DNA of 52,228 nt from Candidatus Omnitrophota bacterium. Its GTDB lineage: Bacteria; Omnitrophota; Gorgyraeia; Gygaellales; Profunditerraquicolaceae. The position numbers were made by a program, and so were the translations under genes. Location of the stretch: the NCBI GenBank assembly GCA_028718245.1, contig JAQUME010000002.1, forward strand, positions 1 to 52,228, read 5' to 3'. The notes below the pieces were generated by a model, which worked only from the letters and a program-made list of their open reading frames with translations, ran no database searches and was not told the DNA's origin. Shown here piece after piece: positions 1 through 52,228 of this stretch (within the stretch, counting starts at the first letter, position 1; the number at the start of each line of letters is the position of its first letter).

Positions 1-74
1 GCTCCCCCTCTAGGACTCGAACCTAGGACCTGGAGATTAACAGTCTCTCGCTCTACCAACTGAGCTAAGGGGGA
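1..74 (-). tRNA. tRNA-Asn (anticodon GTT); 3' end at window edge
   Basis: Reverse complement gives acceptor TCCCCCT...AGGGGGA, D-arm GCTCAGTTGGTAGAGC, anticodon loop CTGTTAA and T-arm CTAGGTTCGAGTCCTAG. Confidence 0.9.
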
Positions 75-95
75 ATTGTGAGTGGTATTTTAACA

Positions 96-2021
96 TTAGA
101 TAATCCGGCTTTCAAGGGCTTTTATTTCCTCATCAAGCAGGGTATTTTGCCTTTCGATCTCCTTCATCCGCCTGCCGTACTCCCTGGCCGTCTCTTCATC
201 GCGGTAAAAATGCGGGTTGGAGAGGGCGCGCGCCTTGGCATAGCTTTCCAGCTCCAGCGCCTCCTTCTTTTTCTCGAGCTTATTGATCTTTTCACGGATA
301 GCGGCATTGTGAGTCTTGCGCTTCTTCTCTTCCTCTTTGCGCAGGCGCTCCATTTCTTTTGCTTTTTCTTTTGTTTCATCAACTTGCTTGCGGGCTAAAG
401 TTTTTGCCTTATGCTGCGGCGAAACCTCGGTAAAGCTGTCCCGCTTCTCAAGGTAATAATCAAATGAACCGGGAAATTTCCTGATCCTGCCGTTCTTGAC
501 CTCAAAGACATTGTTGGCTACGGAGCGGGTAAAATAGATATCGTGGCTGATGAAAACGATCGTCCCTTCATACCCTTTCAGGGCGCGCACCAAAGCATCA
601 ACCGCATCCACGTCAAGATGCGTGGTCGGCTCATCTAAAAGCAGACAATTGGGAGGATCGATCAAAAGCTTTGCCAGAATAAGCCGGCTCTTCTCTCCTC
701 CGGATAGGACTTTGACCTTTTTTCCCGCGTCATCGCCGGTAAACAAGAAAGCGCCGAGAATGGTCCTCACCGTCTCCTCCCCCATATAACCGGGGACAGC
801 TGAATAGGCTTCATCCAAAACAGTGTTCTCCACGTTCAGCACATCCGTGCGCGTCTGGGAAAAATAGCCGATATCCACATTGTGCCCGACGATGCGGCTG
901 CCGGAATCTATCGGAACGATACCTGCCAGTATCTTTAAAAGGGTGGATTTTCCCGCGCCGTTCTCTCCTGCCAGGACCGCCTTCTCCCCCTGGGTGATCT
1001 CAAAGTCCAGTGCCTCATAAACCCGGATATCTCCGTATGACTTAGAGACCCCCTGCAGGGTGATCACCCGGTGGCCGGATTTCCGGGTTTGAGGAAAAGA
1101 AAAATTGCCGATACTCTCCCGCGGGTCAGAAGGCACAATTATCTTTACATCCTCCATTTTTTCCAGGACCCGGCGCTTTGCCCGCACTGAAGCTGCTTTG
1201 TTCGGCTGGGCGTGGAACCGCTCTACAAATCTTTCCAGCTGTTTGATCTTTTTATCCTGCTCCTTAAACTGCTTTTCCAGATGCGTGCGCTTCTGCGCTT
1301 TTATCTCCTCGTAATGCTCATAATTGCCGTGCACCTTGGCGATCGAGCCGTTCTCCAGGATAAGCGTATAATTGGTAACATCGGTCAAAAATGCCTTATC
1401 GTGGGATATCATGATAAATGTCCCCTGGAAACCCGCCAGGTAATCCTTAAGCCATAACGCGGCGTTCAAATCCAGGTAATTGGTCGGTTCATCCAGGAGA
1501 AGCAGGTCATAATGATAGGTAAGCAGTTTGCCCAAAAGCGCGCGCATCTGCCAGCCGCCGCTCATCTGGTTTATGGGCCGGCTGTAATCCTTCTCCTTAA
1601 AACCCAGTCCGGAGAGTATCTTCTTGGCCTTATGCTCCAGTTCAAAGAAACCCAAAGTTTCCAACTCATGCAGGACTTCACCGTAATGTTTTGACCCGGC
1701 TTCATTCTTTGACTCAAGCGCTTCCATTTCTTTCTTTAAGCGCATGATCCTTTCATCGCCTTCGGTCAATTCCTCAAGAACAGTGTACTCGGACTTAAAG
1801 CTGGCCTCCTGCGGAAGATAGCCGATATGCACCCCTTTATTCACCCTCACCTCGCCTTTTGAAGGCTCAAGCTCCTGCAGGATCAAGGAAAAAAGCGTAC
1901 TTTTACCGGTGCCGTTGGGGCCGATAAGCCCGATCTTTTCCCCTTGATTGATATTAAGCGAAATATTCTCAAAGAGAACCTTTGGCCCGTAGTTTTTAGA
2001 GAGCTTGATAATGTTGATCAT
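96..2021 (-). CDS. ABC-F family ATPase (Uup/YheS/EttA-like translation-associated factor)
   Basis: Two cassettes with Walker A GPNGTGKST and GENGAGKST, signatures MSGGWQMR and LSGGEKSR, and Walker B LLLDEPTN and LLLDEPTTHLD. No TM segments. Lys/Glu-rich coiled-coil C-terminus. Confidence 0.9.
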   Translation of the reverse strand: MINIIKLSKNYGPKVLFENISLNINQGEKIGLIGPNGTGKSTLFSLILQELEPSKGEVRVNKGVHIGYLPQEASFKSEYTVLEELTEGDERIMRLKKEMEALESKNEAGSKHYGEVLHELETLGFFELEHKAKKILSGLGFKEKDYSRPINQMSGGWQMRALLGKLLTYHYDLLLLDEPTNYLDLNAALWLKDYLAGFQGTFIMISHDKAFLTDVTNYTLILENGSIAKVHGNYEHYEEIKAQKRTHLEKQFKEQDKKIKQLERFVERFHAQPNKAASVRAKRRVLEKMEDVKIIVPSDPRESIGNFSFPQTRKSGHRVITLQGVSKSYGDIRVYEALDFEITQGEKAVLAGENGAGKSTLLKILAGIVPIDSGSRIVGHNVDIGYFSQTRTDVLNVENTVLDEAYSAVPGYMGEETVRTILGAFLFTGDDAGKKVKVLSGGEKSRLILAKLLIDPPNCLLLDEPTTHLDVDAVDALVRALKGYEGTIVFISHDIYFTRSVANNVFEVKNGRIRKFPGSFDYYLEKRDSFTEVSPQHKAKTLARKQVDETKEKAKEMERLRKEEEKKRKTHNAAIREKINKLEKKKEALELESYAKARALSNPHFYRDEETAREYGRRMKEIERQNTLLDEEIKALESRII

Positions 2022-2033
2022 AGATTTAAATGT

Positions 2034-2633
2034 TTAAATCGCGCGGCGGGACTCTAAAGATTTTGAAAGGGTAGTGGCATCGGCGTATTCCAGGTTAGAG
2101 CCCATGGGCAAGCCCAGGCCGATGCGGCTTAAATGTACACCCAGCGGTTTAAGCACTTTAGTAAGGTACAAGGCAGTGGTCTCCCCCTCGGTATCGGCGT
2201 CGGTAGCGATGATCACTTCCTTAATGATCCCCTCTTTTATCCTTTGGATAAGCCCTTCGATCTTGAGATCGCCGGGCCCTCTGCCTTCAAGAGGGGATAT
2301 GGAGCCCAAAAGAACATGATAAACCCCCTGAAAATTCCCCGCCTTTTCAATCGCCGTCACATCTGTCGGCTTTTCAACCACGCAGACGACATCCTTGTTC
2401 CGTTGCAGCCCCTGGCAGATACGGCAGGTTTCCTCTTCGCTTAAATTATTGCAGATGCTGCAGAAACGCACATTTTCTTTTACTTTTGTCAATGAGTCGG
2501 ATAGAACCTTGACCTCATCTTTTGAGGCGCCCAGGATATGGGCGACGATCCGCTCGGCAGAGCGCCTGCCGATACCGGGAAGCCTGATCAAGGATTCCAT
2601 CAGTTTTTCTATTGAGGCGGTATAATTGGCCAT
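2034..2633 (-). CDS. recR: Recombination protein RecR
   Basis: HhH motif RLPGIGRRSAERIV, C4 zinc finger CSICNNLSEEETCRIC, and a Toprim region (ATDADTEGETTALYL). Confidence 0.95.
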   Translation of the reverse strand: MANYTASIEKLMESLIRLPGIGRRSAERIVAHILGASKDEVKVLSDSLTKVKENVRFCSICNNLSEEETCRICQGLQRNKDVVCVVEKPTDVTAIEKAGNFQGVYHVLLGSISPLEGRGPGDLKIEGLIQRIKEGIIKEVIIATDADTEGETTALYLTKVLKPLGVHLSRIGLGLPMGSNLEYADATTLSKSLESRRAI

Positions 2634-4183
2634 TAATCTTCCCTGACTATCCTTCCCCCGAACATATCAAGGGCGGATCTGATAAATGGGTTATTGTGGG
2701 CATCTGTTTCCTGCCTTGCCTGACTGGCCAGTACAAAATGCAGACGGAGGCTGGCATTGCATGATTCGGAAACGGCTTTTTCAATGATCAATTTATTTTC
2801 CTTGCGCTCCAGGGACTCTTTATGCAAGGAGTAATTCTTGGGGAAAGCCACCGTCAGGACATCCCCCTGCACCCTGGTCGGCTCCCCTTCGCTTAAATAG
2901 GTGGATACCGACATCTTGATCTTGGCCAGGTTATTGACGATATTGCCCCAGGCGTTCTTTACGTTATCCAAAGATACCGAAGGATCCTGGCCGGGAGATT
3001 CTTTGCTCACTTTCTCCGGAGAGGCCGCTTCCTTCTTTTCAGAATGAGGCGTTTTTGATCTTGGCTCAACAGGCGGCGGGGGAACTTTCGCCTGCTTCCT
3101 GTCATGGGAGAGCCTGACTAAACTTATTTCAAGCGGTATGCGCTGGGAATCCAGGCGCCTGGACATCTCCTGCGTGGATACTAAAATATTAAAGGCGATG
3201 AAAATATCTTCTAATGATAAAGCCTGGCTCTGTTTAAAGAGCCGGTCGCAAATATCCTGAGGCAGATCAACCAGCTTTGAGTCCGCCTTGGAAACTTTTG
3301 CCACCATCAAATTCCGGAAATGCTCGATAAGGTTAGAGAGGAATACCCCCGGGTCCTTGCCGTCATCAATGATCTCATTAAAAAGCTGTAATGCCCCTTG
3401 CGGATCCTTTTGGATTATCTTATCGGTAAGGGAAAACAAAACATCCTGCTCAACCATTCCCAGAACGGTGACGGCATCCTTAAGCGAAACTTTTTCCCTT
3501 GAGAAAGAGACCAGCTGGTCCAGGACGGATTCGGCGTCCCTTAATGAGCCGTCGCTGCTTTTGGCGATCGCCGAGAGGACCTCTTTATCTACCGAAAGCT
3601 TCTCATCGCGCACGATCTTTTCCAGTTGAGCAATGATCTCAATGACCGGGATCCTCCGGAAATCCATGCGCTGGCAGCGGGAGATGATCGTGGGCATTAC
3701 CTTCTGCGGATGGGTCGTGGCAAAAATGAATTTTACGAACTCCGGCGGCTCCTCAAGAGTTTTCAGCAACGCGTTAAAGCCGTCCGGGGTTATCTGGTGC
3801 ACCTCATCAATGATATAAACCTTGTATTTTCCCAGGGTCGGGGCGAACTTCACATTCTCGCGCAAGGCCCTGATCTCGTCTATGCCGCGGTTGGAGGCGC
3901 CGTCGATCTCAATGACATCCAGGGAGCGTCCCCGGTTTATCTCCAGGCACGAAGGGCATTTCTGGCAGGGCTTTACCGTAGGGCCATCTTTACAGTTAAG
4001 CGCCTTGGCCAGGATCCTGGCGGTCGAGGTCTTGCCGACCCCGCGGGGCCCGGTAAAAAGATAGGCGTGGGCAAGGCGGTTTTTCTGGATGGCGTTTTTA
4101 AGGGTGGCCGTGATATGGGCCTGGCCGACGACACTTTCAAAATCCTGCGGCCGCCATTTAAGGGCGAAAACAGTATAAGGCAT
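2633..4183 (-). CDS. dnaX: DNA polymerase III subunit gamma/tau
   Basis: Walker A GPRGVGKTS, Walker B IIDEVHQIT and sensor SRCQRMDF, followed by a Pro/Lys-rich linker and C-terminal domain. Stop overlaps the recR start (TAATG). Confidence 0.95.
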   Translation of the reverse strand: MPYTVFALKWRPQDFESVVGQAHITATLKNAIQKNRLAHAYLFTGPRGVGKTSTARILAKALNCKDGPTVKPCQKCPSCLEINRGRSLDVIEIDGASNRGIDEIRALRENVKFAPTLGKYKVYIIDEVHQITPDGFNALLKTLEEPPEFVKFIFATTHPQKVMPTIISRCQRMDFRRIPVIEIIAQLEKIVRDEKLSVDKEVLSAIAKSSDGSLRDAESVLDQLVSFSREKVSLKDAVTVLGMVEQDVLFSLTDKIIQKDPQGALQLFNEIIDDGKDPGVFLSNLIEHFRNLMVAKVSKADSKLVDLPQDICDRLFKQSQALSLEDIFIAFNILVSTQEMSRRLDSQRIPLEISLVRLSHDRKQAKVPPPPVEPRSKTPHSEKKEAASPEKVSKESPGQDPSVSLDNVKNAWGNIVNNLAKIKMSVSTYLSEGEPTRVQGDVLTVAFPKNYSLHKESLERKENKLIIEKAVSESCNASLRLHFVLASQARQETDAHNNPFIRSALDMFGGRIVRED

Positions 4184-4187
4184 AGCT

Positions 4188-4496
4188 TTAGAAATACGCG
4201 GAATATCTTAAAACAAAAATAGCCATCAATGAGTAAGCTATGCAGATCAAGCCGAGTAGCTTACGCCTTTTCACGATCTTCTCATGATAAGTGTAAATAT
4301 TGCTCTCCAGCTTGGGGAAGATCTTGAATTTTATGCCGCCGACCTCTTTGGCGAGCTTTGTTTCAAGAGTGTCGTATTTGCGGTATCCCAGCAAGAGTAT
4401 GCCTGTAATAAACGACACTACTCCGGTCCAGAAAACGATCTCGCGCAAGATATAAATAATAGTGCCTAAATCCAGGTCCGTTATAACCATATTCAT
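4188..4496 (-). CDS. Hypothetical small membrane protein
   Basis: 102-aa ORF with two hydrophobic segments, sitting 5 nt upstream of the dnaX start. No recognisable family. Confidence 0.5.
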   Translation of the reverse strand: MNMVITDLDLGTIIYILREIVFWTGVVSFITGILLLGYRKYDTLETKLAKEVGGIKFKIFPKLESNIYTYHEKIVKRRKLLGLICIAYSLMAIFVLRYSAYF

Positions 4497-4581
4497 TTTA
4501 ACCCCTCCTCTCTTTTTTTGTCAACGACCCCATTGCAATCTCCGAATCTTTACCGCTTTTTCTTCGGACCCGTCTGCAACC

Positions 4582-4591
4582 AATTCGAACC
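4582..4591. repeat. Left copy of 10-bp direct repeat AATTCGAACC (proposed attL core)
   Basis: Identical 10-mer at 22748..22757 in the same orientation. Its context ACCAATTCGAACC (4579..4591) is the exact reverse complement of 22785..22797. The composition shift to AT-rich DNA begins just to the right. Confidence 0.6.
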
Positions 4592-4795
4592 GCAGGCGAG
4601 ATCCAAGTAAAAATTGTTATTCATTCACTTCAACGAACCCCATTATACCAAAAACTAGCTAAAAAGGTAGCAGAATTATCTTTGCTTGGAATGTCACTTA
4701 GGGCGATAGCTAAAAGTTTAAAAACCAGCAAGAAAACTGTAACTAACGCCTATTTATATTACGGGAAAAACACTCCTAAGCGACAATCCAGCTAA
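4583..4795 (+). other. Start-less open frame encoding a resolvase-type HTH; proposed displaced 3' segment of the serine recombinase gene
   Basis: Frame is open from 4502 to TAA at 4793..4795, with no ATG before 4691. It translates to IRTAGEIQVKIVIHSLQRTPLYQKLAKKVAELSLLGMSLRAIAKSLKTSKKTVTNAYLYYGKNTPKRQSS. The IRT codons within the repeat are in the same phase as the recombinase ORF at 22749..22757. Confidence 0.45.
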
Positions 4796-4839
4796 TGTTC
4801 CTCTATTTTCTGTCGTTTTTGTCGTGTTTTTAGATGGCC

Positions 4840-5541
4840 TTAGTTATGTAACCTATTGATGACAAACACGCTACAATAAAGTTTTGTAAATGCAGCGACA
4901 TCTCCAGCCATCGCCTTCTGTCTTTTATTTTCCGCATCATAACCCTTTGCCATTTTTTCAAGTATAACTTCTGTCTCCTTAGTCCTGGCCTTAAAAACAT
5001 CATAAGCACCCTGCCATTGCTGTGAATTTAATGAACTCACTAGTTTTTTTACTGATTCCGTTGTTCTTTTCTCCACCTCTTCTGTCTCTTCTTTTATACT
5101 CTCGACAGCGTCTAAACCTTGTTCTCTGCTCAGATATCCTAAGCGACTTAAAAACACAAGTGTGTTCATTTCAATTTGATCACACATGAAAATTGTACGA
5201 GCTTTTTCATAATCCGACAAATTGTCCGAATATGATAGGCGCCATAATCTCTGATAGCGCAATCTTGAATTACTAAGTATTTCTCCCAGTAGTTCGTCTT
5301 GAAAATTTACTCCAATTTCTAAAGAATTCTCTGACCGTACATTTGCTATATACCGCTCTACTGTCCTGATGCATACTTGCAATATCTCTGCTATGTCTTC
5401 TTTTTTATATCCTCGTCTACTTTTATAATACACAGCTAATTTCTCTAATACTGCCTTGTCCAACATTTTAGGATCAATTTTACGATTCTCAATCTGTTGT
5501 GCTACCTCTGGTATCGATAAATCTTTACTGTTGTTTTCCAC
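4840..5541 (-). CDS. Hypothetical protein with N-terminal HTH
   Basis: 233 aa. HTH-like segment KKEDIAEILQVCIRTVERYIANV. SD-like GGAGGGAG lies 3 nt upstream of the ATG. The rest is helical and acidic with no recognisable family. Confidence 0.5.
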   Translation of the reverse strand: MENNSKDLSIPEVAQQIENRKIDPKMLDKAVLEKLAVYYKSRRGYKKEDIAEILQVCIRTVERYIANVRSENSLEIGVNFQDELLGEILSNSRLRYQRLWRLSYSDNLSDYEKARTIFMCDQIEMNTLVFLSRLGYLSREQGLDAVESIKEETEEVEKRTTESVKKLVSSLNSQQWQGAYDVFKARTKETEVILEKMAKGYDAENKRQKAMAGDVAAFTKLYCSVFVINRLHN

Positions 5542-5571
5542 AGCTCCCTCCTTTGCTAAAAGTGGTTAATA

Positions 5572-5621
5572 AACAAAAAACGGCCATTGAGATAAATTCC
5601 AATACAAATCTCAATAGCCGT
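5572..5621 (-). terminator. Rho-independent terminator-like hairpin downstream of the 5746..6198 gene
   Basis: 14-bp arms ACGGCCATTGAGAT (5580..5593) and ATCTCAATAGCCGT (5608..5621) with one mismatch. On the minus strand they are followed by TTTTTTG (A-run 5575..5580 on plus). Confidence 0.6.
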
Positions 5622-5745
5622 CTGTTATTTTCCGGCAACTACTATGCTACTTTTCGCTAGCTACATTACAAGATCCTAAAATCTAATTAAATTATAACTC
5701 TCTATAAAACCCCGTCAAGTAAAAACTGAACCTCTAACCAAATAA

Positions 5746-6198
5746 TCACAATCCTAAAAGGCTCCATCGATTAAGAAATTTTTCTTCATCATCCCTAAAA
5801 GTTCTCATTGAGGTCTGATTATGTTTCTGACCCTTCTGCCCAAGAGTCTTAAGCCATTTTCGATTATGTTTTTTTATAGAATCGGCAACAACTTTACTAG
5901 GGACAATATAGAAATCCGCAGGCTCTCCATAATTCAAACTGACGAATGCGTAAAAAAGATTTGCGGCATAATACTTTTCCGCTTTCTCATTGAGCACCCA
6001 TGCCGATCCTTTACTATACCGAGTCTTTACTTGTATGGCTACGCTTCTTTCGGCTTTCTCATTTGTTGCAAGAATATCTACTCCCTTTGAATTCCGAAGC
6101 GTTATTGAAGCAATATACCCACGCCTAGAAAGCTCGCCAGCTACTAAATATTCGCCGGCCACTCCTGATAAAACTGAATTCAGTTTACCATTCTTCAT
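5746..6198 (-). CDS. Small PD-(D/E)xK-type nuclease-fold protein (Hjc/YraN-like)
   Basis: 150 aa. Motifs GVAGEYLVAGELSRRGY, GVDILA (Asp) and AIQVKT (QxK in place of ExK) have the spacing typical of restriction-endonuclease-like folds. The C-terminus is basic. Confidence 0.5.
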   Translation of the reverse strand: MKNGKLNSVLSGVAGEYLVAGELSRRGYIASITLRNSKGVDILATNEKAERSVAIQVKTRYSKGSAWVLNEKAEKYYAANLFYAFVSLNYGEPADFYIVPSKVVADSIKKHNRKWLKTLGQKGQKHNQTSMRTFRDDEEKFLNRWSLLGL

Positions 6199-6211
6199 AG
6201 CTCAAATAATA

Positions 6212-6231
6212 ACACCGTATTCATACGGTGT
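6212..6231. promoter_or_regulatory. Operator-like perfect palindrome ACACCGTA-TTCA-TACGGTGT
   Basis: 8-bp perfect inverted arms with a 4-nt spacer. It lies in the 66-bp divergent intergenic region, 14 nt from the nuclease start codon. Confidence 0.6.
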
Positions 6232-6257
6232 CAAGACTAATAGAATTCTGGGATAAT

Positions 6258-6277
6258 ACACCGTATGGATACGGATA
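6258..6277. promoter_or_regulatory. Second operator-like site ACACCGTA-TGGA-TACGGATA overlapping the XRE start codon
   Basis: The left arm is identical (8/8) to the 6212 site and the right arm matches 5/8. The ATG of the XRE gene (6265..6267) lies inside the site. Confidence 0.5.
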
Positions 6278-6480
6278 TAAGATTAAAATTGGCTAAGAGA
6301 ATAAAAGAGTTAAGGAAGAAAAAGGGTCTGACTCAAGAGCAGCTATCTGAACAGTCTGGAATTGATTACAAACACATACAACTTTTAGAGAGCAATAAAG
6401 CATCTGCCGCAAAGCTAGATACGATTGAGAAGCTTGCCAAAGCCTTCAATATGAGCCCTTCAAAATTGCTGAAATTTTAG
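6265..6480 (+). CDS. XRE-family HTH regulator (controller/antitoxin-like)
   Basis: 71 aa. Canonical Cro/C1-type HTH LTQEQLSEQSGIDYKHIQLLESNK. Divergent from the small nuclease gene. Confidence 0.85.
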   Translation: MDTDIRLKLAKRIKELRKKKGLTQEQLSEQSGIDYKHIQLLESNKASAAKLDTIEKLAKAFNMSPSKLLKF

Positions 6481-6517
6481 ATAAAATTCTGCCTCAATGA
6501 TTAAGCTCTCGAACAAA

Positions 6518-6991
6518 TTACTTCTTAACATATTTACTCAATAAATATAATCCTATTACTATAACTGCAATTACAAGTAAAACGCGTAAGAATTCTTTAC
6601 TTTCAAATTGTAATTTTAATTTCTCTATATAGTGATTTGCGTTTATATATGTCAAATCTGGATTACTTTTATCAAATTCAATATATTCTCTCCCTGCCAA
6701 TAATCCTTTCAAGGTAATACCTTTCTCTACAATAGGTATAAAAGGAATGTATAATGCTTTTGCGGTAGCAATTTCCTGATTTACGATTTCTGACCTCGAT
6801 CCATTTTGAGTTAATATTGCCAAAACACAATTACTATCTTTTATATTTGATTCGATCTTCTCCCACAAGTCCAATCCAGGCCTAGCATCAGATAAAGCGA
6901 CATAAGCTTCAATTCCTCTGTGCTTCAAAATATTGGTGAAATCATTGACCAAATCCATATCTTTCGTACTATGACTTATAAATACTTTCAT
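6518..6991 (-). CDS. TIR-domain protein with C-terminal transmembrane helix
   Basis: N-terminus KVFISHSTKD is typical of bacterial TIR (TIR_2-like). A conserved Glu context SRSEIVNQEIATAKAL is followed by IPFIPIV. The C-terminal hydrophobic helix is FLRVLLVIAVIVIGLYLLSKYV. Confidence 0.7.
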   Translation of the reverse strand: MKVFISHSTKDMDLVNDFTNILKHRGIEAYVALSDARPGLDLWEKIESNIKDSNCVLAILTQNGSRSEIVNQEIATAKALYIPFIPIVEKGITLKGLLAGREYIEFDKSNPDLTYINANHYIEKLKLQFESKEFLRVLLVIAVIVIGLYLLSKYVKK

Positions 6992-7090
6992 TACATCGCT
7001 CCGTTTTTAAAGATTAGTGTAATTAAAAAAAGCGAAGCATTAAAAAATAAAACCTACGGGCTATCAAATAAACACGGCTAAATCTCACGC

Positions 7091-7726
7091 CTAAAAAGCA
7101 TCAATGAGGGCTAAAATTGTCTCAATTATCGCAGGATCATCTTCTCTTGTTAATCTTAAAGTAAGTTTATCAATTGAAATTGCATTATTATTGATATTCA
7201 ACTCAAAAGCTCTATCTAAAGCGAGCTTTGTTCTGTCTAATTTATAAAATTCAATAGTTCGCCTTCCTTTTAATGAATTGTTCTTCGGAATTATTAATAA
7301 CTCCTCTATAAAATCAATGTGATCCGGATAATCATCGAAATAAGGATGGACAATATTAAACTCCTCCCCTCTCATCGGATAATCAACGCAAACAGGATCT
7401 ATTAAAGTAGAACGTTGCCCTTTCCCAAAATTGCACAGTTGACATGAATAAGCTAAATTATGAGATACAAAGGTAAATTCCTCCCTGGAACCTTTAGGAA
7501 CGATGTGTTCAATATGGGGATAAAATTGCCCACTTGGCACATGTAATCTACAAAAAGCGCATCTGTCATTTTGCTGCCTTCTTAAATGCTCTCTTATCCT
7601 ATCCTTTACTTCTTTATAATGCTTATCTTTCCAAGGCTTACCTAATGCACGTCCAGTAATTATGATTTCATTATCATGCTGTGTAAAAACGTAAGGATTG
7701 TTAATTCTCCAATTATAGTTTATCAT
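7091..7726 (-). CDS. ptuB: HNH endonuclease, Septu PtuB-like
   Basis: CAFC...HIEHIVPK...N...CQLCNFGKG, i.e. an HNH/His-Me finger with two CxxC pairs. It overlaps the upstream ATPase gene by 14 nt. Confidence 0.65.
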   Translation of the reverse strand: MINYNWRINNPYVFTQHDNEIIITGRALGKPWKDKHYKEVKDRIREHLRRQQNDRCAFCRLHVPSGQFYPHIEHIVPKGSREEFTFVSHNLAYSCQLCNFGKGQRSTLIDPVCVDYPMRGEEFNIVHPYFDDYPDHIDFIEELLIIPKNNSLKGRRTIEFYKLDRTKLALDRAFELNINNNAISIDKLTLRLTREDDPAIIETILALIDAF

Positions 7727-9239
7727 CTTGGCTCGCTAAAAACTTTTTATTTAACTTTTCGATTACGGCTTTCAACGGGTCAACATCTTTCAATTGTAGT
7801 TTTACTCTATTTAACTCTCTTATCTTATTATTTATACTCTCGCTATTATAATCACCAGTAGAAATTTCTTTTAATAAATCACCAATTTCATTAGCCAAAT
7901 AAAGGTTGCGTGTTGTAGCAGCTCCAAAAATGTTATATAAAACATCCTCAGCAGACCACCCATAGGTATTACTCTCGATTAACTCTGCTTTTATCGGACT
8001 TTCTGGAGTATCTCTTGTCAAGCCTATTATTGAAGATGTGTCTTTCTCCAAATCTGAAACTAAAAAATGGGAGTGAGAAGCGATAATAAAATGTGCACTT
8101 TTATATTTCCCGAAAATCTTTTTTAAGAAATTAATATACTTTATTTGCCAATTAGGATGAAGACTGATTTCGGGCTCATCTATAAGGATCAAGCTATCTT
8201 CCTTTATTTTTGCTATCATACTCAACATAGAAACAAGAAAATGATACTCCCCAGAGCTACTACTTTCTAATTCATAGTCGCTATCCCCTTCGCTTTCTCG
8301 TTCTAAACCAAGACTCGGATAATATAATAAATCGAAAGAGCTCAGTTTTTTAAGCAACTCAAAATCATTTTTTAAATCATTGCTTGAGAAAATGTCATAT
8401 TGAAAATATTGAGTTCTAGCGCTTTCGTATTTTAATTTAGAGGTTATAAAATTTATAAATTTAATTAAGTCTTCTATCTCTTCATCCCGATCCTTAATGT
8501 TATTATAATATTTTAGACTCCATGGTTCAGTTTTTCTCTTAGTTATTTCTTTCCAATTCTCAAAAAAGGCTTTAAATTTCTTAATTGTTAGATCTCCTTT
8601 AAAAAAATAATGTTTATACTTGGGGTAATAGTAGACATACAATTTATGTTTTAAATTTAGAAAATCTAATATGTCACTCAAGTCTTTTTTAAAATCATCG
8701 CCATCTATCGCCTCTGCAATATTAGATACTGTTCTTCTAATGGATGTTTGTGTTCCAGCAGTTGAAGGACTACGTCTTATGCCCATATACTGATAGATAT
8801 CTTCCGGCTTACTTGGCACCATGGGGAATTTATCATTAAGCATTATTGCATTCGCTATTATCTTCTTAGGTAATTTCATCTTAGAAATATCGATATGTGC
8901 GCCATTTTTCCTTGTATGAGATTCGGCAGGAACCGCAACATGTATACCATCCTTCTCAGCTTTGGAATGATTCTGAAATTCATAATAGTCATCATCAATC
9001 TTATACTTTATATAATAAGTTGCAGGCACATAATATTTCTTGTCTGATACTTGCATTGCAGACATTTCTCTGAATATATCAATGATAACTCGCAGAATAT
9101 TGCTCTTACCTGTTCCATTTGCTCCAATAAGCAAAGTTGTATAGGGGCCTTTCCCTTCTTCATTCGCATCGACAAAATTCAGTTGAAGGCTACCCAATGA
9201 GGGGTGTTTATTTAAAGTGAGAGCTAATAATTTAAACAT
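7713..9239 (-). CDS. ptuA: ABC/AAA_15-AAA_21-type ATPase, Septu PtuA-like
   Basis: Walker A GANGTGKSN, signature-like SSGEYH, Walker B LILIDEPEISLHP and H-loop ASHSHF. A long insert lies between Walker A and the signature, as in OLD/SMC-like defence ATPases. Confidence 0.65.
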   Translation of the reverse strand: MFKLLALTLNKHPSLGSLQLNFVDANEEGKGPYTTLLIGANGTGKSNILRVIIDIFREMSAMQVSDKKYYVPATYYIKYKIDDDYYEFQNHSKAEKDGIHVAVPAESHTRKNGAHIDISKMKLPKKIIANAIMLNDKFPMVPSKPEDIYQYMGIRRSPSTAGTQTSIRRTVSNIAEAIDGDDFKKDLSDILDFLNLKHKLYVYYYPKYKHYFFKGDLTIKKFKAFFENWKEITKRKTEPWSLKYYNNIKDRDEEIEDLIKFINFITSKLKYESARTQYFQYDIFSSNDLKNDFELLKKLSSFDLLYYPSLGLERESEGDSDYELESSSSGEYHFLVSMLSMIAKIKEDSLILIDEPEISLHPNWQIKYINFLKKIFGKYKSAHFIIASHSHFLVSDLEKDTSSIIGLTRDTPESPIKAELIESNTYGWSAEDVLYNIFGAATTRNLYLANEIGDLLKEISTGDYNSESINNKIRELNRVKLQLKDVDPLKAVIEKLNKKFLASQDDKL

Positions 9240-9307
9240 GTTTATTCCTCCCTGTCCTGCCTTAACATAAACTTCTTACACACAATTCTAGCTTAGAGGA
9301 CATCAAT

Positions 9308-9973
9308 CTAATTATAGCAAGCACATAGATACTGCATAAGCACTGACATTTCGAACAAAACACCATCAAAACCTTTATCCTTCTTTAGGTGTTTATTATA
9401 CGCTTCATTTCCAGATACTAAATGGTATTTTTTCTTCTTAAAATCCCATACAAACTTAATCCTTGTCTTATCCGGGGCTCTTGCGGATAGGATTGAAAAA
9501 GCCTTTTTTAAGCCCTTTGCATGTTCATCTTCGTTTACGCCGTACTTCTTACAGTGCTTAACAATATACTTTACCCGAAGCTCTCTAACATAATCCATCA
9601 GCATCTCATCTTCTGTAACGGTCTTATAGGAATCTGGCAAGAGATCATCTATAGTCTTTTTTTCAAAAACAAACCTCTGGTATTCGGTTATGTTATTTTC
9701 TGAAATCCATTTATCTATAGTCCCCTTACGGAAAACAATCTTATTCTTTGAAAGCTGTGAGAAAGGCATTACTTTACGCTTAATCCAAGTATCTATAGTT
9801 TTCACTGGTACGCGCAGATAATCGGCCACCTCTTCTTCATTAAAAACTTGTCGGTCAGTTTTCTTGATTAAAGAAGCTTCTTGGAGGGATTTTTGATCTA
9901 AAAACTCACCGCAATATCTACACTTAATTGCTTCGTCTTGAATTTCTTCAGCACAAAAAGAACATCTTTTCAT
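9308..9973 (-). CDS. Zinc-ribbon plus excisionase/MerR-type HTH protein
   Basis: From ATG at 9973 the protein begins MKRCSFCAEEIQDEAIKCRYCGEF (CxxC-x10-CxxC ribbon). This is followed by EEEVADYLRVPVKTIDTWIKRKVMPF (HTH_17-like). The track ORF extends to a TTG at 10009. Confidence 0.6.
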   Translation of the reverse strand: MKRCSFCAEEIQDEAIKCRYCGEFLDQKSLQEASLIKKTDRQVFNEEEVADYLRVPVKTIDTWIKRKVMPFSQLSKNKIVFRKGTIDKWISENNITEYQRFVFEKKTIDDLLPDSYKTVTEDEMLMDYVRELRVKYIVKHCKKYGVNEDEHAKGLKKAFSILSARAPDKTRIKFVWDFKKKKYHLVSGNEAYNKHLKKDKGFDGVLFEMSVLMQYLCACYN

Positions 9974-9992
9974 AATCAGTATTTGAAATAGC

Positions 9993-11393
9993 TTAATATA
10001 AAGTTTCAATAAGATAACCTCTGCGCCCAGAACAGGGATACCCGCTCTTATCCTTATGGCTATTCAAAAGATCAGTATTGTTTTTTCTTCTAAATCTCTT
10101 CCCGCAATAGCTACACTCATATACATAAGTTATCTGAGAAGCATATAATCCTCCTATGCCAGAAAAAGATGATCTAACTGATCGCCTTCCACCTGAAGAA
10201 GAGAAATATTTGTCTCCATGATGTTCTCCTGCTTTTGATAATTCGACAGGATAACGAGGTGTAAATTTATCCTCAAGGCATTTAATTGAAGAAATCTTAT
10301 TGTTCACAAAACATTTAATTCCGGGACCGCTACTCCTACCTCCAGTTGTATCATAAGCGTAAAAATATTCTTGTCCATAACCATCCTGCCGAATTTTATA
10401 TACTAAAGAATATGGCTCAACAATTCTTTTGACACCATCATAAACTAGCTCTAGAAGACTAAAACTGCTTCCGGATTCCATTATAGGATTTCTTAATTCT
10501 GCTGGAAAATAACCGAAATGGGCAAAGCCCGTAGTGAAACTTCCAAAAAGTTCTTGAACTATTTGCCGGAAATTTATGAGAGCAAGATCGAAATCTATCA
10601 TACTAAATTTAGGACATACAATATATTGATTCCATATTCCTCTAAACACTTCTAGAGGCAGATTAAGTAATAGTTCCTTTGCTATTCCGGGACTTGGTTC
10701 ATAAATTGTTTTCTTTAGAAAAGTGGTGACGATTTCCGGTCTATTGACAGCAATGTCTCTATTAATGAATATAGAATAAATTAAATCATACAAATCATAT
10801 GAGTAACGCCTTTGAAGCAAACATTTTAGCTTAGTCGCTAATATTTCTTCTAACTTGATGCACCTTAAAAGTACACTACAATCAGAAGAGTCAGAATAGG
10901 GGTGTATTAAGAGCTTCTCTTGAACGGGCAAATAGATTTTATCAAGTTGTGTGATATCTAATCTTATCTTTATAATAATAGAATCCGGATTTCCATAAAA
11001 GTCTTTAAAGTATAATCTTACTTTAAATATTTTTCTCTCCTCGTCTCTCCCCCGAATCCCTATTAGAGATTCTTCATCAATTCTATTTTTATTTTTATCA
11101 AACTCTATTCTGCTCTTCTCTTGGACAAAATCACATATCTTATCTAGCTCGCTATGCAACAAATCAAATTGTAATTCACTTTCGGTTGTAAAATCTAAAT
11201 CATCAGAAAAACGAGTATGCACAAGATAAGCTTTCCGTAAGCAGTTCCCTCCCTTAAGAACCAGGGTATCTTTCAGTTTACTTGCAGAATATAGTCCAGA
11301 CAGAAACCAACCAAAGACATAATCTCGTTCTACATTAGCAACATTTATACCTAATTCTGTTGCCTTTTGTCCAATTTCATTCTTATCTATCAT
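9993..11393 (-). CDS. AbiEii/AbiGii-family nucleotidyltransferase fused to a C-terminal beta-rich (WYL-like?) region and a C2HC zinc motif
   Basis: N-terminal ERDYVFGWFL...LVLKGGNCLRKAYLVHTRFSDDLDF is the hallmark of DUF1814/AbiEii NTases. There is an extra roughly 170 aa: RIVEPYSLVYKIRQDGYGQEYFYAYD...IKCFVNNKISSIKCLEDKF, then YECSYCGKRFRRKNNTDLLNSHKDKSGYPC. Confidence 0.65.
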   Translation of the reverse strand: MIDKNEIGQKATELGINVANVERDYVFGWFLSGLYSASKLKDTLVLKGGNCLRKAYLVHTRFSDDLDFTTESELQFDLLHSELDKICDFVQEKSRIEFDKNKNRIDEESLIGIRGRDEERKIFKVRLYFKDFYGNPDSIIIKIRLDITQLDKIYLPVQEKLLIHPYSDSSDCSVLLRCIKLEEILATKLKCLLQRRYSYDLYDLIYSIFINRDIAVNRPEIVTTFLKKTIYEPSPGIAKELLLNLPLEVFRGIWNQYIVCPKFSMIDFDLALINFRQIVQELFGSFTTGFAHFGYFPAELRNPIMESGSSFSLLELVYDGVKRIVEPYSLVYKIRQDGYGQEYFYAYDTTGGRSSGPGIKCFVNNKISSIKCLEDKFTPRYPVELSKAGEHHGDKYFSSSGGRRSVRSSFSGIGGLYASQITYVYECSYCGKRFRRKNNTDLLNSHKDKSGYPCSGRRGYLIETLY

Positions 11394-11447
11394 AGATACA
11401 CTTCCTTAAAAGACTTGCCGAAGCGTTAAAAGTAAAACCTGCCGAGT

Positions 11448-12485
11448 CTAAGATATAGTTGCTACAATTACTCTCTTTACTAAATTTAGCAATTGTTTAA
11501 TTTCATTAGCATCCAAATGGACTTCTTGACCAGCAGTCTGCCAAGTAGATACTTGGTCTTTAAATTTTTCATCTACTAATCCTAGATTATGTGTAATAAC
11601 ATGTCTCTTTGCGAATTGATACTCTAGGAAAGTCTTATCCTTATCATCTATACTTGAAAAAATGTCTAGTTGCAAATTTGCTTTAAAGATTTGTTCTGCT
11701 TTAGATGGCTGTTGGAAAGAATTCCTTAATTTGCTTAATTTATCTTTACGATCATCCTCGCTAACCTTTCCCTTTAATTTATCGGCATATATTATTTTAA
11801 AGAAACCTTCAAATAGACTCACGCAATCCTCCAAGCTGTTACCTAAAAGATGATAGCCAGCTTCCTTGCCTGCCTTATTCACAATGGCATCATAACAATC
11901 GATTAGACTCATTATAATATCTACACTCTTATCCAGATGAAGTGCTAGATTTCCTTCACCGCAGAACGGGCAGTGCATCGAGATTCCATAGACCGCATAT
12001 CTTCTCCCACACCTATCGCAATCTATGATCCGTTTTAACTCATTTTCGGCATAGTGCCTAACGCTAGGAAGCGAACCTGGCTTATACTGTAAACTGATAC
12101 TAATAAAACCCTTGTTAGAAGACGGTGTACTGGATTTAAAAGTATCTCCAAGCATATCTTGAATCGTCTTCGCCACGTCTCTATATATCATTGATTCTAC
12201 CCACTCCGACTGACCCTTAGTGATAAATTGCTGAAAGCCATCTTTATAGCCACAATAAGGACAATATAAATATTCGAGTGACGTTTCTTCTTGGTTAGGT
12301 TCTACCTGTTTTTCGGTTTCAGGTTTATGGGAGGCTATTTTGAAATATTTTGGCTGGCACTCATCTTGATGACATTCACGGCCAACCATCCCATCTTCAT
12401 CTGGTGACAAAGGTATAACAAGCTTATCATGTCCTTCAGGAGTCTTGCCCTTATGGTACTTTTCCATATCATGCCACATATCCAT
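11448..12485 (-). CDS. Zinc-ribbon protein with C-terminal HEPN-like domain (Rx4H)
   Basis: CxxC pairs YCPYCGYKD and CDRCGRRY...CPFCGEGN. The C-terminal helical domain contains FAKRHVITHNLG (R-x4-H). The ATG at 12485 has an AAGGA SD 5 nt upstream. The track ORF extends to 12566. Confidence 0.55.
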   Translation of the reverse strand: MDMWHDMEKYHKGKTPEGHDKLVIPLSPDEDGMVGRECHQDECQPKYFKIASHKPETEKQVEPNQEETSLEYLYCPYCGYKDGFQQFITKGQSEWVESMIYRDVAKTIQDMLGDTFKSSTPSSNKGFISISLQYKPGSLPSVRHYAENELKRIIDCDRCGRRYAVYGISMHCPFCGEGNLALHLDKSVDIIMSLIDCYDAIVNKAGKEAGYHLLGNSLEDCVSLFEGFFKIIYADKLKGKVSEDDRKDKLSKLRNSFQQPSKAEQIFKANLQLDIFSSIDDKDKTFLEYQFAKRHVITHNLGLVDEKFKDQVSTWQTAGQEVHLDANEIKQLLNLVKRVIVATIS

Positions 12486-12510
12486 ATTTGTCCTTATTTC
12501 CTTAACGTTC

Positions 12511-12657
12511 TTATCGCGTTTCTTTTTCTTCTTTGTTCCATTCACACAATATCTTAAAAAATCCATTCAAATTATAACAGATCGCTTGATATTCCTCTTC
12601 GCTTATCTGTACACCATAAAACTCACCCCACTGTTCGATTTGTTCCTTTTTAGCCAT
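12511..12657 (-). CDS. Possible 48-aa small ORF translationally coupled to the RmuC-like gene
   Basis: Its ATG sits in ATGGCTAA, which overlaps the upstream stop codon. Translation: MAKKEQIEQWGEFYGVQISEEEYQAICYNLNGFFKILCEWNKEEKETR. It ends 25 nt before the 12485 start and is below the ORF-track length cutoff. Confidence 0.3.
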   Translation of the reverse strand: MAKKEQIEQWGEFYGVQISEEEYQAICYNLNGFFKILCEWNKEEKETR

Positions 12658-13993
12658 TTTCATTCTCATAGAGTGGAAGTCCTTTTAGGTCTTTCTGTAA
12701 AGTGACTGGGAATGCAATGCCTTTTGCTTCGGCCTCTTTCTGAATTTTATCATTATCAGACTCGAGATCCTTGTTGAGAATCTGTTTAGAGCGTCTCTCC
12801 TGGGGAGGATTTAGCTTTTCCGATTTTTCAAACTCAATTACCTTATCGAGTATTTCTTTAGGAAGATCAGCTTTACATTTAGTAAGAATATCGAGAAATT
12901 CCCAAGTAAAGAAATGATCAATTTGAATTCTTCGTTTTGTCATGTGAGCAAATTTACCAATTATACGACAGATATTTTCCCGTTCCTCTGGATTGAGCTG
13001 ATTAACAAATTCATAATCTTCTATTTTCTTAAGAGTAAGTATCAATGGCTCCAGCACATCTATGGTCACTATATAAACATTGTAATCGGCCATATTGTAA
13101 CTGAATGATTTGATAACTTGCACTGTATTAGATGGTATGACAAGGTAGATATCCCTGCGAACATTTTCTTCCTTAATATACTTCCTTATCGATTCAGTCT
13201 GAGCCTTAATATAATCAGGAAAATTATCAAGATTTTCCGAAGAAGGACTTTTGGCATCGAAAATGATATATTCATCACATAGCTTAATGGTATTATCAGG
13301 ATTACCTTTAAATGGAACCTTCTCAACATACTCGATAGTATGCTTATCACATATCATTTTGACAGTTTGCTTAACACTTTCTTGATGCTTTAACCAAGTT
13401 TCCTTCATTGACTCAATACGTAAAATCTCACTTTTCTGTCGCTCTTCTTGTTCTTTTTGACGATCAGTCTGGATTTCAGTTCTTATAGCATTAAGGCCTG
13501 CTACATCATTCTCATATTTTATCTTTCGATCCGACTCTGTCTGTTTAAAAACAATATTTTCTTTCCTGAGCTGCTCAACATTATTAGTCAGTTGCGCTAC
13601 CTGTTCTTTGACCAAGATGGATTCTTTATCTTGGTCAATTATCTTTTTTTCGGAAGACCTTATCTTCTCATCTTTCGCAGCAACTGAAGATTTAAGTCCG
13701 GATATCTCTTGTGCTGCCCTATCAAGCTCCTTATTTACATTCTCCAGAGAACTCTCTAACTTGCTTTTTTCTAATTTGAGATGTCCATTCTCGTTATTCA
13801 AGACTGCAATTGAATTCTTATTCTGCTCTCCTTCTTGAATAATTCGGTCGAGCAAATCTGATATTTTTTTAAATTCTTCATAGGCATCATAGCTTAATTC
13901 TTTCACTGGACGCCATCCGAAAATCCTCTGCCAAAAACCTAAACTCTTAATTTTTTCAAAAAATAAGCTAAGTTTTTCAGTTTTTGTATCCAT
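12650..13993 (-). CDS. RmuC-like coiled-coil nuclease-domain protein
   Basis: Long N-terminal coiled coil. C-terminal PDNTIKLCDEYIIFDAKSP...RKYIKEENVRRDIYLVIPSN matches the RmuC PD-(D/E)xK core pattern. Strong SD AAGGAGG lies upstream. Confidence 0.55.
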   Translation of the reverse strand: MDTKTEKLSLFFEKIKSLGFWQRIFGWRPVKELSYDAYEEFKKISDLLDRIIQEGEQNKNSIAVLNNENGHLKLEKSKLESSLENVNKELDRAAQEISGLKSSVAAKDEKIRSSEKKIIDQDKESILVKEQVAQLTNNVEQLRKENIVFKQTESDRKIKYENDVAGLNAIRTEIQTDRQKEQEERQKSEILRIESMKETWLKHQESVKQTVKMICDKHTIEYVEKVPFKGNPDNTIKLCDEYIIFDAKSPSSENLDNFPDYIKAQTESIRKYIKEENVRRDIYLVIPSNTVQVIKSFSYNMADYNVYIVTIDVLEPLILTLKKIEDYEFVNQLNPEERENICRIIGKFAHMTKRRIQIDHFFTWEFLDILTKCKADLPKEILDKVIEFEKSEKLNPPQERRSKQILNKDLESDNDKIQKEAEAKGIAFPVTLQKDLKGLPLYENENG

Positions 13994-14019
13994 GTCAACC
14001 TCCTTGATCTACCCTATAA

Positions 14020-14064
14020 ACAAAAAACCCTCGCTTGGGCATACTTGCCTATAGCGAAGGTTTT
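14020..14064 (-). terminator. Rho-independent terminator after the DUF2779 gene
   Basis: Arms AACCCTCGCT (14026..14035) and AGCGAAGGTT (14053..14062) with one mismatch. On the minus strand the hairpin is followed by TTTTTTG (A-run 14022..14027 on plus). Confidence 0.6.
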
Positions 14065-14164
14065 ACTTTTTTAACGTCCGGGACTTCCCCCTTCAAACAC
14101 GGGACTTACCAAATTGTTATATAAAGATTAACACTTTTTACCTTAAAGTCAAGCGAAATGATGC

Positions 14165-15649
14165 CTAGGCCGCTATTAGTTCTTTTAGTTTTTCACCAAT
14201 CCAAACCATGCCCTTTGTATCTAAGCAGCAATACTTTTCCAATTCTTTTCTTGTTTTTGCCTTCTCTTCATCAGAAACTTTCCCGAAAGTAACATTCAAA
14301 TATGATATACTGGCAACCTGCCCATCAGATATTTCCATATCTTTATAACCTTTACCAGTTATTGCTGGTAGAACTGCCTTGATAGAAGCGCTTCCCTTCT
14401 GTTCAGAATTATAATATTGGAAGTCTTGAAAAGGAGCGAATAAATCCACGATTCTTCCCACTATGCTATCGATCTCTGCCTTATGTTCAGGAAATGCCTC
14501 AGCAAGTTCTCTTAGTCTTGTCTTTTCAAAAGACGAATAAACAACCACGCTTCCCTTATCCCCCAAGACACTAATTAATGAAGTAACTAGTTTCTTCCTC
14601 GGATCATCAATGCCATCAGCGAGAAAAGAACGATGTTCAATTTCACCATCTTTATCTTTTACTATATGTATAGAGAATTGGAAAGGAATCTGCTGATATG
14701 GTTTTGTGCCATCGAATCTTGGAATAGCAGTCATATAACTCTCAAAATCTAGATAATACAGAGGATATAGTAATGAATTAATAAAATTTTTAATGTCTTC
14801 TTTTGAAATATGCACGGAATTGGTTAAAACACATTTCTTCTGAATAAGCTGTTTCTCGGTTAGCTTAAAACCATCCGGGATATCCTTAATTTCACATATA
14901 CCCCGTGCAAATAGCTCAAAGGATTTCTTGCCTCCACGAGTTAATTCAAAAACATTATTTATGGGTAGAAATTCCCAACAGTGGCCCTTCAAAAGACATT
15001 CATCTGGATCTTTGCAATGCTGACTTATAGTGATTTTAGGACATTCTTTTTCATGAATGATTTTTACCATTTCTTCAATTTCTTTTTGGATATTCTCTGT
15101 ATCAATATTGACATTGGCAGTTATATCTTCTATCTTAAACATTCCATGAGGATCAAGTCCTCCTTGCCGTACATATCCGTTATTGATATAAGCGATGCAA
15201 CATTTCCTAATTTTTAAACCTGCTCGTTCACAGCAAAATTTCTGAAAAGAAATTTCAGCAATGTAATGAGATTTTATATCTGTTGCATTTTTTATATCAA
15301 TAATGTCCCACAAATCATTATCTACTGGCTTTAGAATATCTATCTGAGAATATATATTATCAACTAAAATACCTGCCCCAAATATCAACTTACGCTGTTT
15401 TATGAAAGCCCTTGTTTGCTCAATATGGCTTGCGAAGTCTTCAATAGGGACTTCTATCCCTCCTGGATACAATTGCTGAACTAGCTCACCAACTAATTTT
15501 CTCTCATTAATTCTATATCCAGCAACAATGTCGGGTTCTGGAATTAGTTTAGGGGATCCAAAAGTAACCCATAGATACTTTGGGCACTGCAAGCCATGCA
15601 TATACTTTCTTTTAGTAAGAAGTTTATCTATTTTCATTCCGATTTTCAA
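14165..15649 (-). CDS. DUF2779-family protein (Cas4/RecB-like Cys-cluster nuclease N-domain plus exonuclease-like C-domain)
   Basis: N-terminus KRKYMHGLQCPKYLW, Cys cluster HCKDPDECLLKGHCW, and the motif YYLDFESYMTAIPRFDGTKPYQQIPFQFSIH characteristic of DUF2779. 34 nt downstream of the helicase gene. TTG start at 15649 or ATG at 15637. Confidence 0.6.
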   Translation of the reverse strand: MKIGMKIDKLLTKRKYMHGLQCPKYLWVTFGSPKLIPEPDIVAGYRINERKLVGELVQQLYPGGIEVPIEDFASHIEQTRAFIKQRKLIFGAGILVDNIYSQIDILKPVDNDLWDIIDIKNATDIKSHYIAEISFQKFCCERAGLKIRKCCIAYINNGYVRQGGLDPHGMFKIEDITANVNIDTENIQKEIEEMVKIIHEKECPKITISQHCKDPDECLLKGHCWEFLPINNVFELTRGGKKSFELFARGICEIKDIPDGFKLTEKQLIQKKCVLTNSVHISKEDIKNFINSLLYPLYYLDFESYMTAIPRFDGTKPYQQIPFQFSIHIVKDKDGEIEHRSFLADGIDDPRKKLVTSLISVLGDKGSVVVYSSFEKTRLRELAEAFPEHKAEIDSIVGRIVDLFAPFQDFQYYNSEQKGSASIKAVLPAITGKGYKDMEISDGQVASISYLNVTFGKVSDEEKAKTRKELEKYCCLDTKGMVWIGEKLKELIAA

Positions 15650-15682
15650 AAGGGTTTATTTTAAAGTTTATTCCAAATTCTT

Positions 15683-18600
15683 CTAGGTAAACAATTCGTT
15701 TTGCTTTGTTGACAAGTGGATACGGACTCTTTTATTCGTCTCATATTCTTCTATCATTCCGAGACGCTTCATGTCTGTAAGTACACGCATAACCCTTTTA
15801 CGTAGTTTTTCACGATTACGCCCTCGACAAGCATATCCAAGATCTCTCAACACTCTATCTGCAATCAAATCTTTTCCTTGACTGCCATCTTTTAATAATG
15901 TTCGAACTGCATCAAAAATCTCTTTACGTTTTCCCCCATAAATTAACCCTTCCCTCTCTTCAGCATATGATAGAGCTGCCGATAATCTATCTTCTTCATT
16001 TATTTTTATCGCTTCCTCTTCCTGTAATGGCTCAACTGACTCAGAGATCAGGTGAGCTTGACCATCTTCAATAGTCTTTGGGTCTTCTACTACAACGGAT
16101 TCTGGCTCAAGCTTTCGATCAGAAGGAAATATTCCCATCTCATCCAAAACTTGCCATAATGGTTCAAGCGCCTGCTCGGGTTCTCTATAAAAAGCACTCC
16201 CCCTAATTCTCCAAAACCGCCACCCCGATCTTTCAAGTATTCGCTGTCGCCATTGATCGTGCTCATATTGTTCAGGACCATGCCATTCGTCTCCATCGCA
16301 TTCTATTGCGAGTCGTTTCGTTGTTCCTTCGACTACAAGATCTATTCGATGCTCAGCAACTTTAAACTGTGGAATGATTCGGTATTTATGATTGATAAGC
16401 TGTAGAAAAACGTCAACTTCAAACCAACTTTCAAATGGGTCAGGAACGTTACTTCTACTCTTATGGCTATAACCTGAGGCTTTGCGTAATTCTTCAAGGT
16501 CAAAATCGCCCAAGGCTATTGGAGCAGCCAAAGGATTTAAGCAATATGACAACAAAATATGTCGGTAATCACTTGGACTTAAATCATTAAGCGTTGCGGA
16601 GTAAAAGAGCCAAATCTGATCTCGTGCACGGCTAAATGCTACATTAAATCTTCTTTTGTCTGTTTCTCTGGCTAAGGCACCAATTCTATCGTTTGGAGCG
16701 GCAACAAGGCTTAAAAATATAACATCCCTCTCATCTCCTTGAAATGCATAAGGATCACCACAAATAAGGTTTCTACGTTCTATTTCCTCGGTACCGATTT
16801 TATCAATTAACATGCTCTTTATTAACTGATCTTGTGCATGTCCTTGTAAAACAATAACACCCATGCTTTTACCTTTATATAACTTATCGTTACAGCACTT
16901 AACGATCTGATCAACTACCCTGACAGCTTCAACCTTATTAATAACTAACTGCCCATAACCTTCCTTATAGCCATCCTTAACGTATACTGCTTTTATAGGC
17001 TCTAATCTTTGCGGTGGAGCAGAACGAAGAGGAATAAGGCTAGCACCTAATGGCACATAACATAAATTATTAGAAAATTGAATTATCTCAGGCACGCATC
17101 TAAAATGCTCTTTTAAGAATATCTGCGCTTTATAGCGAATTTTGGCATGTGTAAAAAGACTACTCTGAAGACCATAGGTTTGCCTTAAGGGAATATCTTG
17201 AAGGAATCTTTCAATCAATAAATCAACTTCCTTCGGATCTAAACCAACATCTTCTGGGCTAATCTGTTGATCGTCTCCTACTATTATACATTTCTTAGCT
17301 ATATAAAATAAGGCGATGGCTTCTGGACCAGATTGGCTAGCTTCATCGACAATTACAACATCAAAAATTTCTTTATCAGGCTTTATTGACTCAACAACCC
17401 TATAAAGAGGCATTATCCATGCAGGTATCGCACCTCTACACTCTTCCATATATCCCGCTGCTTCTCTTCGATACTTTTCAGCATGCTTACCCGTTCCTTT
17501 ACCTATTTTACGAATTGCATGACTCCAAGCCACAAGATTTTGCCGTTGAGTCTCGGTCAAGCTAGATAAACAATTATTCCAAGCTTTTTCAGAAGCTAAT
17601 TCTGCCATTGTCTTTCTTAGTTTTTTATCAATGTCTTGGTAATCGTGCTGTAATTGATACTCATCGTGGGATTCTTCAAATTCCCTAATCCAAGCGTCAG
17701 CCCTAAGCCAATCCCATGCTTTTTCAAATTCAGTAGCATATTTATCAAACTTATTATCGAAAGGATTATCGTGAATCGAATCAGCTAATATAGGCGCTTT
17801 TTCCTTTAAGCGTTTAATTAAATCAACACAAGTGCCCAACTGTAAATGATCACTTTCTAAATGGTTAAGAATCTCATATGTTTTACTCCAGCGATTCCAA
17901 TCTCGAGCTTCAATTGCTTCCAATAAATCATTATTTAAAGGATGGGAATCAGAATTGGGGATTAAAGCTTTAAGAGAAACCTTAATCTTCTCCATTCCCT
18001 GCTCAATCACTATTAACTTATCTACAATAAATGTTCCTTCTAGCGCTTTAATTAAATTTATAACTTGAGTTTCATCATGCCACGATGGCTCATGTATCAC
18101 GCAAATCTCAGAAACAATTTGTTTTGTTTTACGAAGCGGCTCTTCAAGTGATAAAACTACATCCAAAGCTTCAATCTGTTCAAGGTACATAGCAACGCGG
18201 GCAACGGCTGAACCTTGCATAATCTCAATCTTTTCTTTCCAAATATCATTCAATTTCCTTAAATTTGTTTCCACGTCAATGTAATTAATAAGTTTTCCAA
18301 GACAATCCGTATTATCACAATACCTACCATTAACTAAAATAGAGGTTAATAAATATTTTATTTTAGAATAGATTTTCGGTCTAACTATCCACCACCCTAA
18401 TCCTTTACCACCATCTAAATGTTTTTTGAGATCTTCTGCATCAGCTTTAATTTTTTGTAGATCCAAATCTTTTGGTATAGAAAAATTATTTTTATCGGCT
18501 AATTCTGCTGTATTCTTCAATTCACTTAAATAAGATTTTGTAGCAGAAGCTAATAACTTAAGCGGCTCATCCTGATCACCTAAAATTGCACAAACACTAT

Positions 18601-20587
18601 CTTTTAGCCATTTAAGAGGACGCCGACACGCGTCCGCCTTTGCCCTATCTAATTGCCTTAATACGTTCAAAAGCTCCTGCCGCTTACTTTGTTCGCAGTT
18701 TTTTAATTTTTCGTATATGGCTCGTATATGGATGTCGTTTTCTAATAGTTTTGCATCTTGCTTAAAATCTTCCTCTTTTTCAACAATCTCTATAAATTCT
18801 TCTGGTGTAAAAATGGCAGAAATCGGAATTCTTTTTAATTGTAGCTCTTGCCTTCTTTCATTATGAAATTTTCTGTAAAGCTCAAGCAAGAGCATAAAAT
18901 CACGATTACTTAATGGACATATGTCTTCTGAATTAATTGTATCAGTGATCCATCCATATTGTTCATCTTCTTGACTCAAAATTGTGCCTATTTCTTGCGC
19001 TGTCCCATTAAACTTACCATCAATAATAGAATGTTTAAAAGTTTCTTTTTCTCTTAATTCTGTTAAAGAAACTTTGATTCCCTGTAATTCTTGCTTACAC
19101 TGATCCAACTTCTTCTCTAATCTAGATATTGTTTCCTTGCTTTCTTTATAATCCCAAGTATTATTCTTACTAGTAATTTCATGAACTGAACCAATTAAAC
19201 TATCCAAGTCCTTCTGACTTCTACCTAAAACACTTACACACAATGATTGAACTTGAGCCGGGATTTTGTCTTTTAATACTTTCAGTGCTCTGGGAGTTTG
19301 ACTAGTTACTAATACTCTCTTCCCCGAGGCCAATAAATGGCAAATTAAGTTAGCTATAGTATGACTTTTTCCTGTACCCGGTGGCCCCTGGACCACAACT
19401 CCATTACGCCTCTCTATATCCTCAGCAATCCTAAGTTGTTCTTCATTGTAGAATAAAGGGAAATAAACTTGACTTGGTAACTTAAAGGACGGCTCTTCGC
19501 CACTTACCTCTAATGTTTGGCCGCTTTGTAAATTTCTTTTTTCTTCTGTAGTTAATAAAGAATGGACTGGCGGAGGCAAAGTTTCATCTCCAGAATCATG
19601 AAGTTGTTCTATGATGCTACCAATAAATTTAAGAATGCCAACTTGAGTACGTTCCCGCAAAATAAGAGCTGGCGTAAAGAAAACTTCTGGCCTTTCTCTT
19701 GAATTTGCTCCTTCTGCAGCCTCAAACGATTCATTGTATTGAGCGTTAGGATTAAATGAATTAGTCCAGCTCTTAATTAAGGAATGTATTTTCGTCTTAT
19801 CCCAAATATCATTCCCAATATTTTTTGCTTCTATTTCCAAATTTCTAATTATTTCAACTTGGGGCTGATCGTCAAAATCAAGCATTTCAGTCTCAAGCTG
19901 TAAGTTGGCCCCTTCGGAATTTGCTTTAATAACCAAAGTTCCCCTATTTGGCTCAAACACTAACTCAATCTGAGCTGATAAAATATGCCTGTTTATAACT
20001 AGCCCTTTTTTTGTTTGAAAATTTAATAACCCAAGAGCTATAACTACTTCATATGATTCTCCGAGAGCTTTTTGCTGCTGATAAATGGAGAACAATCGTG
20101 TATAAATATTATGTACTTTCTTCAATTCCAGACATTCCTCTGCCCATGGCTTCCATTTTGTCTCGAGATACTCCTTCCAAATCTTAACGATCTCTGGACA
20201 ATTAACCAATTCAATATAAGAAAGTTCACCGTTAAGAGGAAGCTTCTCTGCCTGCTTAACTATCTTTTCCTTTAGAATTGGTTCTTCCTCGTAGTTACTT
20301 AAAGTATTCAAATCTACCCATTCATAGCACTCTTTTGACACAAGAGGGACCTTAGGAAATACTGGCCGCCTTATTTCGATCCAAATATCGGTCTCTTCCT
20401 TTTCTAAATCCCAAACAGAACAGTTAGTTAAGCGATGGCGCGGTATCTCATAAAGCCATATTTTATCTTTATAAGACTTTAAATCAGTAACAATACTTGT
20501 ACGAAGCCGTACTAAATTTTGTAAATATTGATATAAGGATATCGCTTTCTTATTCAATTCTTTGTTTGCGCTAGTGTTCTGTGTCAC
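15683..20587 (-). CDS. Giant SF1 (Upf1/DNA2-like) helicase fused to a Vsr/DUF559-type endonuclease domain (Hhe/Mokosh-II/Nhi-like architecture)
   Basis: 1634 aa. Motifs: I GPPGTGKSH, II VIVDEASQ, III IVGDDQQISP, V FQGDERDVIFLSLV, VI FNVAFSRARDQIWLF. Downstream nuclease core HRIDLVVEG..KRLAIECDGDEWHG. Long N-terminal region and a roughly 150-aa C-terminal tail. Confidence 0.8.
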   Translation of the reverse strand: MTQNTSANKELNKKAISLYQYLQNLVRLRTSIVTDLKSYKDKIWLYEIPRHRLTNCSVWDLEKEETDIWIEIRRPVFPKVPLVSKECYEWVDLNTLSNYEEEPILKEKIVKQAEKLPLNGELSYIELVNCPEIVKIWKEYLETKWKPWAEECLELKKVHNIYTRLFSIYQQQKALGESYEVVIALGLLNFQTKKGLVINRHILSAQIELVFEPNRGTLVIKANSEGANLQLETEMLDFDDQPQVEIIRNLEIEAKNIGNDIWDKTKIHSLIKSWTNSFNPNAQYNESFEAAEGANSRERPEVFFTPALILRERTQVGILKFIGSIIEQLHDSGDETLPPPVHSLLTTEEKRNLQSGQTLEVSGEEPSFKLPSQVYFPLFYNEEQLRIAEDIERRNGVVVQGPPGTGKSHTIANLICHLLASGKRVLVTSQTPRALKVLKDKIPAQVQSLCVSVLGRSQKDLDSLIGSVHEITSKNNTWDYKESKETISRLEKKLDQCKQELQGIKVSLTELREKETFKHSIIDGKFNGTAQEIGTILSQEDEQYGWITDTINSEDICPLSNRDFMLLLELYRKFHNERRQELQLKRIPISAIFTPEEFIEIVEKEEDFKQDAKLLENDIHIRAIYEKLKNCEQSKRQELLNVLRQLDRAKADACRRPLKWLKDSVCAILGDQDEPLKLLASATKSYLSELKNTAELADKNNFSIPKDLDLQKIKADAEDLKKHLDGGKGLGWWIVRPKIYSKIKYLLTSILVNGRYCDNTDCLGKLINYIDVETNLRKLNDIWKEKIEIMQGSAVARVAMYLEQIEALDVVLSLEEPLRKTKQIVSEICVIHEPSWHDETQVINLIKALEGTFIVDKLIVIEQGMEKIKVSLKALIPNSDSHPLNNDLLEAIEARDWNRWSKTYEILNHLESDHLQLGTCVDLIKRLKEKAPILADSIHDNPFDNKFDKYATEFEKAWDWLRADAWIREFEESHDEYQLQHDYQDIDKKLRKTMAELASEKAWNNCLSSLTETQRQNLVAWSHAIRKIGKGTGKHAEKYRREAAGYMEECRGAIPAWIMPLYRVVESIKPDKEIFDVVIVDEASQSGPEAIALFYIAKKCIIVGDDQQISPEDVGLDPKEVDLLIERFLQDIPLRQTYGLQSSLFTHAKIRYKAQIFLKEHFRCVPEIIQFSNNLCYVPLGASLIPLRSAPPQRLEPIKAVYVKDGYKEGYGQLVINKVEAVRVVDQIVKCCNDKLYKGKSMGVIVLQGHAQDQLIKSMLIDKIGTEEIERRNLICGDPYAFQGDERDVIFLSLVAAPNDRIGALARETDKRRFNVAFSRARDQIWLFYSATLNDLSPSDYRHILLSYCLNPLAAPIALGDFDLEELRKASGYSHKSRSNVPDPFESWFEVDVFLQLINHKYRIIPQFKVAEHRIDLVVEGTTKRLAIECDGDEWHGPEQYEHDQWRQRILERSGWRFWRIRGSAFYREPEQALEPLWQVLDEMGIFPSDRKLEPESVVVEDPKTIEDGQAHLISESVEPLQEEEAIKINEEDRLSAALSYAEEREGLIYGGKRKEIFDAVRTLLKDGSQGKDLIADRVLRDLGYACRGRNREKLRKRVMRVLTDMKRLGMIEEYETNKRVRIHLSTKQNELFT

Positions 20588-20620
20588 CGTATACCTCTTT
20601 TAATTAATACGTTGTACATG

Positions 20621-20824
20621 TTAATCTTCTAAAAAGAATCCCGGGGTTTTCTTAAGTACTTTAGCTATCTTTACCAATGTTTCAATTGAAGGCATTGAAA
20701 TGCCATTCTCGTAGCGGGAGATACTCTTCTGTTTCGCCCCTATCTTCTTGGCCAGCTCGCTTTGATTTAAATCAAACACAACCCTAGCAACTTTGATCCT
20801 CTTACCTAGCTTTTTAGCATCCAT
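20621..20824 (-). CDS. XRE-family HTH regulator heading the helicase operon
   Basis: HTH LNQSELAKKIGAKQKSISRYENG. The ATG at 20824 is preceded by AGGAGG with a 4-nt spacer. The track ORF start at 20851 would overlap the divergent -35 box. Confidence 0.8.
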   Translation of the reverse strand: MDAKKLGKRIKVARVVFDLNQSELAKKIGAKQKSISRYENGISMPSIETLVKIAKVLKKTPGFFLED

Positions 20825-20844
20825 TTTACCTCCTAAAATAATAC

Positions 20845-20872
20845 TTGACAAATATACCTTTTAGGGTATAAT
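20845..20872 (+). promoter_or_regulatory. Near-consensus sigma-70 promoter driving the recombinase operon
   Basis: TTGACA (20845..20850), 16-nt spacer, TATAAT (20867..20872). Confidence 0.6.
20853..20870. promoter_or_regulatory. Operator-like palindrome TATACC-N6-GGTATA inside the promoter spacer
   Basis: 6-bp perfect inverted arms between the -35 and -10 boxes. An extra TATACC half-site lies at 20920..20925. The site is in the divergent region next to the XRE gene. Confidence 0.45.
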
Positions 20873-20928
20873 TTAGTCACTACAGGAATATTGAGATTTT
20901 ATACTACTAAAGGCTAATATATACCTAT

Positions 20929-21138
20929 TTGGCAATAAAATCAAGCCCTATGGCTAACTTAAGCGTAACTGAAATTAAGCATAGTATCAACAAAGAAGAA
21001 CGCTTTTATCTCTGCTGGAAAGATTCTCTTCCGATTCAGCACTTACTAGATGCAATCTCTTCTATTTTAGCCAAAGAGTACATCGAGGTAGCCAAACAGA
21101 ACCCTGATGTGTTTCTTAAGCAAGGAGCCACAAAATGA
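20929..21138 (+). CDS. Small hypothetical ORF overlapping the recombinase start (possible accessory or directionality factor)
   Basis: 69 aa from TTG 20929 (ATG at 20950). Its stop overlaps the recombinase ATG (ATGA). No recognisable motif. Confidence 0.35.
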   Translation: MAIKSSPMANLSVTEIKHSINKEERFYLCWKDSLPIQHLLDAISSILAKEYIEVAKQNPDVFLKQGATK

Positions 21139-22859
21139 AAGCGGCTATATACGCACGATATTCTTCTGAAAATCAAAGCGAAAAAAGCATCGATGATCAA
21201 ATTAGGGTATGCAAAAACTACTGCAAAGACCACGACATCACTATCTGCGATGAGCATACCTATATTGATGAAGCCCTATCCGGTTCCCTGCTTAACCGTC
21301 CTGGGCTTCAAGCCTTAGATAAAGCTGCTGAAAATAAGGAATTTGAAGCTGTGGTCGTTGATGACCTCTCTCGTCTCTCAAGAAGTAACCACCAGATGCT
21401 TACATTAGTGCTTAAATTCAATTATTACCAGGTCAAATTGATTTCAGTATCTGATGGCATAGTTACTGATGATGAAAACTCTAAATTAGGCATCCAAATG
21501 CGTGGGTTAATAAATGAGCTATATCTGGATGATCTAGGAAAGAAAACTATGCGCGGTTTAGAAGGTCAAAAACTGCGTGGCTTTAGTGCTGGAGAGAATG
21601 TATATGGTTATTGTAGTAAGCCGGTTGGTGAATTACGGCTAGATAAAAGAGGTAAAGCCAAATACGAAGGCAAAGTTCATAAGATAAATCCCGAAGAAGC
21701 TGAAGTTATCCGAAGAATATTCAATGAATTCACTAATGGAAATAGTATCCATAAAATAGCTACAAAGCTAAATGAAGAGAAAATTCCGACAAAAAAGCTT
21801 ATGCATGGTGGTTGGAACATATCAACCGTCTCTAGAATACTAAAAAATGAAAAGTATATAGGCAAATGGGATTGGAGAAAATACAAAAACGTTCGTGATC
21901 CTATGACCGGCAAGAAAAAAGTTATCCCCCGTCCAACCAAAGACCTAATTCCTATATATCGGGAAGACTTAGTGATAATCAATAAAGAAACCTGGGAAAA
22001 AGCACAAAAACGATGGCAAGAACTTAAGGGAACGTGGCCTGTTAGCAAAAAGAAAAAGACCTTTTATCAACAAAAAAGCTACGTTCATACTAGCCCTAAT
22101 CACTTGTTTTCCGGACTGATGAAATGCAAAACCTGCGGCGGAGCTATTGTTCTTATAAGCGGTAAAGGTACTGGTTATTACGGTTGCTACAACGCTAGGC
22201 GTAAGACCTGTACAAATACACTCGCTATACCACGTAAAAGAATTGAAGAAATCATTATTAATGAACTTAAAGATAAGATATTAACTGCTGATAATTTGGA
22301 ATATGTATATAAGAACGTTGAAAAACTATCTGCGGAAGGATTTAATGAAGTTCCGGAGCTGGTTAAGAAGAAAAGGGCTCAATACGATAAAATACAGCAG
22401 GAAATACAGAATTACCTCAATTTTATTAAGGTTGGCAATCTTTCAAAGGCAGTATCTGAAGCCTTAACTGAAGCGGAAAAAAGAAATGAGGAATTAACAG
22501 CAGAAATAGGATCCTTAGAGTTCCAAAAAGATAATAGCTTTAAGGCACCGCCTAAAGAATGGATAAACCACAGACTGGAAAACCTACGCGAGACTTTAAA
22601 CAAAAATACCGTCTCCTCTTCTTTGGCGCTTAAAGAACTGCTTGCGCCTATAAGCTTGGAGCCGGTATTAACTAGAGAATCTGATTTTTATCAGCTTTTT
22701 GGGGGGAATGAGAAGGAATTTAAGCCTTATTACGTCGCCCATACCAAAATTCGAACCTTAGCGCTCCTAGATGAGGAGCAAAAAGGTTCGAATTGGTATC
22801 AATGGCGGAGAGGCTGGGATTCGAACCCAGGGACCCAGTTGCCCAGGTCAACTCATTAG
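21135..22859 (+). CDS. Large serine recombinase (integrase)
   Basis: N-terminal resolvase domain AAIYARYSSENQ (catalytic Ser context), a recombinase domain, the zinc ribbon CKTCGGAIVLISGKGTGYYGCYNARRKTC and a coiled-coil segment. The ORF has no stop inside the island and ends 57 nt inside tRNA-Ser(GCT). Confidence 0.9.
   Translation: MKAAIYARYSSENQSEKSIDDQIRVCKNYCKDHDITICDEHTYIDEALSGSLLNRPGLQALDKAAENKEFEAVVVDDLSRLSRSNHQMLTLVLKFNYYQVKLISVSDGIVTDDENSKLGIQMRGLINELYLDDLGKKTMRGLEGQKLRGFSAGENVYGYCSKPVGELRLDKRGKAKYEGKVHKINPEEAEVIRRIFNEFTNGNSIHKIATKLNEEKIPTKKLMHGGWNISTVSRILKNEKYIGKWDWRKYKNVRDPMTGKKKVIPRPTKDLIPIYREDLVIINKETWEKAQKRWQELKGTWPVSKKKKTFYQQKSYVHTSPNHLFSGLMKCKTCGGAIVLISGKGTGYYGCYNARRKTCTNTLAIPRKRIEEIIINELKDKILTADNLEYVYKNVEKLSAEGFNEVPELVKKKRAQYDKIQQEIQNYLNFIKVGNLSKAVSEALTEAEKRNEELTAEIGSLEFQKDNSFKAPPKEWINHRLENLRETLNKNTVSSSLALKELLAPISLEPVLTRESDFYQLFGGNEKEFKPYYVAHTKIRTLALLDEEQKGSNWYQWRRGWDSNPGTQLPRSTH
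22741..22799. repeat. Imperfect 59-bp palindrome / compound stem-loop just downstream of tRNA-Ser(GCT)
   Basis: ATACCAAAATTCGAACC ... GGTTCGAATTGGTAT, with a 2-nt bulge in the left arm. There is a nested inner hairpin GCTCCT-agatg-AGGAGC. The right arm ends 3 nt from the tRNA 3' CCA. Confidence 0.7.
22748..22757. repeat. Right copy of 10-bp direct repeat AATTCGAACC (proposed attR core)
   Basis: Identical to 4582..4591. It lies inside the recombinase ORF (codons K-I-R-T) and forms part of the left arm of the palindrome at 22741..22799. Confidence 0.6.
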
Positions 22860-22894
22860 CAGTGAGTTGCTTTCGACCACTCAGCCACCTCTCC
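22803..22894 (-). tRNA. tRNA-Ser (anticodon GCT), CCA encoded
   Basis: Reverse complement: GGAGAGG acceptor, anticodon arm ACTCA-CTGCTAA-TGAGT, long variable arm, T-arm CTGGGTTCGAATCCCAG, CCTCTCC-G-CCA. Confidence 0.9.
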
Positions 22895-22900
22895 AGTATT

Positions 22901-23356
22901 TTACTTTCTCTTTTTCCTGAAGAAATCCTTCAGCAGAGAACCGCACTGCTCTTTGAGAATCCCTCCGGATGCTTTTACGCAGTGGTTCAATTTACCGTGA
23001 TTGACTATATTGGTTACCGAGCCGCAGGCCCCGGTTTTAGGGTCGCGGGCGCCGAAATACAGGTGTTTGAGGCGCGCCAGTACCATTGCCCCGGCACACA
23101 TACTGCACGGTTCAATTGTAACATATAGGCAAGCCTCGTTCAACCACTTTGTCCCCAGAAAATTGGCAGCACTGGTAATGGCAATTATCTCGGCGTGGGC
23201 TGTGGGGTCTTTCAGGCGCTCAACCTGATTATGGCCGCGGGCAATGATCTTGTCCTTATGCACGATCACTGCGCCTACCGGCACTTCATCCTCACCGAAA
23301 GCAATTTCTGCCTCTTTCAAGGCCTGCTGCATATAATACTCTTGGGCTTTCAACAT
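22901..23356 (-). CDS. tadA: tRNA-specific adenosine deaminase TadA
   Basis: CDA zinc motifs TAHAEIIAI (HAE) and EPCSMCAGA (PCxxC). Start chosen at MLKAQEYYMQQALKEA. The longer track ORF (to 23416) would run into tRNA-Arg. Confidence 0.9.
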   Translation of the reverse strand: MLKAQEYYMQQALKEAEIAFGEDEVPVGAVIVHKDKIIARGHNQVERLKDPTAHAEIIAITSAANFLGTKWLNEACLYVTIEPCSMCAGAMVLARLKHLYFGARDPKTGACGSVTNIVNHGKLNHCVKASGGILKEQCGSLLKDFFRKKRK

Positions 23357-23370
23357 CTCGCTATAAATAA

Positions 23371-23444
23371 TGCGCCCAGCTGGGGTCGAACCAGCAACAA
23401 CTTGCTCCGTAGGCAAGTGCTCTATCCAATTGAGCTATGGGCGC
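23371..23444 (-). tRNA. tRNA-Arg (anticodon ACG)
   Basis: Reverse complement: GCGCCCA acceptor, anticodon arm CTTGC-CTACGGA-GCAAG, T-arm GCTGGTTCGACCCCAGC, TGGGCGC-A. No encoded CCA. Confidence 0.9.
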
Positions 23445-23495
23445 GATATTCAAATTATTTTACCACATTTAAATGATAAATCTATATGGAATTAT

Positions 23496-25505
23496 TTAAG
23501 CGGTCTTCCAGATAAGGTGTTTGTACTGGTCAAGCATGCGGTAGGTGTTAAACTGGCCTGCTACACTGATGCACTCTATCATCATATCTATCCAGGCGGA
23601 GGAGGTGTCTGCCTTGCCCTGCCGGTTGGTCCTGTAATAGAGGCCCACCAGGTCCTCCAGGCTGCGGTATAATTCTTTGGAATCCTCATTCATATGCAGG
23701 TCAAATTCATTGCCCACGCTCCCCTCGGCGTTTTTATAACCAAAAAATGCGCCCATCTTCCTGTCGGTTGCCTCGGCCACCCAGCCGTCAACGGTGCTCA
23801 TCTGCAGAACGCCGTTCAGGATCGCCTTCATCCCGCTTGTGCCGGAGGCCTCAAAAGGCGGCAGGGGATTGTTCAGCCAGACATCGACGCTGGAGGTAAG
23901 TATCTTAGCCAGGTAAATATCATAATTCTCCAGGACGATGATCTTGAGTTTGCTGTAATCCTCTTTCAGCCTGTCTACCGTATCCAGCATTTCATTGATA
24001 TAAGTAAAGCCCAGGTTGTCATTGGGATGGGCTTTGCCGGCCAGGATTATCTGCAAGGGGCCTGTCTTCTCGGCGATACTCACTAATCTGTTGATATCGT
24101 GGAGTATGAGGCTTGGCCTCTTATAAGCAGCCACCCTCCTTGCCCAGCAGATAGTAAAGATATCTTTATCCAGCTTCCACTTATCCAACAAGCCGCAAAG
24201 CCCGGCCTTGTTTGACTGATGCGCCTGCCAGGCCTGCGTTCGGAAATCAGCGTTTGACTTCAACTCATTTGCTTTTGAGAGGATCATGGGGTTGGCCTTG
24301 AAATCGTTAAAGGTCTCCGGGAACTTTTCAAAAAGATTCATGAACTCCCGCGAGATCCAGGTATGCATATGCACCCCGTTGGTAACATATTGGATCTGCT
24401 CCTTGTATTTGGGGAACTGGATGTGCATTACTCGCTGATGGTTGCGGGAGACCGCGTTGATGGCAGATGATATATTCATGGAAAGCAGGGTAAGATTAGC
24501 TGACCCGGACTGCTCCCTGCCGAATCTTTCAATAACCTCCGTGTCCTCTTTTTTAAGCACCTTGCTCAAGTCATCAAAGGAGAACCTATCATGGCCTGCT
24601 TCAACCGGGGTGTGGCAGGTGTAAACAAATTTGCTCTTCAGGTGCTCTACTTCATCTTTGGGCAGGCCCCTGGCCTTAGCCACAAACGCAAATACCGCAT
24701 GGCCCTCATTAAGATGATAAGTGCCGGTATTATACCCTAATTCATTCAAAGCCCCAACCCCGCCAAAACCAAGCACGACCCTCTGCAGCATTTTTAACCA
24801 GACATTATCGCTGCGGTAAAGCTGGTCGGTCAGTTGCCGGGCGCGCTGGCTGTTGGGCTCGATGTTGGAATCAAGCAGGATCAAAGGAACTACCGAATCA
24901 TGCTTATAACTGTAGACATAATATTTCCACAGCCTTAAATGAACATCCTCGGGCTTCAGGGATATCTTGATCCTGTTCTTTAAAGGGATAAGCCCGGGGT
25001 AAGTGGCAGGATCCCAATGCATCTTTTCCGGGGCCTGGCCGTATTTGAACCAGAACTTCTGCCTGAAATAACCGGAGTTCCAGAGGATGCCGATGCCTGC
25101 TGCCGGCAGGTTATAGTCAGCCATGGTCTTGACCGTATCCCCGGCCAGGACACCCAGGCCTCCGCTGTAGATCGGCAGGTCGATAATATTATCCTGGCGC
25201 AGGGCGAAGAAATAATCGGCGACGCGGAAGTTTGAAAAGACCGCGTTCTCCGGGAGTTTGTTGCTGGGTTTAAGGGGAAACTGGCTGGATAATTTATTGT
25301 AGCAGCTGGTGGCCAGGCCATACTCCATGGAAAAATAGGCAAGGCCCGGCTGTTCAGGGGAACGCAGGCGTTTTTCCGCCTTGACAATGGCATCAAGGGG
25401 CATACCGAAATAGCTGTTATCTTTTATATCCCCGGCATAATGACCCTCAGGGTCATCAACCTGGATCAGGGAGTAAAATTCATCAATAAGCTTATTTTTT
25501 TCCAT
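23496..25505 (-). CDS. glgP: Alpha-glucan (glycogen/maltodextrin) phosphorylase, GT35
   Basis: YFSMEYGL, IYSGGLGVLAGD and the PLP-lysine motif EASGTSGMK. 669 aa, the short-form phosphorylase. Confidence 0.9.
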   Translation of the reverse strand: MEKNKLIDEFYSLIQVDDPEGHYAGDIKDNSYFGMPLDAIVKAEKRLRSPEQPGLAYFSMEYGLATSCYNKLSSQFPLKPSNKLPENAVFSNFRVADYFFALRQDNIIDLPIYSGGLGVLAGDTVKTMADYNLPAAGIGILWNSGYFRQKFWFKYGQAPEKMHWDPATYPGLIPLKNRIKISLKPEDVHLRLWKYYVYSYKHDSVVPLILLDSNIEPNSQRARQLTDQLYRSDNVWLKMLQRVVLGFGGVGALNELGYNTGTYHLNEGHAVFAFVAKARGLPKDEVEHLKSKFVYTCHTPVEAGHDRFSFDDLSKVLKKEDTEVIERFGREQSGSANLTLLSMNISSAINAVSRNHQRVMHIQFPKYKEQIQYVTNGVHMHTWISREFMNLFEKFPETFNDFKANPMILSKANELKSNADFRTQAWQAHQSNKAGLCGLLDKWKLDKDIFTICWARRVAAYKRPSLILHDINRLVSIAEKTGPLQIILAGKAHPNDNLGFTYINEMLDTVDRLKEDYSKLKIIVLENYDIYLAKILTSSVDVWLNNPLPPFEASGTSGMKAILNGVLQMSTVDGWVAEATDRKMGAFFGYKNAEGSVGNEFDLHMNEDSKELYRSLEDLVGLYYRTNRQGKADTSSAWIDMMIECISVAGQFNTYRMLDQYKHLIWKTA

Positions 25506-25507
25506 AG

Positions 25508-25753
25508 CTATTCCCGCCTGAAATGCAGATAGATCCTGCCCCAGCCCTTATCGGTCTTCTCCAGCCGCGAATAAAGCCGGCGGATCTCTTTTTTGTTCAG
25601 GAAATTAAGGATACGTTTCTTGACGCTGTCCGAAGCCGGGCCGTAGGCGATCTCAAGTAAGCTGGCGCGGCCAGCCACGGCCTCCTTCAGGATCTTCTCT
25701 ATTTTAATTTCCATATCCGTGGCTATCGGATAAAGATTTAATTTTAACTTCAT
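25508..25753 (-). CDS. Small Smr-domain-like protein
   Basis: 81 aa. SLLEIAYGPASDSVKKRILNFL...GWGRIYLHF loosely fits the Smr fold pattern. Tightly packed between the RRM gene and glgP. Confidence 0.35.
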   Translation of the reverse strand: MKLKLNLYPIATDMEIKIEKILKEAVAGRASLLEIAYGPASDSVKKRILNFLNKKEIRRLYSRLEKTDKGWGRIYLHFRRE

Positions 25754-26232
25754 TTCTTATAGCCGGCCGGGCTGTTGAACTTTTTCTTACGCCAACGCAT
25801 GGGATTATCTTTATGCTTGCGTTCAGGCTGCACAGCGGTCTCCCCGGCGGTCAAACGCCGTTTCATAAAACTTATCGAGCGCCTGCCTTCCTTATATTTT
25901 CCTGTCCTTCTAAATGACGCCTCATGCCTGGTTTCGGGCTGCTGCGGCCGGGGCCGGGGCGCCTCTTTTTTGACCCGTTCTTTTTTGGGCTTCTTAGGCA
26001 AAGCCGGCATGACATTGACCGGCCGGCCTAATAATTCCTTGCCGTTTAAAGCGGCGATAGCGGCTTTTGCCTCCTCTTCATCGGGCATCTCCACAAAGCC
26101 AAAGCCGCGGGATTTCTTCCCCTTCTTTTCCATTACAATTGCCACGATGGAAACCGTGCCGAAAGAAGCGAAAGCCTTATGGACATCGGCTTCTTTAGCC
26201 CCAAAAGACAGATTGCCTACAAAAATATTCAC
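25750..26232 (-). CDS. RRM-type RNA-binding protein with basic C-terminal tail
   Basis: RNP-2 IFVGNL and RNP-1 RGFGFVEM, followed by a Lys/Arg/Pro-rich tail. Confidence 0.85.
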   Translation of the reverse strand: MNIFVGNLSFGAKEADVHKAFASFGTVSIVAIVMEKKGKKSRGFGFVEMPDEEEAKAAIAALNGKELLGRPVNVMPALPKKPKKERVKKEAPRPRPQQPETRHEASFRRTGKYKEGRRSISFMKRRLTAGETAVQPERKHKDNPMRWRKKKFNSPAGYKK

Positions 26233-26266
26233 TTATCCTTTATTTATAAATTCTGAACTCAAACTA

Positions 26267-26575
26267 TTATAATAAATTAAACGTGATAATGCAACTTGTT
26301 TGGTGCGCGGAGAATGAAGAGGCGGTGCCCCTGGCTGAGTAATCCCATAAGCCCGTAACGGTATTGTATTCCAGCGCCTGCCGGGATGAAGGGGAAAAAG
26401 CGGCATCTTTTTCAGAATAACCCCATAAACCTGTAACAGCGTTATATTCAAGCGACTGCCTGGCGAAGGCCGGGGAAGTCAAAAAAGAGATAAAAAAAGC
26501 AAAAACAGCCAAACAAAAAAAGCAGCCCTTTAATTTTAAGTAGCTGCTTATCTGCCTTAATTTATCTTCCACCAT
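26267..26575 (-). CDS. Small secreted protein with two tandem LEYNxVTGLWxYS repeats
   Basis: From M25 of the track ORF there is a signal-like segment CFFCLAVFAFFISFLTSPAFA. This is followed by RQSLEYNAVTGLWGYSEKDAAFSPSS and RQALEYNTVTGLWDYSARGTASSFS. Track ORF is 26267..26647. Confidence 0.4.
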   Translation of the reverse strand: MVEDKLRQISSYLKLKGCFFCLAVFAFFISFLTSPAFARQSLEYNAVTGLWGYSEKDAAFSPSSRQALEYNTVTGLWDYSARGTASSFSAHQTSCIITFNLL

Positions 26576-26650
26576 TATCCACCTTTTTAAAGTGGCTGGT
26601 GAATTAATCATAGCACTAAAATGGAAGAAGGCAACAAAAATTATCAAAAT

Positions 26651-27286
26651 CTACTTTTCCAGATAAGCGATAACTTCGCTGTCCTCCATATCCGGGAATT
26701 CCCCGTAAAATGAAGCCACGGCGAAATACGGTTCCCGGCTTATATACAGAACAATGGCTTTATCTGCTTCTTTCTCTATCATTCTATAAGCTTCATGATG
26801 GGCAACCGGAACTGCCACGATCACCTCCCGGGACTTCTCTGCCCTGGCAAACCTGACCGCCGCAAGCATCGTAAAACCGCTGGCCAGTCCGTCATCGGCC
26901 AAGATCACCGACCTGCCTTTTAAAACAGGCACGGCCCTGTCTTTGCGGTATAATCTATTCCGCCTTTGGACCTCTTTATGAACGGTGTCTACGATCTTAT
27001 TTATCCGGGCCTTGGTCAGATCAAGCTGCGACAAAAGCGGCTCATTGAATATGGGGATTTTGTCCAGGGTAACTGCCCCGAAACCGGCTTCGGGATTATC
27101 CGGTATGGGCAGTTTCCTTAACACTAAAACATCCAGGGGAGCGTTAATGGCTTTGGCAACAGCATCGCCTATCGGGATGCCTCCCCGGGGTATGCCTAAT
27201 ACGATGGGGTCTTTCAGAGCTGGTTTCAGGTCCAGCAGCCTCTCTGCCAGAAGTTTTCCCGCGGAGGCGCGGTCAGCAAAAAGCAT
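26651..27286 (-). CDS. Phosphoribosyltransferase-family protein
   Basis: PRPP-binding motif VILADDGLASGFTM. N-terminus FADRASAGKLLA...VLGIPRGGIPIG. Confidence 0.75.
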   Translation of the reverse strand: MLFADRASAGKLLAERLLDLKPALKDPIVLGIPRGGIPIGDAVAKAINAPLDVLVLRKLPIPDNPEAGFGAVTLDKIPIFNEPLLSQLDLTKARINKIVDTVHKEVQRRNRLYRKDRAVPVLKGRSVILADDGLASGFTMLAAVRFARAEKSREVIVAVPVAHHEAYRMIEKEADKAIVLYISREPYFAVASFYGEFPDMEDSEVIAYLEK

Positions 27287-27301
27287 TCCCCCTGCTTCCT
27301 C

Positions 27302-27511
27302 TCACTTATCCAATCCTTTCCAAAAAAGGAAATAAAGCCCGAGAAGTATACTGGCACCTAAGACAATATAAAATAACCTCTCATCATGGAACTTCTGCCG
27401 CACGATCGAACTTGCGGCAACCCCGGCGATCCAGATTATGACCGCGATAAGTTTTATGCGGAATAATAAGCTGAACAGCAGGATGATCCCCAATAGTATA
27501 TAAAGATTCAT
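27302..27511 (-). CDS. Hypothetical small membrane protein
   Basis: 69 aa with two to three hydrophobic helices. Overlaps the upstream gene by 4 nt. Confidence 0.4.
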   Translation of the reverse strand: MNLYILLGIILLFSLLFRIKLIAVIIWIAGVAASSIVRQKFHDERLFYIVLGASILLGLYFLFWKGLDK

Positions 27512-27999
27512 CTGGCCTCCTTTCTAAACTGCTCTTTTACCTTGGGGCGGGTGAAGAAAAAGATGACCAGCAGGCTCAGGAGTATATAAAACAAATACAC
27601 GCATATGACTGAAGAGAACCCGATATTGACCAACGCGTCGATGCTTATAGGGGAAGGGTATTTTTCCGTAACTCCGGCTACTATCGAAACGGCATATTCC
27701 CTTATATCATTAATTGAGAGAGAGAATACCAGGATACTGACTAATATATCCAATGAGTTAATTGCCACCATGGCCTTCCTCATTACCTCCTTTAATTCCA
27801 GGATCCCGAAACCGCAAATGATCCCTAAGACCGGGGAGAACATGGAATATAAGATCACCGCTATAACAGCCTCTTTGCTAAAAGACTTATACAGCTCAAA
27901 AGATATCCTGAAATTAAACGCGTTTGATAAAGCAAAGGCATTCAGGATGATCAATAACCAGGCGAATATCGTTACCCCCCTGGACCGTTTCTTATCCAT
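27508..27999 (-). CDS. Hypothetical multi-pass membrane protein
   Basis: 163 aa with four hydrophobic segments. No recognisable family. Confidence 0.45.
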   Translation of the reverse strand: MDKKRSRGVTIFAWLLIILNAFALSNAFNFRISFELYKSFSKEAVIAVILYSMFSPVLGIICGFGILELKEVMRKAMVAINSLDILVSILVFSLSINDIREYAVSIVAGVTEKYPSPISIDALVNIGFSSVICVYLFYILLSLLVIFFFTRPKVKEQFRKEAR

Positions 28000-28046
28000 G
28001 GCTCCTCCTTGGTTAGTTTGCGCGCTGCCGTCGCCTCTACCGGAAA

Positions 28047-28841
28047 TTAAAAATTGATTATCTCCCGGAATACCCCCGGCTCTATCTTGATCCCGCCGGT
28101 AAACGGAAATTCAAAGCACAATACCGCCAGCAGTATAAGCGCTATTACCACCGCCAGTATCGATGCCATCACGACATGGGCGGAAAATATATCCGAACCG
28201 AAAAAAAAGGTAAAGCTTATGGTGGCCAGGGCGCCGAATGCCAGGATAAACCACATAACCGGCTGCAGTCCATCCCTCGACTCCACTATGCGGATGCGGC
28301 GGGCCTCGCGCAGGTCATAAAGCTTGGGGATGGACTCCGAGAAAAATATCTTCTCCTTCTCCGTTTTTGGTTCGTAATTAGTATAAAGGCCCCATATCTT
28401 CCTTAATGCCTCCCTTGCTTCCATGCTCTCCTGTCCCCGGGCCAGCATATCCCACTCTTTATTGACGACAATACTTGTGTAATCTTTGATAAGACCGCGT
28501 AACTCCTCCCTGAACGGCGCCGAAAAAGCGGCGCTGCTCCTGTGAAGGCTGACAAGACAGTTGGCTTCCCTCTCAACATAGGATTTCGCCCTGTCAAAAT
28601 TTTGCCAGGATACCACAACTACAAACGCAAGCAGCACCGTATAGGCCAGTGCCACTGCCCCGAATATAGCCCCGGTCAAGTCGTTATGCATCTTCAGTAC
28701 CTTGCGCGGGACAAACCGCCAGACAATAAAGAGCCCCAGCATGGACGCTCCCACCGCGGCTATAATTATGAGGATGGTCAAAGGTATAACCGGTATATAC
28801 AAAAGTAATTTCTGGGTAAAAGGCATTACTCCTCCTTCCAA
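28047..28841 (-). CDS. Membrane protein, DUF4239-like
   Basis: N-terminal TM pair, central soluble helical region (FDRAKSYVEREANCLVSL) and C-terminal TM pair. The layout is reminiscent of DUF4239/bestrophin-like proteins. Confidence 0.4.
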   Translation of the reverse strand: MEGGVMPFTQKLLLYIPVIPLTILIIIAAVGASMLGLFIVWRFVPRKVLKMHNDLTGAIFGAVALAYTVLLAFVVVVSWQNFDRAKSYVEREANCLVSLHRSSAAFSAPFREELRGLIKDYTSIVVNKEWDMLARGQESMEAREALRKIWGLYTNYEPKTEKEKIFFSESIPKLYDLREARRIRIVESRDGLQPVMWFILAFGALATISFTFFFGSDIFSAHVVMASILAVVIALILLAVLCFEFPFTGGIKIEPGVFREIINF

Positions 28842-28855
28842 GTCGATTATTTCAG

Positions 28856-29578
28856 TTATGGCAGAACCTTCTCAAAATGCTGGTAATCTTTTAAAGATTT
28901 CCAGTTCCCTCCCCAGGTCCAGCCCAGGCGCTTGAAAGTTCTAACCACCGGGGAATCAAAACCAAGCGTTCCCGGCTTACTTATATCATATACCGCCCCG
29001 GGAGGCAGGACCTTTTTTCCTTTAATGTAAGGATTCTGCACAGGATTGATGTCAATGGCAAAGCCATAAGCGTGTTTGGAAAGGGATTTTCCGCCGGTTA
29101 CCACCCTGTAATTAAACGCGGAGGTATTATTGGCTAACATGGAAAGGTTATCATCATTCCACTTTCCGTTCTTAAAAAACCGGTCATGAGAGATCGGAAC
29201 GGCTGAACCGATGGGGAATTTATTTGCTAAAGCTACCCGGAATACTTCTTGAATGTCCGCCACAAGCCTTGCATCTATAACAAGCTGGCCCTTATGGAAT
29301 TTGCCGTCAAATGAATAATACACCACCTCTACGAGCCGCTGCCTGGCTTTAAATTCAGGGGGCGCCTCTTTTCTCAGCGCGTCAGCCAATGACATATTGC
29401 TGTCAATGATCGGATCCTGCAGGGTCCCCAACGGCGGCTGCTCAAGCCGCACTTCCGGAGTTATTTCCGCGGCCTTAAACTTCGCGGCGCACCCGGATAA
29501 AAGCAGGGCTGAAAATAAGAGAAAAAATAAAAAATATCCCTTTCCCGCATTGAAATCAAATTTCAGGATATGCATCAT
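28856..29578 (-). CDS. M15-family metallopeptidase (D-Ala-D-Ala carboxypeptidase/VanY-like) lipoprotein
   Basis: Lipobox LLLSGC. Zinc-ligand motifs SKHAYGFAIDINP and WGGNWKSLKDYQHFE. Confidence 0.75.
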   Translation of the reverse strand: MMHILKFDFNAGKGYFLFFLLFSALLLSGCAAKFKAAEITPEVRLEQPPLGTLQDPIIDSNMSLADALRKEAPPEFKARQRLVEVVYYSFDGKFHKGQLVIDARLVADIQEVFRVALANKFPIGSAVPISHDRFFKNGKWNDDNLSMLANNTSAFNYRVVTGGKSLSKHAYGFAIDINPVQNPYIKGKKVLPPGAVYDISKPGTLGFDSPVVRTFKRLGWTWGGNWKSLKDYQHFEKVLP

Positions 29579-30444
29579 TTCTCCGGTAAAAAATTCCTCA
29601 CTGCCTCGATATATCCCCGCGTGTCCTCAAGATGATGCGAATGCGAGCATCCCTCAAAAATGCGGATCTTTGACCCCGGCATCATCCTCCGGTAATATTC
29701 CACGGTTTCGGGTGAGGCCTCATCGTATCTTCCGCAGGTAAACAAAGCCGGTATCTTCACTTCAGCCAGGCGCTGGGCCCGTTCAAAACCCTTTAAGGCG
29801 CCGGTTATGGTGAACTCGCTGGGCCCCCACATATGCAGATAGATATCCCGGTTCAACTTGGCGAAGGTCCGGTTTAAAACTTCCGGCCAGGGGTCAAGCC
29901 TGCAGAGATGCCGCTTATAAAACACCATCATCGCCTGTTCGTATTCCGGGCCAAAAGAGGATTGGGCCTCGGCTTTCTCAATGATCATCCTCTCCTTTTC
30001 CGGAAGGGCGGCGATATACCTGCGCTGGTCTTCATGCCACCTGCCAGCGCTAAGGCAGGGCGCAGAAAATATAAGGCTGGCTGGTTCCTTGGGCCGCTTC
30101 TCCAGCATATATTCTATGCCGAGCATACATCCCCAGGAATTTCCGAGCAGGTGGAAAGAACTCAAACCCAGCTCCCTGACTATCGTTTCCAGTTCATCAA
30201 CATAACGCGCAAGCGTCCAGAGGGATTTATCTGAGGGGCGGTCAGAATTACCGCATCCCAACTGGTCGTAAAATATAACCGGCCGCTCATCGGCCAATGC
30301 CTCTAAAGGCTGGAGATAATCCCAGGATCCTCCCGGGCCTCCGTGTAAGACCAGGAGCGGGGTTTTTTTGCGCTCTTTGCCGGCCGCGCGGAACCATACT
30401 CTTCCGCCCTTAACATTTATAAAATCATCTCCCATGAGGCACAT
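29575..30444 (-). CDS. pip: Proline iminopeptidase-family alpha/beta hydrolase
   Basis: LVLHGGPGGS oxyanion motif, nucleophile elbow GNSWGC, and C-terminal CSHSHH. Confidence 0.8.
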   Translation of the reverse strand: MCLMGDDFINVKGGRVWFRAAGKERKKTPLLVLHGGPGGSWDYLQPLEALADERPVIFYDQLGCGNSDRPSDKSLWTLARYVDELETIVRELGLSSFHLLGNSWGCMLGIEYMLEKRPKEPASLIFSAPCLSAGRWHEDQRRYIAALPEKERMIIEKAEAQSSFGPEYEQAMMVFYKRHLCRLDPWPEVLNRTFAKLNRDIYLHMWGPSEFTITGALKGFERAQRLAEVKIPALFTCGRYDEASPETVEYYRRMMPGSKIRIFEGCSHSHHLEDTRGYIEAVRNFLPEK

Positions 30445-30447
30445 AAA

Positions 30448-30819
30448 TCATATATTATTTTTAATACAGGCAATAAGCTCTCCTACAGTCGCTGTCTTGG
30501 CTAAAAGCGAATATTCCCTGGTTAAGCTTGCTTGGGAACTGGCCTCTTCTTCCCTTACTATCGCGGTCAAAAATACAATAGGGGTATCTTTTATGCTCTG
30601 ATCATTCTTTATCAAAGAGGCGACGTCGGAACCGTCCATATCCGGCATTACTATATCGAGCAATATCAGATCCGGTTTTATGTTTCTGGCTATTTTGATG
30701 CCATCCTCCCCATTTGTAGCTATAGTTACCTCAAACTCACCTGTCCGGTCTATATTCTTCTTTACCAGGTTACAAAACTCCTCTTCATCATCAATGATCA
30801 ATATTCTCTTTTTATCCAC
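30448..30819 (-). CDS. Single-domain response regulator (receiver only)
   Basis: ILIIDDEEE, phospho-acceptor context LILLDIVMPDMDG, and the FLTA region. 123 aa with no output domain. Confidence 0.9.
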   Translation of the reverse strand: MDKKRILIIDDEEEFCNLVKKNIDRTGEFEVTIATNGEDGIKIARNIKPDLILLDIVMPDMDGSDVASLIKNDQSIKDTPIVFLTAIVREEEASSQASLTREYSLLAKTATVGELIACIKNNI

Positions 30820-32293
30820 TTCCCCCTCCTTCTTCTTTGCAAATTCTTAAAGTAATAATCGCCCTGGAACCTTTTCCCGCCTGGCTTTTTACCTCGATCA
30901 GCCCTTTGTGCATAATAATGATATTCCGGCTTATAGATAAACCCAGGCCGGTCCCTTTTCCCTGGCCTTTTGTAGTAAAGAAAGGGTCAAATACCTTTTT
31001 AAGGTTTTCTTCGGAGATCCCCGTCCCCGTGTCCTCAATTTCAACAACAACGGACTTTTCTCCTTCTTCCAGCTGCTTAACAAAGCTGCGAATAGTTAGT
31101 TTTCCTCCGTCGGGCATCGCATGGATGGCGTTCATGAACAGATTAATAAATACCTGCGTCAGTTTATTTTTGTCTGCTAAAACCCTTGGCAGGCCTCCCT
31201 GGATCTCCCTGGCTACTTCAATATTCTTTAATTCTGTTTTTACCAGATTTAGAGAGCCCTCCAGTACAGAGTCAATACATTCCGGGTGTAATTCCAGTTT
31301 TGCGGCCCTGGAGAAATCCAAAAGGGACATCACTATCCTGTCTGCCCTTTGAGCGCTCTCCTTGACTACAGATAGAGTCTGGCGCGGCTCTTTTGCCTCC
31401 GGAGAGATTATTTGCTCCAAATAACCGACCCCTTGCATTATGATCCCTATGGGATTTCTTATCTCATGGGCCACCCCGCTTGCCAATTGGCCGATAGCCT
31501 TGAGTTTCTCCGATTGGACCAATTTATCCTGCATTTCCTTCAATTCATCGTAGGCCTTTTTTAATTCCTCCGCCCTCTTGGAGGCCTGTTCATACAGCCG
31601 GACGTTCTGCATGGTAACGGCGGCCATGCGGACAATATTCACAACCACCGACACCTCCCGCTGCGTGAAAGGCCCGGGTATTTTCTTATCGCAAACGTGC
31701 AATACGCCCAAAACTTCATTCTTAAATATGACCGGGGCGCTGATAAATGTTTTCTGCAAATACTCCTCTTTTCTCAGTCTTTTCAGATAGGATTCCTGCG
31801 CTAGATCCCCCACCACCAATACTTCTCTGTTGCGCACTACAAATCCGGATATGCTGTCTTTGCCTATTACTAAAGGTTCCCGGTTGCGGTCATAATTCCA
31901 CCCTACCGCGCAGGCAAGGGTAAGCTTTTCTGAATCCTTATCCCAGGTAAGAAGCACGGTGCGCTCGATGGGCAAGAAATCATGGGCGGCCTCGGCAATA
32001 CACCGCGCCACATCTTTAAAGCCGAGAGCCGAAAATAGCTTTTCGTTGAGCTTAAAGAGGAAATTCAGCTCTGATTCATACCATATTTTATCTTCTAAAC
32101 ATGAGGGGGCTTGTTGCGAGCCGGGATCCTGCTGCGGAAGTTCCCGGGGGAAAGGCGGAGGGAAAGACTGCTTCTTCTGCTGGCGGCTCATTGCTATTGC
32201 GTAACCAAGCGCCAAACCAATAGAAACAAATAAAATAATAAATATGGCAATAATCATGAGAACAAGGTTAACGGAAAGACCCGGTAATCGCAC
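30812..32293 (-). CDS. Sensor histidine kinase with GAF domain
   Basis: N-terminal TM, a GAF-like region, H-box SGVAHEIRNPIG, N-box FMNAIHAM, and G-boxes EDTGTGI and GTGLGLS. Confidence 0.9.
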   Translation of the reverse strand: MRLPGLSVNLVLMIIAIFIILFVSIGLALGYAIAMSRQQKKQSFPPPFPRELPQQDPGSQQAPSCLEDKIWYESELNFLFKLNEKLFSALGFKDVARCIAEAAHDFLPIERTVLLTWDKDSEKLTLACAVGWNYDRNREPLVIGKDSISGFVVRNREVLVVGDLAQESYLKRLRKEEYLQKTFISAPVIFKNEVLGVLHVCDKKIPGPFTQREVSVVVNIVRMAAVTMQNVRLYEQASKRAEELKKAYDELKEMQDKLVQSEKLKAIGQLASGVAHEIRNPIGIIMQGVGYLEQIISPEAKEPRQTLSVVKESAQRADRIVMSLLDFSRAAKLELHPECIDSVLEGSLNLVKTELKNIEVAREIQGGLPRVLADKNKLTQVFINLFMNAIHAMPDGGKLTIRSFVKQLEEGEKSVVVEIEDTGTGISEENLKKVFDPFFTTKGQGKGTGLGLSISRNIIIMHKGLIEVKSQAGKGSRAIITLRICKEEGGGSG

Positions 32294-32321
32294 AGTTTCA
32301 GCCGCAAGAATATTCTAAGAA

Positions 32322-34010
32322 TTAACCCATTGAGGCCGCTTTTTCTTCGGCTTCAATTAATTTGGAAGAAACAAACTTATCTATAGCTTCCTTCTCCATA
32401 AAACCTAAAAGTAATGAATCTCTGTTAACAATAGGCAGGTAATCAACGTTATACTTATCAATGATCTCTTCCGCTTCCAGTAAGGAAGAATCCGGGGATA
32501 CTTTATTAGTTATTACAGGTTCCATAATATCATGGGCGATAACAAGGTTTCCCGACTCGCTGTAAGCGAATGATTTTCTTATGCTCTCAATCGTAATGAC
32601 CCCCTTTAGCTTTTTTTCTTTATCCACTACCGGATAGGTATGATAATTACTGCTGCTAAAAATATTCAAAATATCCTTAAGCGACATATTTTCGGATACA
32701 AAAGGCGGGTTCTTATCTATTATATGGCTGACATTCGTTTTGCGCAGCACATCATCCTCTGTTATGTTCAATCCCACTTCCTGGGCCTTCACAACCGCGT
32801 ATTTGACACAAGGGGGGCCTAAAAGCTGGACCACGAATGTGGTAAGGGTCACAATAACGATTATAGAGTTTCCTAATGTTCCAGGAAATATTTGTGAGGC
32901 AAGGATAGAAAGGCCGATAGCCACGCCCGCCTGGCTGAAAAGGCAATATGGCAAATATTGAGCGACTGTCTTGGGCGCGCCGGAAGCTTTTGCCCCCAAA
33001 CGAGCCCCGATCATCTTCCCCGAAGTCCTTCCTACAAGATATAATACGGCTATAATAATAGCGGCGGCGGTCGTAACATGCAAATCGAATTTCGCGCCCA
33101 CAAGGACAAAAAATAATACATAAAATGGGATCGCGAAACTTGAAATGAGTTTAAAAATTTCCTTGCTTAAGCGCGCTTCTTTATTTATCAGGACAGCGCC
33201 CATAGTCATCGCTGCCAAAAGCATATCTATTTTCATTATCAATGCCGAACCAAGGGCAAAAAGTATGCTGCATAACGAAAAAACTAAAATCTTATCCCTC
33301 TCCGCATATTTTCTAAGAATCTTGATAAGGGCTGCGCTAAATATCAATCCAATAACAATACCCATTACAATTTCATAGACAGGCCTGGTAATCGCGGAGA
33401 ATACCGACGGATGAGCGCCCAGCATCACGGGAGCGATGCTGCTGGCAAGCGCAAATAAAATCAACGCCAAGCCGTCATCTAAAGCCACTATGCCCAATAC
33501 TGTGGTAGTTAACGGGCCGCGGGTCTTGTATTCCCAAAGAACATCGGTAGTCGCCGCGGGGGCCGTGGCGGAAGCAATGGCCCCTAACAATAAACCCAGC
33601 GCCCAATAATAGATACTATTCCCGAAAATAAGGCTTCCCAGGAGCCCGACAAGAATAAAAACTGCCAGGAAAGCAGCTAAACCTTCGGCTAATAATATTG
33701 CTAAAAACTGTTTGCCATAACGGCGGAAGACTTCTCCCTTAAGCTCTCCTCCGATCATAAAACCTATGAGGCCCAACGCAAAATAATTGAAAGGAACCAG
33801 GACTTCAATTATATCCTTACTAATAATATTCAATCCCGATCGGCCAAGCAGGATACCGCCGATAATGTAACCGACAACCTGCGGTATTCGCAGTTTTTGA
33901 AATGCCTTCGCGCCCATTGTCCCGACGAACAGGATCAGGCCGAGCAAGAATAGCGCGTTCAGATGAACATTGGATATTTTAGTAACGGTATCGGCTAATT
34001 GACCAAACAT
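32322..34010 (-). CDS. CPA2-family cation:proton antiporter with C-terminal CBS pair
   Basis: About 400 aa of 10 to 12 TM helices (Na+/H+ exchanger-like), followed by a soluble tail with tandem CBS-like repeats (HTYPVVDKEKKLKGVIT...DYLPIVNRDSLLLGFM). Confidence 0.8.
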   Translation of the reverse strand: MFGQLADTVTKISNVHLNALFLLGLILFVGTMGAKAFQKLRIPQVVGYIIGGILLGRSGLNIISKDIIEVLVPFNYFALGLIGFMIGGELKGEVFRRYGKQFLAILLAEGLAAFLAVFILVGLLGSLIFGNSIYYWALGLLLGAIASATAPAATTDVLWEYKTRGPLTTTVLGIVALDDGLALILFALASSIAPVMLGAHPSVFSAITRPVYEIVMGIVIGLIFSAALIKILRKYAERDKILVFSLCSILFALGSALIMKIDMLLAAMTMGAVLINKEARLSKEIFKLISSFAIPFYVLFFVLVGAKFDLHVTTAAAIIIAVLYLVGRTSGKMIGARLGAKASGAPKTVAQYLPYCLFSQAGVAIGLSILASQIFPGTLGNSIIVIVTLTTFVVQLLGPPCVKYAVVKAQEVGLNITEDDVLRKTNVSHIIDKNPPFVSENMSLKDILNIFSSSNYHTYPVVDKEKKLKGVITIESIRKSFAYSESGNLVIAHDIMEPVITNKVSPDSSLLEAEEIIDKYNVDYLPIVNRDSLLLGFMEKEAIDKFVSSKLIEAEEKAASMG

Positions 34011-34035
34011 TTTCTTTAATAGGTTTCTAAAAAAA

Positions 34036-34120
34036 CGGAGAGGCAGGGATTCGAACCCTGGAACCCTTACGGATTACGTGTTTTCCAAACACGCGCGCTC
34101 GACCACTACGCGACCTCTCC
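34036..34120 (-). tRNA. tRNA-Ser (anticodon GGA)
   Basis: Reverse complement: GGAGAGG acceptor, anticodon arm CGTGT-TTGGAAA-ACACG, long variable arm, T-arm CAGGGTTCGAATCCCTG. No encoded CCA. Confidence 0.9.
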
Positions 34121-34130
34121 AATTACCGAT

Positions 34131-34754
34131 CTATCTGCAATCTTTTTCCGATATAATTCCGTTATTATCGGCTATAAAAACCTTTGTACCTGTAGTTCCG
34201 CATACTTCAGGCGTGGCAATTATTTGATAGTTGTCTTTATCGAAATTCAAAGAATAACTATAGCCCTTTTTAATGGCATTATTATACGGATCAGAGAGGT
34301 AATTGCCCTTCCTAAGGTCATCTTCACTTGCAGGGAACTGCCCCTTATTCTCAGAGGAATAAGCCTCCACCGCATTGATTATTGTCTTGACCGATGCTTT
34401 TGCCGCGGTTTCACTGACAATTATCTTGGTCTTTAGATAATTTGGAATGGCAATAGCCGCTAATAAAGCGCCAATGAAGAACACGGCACAGATCACCATT
34501 ACAACCACCGCAGGAGTAGGCAATGGCGCCGAAAATTTTATCTCTATGCCTTTTAGTTTCATCTCTTTGCGGACCGGCCATTCCTTAAATGCTAATACCG
34601 CCATCATAACGATATTTACAACAGGAACAAGCATCAAAATACCCAATGCCCCGTGATAACCTGTTTTTGAGATAATCTTCCACCACATCAAGCCCATAAA
34701 GAAGATAAAGGCCAGCCAAAGAATCGGATATAAGAAACCAAACAGCGCTTCCAT
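34131..34754 (-). CDS. Membrane protein with pilin-like C-terminal domain
   Basis: N-terminal roughly 85 aa with 2 to 3 TM helices. Then FFIGALLAAIAIPNYLKTK resembles the type IV pilin alpha-1 helix but lacks the G/FTLIE prepilin cleavage motif. The globular tail ends in a Cys pair (C...C). Confidence 0.5.
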   Translation of the reverse strand: MEALFGFLYPILWLAFIFFMGLMWWKIISKTGYHGALGILMLVPVVNIVMMAVLAFKEWPVRKEMKLKGIEIKFSAPLPTPAVVVMVICAVFFIGALLAAIAIPNYLKTKIIVSETAAKASVKTIINAVEAYSSENKGQFPASEDDLRKGNYLSDPYNNAIKKGYSYSLNFDKDNYQIIATPEVCGTTGTKVFIADNNGIISEKDCR

Positions 34755-34788
34755 ACTTTACCTCCCTTTTGCCTGCCGTAACATTATA

Positions 34789-34877
34789 CGGAGAGTGGAG
34801 GATTCGAACCTCCGGTCGTCTTACGACGACAACGGTTTTCGAGACCGCCGCATTCAACCAGCTCTGCCAACTCTCCC
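34789..34877 (-). tRNA. tRNA-Ser (anticodon CGA)
   Basis: Reverse complement: GGGAGAG acceptor, anticodon arm GCGGT-CTCGAAA-ACCGT, long variable arm, T-arm GGAGGTTCGAATCCTCC. No encoded CCA. Confidence 0.9.
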
Positions 34878-34881
34878 TTGA

Positions 34882-35541
34882 CTATATATCTTCAAAATAT
34901 TCTAAAGCGCAGCTGCTTAAGTCTATTACGCAATTCAGTATTGCAAGCGTAAAACTGGCCCAAAAGTAAACCTCCGGGTTAAATAGCGATTTGCCGGAGA
35001 AAAAAGGCCGGGCATGGAATGATACCTGAGATATGCCCAAGAGGGCGGCGAATACCAGATTGTTGCCTATCCAGAAAGAAAATTTTGCCGGCACGCTCTT
35101 TTTACAATATTCAATCCTCTTGCGGATCCAAAAAAGCCAGGCCGCATTTAAAATAAGCAGGATCATCAGGTCAAAATAAAACAGATCGTATAACTGCATA
35201 GAGGCGTTATAACACATGCGGTAATAAAGCAGGGAGTGGGCGATCATTATGGGGATATCAAGGAAGATTATCTTCCTGGCATTGACTATATTCATGGGCA
35301 AAGAGTAGACCAGGGCTCCCACGTTATGGGAAGGTGCAAAGAAAAAACGCACCAGCACGAGCATCGCAATCAATAATGTCACCCAGTCAAAAATATTCTC
35401 AAAGTCAAAGAATTCCGCTAAACGGGCGAATCCCCAGGCCATAAGAATAGAGTAGAGTATCTCAAGGGCTATCAGGAATTTGGTATATTTCTTCCCGCTG
35501 CCCTGCTCATCGGGAGAGGGGATACGCGGCACACAACCCAT
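34882..35541 (-). CDS. Hypothetical multi-pass membrane protein
   Basis: 219 aa with about six hydrophobic helices. Stop is 4 nt from the tRNA-Ser(CGA) 5' end. Confidence 0.5.
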   Translation of the reverse strand: MGCVPRIPSPDEQGSGKKYTKFLIALEILYSILMAWGFARLAEFFDFENIFDWVTLLIAMLVLVRFFFAPSHNVGALVYSLPMNIVNARKIIFLDIPIMIAHSLLYYRMCYNASMQLYDLFYFDLMILLILNAAWLFWIRKRIEYCKKSVPAKFSFWIGNNLVFAALLGISQVSFHARPFFSGKSLFNPEVYFWASFTLAILNCVIDLSSCALEYFEDI

Positions 35542-35564
35542 ATTTGGACCTCACTGTTATATTA

Positions 35565-35651
35565 CGGTGGGGCAGAGATTCGAACTCTGGGTGGACTTAC
35601 GCCCACAACGGTTTTCAAGACCGCCGCTTTCAACCGCTCAGCCACCCCACC
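35565..35651 (-). tRNA. tRNA-Ser (anticodon TGA)
   Basis: Reverse complement: GGTGGGG acceptor, anticodon arm GCGGT-CTTGAAA-ACCGT, long variable arm, T-arm CAGAGTTCGAATCTCTG. No encoded CCA. Confidence 0.9.
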
Positions 35652-35657
35652 AAAAAG

Positions 35658-36371
35658 CTAAAACATAAAAAGCTGCTTAAAGGCAGCGCCAAACATATTC
35701 CTGGCCGTGGTAAAGGAGATGTTGCAGAAATTGACAAATGAGAACTCCTTAAAAATGAGGCTGAAGCCAAAGGCAAGCAAGGCCAGGTTCAGGATAAAAA
35801 TAAAGGAGAACCCGAAGATGTAATTCCCTTTTAAGAAATCCCCTTTCTTGGTACGGATGGTCTTGGCCGAAAACACAAGATGTAACACAGTGCTGAAGCC
35901 GATCAGGAAAAGCGTATATTCAAGCAGCCAGTCGGATTTTATCCCCAGCGACAATAATCCGTAAGTTGCAAAGAACAGGATCGTGTATATCGGCAGGAGA
36001 AAAGGCGCTACATTGACCATCGGCTTAAAAAAACTGAAACACACCTCAAGTATCTTATGCCCCTTGTTGTAGATAGAGACCGGCTCCCAGATGAATAAAT
36101 AGAGCGCCAGGAAAGAGATCGCCCCGTTCCAGAAGATCCCCTGCAGATCTTTGTTGACCAGATTAAATTCATTCAGGAAGGACACCGAGGAGGAAAATAC
36201 AAAGGGCAAAAGAAGCACCCCCAAGATAAATTTAATTACACTGAAAGATTTGCTGAACAAACCGGATACCCGGCTGGAAAAATCTCCGGCAAAATTACCG
36301 GCCGGCTCATCGGGGGAAAATATTTTTTTTTCTTTAGGGAGTTTTTTCTCAGGTAATTCTTTCTTGGCCAT
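35658..36371 (-). CDS. Hypothetical multi-pass membrane protein
   Basis: 237 aa with five to six TM helices. Start overlaps the serS 3' end by 23 nt. Stop is 6 nt from the tRNA-Ser(TGA) 5' end. Confidence 0.5.
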   Translation of the reverse strand: MAKKELPEKKLPKEKKIFSPDEPAGNFAGDFSSRVSGLFSKSFSVIKFILGVLLLPFVFSSSVSFLNEFNLVNKDLQGIFWNGAISFLALYLFIWEPVSIYNKGHKILEVCFSFFKPMVNVAPFLLPIYTILFFATYGLLSLGIKSDWLLEYTLFLIGFSTVLHLVFSAKTIRTKKGDFLKGNYIFGFSFIFILNLALLAFGFSLIFKEFSFVNFCNISFTTARNMFGAAFKQLFMF

Positions 36372-37617
36372 TAAAATACGGCTGCAGGGCTTTGGGTACC
36401 GATATTGAGCCGTCCTCCTGTTGATAGTTCTCGATTATTGCTGCGACGGTGCGGGCTAAGGCGACCCCTGAACCGTTCAGGGTGTGTATAAAATCTACTT
36501 TTTTGGTGTCTTTGCGGCGCATCCTTATATTTGCCCGGCGGGCCTGGAAGCTTTCAAAGTTAGAGCAGCTGGATACCTCAAGCCATTTATCGCTCCCCGA
36601 AGCATAGGCCTCAAGGTCATAGCATTTGGCAGCGGCAAAGCTTATATCCTGGGTAGCAAGCACCTTCACCCGGTAAGGCAGCTCTAACAGCTGCAGGACC
36701 TCTTCGGCATTGGCAACCAGCTTTTCCAGTTCATCATAGGAATCCTCGGGCCTGACGAATTTCACCATCTCCACTTTATCAAATTCATGCACGCGGAAAA
36801 GGCCTTTGGTGTCCTTGCCGTATGAACCTGCCTCCCTCCGGAAACAAGCCGTATAAGCGGTGTAATAAATGGGCAGTTTGGCCTCATCCAGGATCTCATC
36901 GCGGAAGATATTGGTTACCGGCACCTCCGCCGTGGGAATAAGGAAAAGGTCGTCGTCCTTAAGCTTATACATATCCTCTTCTAATTTCGGGAGCTGTCCG
37001 GTGCCAAGCATGGAGGCGCGGTTAACCAAAAAAGGCGGGAAGATCTCGGTATAGCCGTGTTTGTTGATGTGCAGGTCAAGCATGAAATTGATCAGGGCCC
37101 GCTCTAAGCGCGCGCCCCAACCCTTAAAAAGGATAAAATTCGAGCCGGTTATTTTGGTTGCCCGGTTGAAATCTATGATATCCAGGTTCTGGCAAAGTTC
37201 CATATGGTTAAGCGGCTTGAAATTGAATTTTCTCTCTTTGCCCCATTCGCGCACGACCTTATTCTGGGATGCGTCGCCAACCGGTATAGATGGATGCGCT
37301 ACATTGGGGATATTCAAAAGCAGCTTATTGAGTTCTGCATCCCCTTCTTTTACCTGCCCCTCAAGCTCACTTATCCGGCTTGAGATCTCCTTCATTGAGG
37401 AGATCCTGGGCTTGGCATCTTTCTTCTCTTTAAGCAGGAGGCTGATCTCATCATTGGCTTTGTTGCGCTGGGAGCGTAATTCTTCAAGCTCCGCTAACAC
37501 CTTACGCCGGCTGTCGTCAATTTTAATCAGCCCGTCGATGTCAAGCTTTAAGGCGCGGTTTTTGACCGATTGCTTGACCAGTTCCTGATTTTCTCTGATG
37601 AATTTTATGTCTAGCAT
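36349..37617 (-). CDS. serS: Seryl-tRNA synthetase
   Basis: N-terminal coiled-coil arm. Class II motifs FRREAGSYGKDTKGLFRVHEFDKVE and GSGVALARTVAAIIENYQ. Confidence 0.95.
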   Translation of the reverse strand: MLDIKFIRENQELVKQSVKNRALKLDIDGLIKIDDSRRKVLAELEELRSQRNKANDEISLLLKEKKDAKPRISSMKEISSRISELEGQVKEGDAELNKLLLNIPNVAHPSIPVGDASQNKVVREWGKERKFNFKPLNHMELCQNLDIIDFNRATKITGSNFILFKGWGARLERALINFMLDLHINKHGYTEIFPPFLVNRASMLGTGQLPKLEEDMYKLKDDDLFLIPTAEVPVTNIFRDEILDEAKLPIYYTAYTACFRREAGSYGKDTKGLFRVHEFDKVEMVKFVRPEDSYDELEKLVANAEEVLQLLELPYRVKVLATQDISFAAAKCYDLEAYASGSDKWLEVSSCSNFESFQARRANIRMRRKDTKKVDFIHTLNGSGVALARTVAAIIENYQQEDGSISVPKALQPYFNGQERIT

Positions 37618-37618
37618 A

Positions 37619-39085
37619 TCATCCTTTAATTACGCCGACCGGGCGCATCCTGCATACGCGCTTGGAGATGCCGGCGTTATGCACCACATCCACCACATCA
37701 TTTACGTCTTTATACGCCTGCGGCGCTTCTTCAGCCACAGTTGCGCGGCCTGAAGCTTTTACTATTATACCTTTAGATTCCAATTCTTTCAATAACATAT
37801 CCGAATTTATGGACCTGGCCGCTGCGGTGCGGGATTTCAGCCGGCCTGCGCCGTGGCAAGCCGAATAAAAAGTTTCTTCGGCTTTCTTCGTCCCCACCAA
37901 CAAGTAAGAGTTCCTGCCCATGTCCCCGGGGATGATCACCGGCTGGCCGATCTTTTTATACTTTTGAGGCAAGGCAGGATGGCCGGGGCCAAAAGCGCGG
38001 GTTGCTCCTTTGCGGTGCACGCATAATGTTTTTTCCTTACCGTCTATCTCATATTTTTCCAATTTTGCGATATTGTGCGCCACGTCATAGATAAGCGACA
38101 TCCCCATTTTCTGCCAGCTCATCCCGAATATCTTCTCAAAGGCCTTACGCGTAAGATGCATAAGGCACTGCCGGTTATTCCAGGCATAATTTGCCGCGCA
38201 TCTCATTGCCCCCAGATATTGTTGGGCCTCGGGAGAATTGACCGGCGCGCAAACAAGCTGCCTGTCGGGGACATTAATACCGTATTTCTTTAAACAAGGC
38301 ATCATAGTCCTGACATAATCGTCGCAGATCTGGTAGCCAAAGCCGCGGGAGCCGGAGTGGATCATCACTACCACCTGGCCCAGGTCAAGCCCTAAACTGT
38401 CACATTCCTCCCGGCCATAGAGCTGGTCGATAACCTGTACCTCCAGGAAATGGTTGCCTGACCCCAATGTCCCTGCCTGGGCCCTGCCTCTTTCATAAGC
38501 CCTCTCTGAAACCGCATCAGGATCAGCGTCCGGTATGGCGCCATACTCCTCCGTGCATTCCAGATCCTCCTGCGTGCCGAAACCCTGTTCTACCGCCCAT
38601 TTAGAGCCCTTAGTCAGAATCTGCTTTTCCTCTTTAGAAGTAACCCTTATATCCCCTTTTGAACCGACGCCGCAAGGCACATCGGAGAATAAGGCGTAAA
38701 CCAGCTCTTTTAGTTTTGACTTGATATCATCGTATTGAAAATTAGTTTTTACGAGGCGCACCCCGCAATTTATGTCAAAACCCACGCCGCCGGGAGAAAC
38801 TACCCCTCCTTTTTCAGGATCAGTAGCCGCCACTCCCCCTATCGGAAATCCGTATCCCCAGTGAATATCCGGCATTGCCATGGAGGCCTTCACAATGCCC
38901 GGCAAAAAAGCGACATTAGCCACCTGCTCTAATGCCTTGTCTTGACGGATATCCTTTAACAGCTTCTCATCAGCATAGATCAATCCGTCTACGCGCATAC
39001 CCGGCTTATAGCTGCGGGGGATACGCCAGCGAAAATCGTCAATTTTTTCCAGAGGGATATTATCGGGCATCTTGCCTTCAGACAT
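37619..39085 (-). CDS. rtcB: RNA ligase RtcB
   Basis: GFDINCGVR, GSGNHFLEVQ, HSGSRGFG and CHGAGR motifs. 488 aa. Confidence 0.95.
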   Translation of the reverse strand: MSEGKMPDNIPLEKIDDFRWRIPRSYKPGMRVDGLIYADEKLLKDIRQDKALEQVANVAFLPGIVKASMAMPDIHWGYGFPIGGVAATDPEKGGVVSPGGVGFDINCGVRLVKTNFQYDDIKSKLKELVYALFSDVPCGVGSKGDIRVTSKEEKQILTKGSKWAVEQGFGTQEDLECTEEYGAIPDADPDAVSERAYERGRAQAGTLGSGNHFLEVQVIDQLYGREECDSLGLDLGQVVVMIHSGSRGFGYQICDDYVRTMMPCLKKYGINVPDRQLVCAPVNSPEAQQYLGAMRCAANYAWNNRQCLMHLTRKAFEKIFGMSWQKMGMSLIYDVAHNIAKLEKYEIDGKEKTLCVHRKGATRAFGPGHPALPQKYKKIGQPVIIPGDMGRNSYLLVGTKKAEETFYSACHGAGRLKSRTAAARSINSDMLLKELESKGIIVKASGRATVAEEAPQAYKDVNDVVDVVHNAGISKRVCRMRPVGVIKG

Positions 39086-39533
39086 CGAAGATCACCTCTG
39101 CCTGCCAGAGGAGGTCTGTTTTTTGGACTTTAAGCTGGTGGTAGGTTGCCGCCTTGATCTCGGTATTTACCTTGTAATTCCTTATGTCGCTTCCGATGGC
39201 GATGGCGTCAATAAAGTTCTCATTGATCTGGTTTATCTGGATATCTTCAAAGATGAGGCCTTCTGCGGCGCCTGCCGACAGCAGTTCATTGAGCCAGTTG
39301 AAAAAAAGCTCCTCAACGTTATCCGCTTTCTGGTCAATTACGATCTTATGCTTTTCCGGGTATTGGGTTTTTAGTTTCTCGGCGGAGATATCGGTTATGG
39401 CCAGGCCGGCGCTCTTAAACAAGCCTGCCAGGTCGCTTGCTTTGACCCTTATTCCAATATCCGCGGTATGCTCTAACAGTTCGTAGTTTTTCACCGCTTT
39501 TTTAGGTAGGGTAAATAAAAAATGGTGGGCCAT
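39078..39533 (-). CDS. Archease (RtcB activator)
   Basis: YELLEHTADIGIRV N-terminal hallmark. Overlaps rtcB by 8 nt. The ATG at 39533 lies inside tRNA-Lys. An alternative GTG at 39494 gives MKNYELLEH. Confidence 0.85.
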   Translation of the reverse strand: MAHHFLFTLPKKAVKNYELLEHTADIGIRVKASDLAGLFKSAGLAITDISAEKLKTQYPEKHKIVIDQKADNVEELFFNWLNELLSAGAAEGLIFEDIQINQINENFIDAIAIGSDIRNYKVNTEIKAATYHQLKVQKTDLLWQAEVIFDV

Positions 39534-39598
39534 GGTGGAGTCGAACCACCGACCTTGACATTAAGAGTGTCCTGCTCTGCCAATTGAGCTAATGGCCC
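39523..39598 (-). tRNA. tRNA-Lys (anticodon CTT), CCA encoded
   Basis: Reverse complement: GGGCCAT acceptor, anticodon loop CTCTTAA, T-arm GGTGGTTCGACTCCACC, ATGGCCC-A-CCA. Confidence 0.9.
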
Positions 39599-39802
39599 TA
39601 AGCTTAAATTTGATTTTCTATTTTAACCTAAATTATTGTATTTTGCAAGGAGCAATACTTCAATTTACCGGCGTTGAGGTATCCTAGTTTGAGGTGCCGC
39701 TAAAAATGATAAATAGAATGGTTGTGGTTAAAATAACTAAAACCGCCGCAAAATGGAAAAAGTATTTGTGTTTTATTATCCGCTCAAACAATTTTTACCT
39801 CC

Positions 39803-40183
39803 TTAGGTGCGCTTGCGCTCTTCAACCTCGCAGTGAAGCTGCTTGCTGATTATCCGCTCGGTTTCGGCCTTGGTTTCGGCGATCCGGATAAGCTCCTCCT
39901 GCAGTTTTAGGCGCAGAGCTGTCTCCTTCTTCAGCTCCAGCCATCTGCGCCAGGAGAAAACGGCAAAGCTCACGCTTAAGGTTATAAGCCCGACTATAAT
40001 TTCGTCTATCCAGGTTATTGCTTTAGGGTTCTCCTGGAATAACCTCATAAGATAGACGAATACATTGAAGAAATATGAAATAATAAATATGATAATTGTA
40101 ATAATAAAAATAACGAGCAGGTCTTTAAAAGCGGTTGTAGTTCTTCTTTTATTTCTCATTTTTGCCTTATCCATTGCCTCCAA
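39803..40183 (-). CDS. Hypothetical membrane protein with C-terminal coiled coil
   Basis: 126 aa with two TM helices, then ALRLKLQEELIRIAETKAETERII. Confidence 0.45.
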   Translation of the reverse strand: MEAMDKAKMRNKRRTTTAFKDLLVIFIITIIIFIISYFFNVFVYLMRLFQENPKAITWIDEIIVGLITLSVSFAVFSWRRWLELKKETALRLKLQEELIRIAETKAETERIISKQLHCEVEERKRT

Positions 40184-40193
40184 AATATGCTAT

Positions 40194-40266
40194 CGCGCTC
40201 GGGGAGAGTCGAACTCCCAACGCCTAGCTCCGAAGGCTAGCGCTCTATCCATTGAGCTACGAGCGC
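40194..40266 (-). tRNA. tRNA-Arg (anticodon TCG)
   Basis: Reverse complement: GCGCTCG acceptor, anticodon arm CTAGC-CTTCGGA-GCTAG, T-arm GGGAGTTCGACTCTCCC. No encoded CCA. Confidence 0.9.
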
Positions 40267-40270
40267 ATTT

Positions 40271-40996
40271 TTATATTATCTCCGCTTTATTACCCAGGAT
40301 CTTTTTGATCTTTTCAAGCTTAGCCCTGGGGACACAAAGGACATCTTTTTCGGCGGTTTTGCGCACAGGCGAGTTAAGCTGGATCTTATCCGGGTTTACG
40401 GCCCGGATCACACTTTTTAATTTATTGATATGCCCGATGCCGTCATTCACGCCGGAGACGAGCATTATCTCAAGCCAAAGCTTGCCGCGGAATTCCTTAC
40501 CAAAAGATATCAAACCGGAGATCATCTTATTCAGCTTTATGGCCGGATTCGGCCGGTCGATGCGCCTGAATATCTTTTCATCAACCGCATCCAGGGAAGG
40601 GACAACCAGGTCCGCTCCCATCAACGCTTTACGCACCCGGGGATTCCCCAAGAGCGTGGAGTTGGTGATCACGGCGATACTGCGGCTGGTAAGGCTCCTC
40701 ACCCGCCTGATCAATTTCCCGATCTGCGTATTTAAAGTCGGCTCTCCCAGTCCGGAGAAAGTGACGAACTTAAGTTCTTTGGCTGTCTTGGGATTTTTCC
40801 GCAGCCACAATTTCAGTTCGGCGATGATCTCATCCGGGTCGGCGTATTCTCTCCTGCCGGAAACGGTTGCCGAGGTCCTGCCCCACTGACAATATATGCA
40901 GTTGAGGTTACAGGTCTTGCCTGGGCTTAAGCTTAAACCCAGAGAAAGGCCGAGCCTGCGCGATTTTATCGGTCCGTAGATGTATTTGAACACCAT
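40271..40996 (-). CDS. Radical SAM domain protein
   Basis: YGPIKSRRLGLSLGLSL...CNLNCIYC (CxxxCxxC cluster) and GLGEPTL glycine-rich SAM motif. 241 aa. Confidence 0.75.
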   Translation of the reverse strand: MVFKYIYGPIKSRRLGLSLGLSLSPGKTCNLNCIYCQWGRTSATVSGRREYADPDEIIAELKLWLRKNPKTAKELKFVTFSGLGEPTLNTQIGKLIRRVRSLTSRSIAVITNSTLLGNPRVRKALMGADLVVPSLDAVDEKIFRRIDRPNPAIKLNKMISGLISFGKEFRGKLWLEIMLVSGVNDGIGHINKLKSVIRAVNPDKIQLNSPVRKTAEKDVLCVPRAKLEKIKKILGNKAEII

Positions 40997-41012
40997 AAGC
41001 TTTTATTTAACA

Positions 41013-41047
41013 TTAGGGCGCTACCTATTTCTAAGTGAGCGCCCTAA
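41013..41047. terminator. Perfect 10-bp-stem hairpin between the CBM48 gene and the radical SAM gene
   Basis: TTAGGGCGCT (41013..41022) and AGCGCCCTAA (41038..41047) with a 15-nt loop. The flanking T-run is weak on the minus strand, so terminator function is uncertain. Confidence 0.35.
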
Positions 41048-41074
41048 ACTTTGTTTTAACGCGAAAAAGGATAT

Positions 41075-41353
41075 TTATTTTACCTCGACCACGCAGTTAT
41101 GCGAGCCTAACGCATTGGCTACGCATGAGGTGCAGCGCGGGTCATTCATCCAGCAATTATCTACGATAAATTTATACTCATATCTTCCCGGTTTCAAGCC
41201 CAATTTAACTAACCAGGTGCCCTTGCTGTCCTTCTTGGCGAGTAATTTCTTCTCATCCCATTTGTTGAAACTTCCCGCAAGCACGACCTTCTTGGCTTCA
41301 GGGGCGTATAATTTGAACTCTGTCGGCTTTGTTCCGCTGGCTACCCGTGGCAT
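41075..41353 (-). CDS. Stand-alone CBM48/AMPK-beta-like glycogen-binding domain protein
   Basis: FKLYAPEAKKVVLAGSFNKWD...GTWLVKLGLKPGRYEYKFIVD. The ATG at 41353 is preceded by AAGGAGGG at 5 nt. The track ORF extends to 41404. Confidence 0.7.
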   Translation of the reverse strand: MPRVASGTKPTEFKLYAPEAKKVVLAGSFNKWDEKKLLAKKDSKGTWLVKLGLKPGRYEYKFIVDNCWMNDPRCTSCVANALGSHNCVVEVK

Positions 41354-41428
41354 AGCTCCCTCCTTTTTATTTGCTTTCTTCATATGATTATTTTTGCACC
41401 ACAATCAGGTACTGTCAAGGCTTTTGTT

Positions 41429-42232
41429 TTAAACCGCGATTATGGAAATGCCTTTTTTATCCGCCAGACTGATGCTTGCCTCTTTATCTATGAAAAGAGT
41501 TTTGCCTGCCTCAAAGGCAAGACAGGCGGCCTTTGCTTTAGCAAGGTTTTTTACGGTATTTAACCCCACGACAGGGATATCAAAACGCATATCCTGGTTT
41601 GGCTTGCTCACTTTGACGAGCACAAACCTACCCCGGGATATCTTCCCTGCCCGGCGGATCAGATTGTCCGTCCCCTCCAGGGCTTCAACCGCGACAATGG
41701 CCTTGGATTTGACCGCCACTGTCTGGCCGATATCCAAACTAGCCACTGCCTTAGCCAGGCCTAGGCCGAAATAAATATCCTCCCAGGTGTCAAAATCCGG
41801 CTCGCGTTTAGTAAGGGTGCCTTTTTTAGGCAGATGCTCGTCGATAAATGTGGTGGAGTCCAGAAGATTGAGCCCAGCTTCCTCCAGGCGCTGGGCTACC
41901 GCGCCGAAAAGAGTATCGGCCTTCTTGTCCCTCAAGCTGGCTAATATCTGCTTTAATTCTTCGCTTTTATTGATCTCCCCGCTGAATAACCTGCGGGGGC
42001 TGACTTGTCCGGCCATAACTACATTATTAACCCCTTCGGCCCTGAAGATATCGAACATCTTGGGGAAATCAGCCAGCTTCAGCCAGTATATTTTATCAAC
42101 GAGATTGCTTAATTTCGGGGAGGTGTCCCCTTTGATGGCAACAGCGACGATACAGCAGCCTTTTTTCCTGGCGCTGGCGGCAAAAAGCAGGGGAAATTTT
42201 CTGTTCCCGGCGATCAAACCTATCTTTTCCAT
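41429..42232 (-). CDS. lpxI: UDP-2,3-diacylglucosamine pyrophosphatase LpxI (DUF1009)
   Basis: IGLIAGNRKFPLLFA N-terminus, LDIGQTVAVK and VAVEALEGTDNLIRRAG motifs. Located in the lpx cluster. Confidence 0.8.
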   Translation of the reverse strand: MEKIGLIAGNRKFPLLFAASARKKGCCIVAVAIKGDTSPKLSNLVDKIYWLKLADFPKMFDIFRAEGVNNVVMAGQVSPRRLFSGEINKSEELKQILASLRDKKADTLFGAVAQRLEEAGLNLLDSTTFIDEHLPKKGTLTKREPDFDTWEDIYFGLGLAKAVASLDIGQTVAVKSKAIVAVEALEGTDNLIRRAGKISRGRFVLVKVSKPNQDMRFDIPVVGLNTVKNLAKAKAACLAFEAGKTLFIDKEASISLADKKGISIIAV

Positions 42233-42317
42233 AATCTTCGCCCCTTAGATGGGGACACCCTTCCGATTGGTTTCAGAAACGTCCCTGCTTTGGGTTTAAG
42301 AACGTCCCTATCTGGAG

Positions 42318-43097
42318 CTACCTGGCGGAGCGGGAGATGCCGCGCTCTGAACTCCTGGCAAAATTCACCAGGTACAATATCTCTTCGGTCTTCTCCGTCT
42401 CCTTTTCCGCCTTTTCCAAAGCATGTTTCAGGGAGAGGCCGGAGTTAAAGAATATCTTAAAGGCCTGGTCGATCTTTCTGATGGAATCATTGGAGATGCC
42501 ATTACGCCTTAAGCCGATAAGGTTCAAGCCATATACGCGCGCCGGGTGGCCGTCGCAGGTAGAAAACGGGGGGATATCCTGGACCACCTTGGAGCATCCG
42601 CCGATGATCGAAAGTTTGCCTATCCTGACGAACTGGTGGATGGCGACGATGCCGCCGACCACTGCCTTATCTTCAATAGTCACATGGCCTGCCAGGGTGC
42701 AGTTATTGGCCAATACGCAGCCATTACCCACCACGCAGTCATGGGCAATATGCGAATAAGCCATAAGCAGGTTATTGCCTCCTACAACCGTCTTTCCGCC
42801 ATCTTGCGTCCCCGGGTTAAGGGTGCAATATTCGCGGATGATATTATTATCGCCGATCTCTAAGAAAACTTTCTCGCCTTTAAACTTAAGGTCCTGGGGA
42901 CGGCTGCCGACTACGGCACCGGTGAATATTTCACAGCCCTTGCCGATAGTAGTGTTGCCTTCGATCACGCAGTGGCTGCCGATTTTAGTATCAGCTCCGA
43001 TAACCACATTATCGGAGATCACGCTGAAAGCTCCGACGCTGACACTATCGGCTAATTTTGCTTTTGGCGAAACTATTGAGCTGGGATGTATCTTCAT
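42318..43097 (-). CDS. lpxA: Acyl-ACP--UDP-GlcNAc O-acyltransferase
   Basis: Left-handed beta-helix hexapeptide repeats, IHPSSIVSPKAKL N-terminus, and a helical C-terminal domain with GLNLIGLRRNG. Confidence 0.9.
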   Translation of the reverse strand: MKIHPSSIVSPKAKLADSVSVGAFSVISDNVVIGADTKIGSHCVIEGNTTIGKGCEIFTGAVVGSRPQDLKFKGEKVFLEIGDNNIIREYCTLNPGTQDGGKTVVGGNNLLMAYSHIAHDCVVGNGCVLANNCTLAGHVTIEDKAVVGGIVAIHQFVRIGKLSIIGGCSKVVQDIPPFSTCDGHPARVYGLNLIGLRRNGISNDSIRKIDQAFKIFFNSGLSLKHALEKAEKETEKTEEILYLVNFARSSERGISRSAR

Positions 43098-43099
43098 AT

Positions 43100-44395
43100 T
43101 TAATTCTCAACTAAGGCGAACATCAGGTCTGCCTCGGCTACCACTTTGCCACTAACCAGGGCCTTACCGTGCACAGAACCGATCTTTGAACGCATCTTGC
43201 CTGCCTGAACCTCAAAAACCAGCTGGTCCCCGGGCAGGACCGTCTTCCTGAATTTAGCGTTGTCAATGGCCATAAAGAAAGCAAGCTTCCCGCGGTTCTC
43301 GGTACTCGCCAGCATCATCACCCCGCCGACCTGGGCCATGGCCTCAAGGATAAGTACTCCCGGCATGACCGGGCGTCCCGGAAAGTGGCCTTTGAAAAAA
43401 TAGTCGTTTATGGTCACATTTTTGTACCCCACCGCGCGCTTGCCTTTTTCCAGGTGGGTTATCCGGTCAACGAACAAAAAGGGCTGGCGGTGCGGCAGGA
43501 TCTTCATGATCTCATTGATATCCAAAGCTCCATCCATAGAATCGGCTCCTTTGTTTTTCATTCTACCCTCATAAAGTTTGGCCGCGGCCTTTAAATTCAG
43601 GGAATGCCCGCTTTTTAAGGCGATCACATGGCCTTTGATAGGGCAGCCGGCCAGATAAAGATCCCCGATCAGGTCAAGTATCTTGTGCCTGACAAACTCA
43701 TCCTTAAAACGCAAACGATTCCTGATCACCCCTTCTTTGCCGACGACCAGGGTATTCTCGTAATTGGCCCCCAGGCCCAGGCCCTGGCTTTGCAATTCAG
43801 CTGCTTCCGTCTCAAGACAAAAGGTGCGCGCAGGGGCGATCTGGCTCTTAAAGGAATCCGGGCTGACGGTTATCTCCAGGAATTGCGCCTCAAGCAGAGG
43901 ATGGTCATAGTTTAAGGTATAGGAAACCTTGAATTCTTTAGAAGGGACAATGGTGATGGAAGAGCCCCCTTCCTCGACCGAGATAGACCCCTTGACCGCA
44001 TAGACATACCTCTCTTTATCCTGCTCTTTGATCCCGGCTTTTTCAACCGCCTCCACAAAATTCACCGCGCTTCCGTCTAATCCGGGAAGTTCGTTAGAAT
44101 CTATTTCCACGTCAATATTATCTATCCCTAAGCTGGAGAGGGTTGCCATAAGATGCTCCACGGTCTGCACCTCGGCTCCCTCACCACCGATAGAAGAGCG
44201 GCGGCTGAATTTAGGAGAAGAATACAATGACGCTACATCGGCTTTTATCCTGGGAGAGCCCTGGATATCCGCGCGGATAAAGGCCACCCCGGAATCTGCC
44301 GGAGCGGGCCTTAAGGTAATGTTGACCTTATTACCCGTATGGATGCCTGCGCCGGATAGCGCGACCTCTTTAAGAATAGTCCTCTGTTTTTCCAT
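43100..44395 (-). CDS. lpxC-fabZ: Bifunctional UDP-3-O-acyl-GlcNAc deacetylase / 3-hydroxyacyl-ACP dehydratase (LpxC-FabZ fusion)
   Basis: The N-terminal half has [16 protein letters not shown] and VEHLMATL (LpxC). The C-terminal half has [13 protein letters not shown] and [22 protein letters not shown] (FabZ hot-dog). Confidence 0.9.
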
Positions 44396-45433
44396 TTATT
44401 TTTTTTCTAACTTTTTTTCCAGCTCTTCGATCTTCTTCTTCAATTCCTTGACCAGGTCGAACAGCTTAGGCAGGTTTTGCAGGCTGGCATTGACTCTTTG
44501 CGAGGTCATAAAGGGCCGGGCCGGATAGCCTGAAACCATGGTATCAGGAGGGACAGATTTACTCACTCCTGACTGCGCGGTCACCACGGCATTGTCTCCG
44601 ACGGTAATATGGCCCACGAGTCCGGCCTGGCCGGCTAAAGTAACGTTATTGCCGATAATGGTAGAGCCGGATATGCCCACCTGGGCGACGATCAGAGAGT
44701 TCTCTCCGATGATCACATTATGGGCGATCTGAACAAGGTTGTCGATCTTGGTCCCGCGGCCTATGACTGTTTTATCAAAACGCGCCCGGTCGATAGTGAC
44801 ATTGGCCCCGATCTCCACATCATCGCAGATCTCAACCGTCCCCACCTGGGGGATCTTGTGGTGCAGGCCTTTGATGGTGGCAAAACCAAAACCATCGGAA
44901 CCGATCACGGTCCCGGAATGGATGATCACCCGGCTGCCGATAGAGACGCGCTCCCGTATGGATACGTGCGGATAGACTAAAGTATTGGCTCCGATCCTGG
45001 TGTGGTGGCCGACGAAACAGCCGGCATAAATTATGGTATTATCCCCTATGGTCACATTGTCCCCGATGACCGCGTAAGGCCCGATAGCCACATCCTTGCC
45101 CAGAGTGACATTCTTACCCATGACTACGGTATAATCCAGGCCCTTGGGATGGCCGGCTTCATCGGGAGTGATCAGAGAGATGACCTTGGCAAATGCCAGG
45201 GAGGGATTCGCGGTCAGGATGATCGGCTTAGAGGTCTTCTGCGCTTCCTCCGAGGTAATAATTGCCGCGGCGCGCGTTTTCTCCATAAGCGGCATATACT
45301 TGGGGTTAGCCAAAAAAGTAATATCGCCTTCTGCGGCCTCCTTGATCCCCGAAGCGCCGGTGATGAGGATATTGCCGTCGCCGACTACCTTGCCGTCAAT
45401 GAGCCGCGCTATCTCTTTGAGTGTTTTCTGCAT
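44396..45433 (-). CDS. lpxD: UDP-3-O-acylglucosamine N-acyltransferase
   Basis: N-terminus [16 protein letters not shown], extensive hexapeptide repeats, and a C-terminal coiled coil. Confidence 0.9.
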
Positions 45434-45443
45434 TGAGGACCTG

Positions 45444-45944
45444 CTATTTACCTTTATTCAATATATCAATGATCTGGCTGGTAATATCCATGTTTTTGGA
45501 CTGATAGACCAGGACCCGGTCATTAAAAACCATGGTGTAGCCTTCCTTCTCGGAATACTTCTTCACCGCCTCTTCGATATCCTTGAGGATCTCCTTCATT
45601 CTCTCTTCCTGCTCTTTACGCAGCTCTGCCTGCTTTTTCTGGTCGTATTCCTGCAGGGCTTTTGCCTTGGCCTGAAGCTCCCCCTGTTTTTCTTCCCTCT
45701 GCTTATCGTTGAGCAGGTTTATTTTATCCTGAAAGGACTTTAACTCCTCGACCTTCTTATCCCGTTCATCGGTATAAACTTTTTCCTTGTCGCTTAAGCT
45801 CTTGTCGTATGTCTTGGTTTTTTTGTATTCGCTAAAAGTCCGGCTCAGGTCGATATAGCCGAATTTATCCGCTGCCTGCGCAGAACCCAGGAATAAAACC
45901 AAAGAAAAGATCACGCCCCCTAAAACCACCGCTGCCTTTCTCAT
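45444..45944 (-). CDS. skp: OmpH/Skp periplasmic chaperone
   Basis: Signal peptide, then a Lys/Glu-rich coiled-coil body. Lies between bamA and lpxD as usual. Confidence 0.85.
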
Positions 45945-46030
45945 CTTGTCTCCTCCTTATATGTTTATTTTGAATATTTTTCTATCTCTAATCGGCCTAC
46001 ATTCTACCTACTACCTACTATCTACTGATC

Positions 46031-48391
46031 TTAAAACCCGTGGCTGGCGCTGAAGTGGAACCTGCCGTCTCCGCGGTCTTTTTCGCCGGGAAGTTTATCC
46101 AAAGGTATACCGTAATCCAGCATTATCGGCCCGATGGGGGTCTTGATACGAAGCCCTAAGCCTATGCCGGATTTAAGGCGCCCGGTGTTAAGCGGGCTGG
46201 TTGTATCCTTGTTTGAAAAAATATCCCCCAGTTTTTCCCACACATTACCTACATCATAGAAAGCCGCTATTTTTAAGAAGCTGAATAAGGGATAAGTATA
46301 TTCTATGTTGCCCACTGCCATGGCGTCGCCGCCCAAAGGATCATTAGAGCCGGGGTCAAGCGGGCCGACCTTTCTTTCTTCATAACCTCTAATAGTGTAC
46401 GCGCCGCCGGCAAAAAATCTCTCGTAAATAGGTATTTTTTTGGTGTTCTTGTAGGGATCAGCCAAGCCGACCCTGCCTCTTACCTCAAGCACAGCTCCCC
46501 GGGGCATGGGGAAATAATGCGAAGCCCGGCCGGTGAATTTCCAGTAATCCTTGTCCCCTCCTACCGGGCCGCCGGCAAAATCAAAGCCCGCAGTCACCAG
46601 GTTACCTTTCCTGGGCTCAAAGACATTATCCCTTGAGTCAAAGGTCAGGCTCGGGGAAATAGTGCTGACTACGTTCTTGCCCACCTCATCCCTCAAGTCA
46701 TTAGTGGCATCATCCGAAGGATTGCTGATATCTATTTCATCTAAGCGGTACATGATATCCGCCCGCAGGTATTCCGATAATTCCCTGCCCAGGCGCAGGT
46801 CTCCGCCTGTGATCTTTTCGTCATAACCGTACCCTACGTCGGAATCCCGCTTGTGCGTGCGGCGGTAGAGGTCAAAACCGAAAGAAACAGGATAATCAAA
46901 GAGCCAGGGCTCGGTAAAGCTCAACTCATAACCGTTGCTCAAATTTCCGACGGAGGCGCGGATTTTCAGGTCCTGGCCTGCGCCGGTAAAGTAGGGCCAG
47001 TTCTTCCAGTCAAAATTCTTCTGCTCTACCTCCACAAAACCCACGAACTGGTCGACCGTGGAGTAACCGCCGCCGAAACTGAATGACCCGGTCTTGGTCT
47101 CTTTCACATCCACGACCAGATTCTTCTTATCCGGCTCCTTTGTTTCCTCGGTATCGTAGCTTACTTCGTCGAAATACCCCAGGTTCTGCAGCCGCTCTTT
47201 GCTGCGGCGCAGTTTCTCGCCGTCAAATTTATCCCCCGGATGGATCCTCATCTCCCTGCGCACAACCACATCCTTGGTCTTGATATTCCCGCGTATCTTG
47301 ACCTTATCCACGTAGGCAACCTGGTTTTCGGTGATCGCGTAGGTTATGTCCACGCGGCCGGTATCCGGGTTCACGATGGTCGTCTCCTGGACCTGCGCCG
47401 AAATATAACCGCGGTCAAAATACAGGCCCTGGATATTGATGATATCGCTCTTCATCGCCTCCGCGCTGTAAACCTTTCCCGGGACGCAGTCGGTCAGGCG
47501 GCTTAAGATCTCTTTTTCACTGATATCCTTATTGCCCCGCACGATAACCGAGCCCACAAGATATTTCTTGCCTTCGGTGATCTTGATCGTGATATACAAC
47601 AAATAGTTTTTGGCTGGATCGGCCTTTACTTCATTATCAACTTTAACATCCGTGAAGCCTTCGCGCTGATAGAATGATTTTACCCGCTCCATATCCTCCT
47701 TGAGCACCTCATCCTTTAAGACCCCGGCGTTAAAAAACCAGGCGCGCTTGGTCTTCAATAGCTTCAGGATGCGCCCGCTAGAGAAGGATTTGTTCCCCTC
47801 GACAATGATATCCTTGATGCGCACCTTCCTGCCCTCTATGACATTAAAATATACCTTGGCCTTGTTCGTCTGGGGGTCAACATCTACCTTATAGGTAATA
47901 TCCGCCTGGCTGAAGCCCATCTTTTCATACATCTTCTGTAATGTACGCACATCTTCGGTCAGGGAGGGATAATCCAGATACTGCGTTTCCCGGGATTTCA
48001 GCTGCTGCTTTAATTTATCATCCTTGAGGGTAATCCGGTTGATCCCGGAAAAGCTGATCTTTTCAATGATCGGCCTTTCAGAAACCGTGACGATAACTTT
48101 CAGGCCGTCCTTATAATCCTGTGTGTCGATCTTTATATCGCTGAAGAAACCGAGGAGATAAAGCCTTTTTAAATCGTCGCTGATAATATTTTCCTGGTAG
48201 GGTGAGCCGATGCGCGTCTTCATCTTGGAAACGATGACGTTGGTAGAGATGGCCTTATTGCCCTTGACTTCTATGGCGGTAACGTTTTTTAAGGCCTCCG
48301 GAGCCGAAGGGGTATCTTCTACGGCAAAAGCGGGAAAACCTGCGCCGAGGAGGAAAAAAGCGGTTAAAAATATTGAGATTGATCTGCGCAT
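46031..48391 (-). CDS. bamA: Outer membrane protein assembly factor BamA
   Basis: Signal peptide, five POTRA-like repeats, and a C-terminal beta-barrel ending in RFHFSASHGF (terminal Phe). Confidence 0.95.
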   Translation of the reverse strand: MRRSISIFLTAFFLLGAGFPAFAVEDTPSAPEALKNVTAIEVKGNKAISTNVIVSKMKTRIGSPYQENIISDDLKRLYLLGFFSDIKIDTQDYKDGLKVIVTVSERPIIEKISFSGINRITLKDDKLKQQLKSRETQYLDYPSLTEDVRTLQKMYEKMGFSQADITYKVDVDPQTNKAKVYFNVIEGRKVRIKDIIVEGNKSFSSGRILKLLKTKRAWFFNAGVLKDEVLKEDMERVKSFYQREGFTDVKVDNEVKADPAKNYLLYITIKITEGKKYLVGSVIVRGNKDISEKEILSRLTDCVPGKVYSAEAMKSDIINIQGLYFDRGYISAQVQETTIVNPDTGRVDITYAITENQVAYVDKVKIRGNIKTKDVVVRREMRIHPGDKFDGEKLRRSKERLQNLGYFDEVSYDTEETKEPDKKNLVVDVKETKTGSFSFGGGYSTVDQFVGFVEVEQKNFDWKNWPYFTGAGQDLKIRASVGNLSNGYELSFTEPWLFDYPVSFGFDLYRRTHKRDSDVGYGYDEKITGGDLRLGRELSEYLRADIMYRLDEIDISNPSDDATNDLRDEVGKNVVSTISPSLTFDSRDNVFEPRKGNLVTAGFDFAGGPVGGDKDYWKFTGRASHYFPMPRGAVLEVRGRVGLADPYKNTKKIPIYERFFAGGAYTIRGYEERKVGPLDPGSNDPLGGDAMAVGNIEYTYPLFSFLKIAAFYDVGNVWEKLGDIFSNKDTTSPLNTGRLKSGIGLGLRIKTPIGPIMLDYGIPLDKLPGEKDRGDGRFHFSASHGF

Positions 48392-48433
48392 TTATATTTA
48401 TTATATAGGAGCGATACCCCTAAATCAAACAAA

Positions 48434-49795
48434 TTATTCTACCCGGGCCAGGTTATCAAACCTGGTAAATTCCTTGATAAAGGCCAGTTTCATTGATCCT
48501 ACCGGGCCGTTACGCTGCTTGGCAATGATCGCCTCGGCTACCCCCTGATTATCGGGCGAAGGATTATAATACTCCTCCCTTAAAATAAGCACGACTACAT
48601 CGGCATCCTGCTCGATAGCCCCGGATTCCCTTAAGTCCGAAAGCTGCGGCCGGTGGTCGGTGCGCGACTCTACCGCGCGGGAAAGCTGGCTGATGGCAAT
48701 GACCGGTACATTCAGCTCGCGCGCCAACGCCTTAAGCGAGCGCGATATCTCGGAGATCTCCTGTTGCCTGCTCTCCATATTCATAGCTGAACCGCGCATC
48801 AGCTGCATGTAATCCAGGATGATCAATTTTATGCCGTGGTGCGATTTCAAACGCCGGGCCTTGGCGCGCAGCTCCATTACGGAGATCGCCGGCGTATCGT
48901 CAATATAGATAGGGGCCTCGGAGAGTTTGCCTGCGGCTGCGGTCAGGCGCGGCCAGTCGCTGGTAGCAAGATACCCGGTCCTGACTTTATGCGCATCCAC
49001 CCGCGCGTGGGAGCAAAGCATCCTCTGCACCAGCTGCTCCTTGGACATCTCTAAGCTAAATACCGCAGTAGGCACCTTTTCGATCACCCCGGCATATTCG
49101 GCTATCCCTAAAGCAAAAGCACTTTTGCCCATTGAAGGCCTGCCGGCAATGATGATCAGGTCCGAAGGCTGTAAGCCGGCAGTCTTAATATCAAAATCCA
49201 CATACCCTGTGGGGATACCGGTCACATGCGCCTTATTCTGATAAAGCCTGTCGATCGTCTCAATGGAATCCTTGACGATCTCCTTTAAGTGCAGGTAAGT
49301 ACCCTGGTTTTTCCGGTCGCTGACCTCAAAGATAAGCCGTTCGGCTGAATCTACGATCTCGGCGATATTGCCCTGGCTTTCATGGCAGAGGGTGATCACC
49401 TTGGTTGAATTATTGATCAATGTCCTTAATATATATTTCTCGCGGACGATATTGGCATAATGGTTGATATTGGCCGAGGTAGGCACTGCGTTGGCCAGGG
49501 AGGTAAGGAAGCTGGCCCCGCCGACAGCGTCAAGGGAGCCGTCCTGCTTTAAGGCGTCGATAAGGGTGATCAGGTCCACCGCTTTATTGGCATTAAAAAG
49601 GTCGCTTATCGCCTGGAATATCTTCCTGTGCGTATCTTTGTAAAAACAGCCGGCATCCAGCTTCTCAACGGCCACGGATACCGCCTCTTCATCCAGGAGC
49701 ATAGAACCAAGGACAGCCATCTCCGCCTCAAGATTCTGCGGCGGCAGCTTATCCAGGATCACGTCCTGCGGAGATATTATTTTTTGACTACCCAT
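48434..49795 (-). CDS. dnaB: Replicative DNA helicase DnaB
   Basis: PPQNLEAEMAVLGSML N-terminus, Walker A GRPSMGKSAFAL, Walker B LIILDYMQLM, and IAKQRNGPVG. Confidence 0.95.
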   Translation of the reverse strand: MGSQKIISPQDVILDKLPPQNLEAEMAVLGSMLLDEEAVSVAVEKLDAGCFYKDTHRKIFQAISDLFNANKAVDLITLIDALKQDGSLDAVGGASFLTSLANAVPTSANINHYANIVREKYILRTLINNSTKVITLCHESQGNIAEIVDSAERLIFEVSDRKNQGTYLHLKEIVKDSIETIDRLYQNKAHVTGIPTGYVDFDIKTAGLQPSDLIIIAGRPSMGKSAFALGIAEYAGVIEKVPTAVFSLEMSKEQLVQRMLCSHARVDAHKVRTGYLATSDWPRLTAAAGKLSEAPIYIDDTPAISVMELRAKARRLKSHHGIKLIILDYMQLMRGSAMNMESRQQEISEISRSLKALARELNVPVIAISQLSRAVESRTDHRPQLSDLRESGAIEQDADVVVLILREEYYNPSPDNQGVAEAIIAKQRNGPVGSMKLAFIKEFTRFDNLARVE

Positions 49796-50220
49796 AGTTT
49801 AAGTTTGGCAATTACTTCCGGATGCAGCTTTATTGGAATTTCATAGGCCCCTAAAGATTTTATCGGTTCAGGCAGGTCAATGAGATTTTTATCTACGACA
49901 AAACCCTCCTCTTTAAGCGCAGAGGAGATATCATTTACGTTTATGCTGCCGTATAATTTTTCATCTTCCTGGGTAAGCGCCGAGATGCTCAGGGATAGCG
50001 CGCTCAAGCGCTGCTGCAGGCCTATGGCCTCTTCTTTGGCTTTAGCGTTTTGCGCGGACTTTAAGCTGGCCTCATGCTCGAGCTTTTTTAAGGCCTCTCC
50101 TGTCGCCGGTACAGCCAGGTTATGGGGAAAAAGAAAATTCCTGGCAAAGCCTTCTTTGACCTTTACCACCGTGCCTGCCTTGCCTATCTTTTCCACATCC
50201 TTTTTCAGGATAACTTCCAT
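49777..50220 (-). CDS. rplI: 50S ribosomal protein L9
   Basis: MEVILKKDVEKIGKAGTVVKVKEGFARNFLFP. Confidence 0.95.
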   Translation of the reverse strand: MEVILKKDVEKIGKAGTVVKVKEGFARNFLFPHNLAVPATGEALKKLEHEASLKSAQNAKAKEEAIGLQQRLSALSLSISALTQEDEKLYGSINVNDISSALKEEGFVVDKNLIDLPEPIKSLGAYEIPIKLHPEVIAKLKLWVVKK

Positions 50221-50224
50221 AGTT

Positions 50225-50500
50225 TTAGCGGGTATAAGGAATAAGCGAAAGAAATCTGGCCTTATTGATCAGCTCTCTGATCCTTCTCTGGTGCCTGGCG
50301 CAATTACCGGAAAAACGGCTGGATACGATCTTGCCTCTCTCGGTAATAAAGACCTCAAGCCGCTTTATGTCCTTATAGTCTATGCTGCCTAATTTATCCG
50401 CACAGAACCTGCAGAACCTCTTTCTCACCGGGCCGTGCAGGTCCTTCTTTTTCTTGATGATCTTCTTGTCTTTTCCAAAACCCCTGGTCTTAACTTTCAT
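50225..50500 (-). CDS. rpsR: 30S ribosomal protein S18
   Basis: FCRFCADKLGSIDYKDIKRLEVFITERGKIVSSR. Confidence 0.95.
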   Translation of the reverse strand: MKVKTRGFGKDKKIIKKKKDLHGPVRKRFCRFCADKLGSIDYKDIKRLEVFITERGKIVSSRFSGNCARHQRRIRELINKARFLSLIPYTR

Positions 50501-50945
50501 TCGCTTCTTCCTCGCTTTCTGCTAACCATGTTAATTCACTGCTGGGCTCTAACCCCGGCTGCTCTGGCCCTGACTGCGCCTGGACCGGCTGCTGGCTGCT
50601 TTGTGCTCTACCCGAGGGCGCTCCCATGAACTGCACCCGCTCTGCCCTGACCTCGATCACCGAGCGCTTGGCGCCGGTATTATCCTCCCAGGAGCGGGAC
50701 TGCAGCCTTCCCTCGACGAATACGGCACTTCCTTTATGCAGGTACTGGTTACAGGTCTCTGCCTGCTTATTCCAGACCACTGCCGTAATAAAACAGACCT
50801 CTTCTTTTAATTCCTGCTCCTTGGTGCGGTACTTGCGGTTCACCGCCAGGCGCAGGTTGGCTACCGCCGTTCCCTGCGGAGTGTAGCGTAATTCCGGGTC
50901 CTTAGTGAGGTTGCCCATTAACAATACTTTATTATAACTGGCCAT
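50490..50945 (-). CDS. ssb: Single-stranded DNA-binding protein
   Basis: OB-fold N-terminus YNKVLLMGNLTKDPELRYTPQGTAVANLRLAVNR, a Gln/Pro/Gly-rich linker, and an unusual tail ending SEEEANES. Confidence 0.9.
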   Translation of the reverse strand: MASYNKVLLMGNLTKDPELRYTPQGTAVANLRLAVNRKYRTKEQELKEEVCFITAVVWNKQAETCNQYLHKGSAVFVEGRLQSRSWEDNTGAKRSVIEVRAERVQFMGAPSGRAQSSQQPVQAQSGPEQPGLEPSSELTWLAESEEEANES

Positions 50946-50956
50946 ATAGATTCTCC

Positions 50957-51247
50957 TTAAGCATCCATTCTGGTAAAAAGTACCCTTAATATATTTTCAT
51001 TAAGCTTGTAGGCGTGGCGGATATCCTTGATCGCCTCAGAGGGCGCGGTAAAAGCCGCCAGATAATAGACCCCTTCCCCGAACTTATTGATCGGAAAACA
51101 CATCTTGCGCCTCTCGGCCCAGACCCCTGATTGGGTGACCTGGCCTTTATACTTGATTATGGCGTCGTCGATCTGCTTGAATAACGCCTTTTTATCTTCG
51201 TCGGATAAATCCGGTTTGACGATCACCATTGCTTCATACTTATTCAT
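50957..51247 (-). CDS. rpsF: 30S ribosomal protein S6
   Basis: MNKYEAMVIVKPDLSDE... typical S6 N-terminus, in the rpsF-ssb-rpsR-rplI order. Confidence 0.9.
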   Translation of the reverse strand: MNKYEAMVIVKPDLSDEDKKALFKQIDDAIIKYKGQVTQSGVWAERRKMCFPINKFGEGVYYLAAFTAPSEAIKDIRHAYKLNENILRVLFTRMDA

Positions 51248-51819
51248 TTGATCTCCTTAGAGTTAAACATATTCATGCTCTCTTCTATCCCCTTTTCCAC
51301 CCAGCTAAGTACGCAGCTGACCGCTCTTTCTCTTGCCTCCTCGATCAGCGGTTTTTCTCTCCTTGAAAAACCCCTAAGAACATATTCGGCGGCATCCATT
51401 GATCCCGGCGGCCTGCCTATCCCGACGCGAAGGCGCGGGAACTCCCGTGTAGCGATCTGTTCAATGATCGACTCAAGGCCCCTGTGGCCTGCGCTTGTCC
51501 CGGCAGGCCTGATCTTTATCCTACCCGGCTCAAGATCCAGGTCGTCGCAGACTACCAGAAGGTTTTCGGAAGCAACCTTGTATTTCTTAAGCAGGGCTTT
51601 GACCGCGACACCGCTTAAATTCATAAAGGCCTGCGGCATGGCCAATATTATGCTGTGCCTGCCGAGTGAGCCGGTTCCGGTTACGGAAAAAACCGAACGG
51701 TCTCTTTTAAGGCTGACTTTTAAAGAACGGGCTAACGATTTGATCACCGAGGATCCGATATTATGCCGCGAACCCGCGTAGAGCAAACCCGGATTCCCCA
51801 AACCTACGATCAACTTCAC
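51244..51819 (-). CDS. pth: Peptidyl-tRNA hydrolase
   Basis: LIVGLGNPG, SRHNIG and GTSAGHRGLESI motifs. Confidence 0.95.
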   Translation of the reverse strand: MKLIVGLGNPGLLYAGSRHNIGSSVIKSLARSLKVSLKRDRSVFSVTGTGSLGRHSIILAMPQAFMNLSGVAVKALLKKYKVASENLLVVCDDLDLEPGRIKIRPAGTSAGHRGLESIIEQIATREFPRLRVGIGRPPGSMDAAEYVLRGFSRREKPLIEEARERAVSCVLSWVEKGIEESMNMFNSKEIK

Positions 51820-52228
51820 TTCTTTTCTTTCTCTTTTTCTTTGGGTTCTTCTGCTGTCTTGCCTTCTTCAGGAACCTCCTTCTTTTCTTTGATCACTTCG
51901 GGTTCCTGCTTTTCCTCCCCTTCAACAGCTTCTACCGGCACTTCTTCTTTCATTGGAGCAGCCACATGCAAGACGATCCCTGACGGGTCATTCAAGACCT
52001 TGACCCCGGCAGGTAAAACTATATCCTTTACGTGAATAGCATCCCCCATTTTTAAGGCGCTGACATCCACCTCTATATTCTTGGGGATATTCGTCGGAAG
52101 ACACTCCACCTCGATCTCCCAGAGTATGTGCTCTAATGAGCCGCCCTCCTGTTTGACGCCGACAGCCTCGCCTTTGGCCTCAACAGGGACATTGACCTTG
52201 ATCGCCTCGGTAAGAGAGACCTCGTTCA
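51816..52228 (-). CDS. rplY: 50S ribosomal protein L25/Ctc (5' end outside the window)
   Basis: The frame stays open to the window edge upstream of the track ATG (..VPVEAKGEAVGVKQEGGSLEHILWEIEVECLPTNIP). Acidic/Lys-rich Ctc-type C-terminal tail. Confidence 0.8.
   Translation of the reverse strand, partial: NEVSLTEAIKVNVPVEAKGEAVGVKQEGGSLEHILWEIEVECLPTNIPKNIEVDVSALKMGDAIHVKDIVLPAGVKVLNDPSGIVLHVAAPMKEEVPVEAVEGEEKQEPEVIKEKKEVPEEGKTAEEPKEKEKEKK

Follow-up and report, generated by a model that had tools for sequence, protein, structure and literature searches.

Gene content and setting of the locus

Three consecutive, co-directional ORFs on the minus strand of the window (the whole 52,228-nt stretch analysed) encode a zinc-ribbon protein with a HEPN-like domain (g1), an extended AbiEii-type nucleotidyltransferase (g2) and a zinc-ribbon protein with a helix-turn-helix (HTH) domain (g3) (Table 1). 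The short gaps given in the preliminary description were borne out, with spacers of 54 nt between g1 and g2 and 19 nt between g2 and g3; a further 68 nt separate g3 from PtuA of a Septu system (PtuA, E 2.5e-109; PtuB, E 3.6e-40). The interval that it assigned to the genes, 9308–12566, holds for the ORFs, the full g1 ORF covering 11448–12566, whereas the start of g1 probably lies at 12485, giving a protein of 345 aa, because ~120 homologues of 340–350 aa begin at the methionine of MDMWHDM.

The genes reside in an integrative, low-GC island of ~18 kb that carries defence genes, adjoins a tRNA-Ser and encodes a serine recombinase. No terminator was predicted between g1, g2 and g3, and the spacer lengths, shared strand and terminator-free intervals are compatible with one transcript. 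Since all three belong to conserved families, with homologues numbering from hundreds to thousands, their features do not represent a chance pattern.

Table 1. Coordinates of the three genes, their domains and associated island features
Feature	Position	Strand	Description or basis
g1, Zn-ribbon + HEPN-like protein	11448..12485	-	345 aa; homologue start at M28 of the ORF
g1 N-terminal domain, two Cys4 zinc ribbons	11952..12485	-	PADLOC candidate profile PDC-M14A
g1 C-terminal HEPN-like domain, all-helical	11451..11951	-	Motif and fold match; RHVITH at 11589-11606
g2, AbiEii/MenT-type nucleotidyltransferase + WYL-like domain + C2HC zinc finger	9993..11393	-	466 aa
g2 nucleotidyltransferase domain	10509..11393	-	Residues 1-295; invariant residues; Foldseek MenT3
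g2 WYL-like beta domain	10254..10466	-	Residues about 310-380 (EPYSL...EYFY...GIK.F...KI)
g2 C-terminal C2HC (BED-like) zinc finger	9996..10133	-	Residues 421-466
g3, zinc ribbon + HTH protein	9308..9973	-	221 aa; ATG at 9973; zinc ribbon 9899-9973, HTH_17 9695-9835, uncharacterised C-terminal domain 9311-9676
Septu system	7091..9239	-	Directly downstream of g3; PtuA 7713-9239, PtuB 7091-7726
TIR protein	6518..6991	-	157 aa; hydrophobic C-terminal tail; island context
Segment missing from sister island L125	9975..11466	.	~6 last g1 codons, 54-nt spacer, all of g2, 19-nt spacer

The nucleotidyltransferase and its C-terminal extension

The AbiEii/DUF1814 hallmark noted earlier near the N-terminus of g2 (KGGNCLRKAY..TRFSDDLDF) falls within a Pfam AbiEii match (E 2.4e-22, residues 29–208). 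Across the family, K47-G48-G49, R61-x-S63-x-D65-x-D67, K188/K190 and D200/D203 are invariant. The top Foldseek match in the PDB was MenT3/Rv1045 (7c46; E 4.9e-7, probability 1.00); on comparison with the R76/S78 positions of MenT3, the catalytic and phospho-acceptor residues, including the serine auto-phosphorylated in MenT3, are retained in every family member compared. In its first 295 aa, g2 therefore resembles the toxins of AbiE/MenAT systems (AbiEii, MenT1–4; DUF1814), and nucleotide addition to tRNA 3′ ends would be its expected activity (PMC7450476, PMC10435456). Unlike these systems, it behaves as a solitary cassette and lacks an AbiEi/MenA gene, as the preliminary description had remarked for this locus and as holds across the sampled family; AbiEi was absent from the families matched by at least two of the 112 proteins flanking extended AbiEii genes. 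It also differs in carrying ~170 more residues than MenT3 (288 aa), in agreement with the excess length first estimated.

The extension comprises, in order, a beta-rich segment, a disordered linker and the motif C427-x2-C430...H446...C454. Five strands (residues 312–376) form the first of these; PADLOC WYL profiles matched 14 of 17 C-termini of the family (best E 1.8e-5), Pfam WYL matched four of 39 members, weakly, and Foldseek retrieved the Sm-like structure 2e12 (probability 0.66). In the zinc finger, C427 and C430 are invariant and H446 and C454 are at least 90% conserved, zf-BED matched 21 of the 39 (best E 2.3e-5), and further comparison returned C2H2-finger-like matches only. These results uphold the earlier reading of the extension as a WYL-like segment followed by a C2HC zinc motif.

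AbiEii belongs to the AbiGII-like/DUF1814 nucleotidyltransferase family. The extension is common: extended AbiEii forms >2000 clusters at full length, and part of the added region already falls within the PADLOC AbiEii profile PDLC02317. From computational analysis, Makarova et al. 2014 (PMC4012209) had listed a fusion of WYL with an AbiGII-like/DUF1814 nucleotidyltransferase, the combination shared by g2, and proposed its regulation by a ligand. Experimental work on this fusion was not found in the literature searched. The BED-like terminal zinc finger and the antitoxin-less state across the g2 family are, as far as we found, apparently undescribed.

The domain content points to g2 as a self-contained AbiEii/MenT-type nucleotidyltransferase toxin, in which the fused WYL-like domain, a putative sensor of ligands or nucleic acids, and the BED-like zinc finger may stand in for an antitoxin gene, with the C-terminal module holding the enzyme off in cis. 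MenA and AbiEi antitoxins promote auto-phosphorylation of the toxin serine in trans; a possible off-switch in g2 would be for the C-terminal module to promote auto-phosphorylation of the conserved Ser63. Sensing of phage-derived nucleic acid or nucleotide would release the enzyme, which would then extend tRNA 3′ ends with nucleotides, bringing translation to a stop.

The zinc-ribbon HEPN-like protein and its neighbours

The g1 family comprises about 200 clusters at 90% identity, and the AF2 model of g1 has a mean pLDDT of 82. Its CxxC ribbons, already apparent in the preliminary description, resolve into two Cys4 sites (C38/C43/C75/C78 and C156/C159/C172/C175) with all eight cysteines invariant; PDC-M14A matched ORF residues 49–204 (E 7.3e-14). 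Zinc-ribbon families were the only matches in a Pfam scan of g1 relatives, Pfam HEPN profiles matching none of 41 homologues or of 147 distant relatives. The C-terminal domain contains KRHVITH, in which R294, H295, T298 and H299 are invariant in the 41 homologues, and the R, H and H of the motif are at least 90% conserved in the 147 distant relatives. The residue after the arginine is a polar histidine, and E226-x3-K230 sits in the long helix preceding RHVITH. The motif spans the end of helix 281–297 and the start of the next loop, the location described for HEPN motifs (Anantharaman et al. 2013, PMC3710099). Of the 50 PDB matches in the Foldseek listing, all with a probability >0.2 were HepT or SO_3166 structures (7bxo, 5yep, 6m6u, 6m6w), the top one having a probability of 0.90 and a TM of 0.57 with a weak E of 0.24, and 2q00 reached 0.20. 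With RHVITH and E-x3-K, and with weak HepT fold matches, the g1 C-terminus looks like the HEPN domain that had been proposed from its R-x4-H motif. Sequence and model together suggest that g1 is most likely a zinc-ribbon HEPN protein and a metal-independent RNase.

HEC-08 is a single gene combining HEPN and Zn-finger domains that gave defence in phage assays, an effect abolished by mutating the Rx4-6H histidine (Payne et al. 2024, bioRxiv 10.1101/2024.01.29.577857). Shared with g1 are the union of a HEPN RNase with zinc-finger or zinc-ribbon domains in one protein, SO_3166 (5YEP) as the closest structure and a position inside another defence system, Hma for HEC-08 and type I restriction-modification (R-M) operons and islands for g1. 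In contrast, HEC-08 has an N-terminal DUF3644 HEPN domain and C-terminal zinc fingers, the reverse of the g1 order, and the Pfam HEPN families, which would include DUF3644, are unmatched by g1 or its relatives. By analogy, g1 would most likely work on its own, as an RNase of abortive infection or a back-up RNase.

The g1 family recurs within type I R-M operons, with HsdS in eight loci plus HsdM and HsdR, and beside TIR, SIR2 and ThsA genes, which encode effectors of the NADase type. Its placement between hsdS and hsdR or beside R-M genes recalls the R-M-linked HEPNs (PrrC/RloC, DUF4145, Abi2, ApeA; PMC3710099), and DUF4145-type HEPNs are reported to occur fused to zinc ribbons, TIR domains and helicases of the UvrD type (Anantharaman et al. 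2013, PMC3710099), the same partners as the g1 neighbours. However, g1 shows no profile match to DUF4145 or other Pfam HEPN families and lacks the ABC-ATPase domain of PrrC/RloC.

These neighbours bear on an alternative in which a modular system of two genes pairs g1, its constant component and a sensor or back-up RNase, with a downstream effector exchangeable among TIR, SIR2, ThsA, a UvrD-like helicase and, here, AbiEii-WYL. A same-strand TIR gene lies directly 3′ of g1 in L008 (20-nt overlap) and L030 (+110 nt); that position is taken by SIR2 in L029, by an overlapping ThsA gene in L034 and by a GajB-like helicase gene in L003, while TIR is the second downstream gene in L032 (+654 nt, after a 184-aa ORF). 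An effector-like gene often follows g1, cooperation between the two could be conceived, and the TIR-TM gene of the window, 4.5 kb downstream, encodes a protein 34% identical to the L008 TIR. We nevertheless regard this arrangement as unlikely: the gene that follows is unrelated or runs on the opposite strand in L018, L020, L022–L025, L033 and L040 and is the HTH protein g3 in L125, ThsA in L034 precedes an ORF of 183 aa that occupies the place of ThsB and may belong to a self-sufficient Thoeris system, and ~97% of the sampled extended-AbiEii loci are without g1.

Gene neighbourhoods and sister islands

The three genes had been put forward as a new module following the logic of HepT/MntA type VII toxin–antitoxin pairs. 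In such a module, the nucleotidyltransferase would control or modify the HEPN RNase, or the reverse, with g3 as regulator; the shared direction, 54- and 19-nt gaps and terminator-free intervals would suit it, as would a HEPN-like domain adjoining a polymerase-beta-superfamily nucleotidyltransferase and the ranking of HepT structures as top fold matches of the g1 C-terminus. Yet g2 is a 466-aa DUF1814 enzyme of the MenT type, known to act on tRNA, rather than a minimal MNT, and g1 is a 345-aa protein with zinc ribbons that the Pfam HEPN models, DUF86/HepT among them, do not detect, so the HepT/MntA analogy has no family basis.

Nor is the g1–g2 pairing conserved. No extended AbiEii occurred within 5–6 kb of 36 independent g1-family loci, and one lay near a distant full-length g1 relative in two of ~73 loci (L061 and L106), in a different order or orientation, a frequency above the random genome-wide expectation for a rare family but not above that of other defence genes in the same set. 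The sample of extended-AbiEii loci, of which 77 are metagenomic and the other two are L006 and L129, had no conserved neighbour, and a g3 relative was found at none of these 79 loci; the loci were sampled by peptide-pattern scans with short flanks, many on short contigs.

The sister islands are mosaic. In L125, g1 (86% nucleotide identity; blastn, window 11467–12609 to L125 5911–4776) is followed after a 52-nt spacer by g3 (88.5%; window 9271–9974 to L125 6703–6000), with g2 missing; because g1 there leads directly to g3, the 1.5-kb g2 segment represents a single-gene insertion. In L008, g1 (93.5% nucleotide and 97% protein identity) is followed by the overlapping TIR gene with neither g2 nor g3, homology to the window ending 6 nt past the g1 stop codon. 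On this evidence, a single three-gene module is very improbable. We instead favour, with fair confidence, three separate cassettes lying side by side in an integrative defence island, perhaps co-transcribed and not co-evolved as a system; interchangeable, tightly packed single-gene anti-phage cassettes in a mobile island are the best reading of the locus, and functional interaction within this one island is possible.

The zinc ribbon and excisionase-type HTH ascribed to g3 were recovered as Zn_ribbon_3 (E 3.4e-5) and HTH_17 (E 2.1e-8). Its 19-nt distance from g2 and its loosely AbiEi-like layout, an HTH with an uncharacterised C-terminal domain, might suggest a non-canonical AbiEi-like antitoxin or repressor of g2, placed downstream instead of upstream. 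This role is extremely improbable, given that AbiEi Pfam families do not match g3, that AbiEii is absent from all six other g3 loci, as g3 is from the 79 other extended-AbiEii loci sampled, and that g3 is 74–88% identical in nucleotide sequence among islands with entirely different flanking genes. As a cassette of its own, g3 would be a DNA-binding protein tied to the island, acting as a regulator or excision-type factor. The full-length family comprises about 60 clusters, its named members are mostly from Omnitrophota, and g3 repeatedly terminates, at the 3′ end, unrelated strings of defence genes.

Gene order in the island and in related loci

The low-GC segment between dnaX and a tRNA-Ser(gct) gene is an integrative island whose cargo consists of defence-like genes, nearly all on the minus strand; a search for direct repeats marking its ends or an insertion of g2 (att-like) returned only short, chance-level repeats. 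The three consecutive genes of the preliminary description are minus-strand ORFs that encode a zinc-ribbon protein with a HEPN-like C-terminus (g1), an AbiEii/MenT-type nucleotidyltransferase of the DUF1814 family with a C-terminal extension (g2) and a zinc-ribbon protein with an HTH_17 domain (g3). The start adopted for g1 is the most likely one, since its homologues measure 340–350 aa and begin at MDMWHDM. Given the short gaps of 54 and 19 nt, the three genes are likely co-transcribed; this would characterize the island at hand and is no evidence for a shared mechanism. Promoter and terminator counts were at shuffle level and uninformative on operon structure.

Features of the island and its surroundings (window positions)
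Feature	Position	Strand	Remarks
Low-GC integrative island	~4565–22900		~18 kb; 33–38% GC against ~50%
dnaX	2633–4183		one flank of the island
TIR protein	6518–6991		157 aa; hydrophobic C-terminal tail; downstream of Septu
Septu	PtuA 7713–9239; PtuB 7091–7726		68 nt beyond g3; complete system; absent from sister islands L008 and L125
g3	9308–9973	-	221 aa from ATG
g2	9993–11393	-	466 aa
g1	ORF 11448–12566	-	likely start 12485, giving 345 aa
Coiled-coil protein	12650–13993		447 aa; no confident family; in the slot of the DUF2130 protein of L008 and L125, with no significant similarity to it
DUF2779/Cas4-like nuclease	14165–15649		494 aa; next after the SF1 helicase
SF1 helicase (AAA_11/AAA_12)	15683–20587		1634 aa; C-terminal MTES_1575/DUF559 restriction-endonuclease-like domain
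Large serine recombinase	21135–22859	+	3' end overlaps the tRNA-Ser(gct) gene
tRNA-Ser(gct)	22803–22894		other flank of the island
Three tRNA-Ser genes (gga, cga, tga)	34035–36371		alternating with three mutually unrelated, membrane-protein-like ORFs (207, 219, 237 aa)

The most telling evidence against a three-gene unit comes from two sister islands. In L125 the order is DUF2130, DUF2188, a 53-aa gene, g1 (86% nucleotide identity), 52 nt and g3 (88.5%), and the window segment 9975–11466, which comprises the last six g1 codons, a spacer, g2 and a second spacer, has no counterpart. L008 shares the backbone of L125 and carries g1 at 93.5% nucleotide and 97% protein identity, followed, with a 20-nt overlap, by a 167-aa TIR gene; its homology to the window stops 6 nt past the g1 stop codon. 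Across the three related islands, one g1 gene is therefore followed by three different neighbours. In a comparison with contigs from four landfill metagenome runs, the window region proved contiguous at ~20x in its source sample, and the coverage of the remaining runs was too shallow for calling presence/absence variants. Unitigs of the source sample (run X1) break at 9879–9908, 11450–11479 and 12388–12417, near or at cassette junctions. The first two breaks fall close to either end of the g2 segment (the latter of them where g1 meets g2) and are suggestive only. A depth-2 contig of another landfill sample (run X3) joins 5985 to 13859 via 18 unrelated bases and hints at a variant island without the whole g1-to-TIR block.

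Loci were sampled more widely by peptide-pattern scans, with flanks of up to 6 kb and many short contigs. For the g1 family the sample comprised 36 independent loci, of which 30 belong to species-representative genomes of many phyla, archaea included, three came from exact-protein look-ups, and the others were L125 and two viral contigs; the extended AbiEii was represented by 77 metagenome loci together with L006 and L129, or ~73 after removal of duplicates. No extended AbiEii lies within 5–6 kb of g1 in any of the 36 loci, and g3 accompanies g1 in L125 alone. Conversely, a distant full-length g1 relative occurs near an extended AbiEii in two loci: in L061 it follows the AbiEii on the same strand after 6 nt, the reverse of the window's order, whereas the two genes of L106 are on opposite strands and 1.3 kb apart. 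No neighbour family of the extended AbiEii is conserved; the largest neighbour cluster spans six related loci, and the 112 proteins directly flanking the extended AbiEii hit 82 different Pfam families, among which recombinase domains alone reach three occurrences, with no AbiEi family matched by two or more.

The preliminary description had taken g1, g2 and g3 for one new module built on the HEPN-plus-nucleotidyltransferase logic of HepT/MntA. HepT/MntA pairs a DUF86-type HepT with a minimal MNT in two-gene synteny, whereas g2 is a DUF1814/AbiEii enzyme, and the pairing is absent from the 36 g1 loci and from ~97% of the extended-AbiEii loci (present in two of ~73). We therefore regard the proposed module as very unlikely, although most of the domain calls made for it hold. 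Equally, the idea that g3 serves g2 as a downstream analogue of AbiEi, the usual antitoxin, places an HTH protein directly 3' of the toxin gene and is very improbable; none of the six other g3 contexts (L011, L013, L125, L126, L130, L131) contains an AbiEii, and no g3 was found near the extended AbiEii in the 77 metagenome loci, L006 or L129. The genes g1, g2 and g3 are not a conserved three-gene unit, and the window locus is a textbook mosaic defence island with cassette shuffling. Recognizing this saves effort on a presumed system and provides a clean example of such shuffling. A housekeeping role for the three families was considered and rejected, as they reside in low-GC mobile islands with R-M, Septu, TIR, Thoeris and recombinase genes.

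The zinc-ribbon HEPN-like family

An alignment of 41 g1 homologues revealed eight invariant cysteines, which form two Cys4 sites in the N-terminal half, while the C-terminal half holds the invariant block NxLED...FE...Y...FQ...RH..TH...D. The AlphaFold (AF2) model (pLDDT 82) combines a small beta-rich zinc-ribbon half with an all-helical C-terminal half. HEPN RNases are recognized by an Rx4-6H motif with a polar N/D/H directly after the arginine (Anantharaman et al. 2013, PMC3710099), placed in an all-alpha bundle where a helix ends and the next loop starts, and by a conserved upstream acidic residue, typically within E-x3-[KR], in helix 2 (PMC3710099). The g1 protein reads R294-H295-V-I-T298-H299, with R, H, T and H invariant in the 41 homologues; among 147 distant relatives, conservation of R, H and H is 90% or higher. 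It also contains F225-E226-G-F-x-K230 inside a long model helix (207–237), where E226 is invariant and K230 at least 90% conserved (FEGFFK in the window, FEGFLK in the consensus). By DSSP, the RHVITH motif closes helix 281–297 and enters loop 298–305 before helix 306–318, a region modelled with pLDDT >90.

The best PDB match of the model in Foldseek was HepT (7bxo_F, prob 0.90, TM-target 0.57, but E 0.24). Of the 50 PDB matches listed, all those with prob >0.2 were HepT/SO_3166 chains (7bxo, 5yep, 6m6u, 6m6w), the remaining chains scoring 0.2–0.66 and 2q00 0.20. The E-values are weak (0.24 upward) because the query was the whole 345-aa model. Sequence searches against the PDB, with either the single sequence or a profile, returned zinc-ribbon matches only; Foldseek against viral structures gave nothing, and hhalign of the C-terminal profile against one faint DUF4145 neighbour protein was negative. 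No Pfam HEPN-clan family (2025 copy), DUF86 among them, matched g1, the 41 homologues or the 147 distant relatives. A profile of the C-terminal domain alone recovered 1027 representative clusters of several architectures; in the 147 that scored best, conservation of R, H, H and D remains 90% or higher. The C-terminus of g1 is probably a HEPN-like RNase domain of a family without a model in this Pfam copy, in agreement with the original reading of its Rx4H region. Like the WYL assignment of g2, this predicted membership draws on sequence motifs, on profiles that match weakly and on fold similarity.

In PADLOC, the N-terminal zinc-ribbon half of g1 matches PDC-M14A (E 7.3e-14), a profile of the candidate system PDC-M14. 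Partner profiles of this system were absent from the matches listed for g2 (best 25 of 30), for g3, for six flanking genes of the window and for ten genes next to g1 homologues, and our search found no literature on PDC-M14; with the match confined to the zinc-ribbon region, assignment to this candidate system is not supported. Another likeness is to HEC-08, a single-gene HEPN and zinc-finger candidate that gave defence in phage assays, abolished when the histidine of its Rx4-6H motif was mutated (Payne et al. 2024). HEC-08 carries an N-terminal DUF3644 HEPN and C-terminal zinc fingers, whereas g1 shows the reverse order; DUF3644 would belong to the Pfam HEPN families that failed to match g1, which is accordingly not a member of HEC-08. 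The likeness is functional and architectural only, and extends to the 'embedded defence gene' situation that Payne et al. described.

This situation is evident from the neighbours of the g1 family, which include HsdS in eight loci as well as HsdM, HsdR, other R-M genes and GmrSD; a 318-aa subfamily is often laid out as hsdM, hsdS, g1, other genes and hsdR. The family thereby resembles HEPN families that Anantharaman et al. linked to R-M (PMC3710099), and the embedding of a zinc-ribbon HEPN-like protein in type I R-M operons extends the PrrC/HEC-08 theme along with the notion of embedded defence genes. The g1 product would act as a stand-alone zinc-ribbon HEPN RNase, serving as an abortive-infection or back-up nuclease, and its zinc-ribbon half may bind nucleic acid or a trigger that derives from phage or from R-M. 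Since only two relatives of g1 and one of g2 were found in 2.9 million viral contigs, neither family is typically phage-borne.

A second group of neighbours comprises NADase-type proteins: TIR in L008, L030 and L032, SIR2 in L029 and ThsA in L034. One of these stands just downstream of g1 in five of ~32 loci, immediately so in four and as the second gene in L032, and L003 has a GajB-like UvrD helicase. The window's own TIR protein shares 34% identity, across its entire length, with the one encoded directly 3' of g1 in L008 (9019–9522). This run of TIR, SIR2, ThsA and helicase neighbours, together with the two co-occurrences of g1 relatives with an extended AbiEii, would fit a model in which g1 stays constant and is paired with exchangeable effectors encoded downstream, g2 being one; however, many g1 loci have unrelated or opposite-strand neighbours, and L125 also speaks against it, so that we consider this arrangement unlikely. 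If it were true, g1 and g2 would share one RNA pool, for example through tRNA cleavage combined with 3'-end nucleotidylation.

The extended AbiEii nucleotidyltransferase

Residues 1 to ~295 of g2 constitute the nucleotidyltransferase domain (Pfam AbiEii, E 2.4e-22; PADLOC AbiEii, E 3.2e-47), and the best PDB match of the model is MenT3/Rv1045 (7c46, E 4.9e-7, prob 1.00). Invariant in 39 homologues are K47-G-G, R61-x-S63-x-D65-x-D67, K188/K190 and D200/D203. By their spacing, D65 and D67 presumably correspond to D80 and D82 of MenT3. R61 and S63 are the counterparts of MenT3 R76 and S78, and antitoxin-induced auto-phosphorylation at S78 turns MenT3 off (PMC11375011); the known activity of MenT1/3 is tRNA 3'-end nucleotidylation (PMC7450476, PMC10435456). 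In its DUF1814 domain and catalytic motifs g2 thus resembles the toxin of AbiE/MenAT, in which a cognate AbiEi/MenA is adjacent and usually upstream; upstream of g2 lies g1, which matches no AbiEi family, and the absence of the antitoxin gene stands as first described.

The extension, described at the outset as a beta-rich, WYL-like segment followed by a C2HC motif, is present as such, but it is not rare: more than 2000 clusters (E <=1e-3) retain it at full length, and the best 120 cover 96–100% of the query. Residues 312–376 form five strands (pLDDT ~90) with the WYL-like pattern EPYSL...EYFY...GIK.F...KI, and WYL profiles match residues ~310–380. Of 17 family C-termini, 14 were matched by PADLOC PDLC01652 (best E 1.8e-5; 2.1e-3 for the window's own) and nine by PDLC01457, with weak Pfam WYL matches in four of 39 members (E 0.015 or weaker). 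The sole relevant fold match of the full model to an Sm/SH3-like structure was Sm-like 2e12 (prob 0.66, E 0.42), and a PDB profile search with the C-terminus returned C2H2-type fingers only and no WYL structure. A disordered linker leads to a putative BED/C2H2-like finger (residues 421–466), whose ligands C427-x2-C430...H446...C454 are invariant for C427 and C430 and at least 90% conserved for H446 and C454; a zf-BED match was seen in 21 of 39 members (best E 2.3e-5), but the window's protein reached 14.8 bits against a cut-off of 20.6. The architecture is not new, because the end of the PADLOC AbiEii profile PDLC02317 is matched by all 17 C-termini and Makarova et al. (2014) listed a WYL fusion to an 'AbiGII-like nucleotidyltransferase (DUF1814)' (PMC4012209), so that nucleotidyltransferase plus WYL was catalogued in 2014. 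We found no experimental literature on the AbiEii-WYL fusion.

In our proposed mechanism, g2 would be a solitary MenT-like toxin in which the WYL and zinc-finger module stands in for the absent antitoxin and holds the enzyme off in cis, plausibly by auto-phosphorylation of Ser63 or by blocking access to the active site. The enzyme would be released by a ligand, nucleic acid or nucleotide, that arises during infection, and could then nucleotidylate tRNA 3' ends and block translation. Of two more novel readings, that of g1 as constant partner with an exchangeable effector (possibly TIR, SIR2, ThsA, a UvrD-like helicase or a WYL-fused AbiEii) is improbable; that of the extended AbiEii as toxin and sensor in one polypeptide goes less far, and we rank it as the more likely.

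Two widespread single-gene candidates are thus left, the zinc-ribbon HEPN family, whose HEPN-like domain occurs in ~1000 representative clusters, and the extended AbiEii (>2000 clusters), and the latter, lacking an antitoxin gene, is the more interesting. Because MenT toxins were recently shown to be controlled by auto-phosphorylation that the antitoxin induces (PMC11375011), the family poses a sharp, testable question, namely whether a fused sensor can substitute for the antitoxin in cis and make tRNA poisoning depend on a signal of infection. In L006 (4961–7488), an extended AbiEii directly follows genes for an XRE-type HTH protein and an M78 (ImmA/IrrE-like) peptidase and adjoins a prokaryotic E1/E2-like pair, possibly an alternative regulatory arrangement for this toxin family.

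The third gene and island backbone

The g3 protein consists of Zn_ribbon_3, HTH_17 (excisionase/MerR-type) and an unannotated 120-aa C-terminal domain. The full-length family is small (~60 clusters), and its named members are mostly from Omnitrophota. Nucleotide identity is 74–88% across four islands with completely different flanking genes (L011, L013, L125, L126), and L130 and L131 hold more distant full-length relatives. In all six contexts g3, located at about 5001–6666 of each locus, forms the 3' end of a gene string; the strings differ (among their members are an nSTAND NTPase, metallo-beta-lactamase-fold protein, Mrr-like nuclease, DEAD/MZB helicase, sigma factor), as do the genes beyond. 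The g3 gene may be a backbone or junction gene of an Omnitrophota mobile-island family, its product perhaps an island-associated DNA-binding protein that regulates flanking cargo or acts as an excision-type factor.

Backbone slots vary as well: the position of the SF1 helicase and Cas4-like nuclease is taken in L008 by an SNF2 helicase and an RNase_H_2 protein. Small DUF2188-like proteins precede g1 in L008 (7599–7832) and L125 (4458–4724), with the 53-aa ORF in between, and others, assigned by eye, precede the extended AbiEii in L061 (81–320) and L065 (4192–4431).

Follow-up and report, generated by a model that had tools for sequence, protein, structure and literature searches.

Hhe (Gao_Hhe; NCBIfam NF042953, PADLOC PDLC02194) is encoded by one very large gene (about 1,600-1,900 aa), its Upf1-type SF1 helicase being followed by a Vsr/MTES_1575 endonuclease, and it occurs in mobile defence islands. 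Hhe is assigned to SF1_Upf1 in (10.1101/2024.02.29.582594) and is reported to act against lambda, T3, T7 and PhiV-1, an activity that is lost in the Vsr mutant E1731A (10.1101/2022.06.16.496414). Mokosh (MkoA/MkoC) and Nhi are also SF1 helicase-based defence systems; the former requires a PLD nuclease and the latter has an UvrD-type (SF1A) helicase with an N-terminal nuclease. In Hachiman (HamAB) the helicase HamB, of the SF2 Ski2-type, is paired with a separate nuclease in an obligate, conserved pair, and has been described to survey DNA and to free the nuclease upon damage detection (10.1101/2024.02.29.582594).

Fusions of a Cas4-like nuclease with an exonuclease have been described. MMSYN1_0389 of JCVI-syn3.0, a quasi-essential chromosomal protein of about 650 aa, combines a Cas4-like PD-(D/E)xK domain with a DEDD(h/y) exonuclease that has a tyrosine in Exo III (PMC13621843, which describes the PF11074 family). 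The TM0106 family of RecB-like nucleases (TIGR03491; Pfam PDDEXK_1 and RNase_H_2) has an analogous Cas4-like and RNase-H-like composition. A published classification puts the TM0106 and DUF2779 families side by side (F.13 and F.17), each together with DUF83, and assigns DUF2779 to an exonuclease clade (PMC3985635). In line with the preliminary description, no described system is known to pair a helicase-nuclease with a DUF2779 protein, which is the arrangement found here.

The island and its regulator gene

The window (the whole 52,228-nt stretch of Candidatus Omnitrophota DNA that was analysed) contains an 18-kb mobile defence island with a GC content about 15 points lower, which carries Septu, AbiEii-like and TIR genes. 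An XRE gene, a helicase gene (helicase A) and a DUF2779 gene lie at its integrase end; all three are real, intact and in the same orientation (Table 1). The most likely start of the XRE gene is an in-frame ATG (20824) preceded by AGGAGG, which gives the length of its homologues; the DUF2779 gene probably begins at ATG 15637, inside the called ORF, in agreement with the homologue N-termini. The helicase gene is separated from XRE by 33 nt and from DUF2779 by 33-45 nt, and a site scan found no terminator-like site between the three genes, which probably share one transcript. Upstream, consensus promoter matches were found at 20845-20872 (TTGACA-16-TATAAT, plus strand) and at 20851-20823 (TTGTCA-17-TAAAAT, minus strand) in a scan that overall was not above chance.

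Table 1. Features of the island's integrase end (positions in the window).
Feature	Position	Strand	Remark
Coiled-coil protein, 447 aa, possible RmuC-like PD-(D/E)xK core	12650..13993	-	RmuC/DUF2130 slot of sister loci
Conserved leader RNA motif with intrinsic terminator	14022..14112	-	ends DUF2779 unit, precedes next gene
DUF2779 predicted dual nuclease, 490 aa from probable ATG 15637	14165..15637	-	PF11074 8e-44
PF11074 core, RNase H-like DEDDy 3'-5' exonuclease domain (predicted)	14384..14758	-	D297, E299, D398, Y469-x3-D473
Cas4-like PD-(D/E)xK domain of DUF2779	14975..15592	-	PADLOC Cas4 5.3e-10 (N-terminal half); invariant columns
Helicase A, 1634-aa Upf1-like SF1B helicase and Vsr/MTES_1575 endonuclease fusion	15683..20587	-
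Helicase C-terminal tail, residues 1500-1634	15683..16087	-	last ~70 residues conserved
MTES_1575/Vsr-like endonuclease domain, residues 1389-1481	16145..16423	-	Pfam
AAA_12 (RecA2) core part, residues 1140-1328	16604..17170	-	Pfam; invariant columns
Insertion of ~550 residues between motifs I and II (residues ~501-1050)	17438..19087	-	family-conserved
Walker A GPPGTGKS, residues 401-408	19364..19387	-	invariant in 14 homologues
Helicase N-terminal domain, residues 1-372	19472..20587	-	conserved across 21 relatives
XRE/Cro-type HTH regulator, 67 aa from most likely start	20621..20824	-	HTH_3 2.6e-15
ORFs as called	20621-20851, 15683-20587, 14165-15649	-	all three present as earlier described
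Divergent promoter-like region, XRE versus small ORF/recombinase	20823..20951	.	consensus scan
Large serine recombinase of island	21135..22859	+	71-92% identical in sister islands
tRNA-Ser(GCT) beside serine recombinase	22803-22894

The XRE gene had been regarded as the helicase's own regulator, a view that its distribution does not support. Next to recombinases of this family that carry other cargo the protein is 65-82% identical, and a homologue was found in two sister islands with another first cargo (L139 and L134) as well as in 9 of 12 further ones. XRE, a small ORF and the recombinase form a continuous DNA block (68-84% identity) in L146, L139 and L134, irrespective of the sequence after the XRE stop codon. 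The helicase of L082 is 80% identical and has an unrelated regulator; among the helicase relatives of L082, L083 and L084 the regulators are unrelated or absent. Since XRE is 65-80% identical where the first cargo differs and helicase relatives have an unrelated or no regulator, it is not private to the helicase; it counts as the island's repressor, part of the integration and regulation backbone that comes with the serine recombinase, and reads into the first cargo slot.

The helicase and the dual nuclease

Helicase A matches the Pfam models AAA_11, AAA_12, MTES_1575 (1.9e-30) and DUF559, contains the motif IDLVVEG...IECDGDEWHG, and has Sen1, Upf1, IGHMBP2 and DNA2 as the nearest solved structures. 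Fourteen homologues, 37-80% identical, keep every SF1 motif and every Vsr residue unchanged; Walker B (DEAS) lies at residues 1081-1084, just upstream of AAA_12, and the invariant residues of the endonuclease domain are D1416, E1429, D1431, D1433 and H1436. The ~550-residue insertion matched no Pfam model. For the N-terminal ~370 residues no Pfam match was obtained at E<=1, and the AlphaFold2 model (pLDDT 83, pTM 0.72) had no fold match in the PDB (best Foldseek E-value 0.36). The C-terminal tail gave weak Pfam matches (MksE 0.034, HTH_Crp_2 0.54); by analogy with the MTES_1575 architecture (PMC3710099) it possibly adopts a wHTH fold.

The best library matches of the helicase were PDC-S37 (2.4e-58), MkoC and Hhe in PADLOC, and ProA and Hhe in NCBIfam. 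The helicase/Vsr architecture and the likeness to Hhe noted earlier both hold, but the score lies far under the curated cut-off (126 versus 2000 bits) and the alignment covers the second helicase lobe and the nuclease only. Unlike Hhe, helicase A lacks a Pfam DUF4011 match and a HEPN domain: its N-terminal 370 residues are a different domain, modelled with beta-sheets, and its alignment columns contain no conserved Rx4-6H. ProA (NCBIfam NF058533), which together with PDC-S37 is the best-scoring named family, aligns with the motor and Vsr core over residues ~340-1600 and leaves the N-terminus outside, at 208 bits against a cut-off of 1500. The PDC-S37 match is partial as well (196 bits, versus 1612 for a true member). 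That member, helicase B of L146 (1462 bits for ProA), fills the identical slot in a sister island, although the cores of helicases A and B are only 25% identical; in hhalign the N-terminal domain of A weakly matched B's DUF4011 region (E 0.012, probability 3.6%). Of the Mokosh models, MkoC and MkoA match the second helicase lobe, but the locus has no PLD nuclease; no Nhi model matched the helicase.

The preliminary description of the DUF2779 protein as Cas4-like plus exonuclease-like was confirmed, including the motifs CPKY, HCKDPDECLLKGHCW, DFES and PFQFSIH. PADLOC recognised Cas4 in its N-terminal half. The Cas4-like residues are D100, D/E114-x-K116, Q132 and Cys18/208/214/220 (490-aa numbering); in Foldseek this domain retrieved Cas4 (8d3l, 7mi4, 4r5q, 4ic1), ACE1 and EXO5 with a probability of ~1.0, the structure model having a pLDDT of 89. 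With all catalytic residues retained, the protein, which has 2975 homologues, is a predicted dual nuclease with a four-cysteine PD-(D/E)xK and a DEDDy domain. It shares the acidic residues with MMSYN1_0389, but has four Cas4 cysteines where the mycoplasma protein has only two, is shorter (~490 aa), reaches 69 bits where the UU173 subfamily model requires 225, and resides on a mobile island. The TM0106-type proteins belong to separate Pfam and NCBIfam families and show no usable sequence similarity to it (BLASTP E 0.015).

Association and exchange of the two genes

Helicase and dual nuclease are paired in three combinations. L086 contains helicase A (90%) with DUF2779 (86%); in L081 and L085 helicase A (87%) is followed by a TIGR03491/TM0106 nuclease, which substitutes for DUF2779 ORF for ORF; and in L146-148, where the recombinase is 92% identical, the true PDC-S37 helicase is followed by DUF2779 (77%). 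The swaps are ORF-precise, and the pairing recurs within this island family only. The earlier "discrete three-gene unit" is not supported, since neither gene depends on the other: tblastn found neither DUF2779 nor RmuC near the helicase-family genes of 80 loci (1.44 Mb), and among 401 genomes of the phylum no adjacency was found besides the one in the window, which has the sole DUF2779-adjoining ORF among ~16 giant MTES_1575 ORFs. The pairing was also absent from ~38 other DUF2779 sites and from 12 further sister islands.

Each gene has a distribution of its own. The helicase family is large (>6,600 relatives in many phyla), with full-length relatives of helicase A in 2 of the 401 genomes and in none of the sample's 17 other genomes of this genus; DUF2779 occurs in 33 and 1 of these, respectively. 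The 69 genes found downstream of helicase-family members form a mixed, defence-like set (ResIII, AAA_15/21, SLFN, AIPR, T1R), with no common partner, and close relatives precede an ATPase and PLD gene (L082), SLFN (L083) or HNH (L084). The commonest neighbour of DUF2779 in the phylum is an HTH_11-WYL-WCX regulator (8-9 of 20 loci). Within the recombinase family, a Cas4-exonuclease fusion follows the helicase-Vsr gene in 3 of 5 islands with readable sequence and lies near XRE in 2 of 11 islands without such a gene, a non-significant trend among related cases.

We therefore favour, with a probability of roughly 0.55, a row of separable modules that share one transcript at this locus: the XRE backbone of an island integrating at tRNA-Ser, an autonomous helicase and an optional, exchangeable DUF2779 gene, rather than a fixed two-gene system. 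The helicase would be a single-polypeptide defence gene of the Hhe/ProA/PDC-S37 kind, a role suggested by distant homology (far below the curated cut-offs) together with the island context. Its N-terminal domain might, as a guess, act as sensor or regulator; the Upf1-like 5'-3' SF1B motor with its large insertion would engage invading DNA, which the Vsr/MTES_1575 domain may then nick or cut, as the Hhe Vsr-domain mutant suggests. The tail may contribute a wHTH. The separately mobile DUF2779 protein could extend such nicks into degradation; Hachiman offers one model for what a nuclease encoded behind a helicase might do, although here the helicase bears its own nuclease and the second one is optional. 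Domain content, retained catalytic residues, modular distribution and ORF-precise exchange are seen directly in the sequences, whereas an anti-phage function, the sequence of steps and any contact between proteins are inferred.

The loose link between the genes, backed by the three combinations in one island family, would also fit a single cooperative system, in which the helicase would recognise the target and open or nick it, both strands would be resected by the dual nuclease, perhaps with help from an RmuC-like nuclease behind, and diversifying selection would lead to parts being exchanged for analogues. We keep this improbable version in play because the combinations replace like with like, as functional constraint would: two helicase and two Cas4-exonuclease subfamilies occupy the same position, with breakpoints in short spacers, and the genes are only 27-45 nt apart with no terminator between them. 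No more than two genes further downstream, L081, L144, L146, L149 and L150 contain RmuC or DUF2130 (in the last four, true RmuC or DUF2130 comes after DUF2779), and on an Aliarcobacter plasmid DUF2779 immediately precedes a split AAA_11/AAA_12 helicase. In the window, the 447-aa coiled-coil protein has no Pfam RmuC match and a weak hhalign match to the RmuC profile (E 0.006, probability 6%). Besides the missing adjacency in the 80 loci and the phylum sample and the other genes behind close helicase relatives, the G272 and G244 islands argue against cooperation, with helicase-Vsr genes and no such nuclease, as does DUF2779 standing alone after XRE in L134 and beside WYL regulators elsewhere.

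It is doubtful, too, that DUF2779 and the RmuC-type gene serve the mobile element itself, in DNA-end processing, recombination or perhaps cassette exchange, with the helicase as cargo between XRE and DUF2779. A Cas4-exonuclease fusion is indeed among the first cargo genes in five related islands (window, L146, L081, L139, L134), in L134 directly after XRE; DUF2779 identity roughly tracks that of the recombinase (92% with 77%, 76% with 42%, 71% with 42%), DUF2779 and the leader element downstream travel as a single DNA block, and the quasi-essentiality of the JCVI-syn3.0 family member points to a role in DNA metabolism (PMC13621843). Yet in 5-14 kb of cargo the 12 further islands (recombinase 65-94% identical) contain neither DUF2779 nor a TM0106-type gene nor RmuC, and most DUF2779 genes of the phylum sample lie away from a recombinase (resolvase in 2 of 20 loci). 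Repair relatives exist for Upf1/DNA2-like helicases and for Vsr-like and Cas4/AddB-like nucleases, but that both proteins are ordinary host repair proteins in a low-GC region is very hard to reconcile with their patchy occurrence and with an integrated island beside Septu, AbiE and TIR genes.

The leader element downstream

A terminator had been reported to close the unit. A hairpin with a T-run is present 3' of DUF2779 (~14022-14064), but it belongs to a conserved leader element and is not a private terminator. This RNA motif, which joins promoter, leader and terminator and is widespread, had no Rfam match; a -10-like TGnTAnnnT lies upstream of it (~14125-14135).

Gene row and protein modules

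The genes lie in a low-GC block (~33-40% GC vs ~50%) that covers about 4.5 to 23 kb of the window. Positions 14165-20851 are occupied by three co-oriented ORFs on the minus strand, encoding an XRE regulator, a 1634-aa helicase/Vsr nuclease and a DUF2779 protein, and contain all the sequence motifs quoted in the preliminary description; the observation itself is borne out, its interpretation in part only. The XRE frame most likely starts at an in-frame ATG after AGGAGG, which gives the length of all its homologues. The helicase start follows XRE after 33 nt, and the DUF2779 start follows the helicase after 33-45 nt. A consensus scan found no terminator-like sites between the three genes, and a hairpin with a T-run lies downstream of DUF2779. 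The three genes are probably one transcription unit.

Features of the low-GC block and domains of the helicase
Feature	Position	Strand	Remarks
AbiEii-like nucleotidyltransferase	9993-11393	-	PADLOC 3e-47; long C-terminal extension, weak WYL match
372-aa protein	11448-12566	-	PADLOC candidate PDC-M14A, 7e-14
447-aa protein	12650-13993
Leader RNA motif	14022-14112	-	~90 nt; -10-like box near 14125-14135
DUF2779 start	15649 (TTG) or 15637 (ATG)	-	ATG as in homologues; 490 aa from ATG
Helicase start	20587 (GTG)	-	1634 aa
AAA_11	helicase residues 380-502		Pfam
AAA_12	helicase residues 1140-1328		Pfam
MTES_1575 (PF18741)	helicase residues 1389-1481		Pfam, 105 bits vs 38.2-bit cut-off
XRE start, most likely	20824 (ATG)	-	67 aa
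Large serine recombinase	21135-22859	+	one end of low-GC block
tRNA-Ser(GCT)	22803-22894		recombinase end of low-GC block

Besides the tabulated domains, Pfam found a DUF559 match in the helicase. With a profile of 14 homologues the nearest solved proteins were Sen1, Upf1, IGHMBP2 and DNA2, and by sequence the motor is an SF1B, Upf1-like helicase. The Walker A, DEAS, GDDQQ and QGDERD motifs are invariant in the 14 homologues (37 to 80% identity), as are, over the same identity range, the Vsr-type residues D1416, E1429, D1431, D1433 and H1436. The N-terminal 372 residues are conserved and give a confident model (pLDDT 83, pTM 0.72) that contains beta-sheets and resembles no solved fold. This domain has no match in Pfam, among PDB sequences or among PDB folds (best E 0.36), in line with the earlier remark that the long N-terminal region is uncharacterised; the insertion of ~550 residues that separates motifs I and II likewise gave no match. 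The family comprises at least 6,675 matching database proteins, the top matches being full-length at 37-90% identity and coming from Omnitrophica, Nitrospirae, Acidobacteria, Thermodesulfobacteriota, Hydrogenedentes and others.

The DUF2779 protein matches PF11074 at 8e-44 (149.4 bits vs a gathering threshold of 23.3; 2,975 homologues). Thirty homologues share a Cas4-type set of D100, D/E114-x-K116, Q132 and Cys18/208/214/220, of which D100, K116, Q132, C208, C214 and C220 are strictly invariant N-domain columns, and an invariant DEDDy set (D297-x-E299, D398, Y469-x3-D473). Foldseek with the AlphaFold2 model (pLDDT 89) finds Cas4 (8d3l, 7mi4, 4r5q, 4ic1), ACE1, EXO5 and AdnAB, and, more weakly and in the other half of the protein, RNase H-like folds. 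Both the Cas4-like Cys cluster and the exonuclease-like domain proposed at the outset are upheld by these residues and matches. DUF2779 has been placed in an exonuclease clade linked to DUF83 (PMC3985635) and described as a family of Cas4-like plus DEDDh/y domains (PMC13621843). The window protein is predicted to be an active dual nuclease, and the three modules of the locus that act as nuclease or motor all keep intact catalytic sets. PADLOC found no Cas proteins in the 10 island ORFs besides Cas4 and one weak WYL match, and no Cas family came up in those ORFs that were run against Pfam; judged from these scans, the Cas4-like domain is a "solo" one. Since just four loci were found in viral contigs, DUF2779 is not a typical phage gene. 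In two genomes of the phylum, DUF2779 domains are embedded in much longer open frames, of 3,018 aa (G368:C12:29579-29950) and 8,648 aa (G341:C35:18950-19351), which may encode giant fusion proteins.

Relation to named defence families

Hhe acts against lambda, T3, T7 and PhiV-1, and a Vsr mutant no longer does so (10.1101/2022.06.16.496414). It has been placed in SF1_Upf1 (10.1101/2024.02.29.582594), and a HEPN domain is given for Gao_Hhe (10.1101/2024.10.26.620412); the MTES_1575 architecture has been described as HEPN-transglutaminase-SF1-Vsr-wHTH (PMC3710099). Like Hhe, the window helicase joins an Upf1-like SF1 core with intact motifs to a Vsr/MTES_1575 domain with its catalytic residues present. 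Unlike Hhe, it has no match to DUF4011 (PF13195; none at E<=1) and no HEPN, neither as a Pfam match nor as a conserved Rx4-6H motif in the alignment. DUF4011 is linked to it solely by a segment that hhalign aligns weakly (E 0.012, probability 3.6%) to the DUF4011 part of helicase B, the helicase of the sister island L146.

The NCBIfam Hhe model NF042953 scores 126.4 bits, on residues 978-1511 only, far under its equivalog cut-off of 2000, and the PADLOC Hhe model matches residues 1055-1498 at 1.6e-31. ProA (NF058533) gives 207.8 bits against a cut-off of 1500, and the PADLOC candidate PDC-S37 196 bits on residues 384-1509 only, whereas helicase B reaches 1612 bits over its full length; the window helicase thus resembles PDC-S37 and ProA without full-length coverage or a member-level score. 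The literature collection searched contained no paper on PDC-S37 or ProA. The looser likeness to Mokosh extends to the helicase lobe, the only part matched by the Mko models: Mokosh combines an RNA helicase with a PLD nuclease, separate or fused, and no PLD is present in the window protein or its neighbours. Nhi has an N-terminal nuclease and a UvrD-like SF1A motor, whereas the window motor is Upf1-like SF1B, and the Nhi model is absent from the PADLOC matches of the window. The proposed kinship with Hhe therefore stands for the motor/Vsr architecture and fails for family membership, and the PADLOC check yielded partial matches to PDC-S37, Hhe and Mko, none at a member-level score.

Because all named family models were missed by a wide margin, the helicase is placed outside the Hhe and ProA families; by analogy it would work as they do, uniting motor and Vsr nuclease in a single polypeptide. 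It represents a large uncatalogued family (>6,600 relatives in many phyla) with its own N-terminal domain on a Hhe/ProA motor-nuclease core. The family slips under current defence-finder thresholds, and its inclusion would help to annotate defence islands of uncultured lineages.

Neighbours, cassette exchange and readings of the locus

The preliminary description took XRE, helicase and DUF2779 for a discrete unit. Among 80 genome loci of helicase relatives (32-41% identity, many phyla) tblastn found no DUF2779, RmuC or DUF2130, and conserved pairing across the helicase family was rejected. One partial match to a TM0106-type nuclease (TIGR03491, Cas4-like plus RNase-H-like, an analogue of DUF2779) lies 2.3 kb upstream in locus L071. 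The 69 downstream neighbours of helicase relatives have no common family and abound in domains of defence type (ResIII, AAA_15/21, SLFN, AIPR and T1R), a heterogeneity that would fit an autonomous, single-gene helicase. Close helicase relatives were found at a single locus (L085) in the metagenome scan.

DUF2779 is present in 33 of the 401 genomes of the phylum and the full-length helicase family in two, besides some 16 giant MTES_1575 ORFs; the only DUF2779-helicase adjacency in all 401 is the window itself, and the claim of a discrete unit is not sustained. At 20 fetched phylum loci (L124-L143) the commonest neighbour of DUF2779 is an HTH_11-WYL-WCX regulator (8-9/20, 0-45 nt downstream), and conserved pairing was rejected from this side too. 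The association with WYL is tighter and commoner at these loci than that with any helicase.

Loci of close relatives of the helicase and of DUF2779
Relative of	Locus	Identity	Before	After
Helicase	L086	90%		DUF2779
Helicase	L081, L085	87-88%		501-aa TIGR03491/TM0106 nuclease, then RmuC
Helicase	L082	80%		ATPase + PLD
Helicase	L083	61%		SLFN
Helicase	L084	57%		TPR-HNH
Helicase	L087, L089, L092	49-59%		nothing comparable
DUF2779	L144	79%	DUF5677	RmuC, SIMPL
DUF2779	L149	81%	contig end	RmuC, SLFN
DUF2779	L150	69%	unannotated 378-aa ORF	DUF2130
DUF2779	L146-148	77%	1610-aa PDC-S37/DUF4011 helicase	34-aa ORF, HSP70-like, RmuC

The 1610-aa helicase of L146-148, a true PDC-S37 protein, is only 25% identical to that of the window. 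Plasmid pM830MA of Aliarcobacter cryaerophilus (L187, 61471-72937) carries genes for an SbcC-like ATPase, a NACHT/DUF4145 ATPase whose gene shares 14 nt with the start of the next, DUF2779, then an apparently split helicase (a 779-aa and 501-aa pair, jointly AAA_11/AAA_12-like) and a dGTPase; here DUF2779 and a helicase may have become neighbours independently, in another phylum. The Rhodoferax plasmid L188 has DUF2779 flanked by genes for an AAA+ ATPase and a WYL protein, in the order DUF2779 then WYL.

The window belongs to a family of tRNA-Ser-integrating islands with a blastn-conserved block of XRE, a small ORF and the recombinase. Recombinase and XRE are, respectively, 92 and 78% identical to those of the window in L146, 85 and 76% in L081, 76 and 80% in L139, and 71 and 65% in L134. 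In the comparison with L146 nothing is replaced but the helicase ORF together with the spacers on either side (15640-20620), and in that with L081 nothing but the DUF2779 ORF (14160-15682). In these sister islands (recombinase 85-92% identical) single genes are exchanged ORF by ORF, with breakpoints in 30-45-nt spacers, and the two replacements are by analogues of the same architecture. In L134 DUF2779 directly follows XRE, and in L139 four unrelated genes precede it and a CBASS operon follows. The four-gene cassette of L139 (genome G123, 3507-6747) is unusual, encoding a 190-aa ORF and methyltransferase-like, nucleoside 2-deoxyribosyltransferase-like and 4-HFC-P-synthase-like proteins; beyond it lie DUF2779, a Zn-ribbon/HTH_17 gene and the CBASS operon (HNH-SAVED, CD-NTase, E1/E2).

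The recombinase family was found in 26 genomes among 301 relatives searched. Of another 12 islands, each with cargo sequence of 5-14 kb, 9 contain XRE, and in 3 (G238, G272, G244) the first slot is taken by a helicase-Vsr gene; DUF2779, TM0106-type and RmuC genes were found in none, which weakens DUF2779 as a backbone gene. Since sister islands keep XRE under varied cargo, XRE is part of the island backbone, helicase and DUF2779 both being cargo. The helicase cannot be credited with its "own" XRE, which is conserved with the recombinase whatever the cargo, and a helicase-specific regulator was rejected. Each of the genes is independently mobile among the islands. Where the sequence is readable, the helicase-Vsr gene is followed by a Cas4-exonuclease fusion in 3 of 5 cases, and 2 of 11 islands lacking such a helicase have the fusion; this shows a tendency within a group of related elements and does not demonstrate dependence. 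Most sister islands are mutually related metagenome contigs, so that these counts, besides being small, lack independence.

The locus combines a helicase-nuclease of divergent Hhe/ProA-like type with a dual nuclease that is a facultative neighbour, on an island that swaps cassettes, and we favour separable genes in facultative partnership (probability about 0.55). XRE would repress its own promoter and the cargo along with it. The helicase, like Hhe, would act by itself and be both sensor and effector, translocating in the 5'-3' direction while its Vsr domain nicks or cuts. DUF2779, where present, might start from nicks or ends and degrade in both directions, or act independently. The islands offer a clean natural case of cassette exchange, with a constant recombinase-XRE backbone and gene-by-gene cargo swaps, sometimes for analogues, and raise the question whether the widespread DUF2779 is an optional helper of helicase-type immunity or an independent actor.

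The like-for-like swaps (helicase A of the window for helicase B, DUF2779 for a TM0106-type gene, an RmuC-type gene behind a shared RNA leader) would also suit a dedicated cooperative defence, in which a helicase-Vsr sensor-nickase feeds a bidirectional exonuclease (5'-3' Cas4-like, 3'-5' DEDDy), perhaps with an RmuC-type nuclease, analogues being interchangeable in each slot. If true, this would be a so far undescribed, modular "helicase plus resection" class of immunity; with no DUF2779 at the 80 helicase loci we regard it as improbable. Slightly less doubtful, if still unlikely, is that DUF2779, with or without RmuC, serves the element's own DNA transactions, against which speak the 12 further islands that share the recombinase and lack DUF2779. 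Housekeeping repair has very little to recommend it for genes so mobile.

The leader element and its downstream genes

The terminator that was taken to close the three-gene row does end the DUF2779 unit. It is not private to it, being part of a portable promoter-leader-terminator element: window positions 14017-14159 recur at 72-84% identity ahead of different genes. These include RmuC (L146, L081), the HNH-SAVED CBASS effector (L139), the helicase itself (L082) and others. Copies of the element also precede methylases, SIMPL, DUF2130, Cas6, NYN, ORF6N and a DUF3857-transglutaminase; the accessory genes behind it are varied and numerous, and the leader sits 5-60 nt upstream of them. The layout comprises a -10-like TGnTAnnnT, stem P1 (GUCC/GGAC), the invariant loop GUUUGAAGG with the small stem P2, and, beyond an A-rich linker, a terminator. 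In 8 of the 48 copies P1 has switched to GUGG/CCAC; pairing holds in 99.4% of cells, with 25 double changes vs 3.5 in shuffles, in an alignment that is model-fitted and favours pairing. The invariant 5' terminator arm CCUUC is complementary to an invariant GAAGG, and their pairing could form an antiterminator.

The leader has no Rfam match. A covariance model finds three copies in this genome and the leader in 84 of 151 relatives (55 of 97 genera), at 1-6 copies per genome; besides the window copy, the leader lies at G000:C19:7778-7858 and G000:C4:73-153. It might regulate mobile cargo in the manner of a riboswitch or attenuator and, shared as it is by many accessory genes, may be a lineage-wide regulatory element.

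The 447-aa protein behind the window copy has no Pfam (PF02646) or PADLOC match, and hhalign aligns its nuclease core weakly to a 4-sequence RmuC profile (E 0.006, probability 6%). Every near relative with enough sequence (L144, L146, L149, L150 and L081) has RmuC or DUF2130 behind the leader, as the first or second gene downstream of the one for the Cas4-exonuclease; the RmuC of L146 matches PADLOC "RTasRmuC" at 8e-128. In the window XRE leads straight into the helicase, without a leader between them. In several sister islands the leader directly follows XRE and precedes the first cargo gene, namely in L193 (1241-1307), L194 (12351-12422), L207 (565-637) and L082 (489-567).
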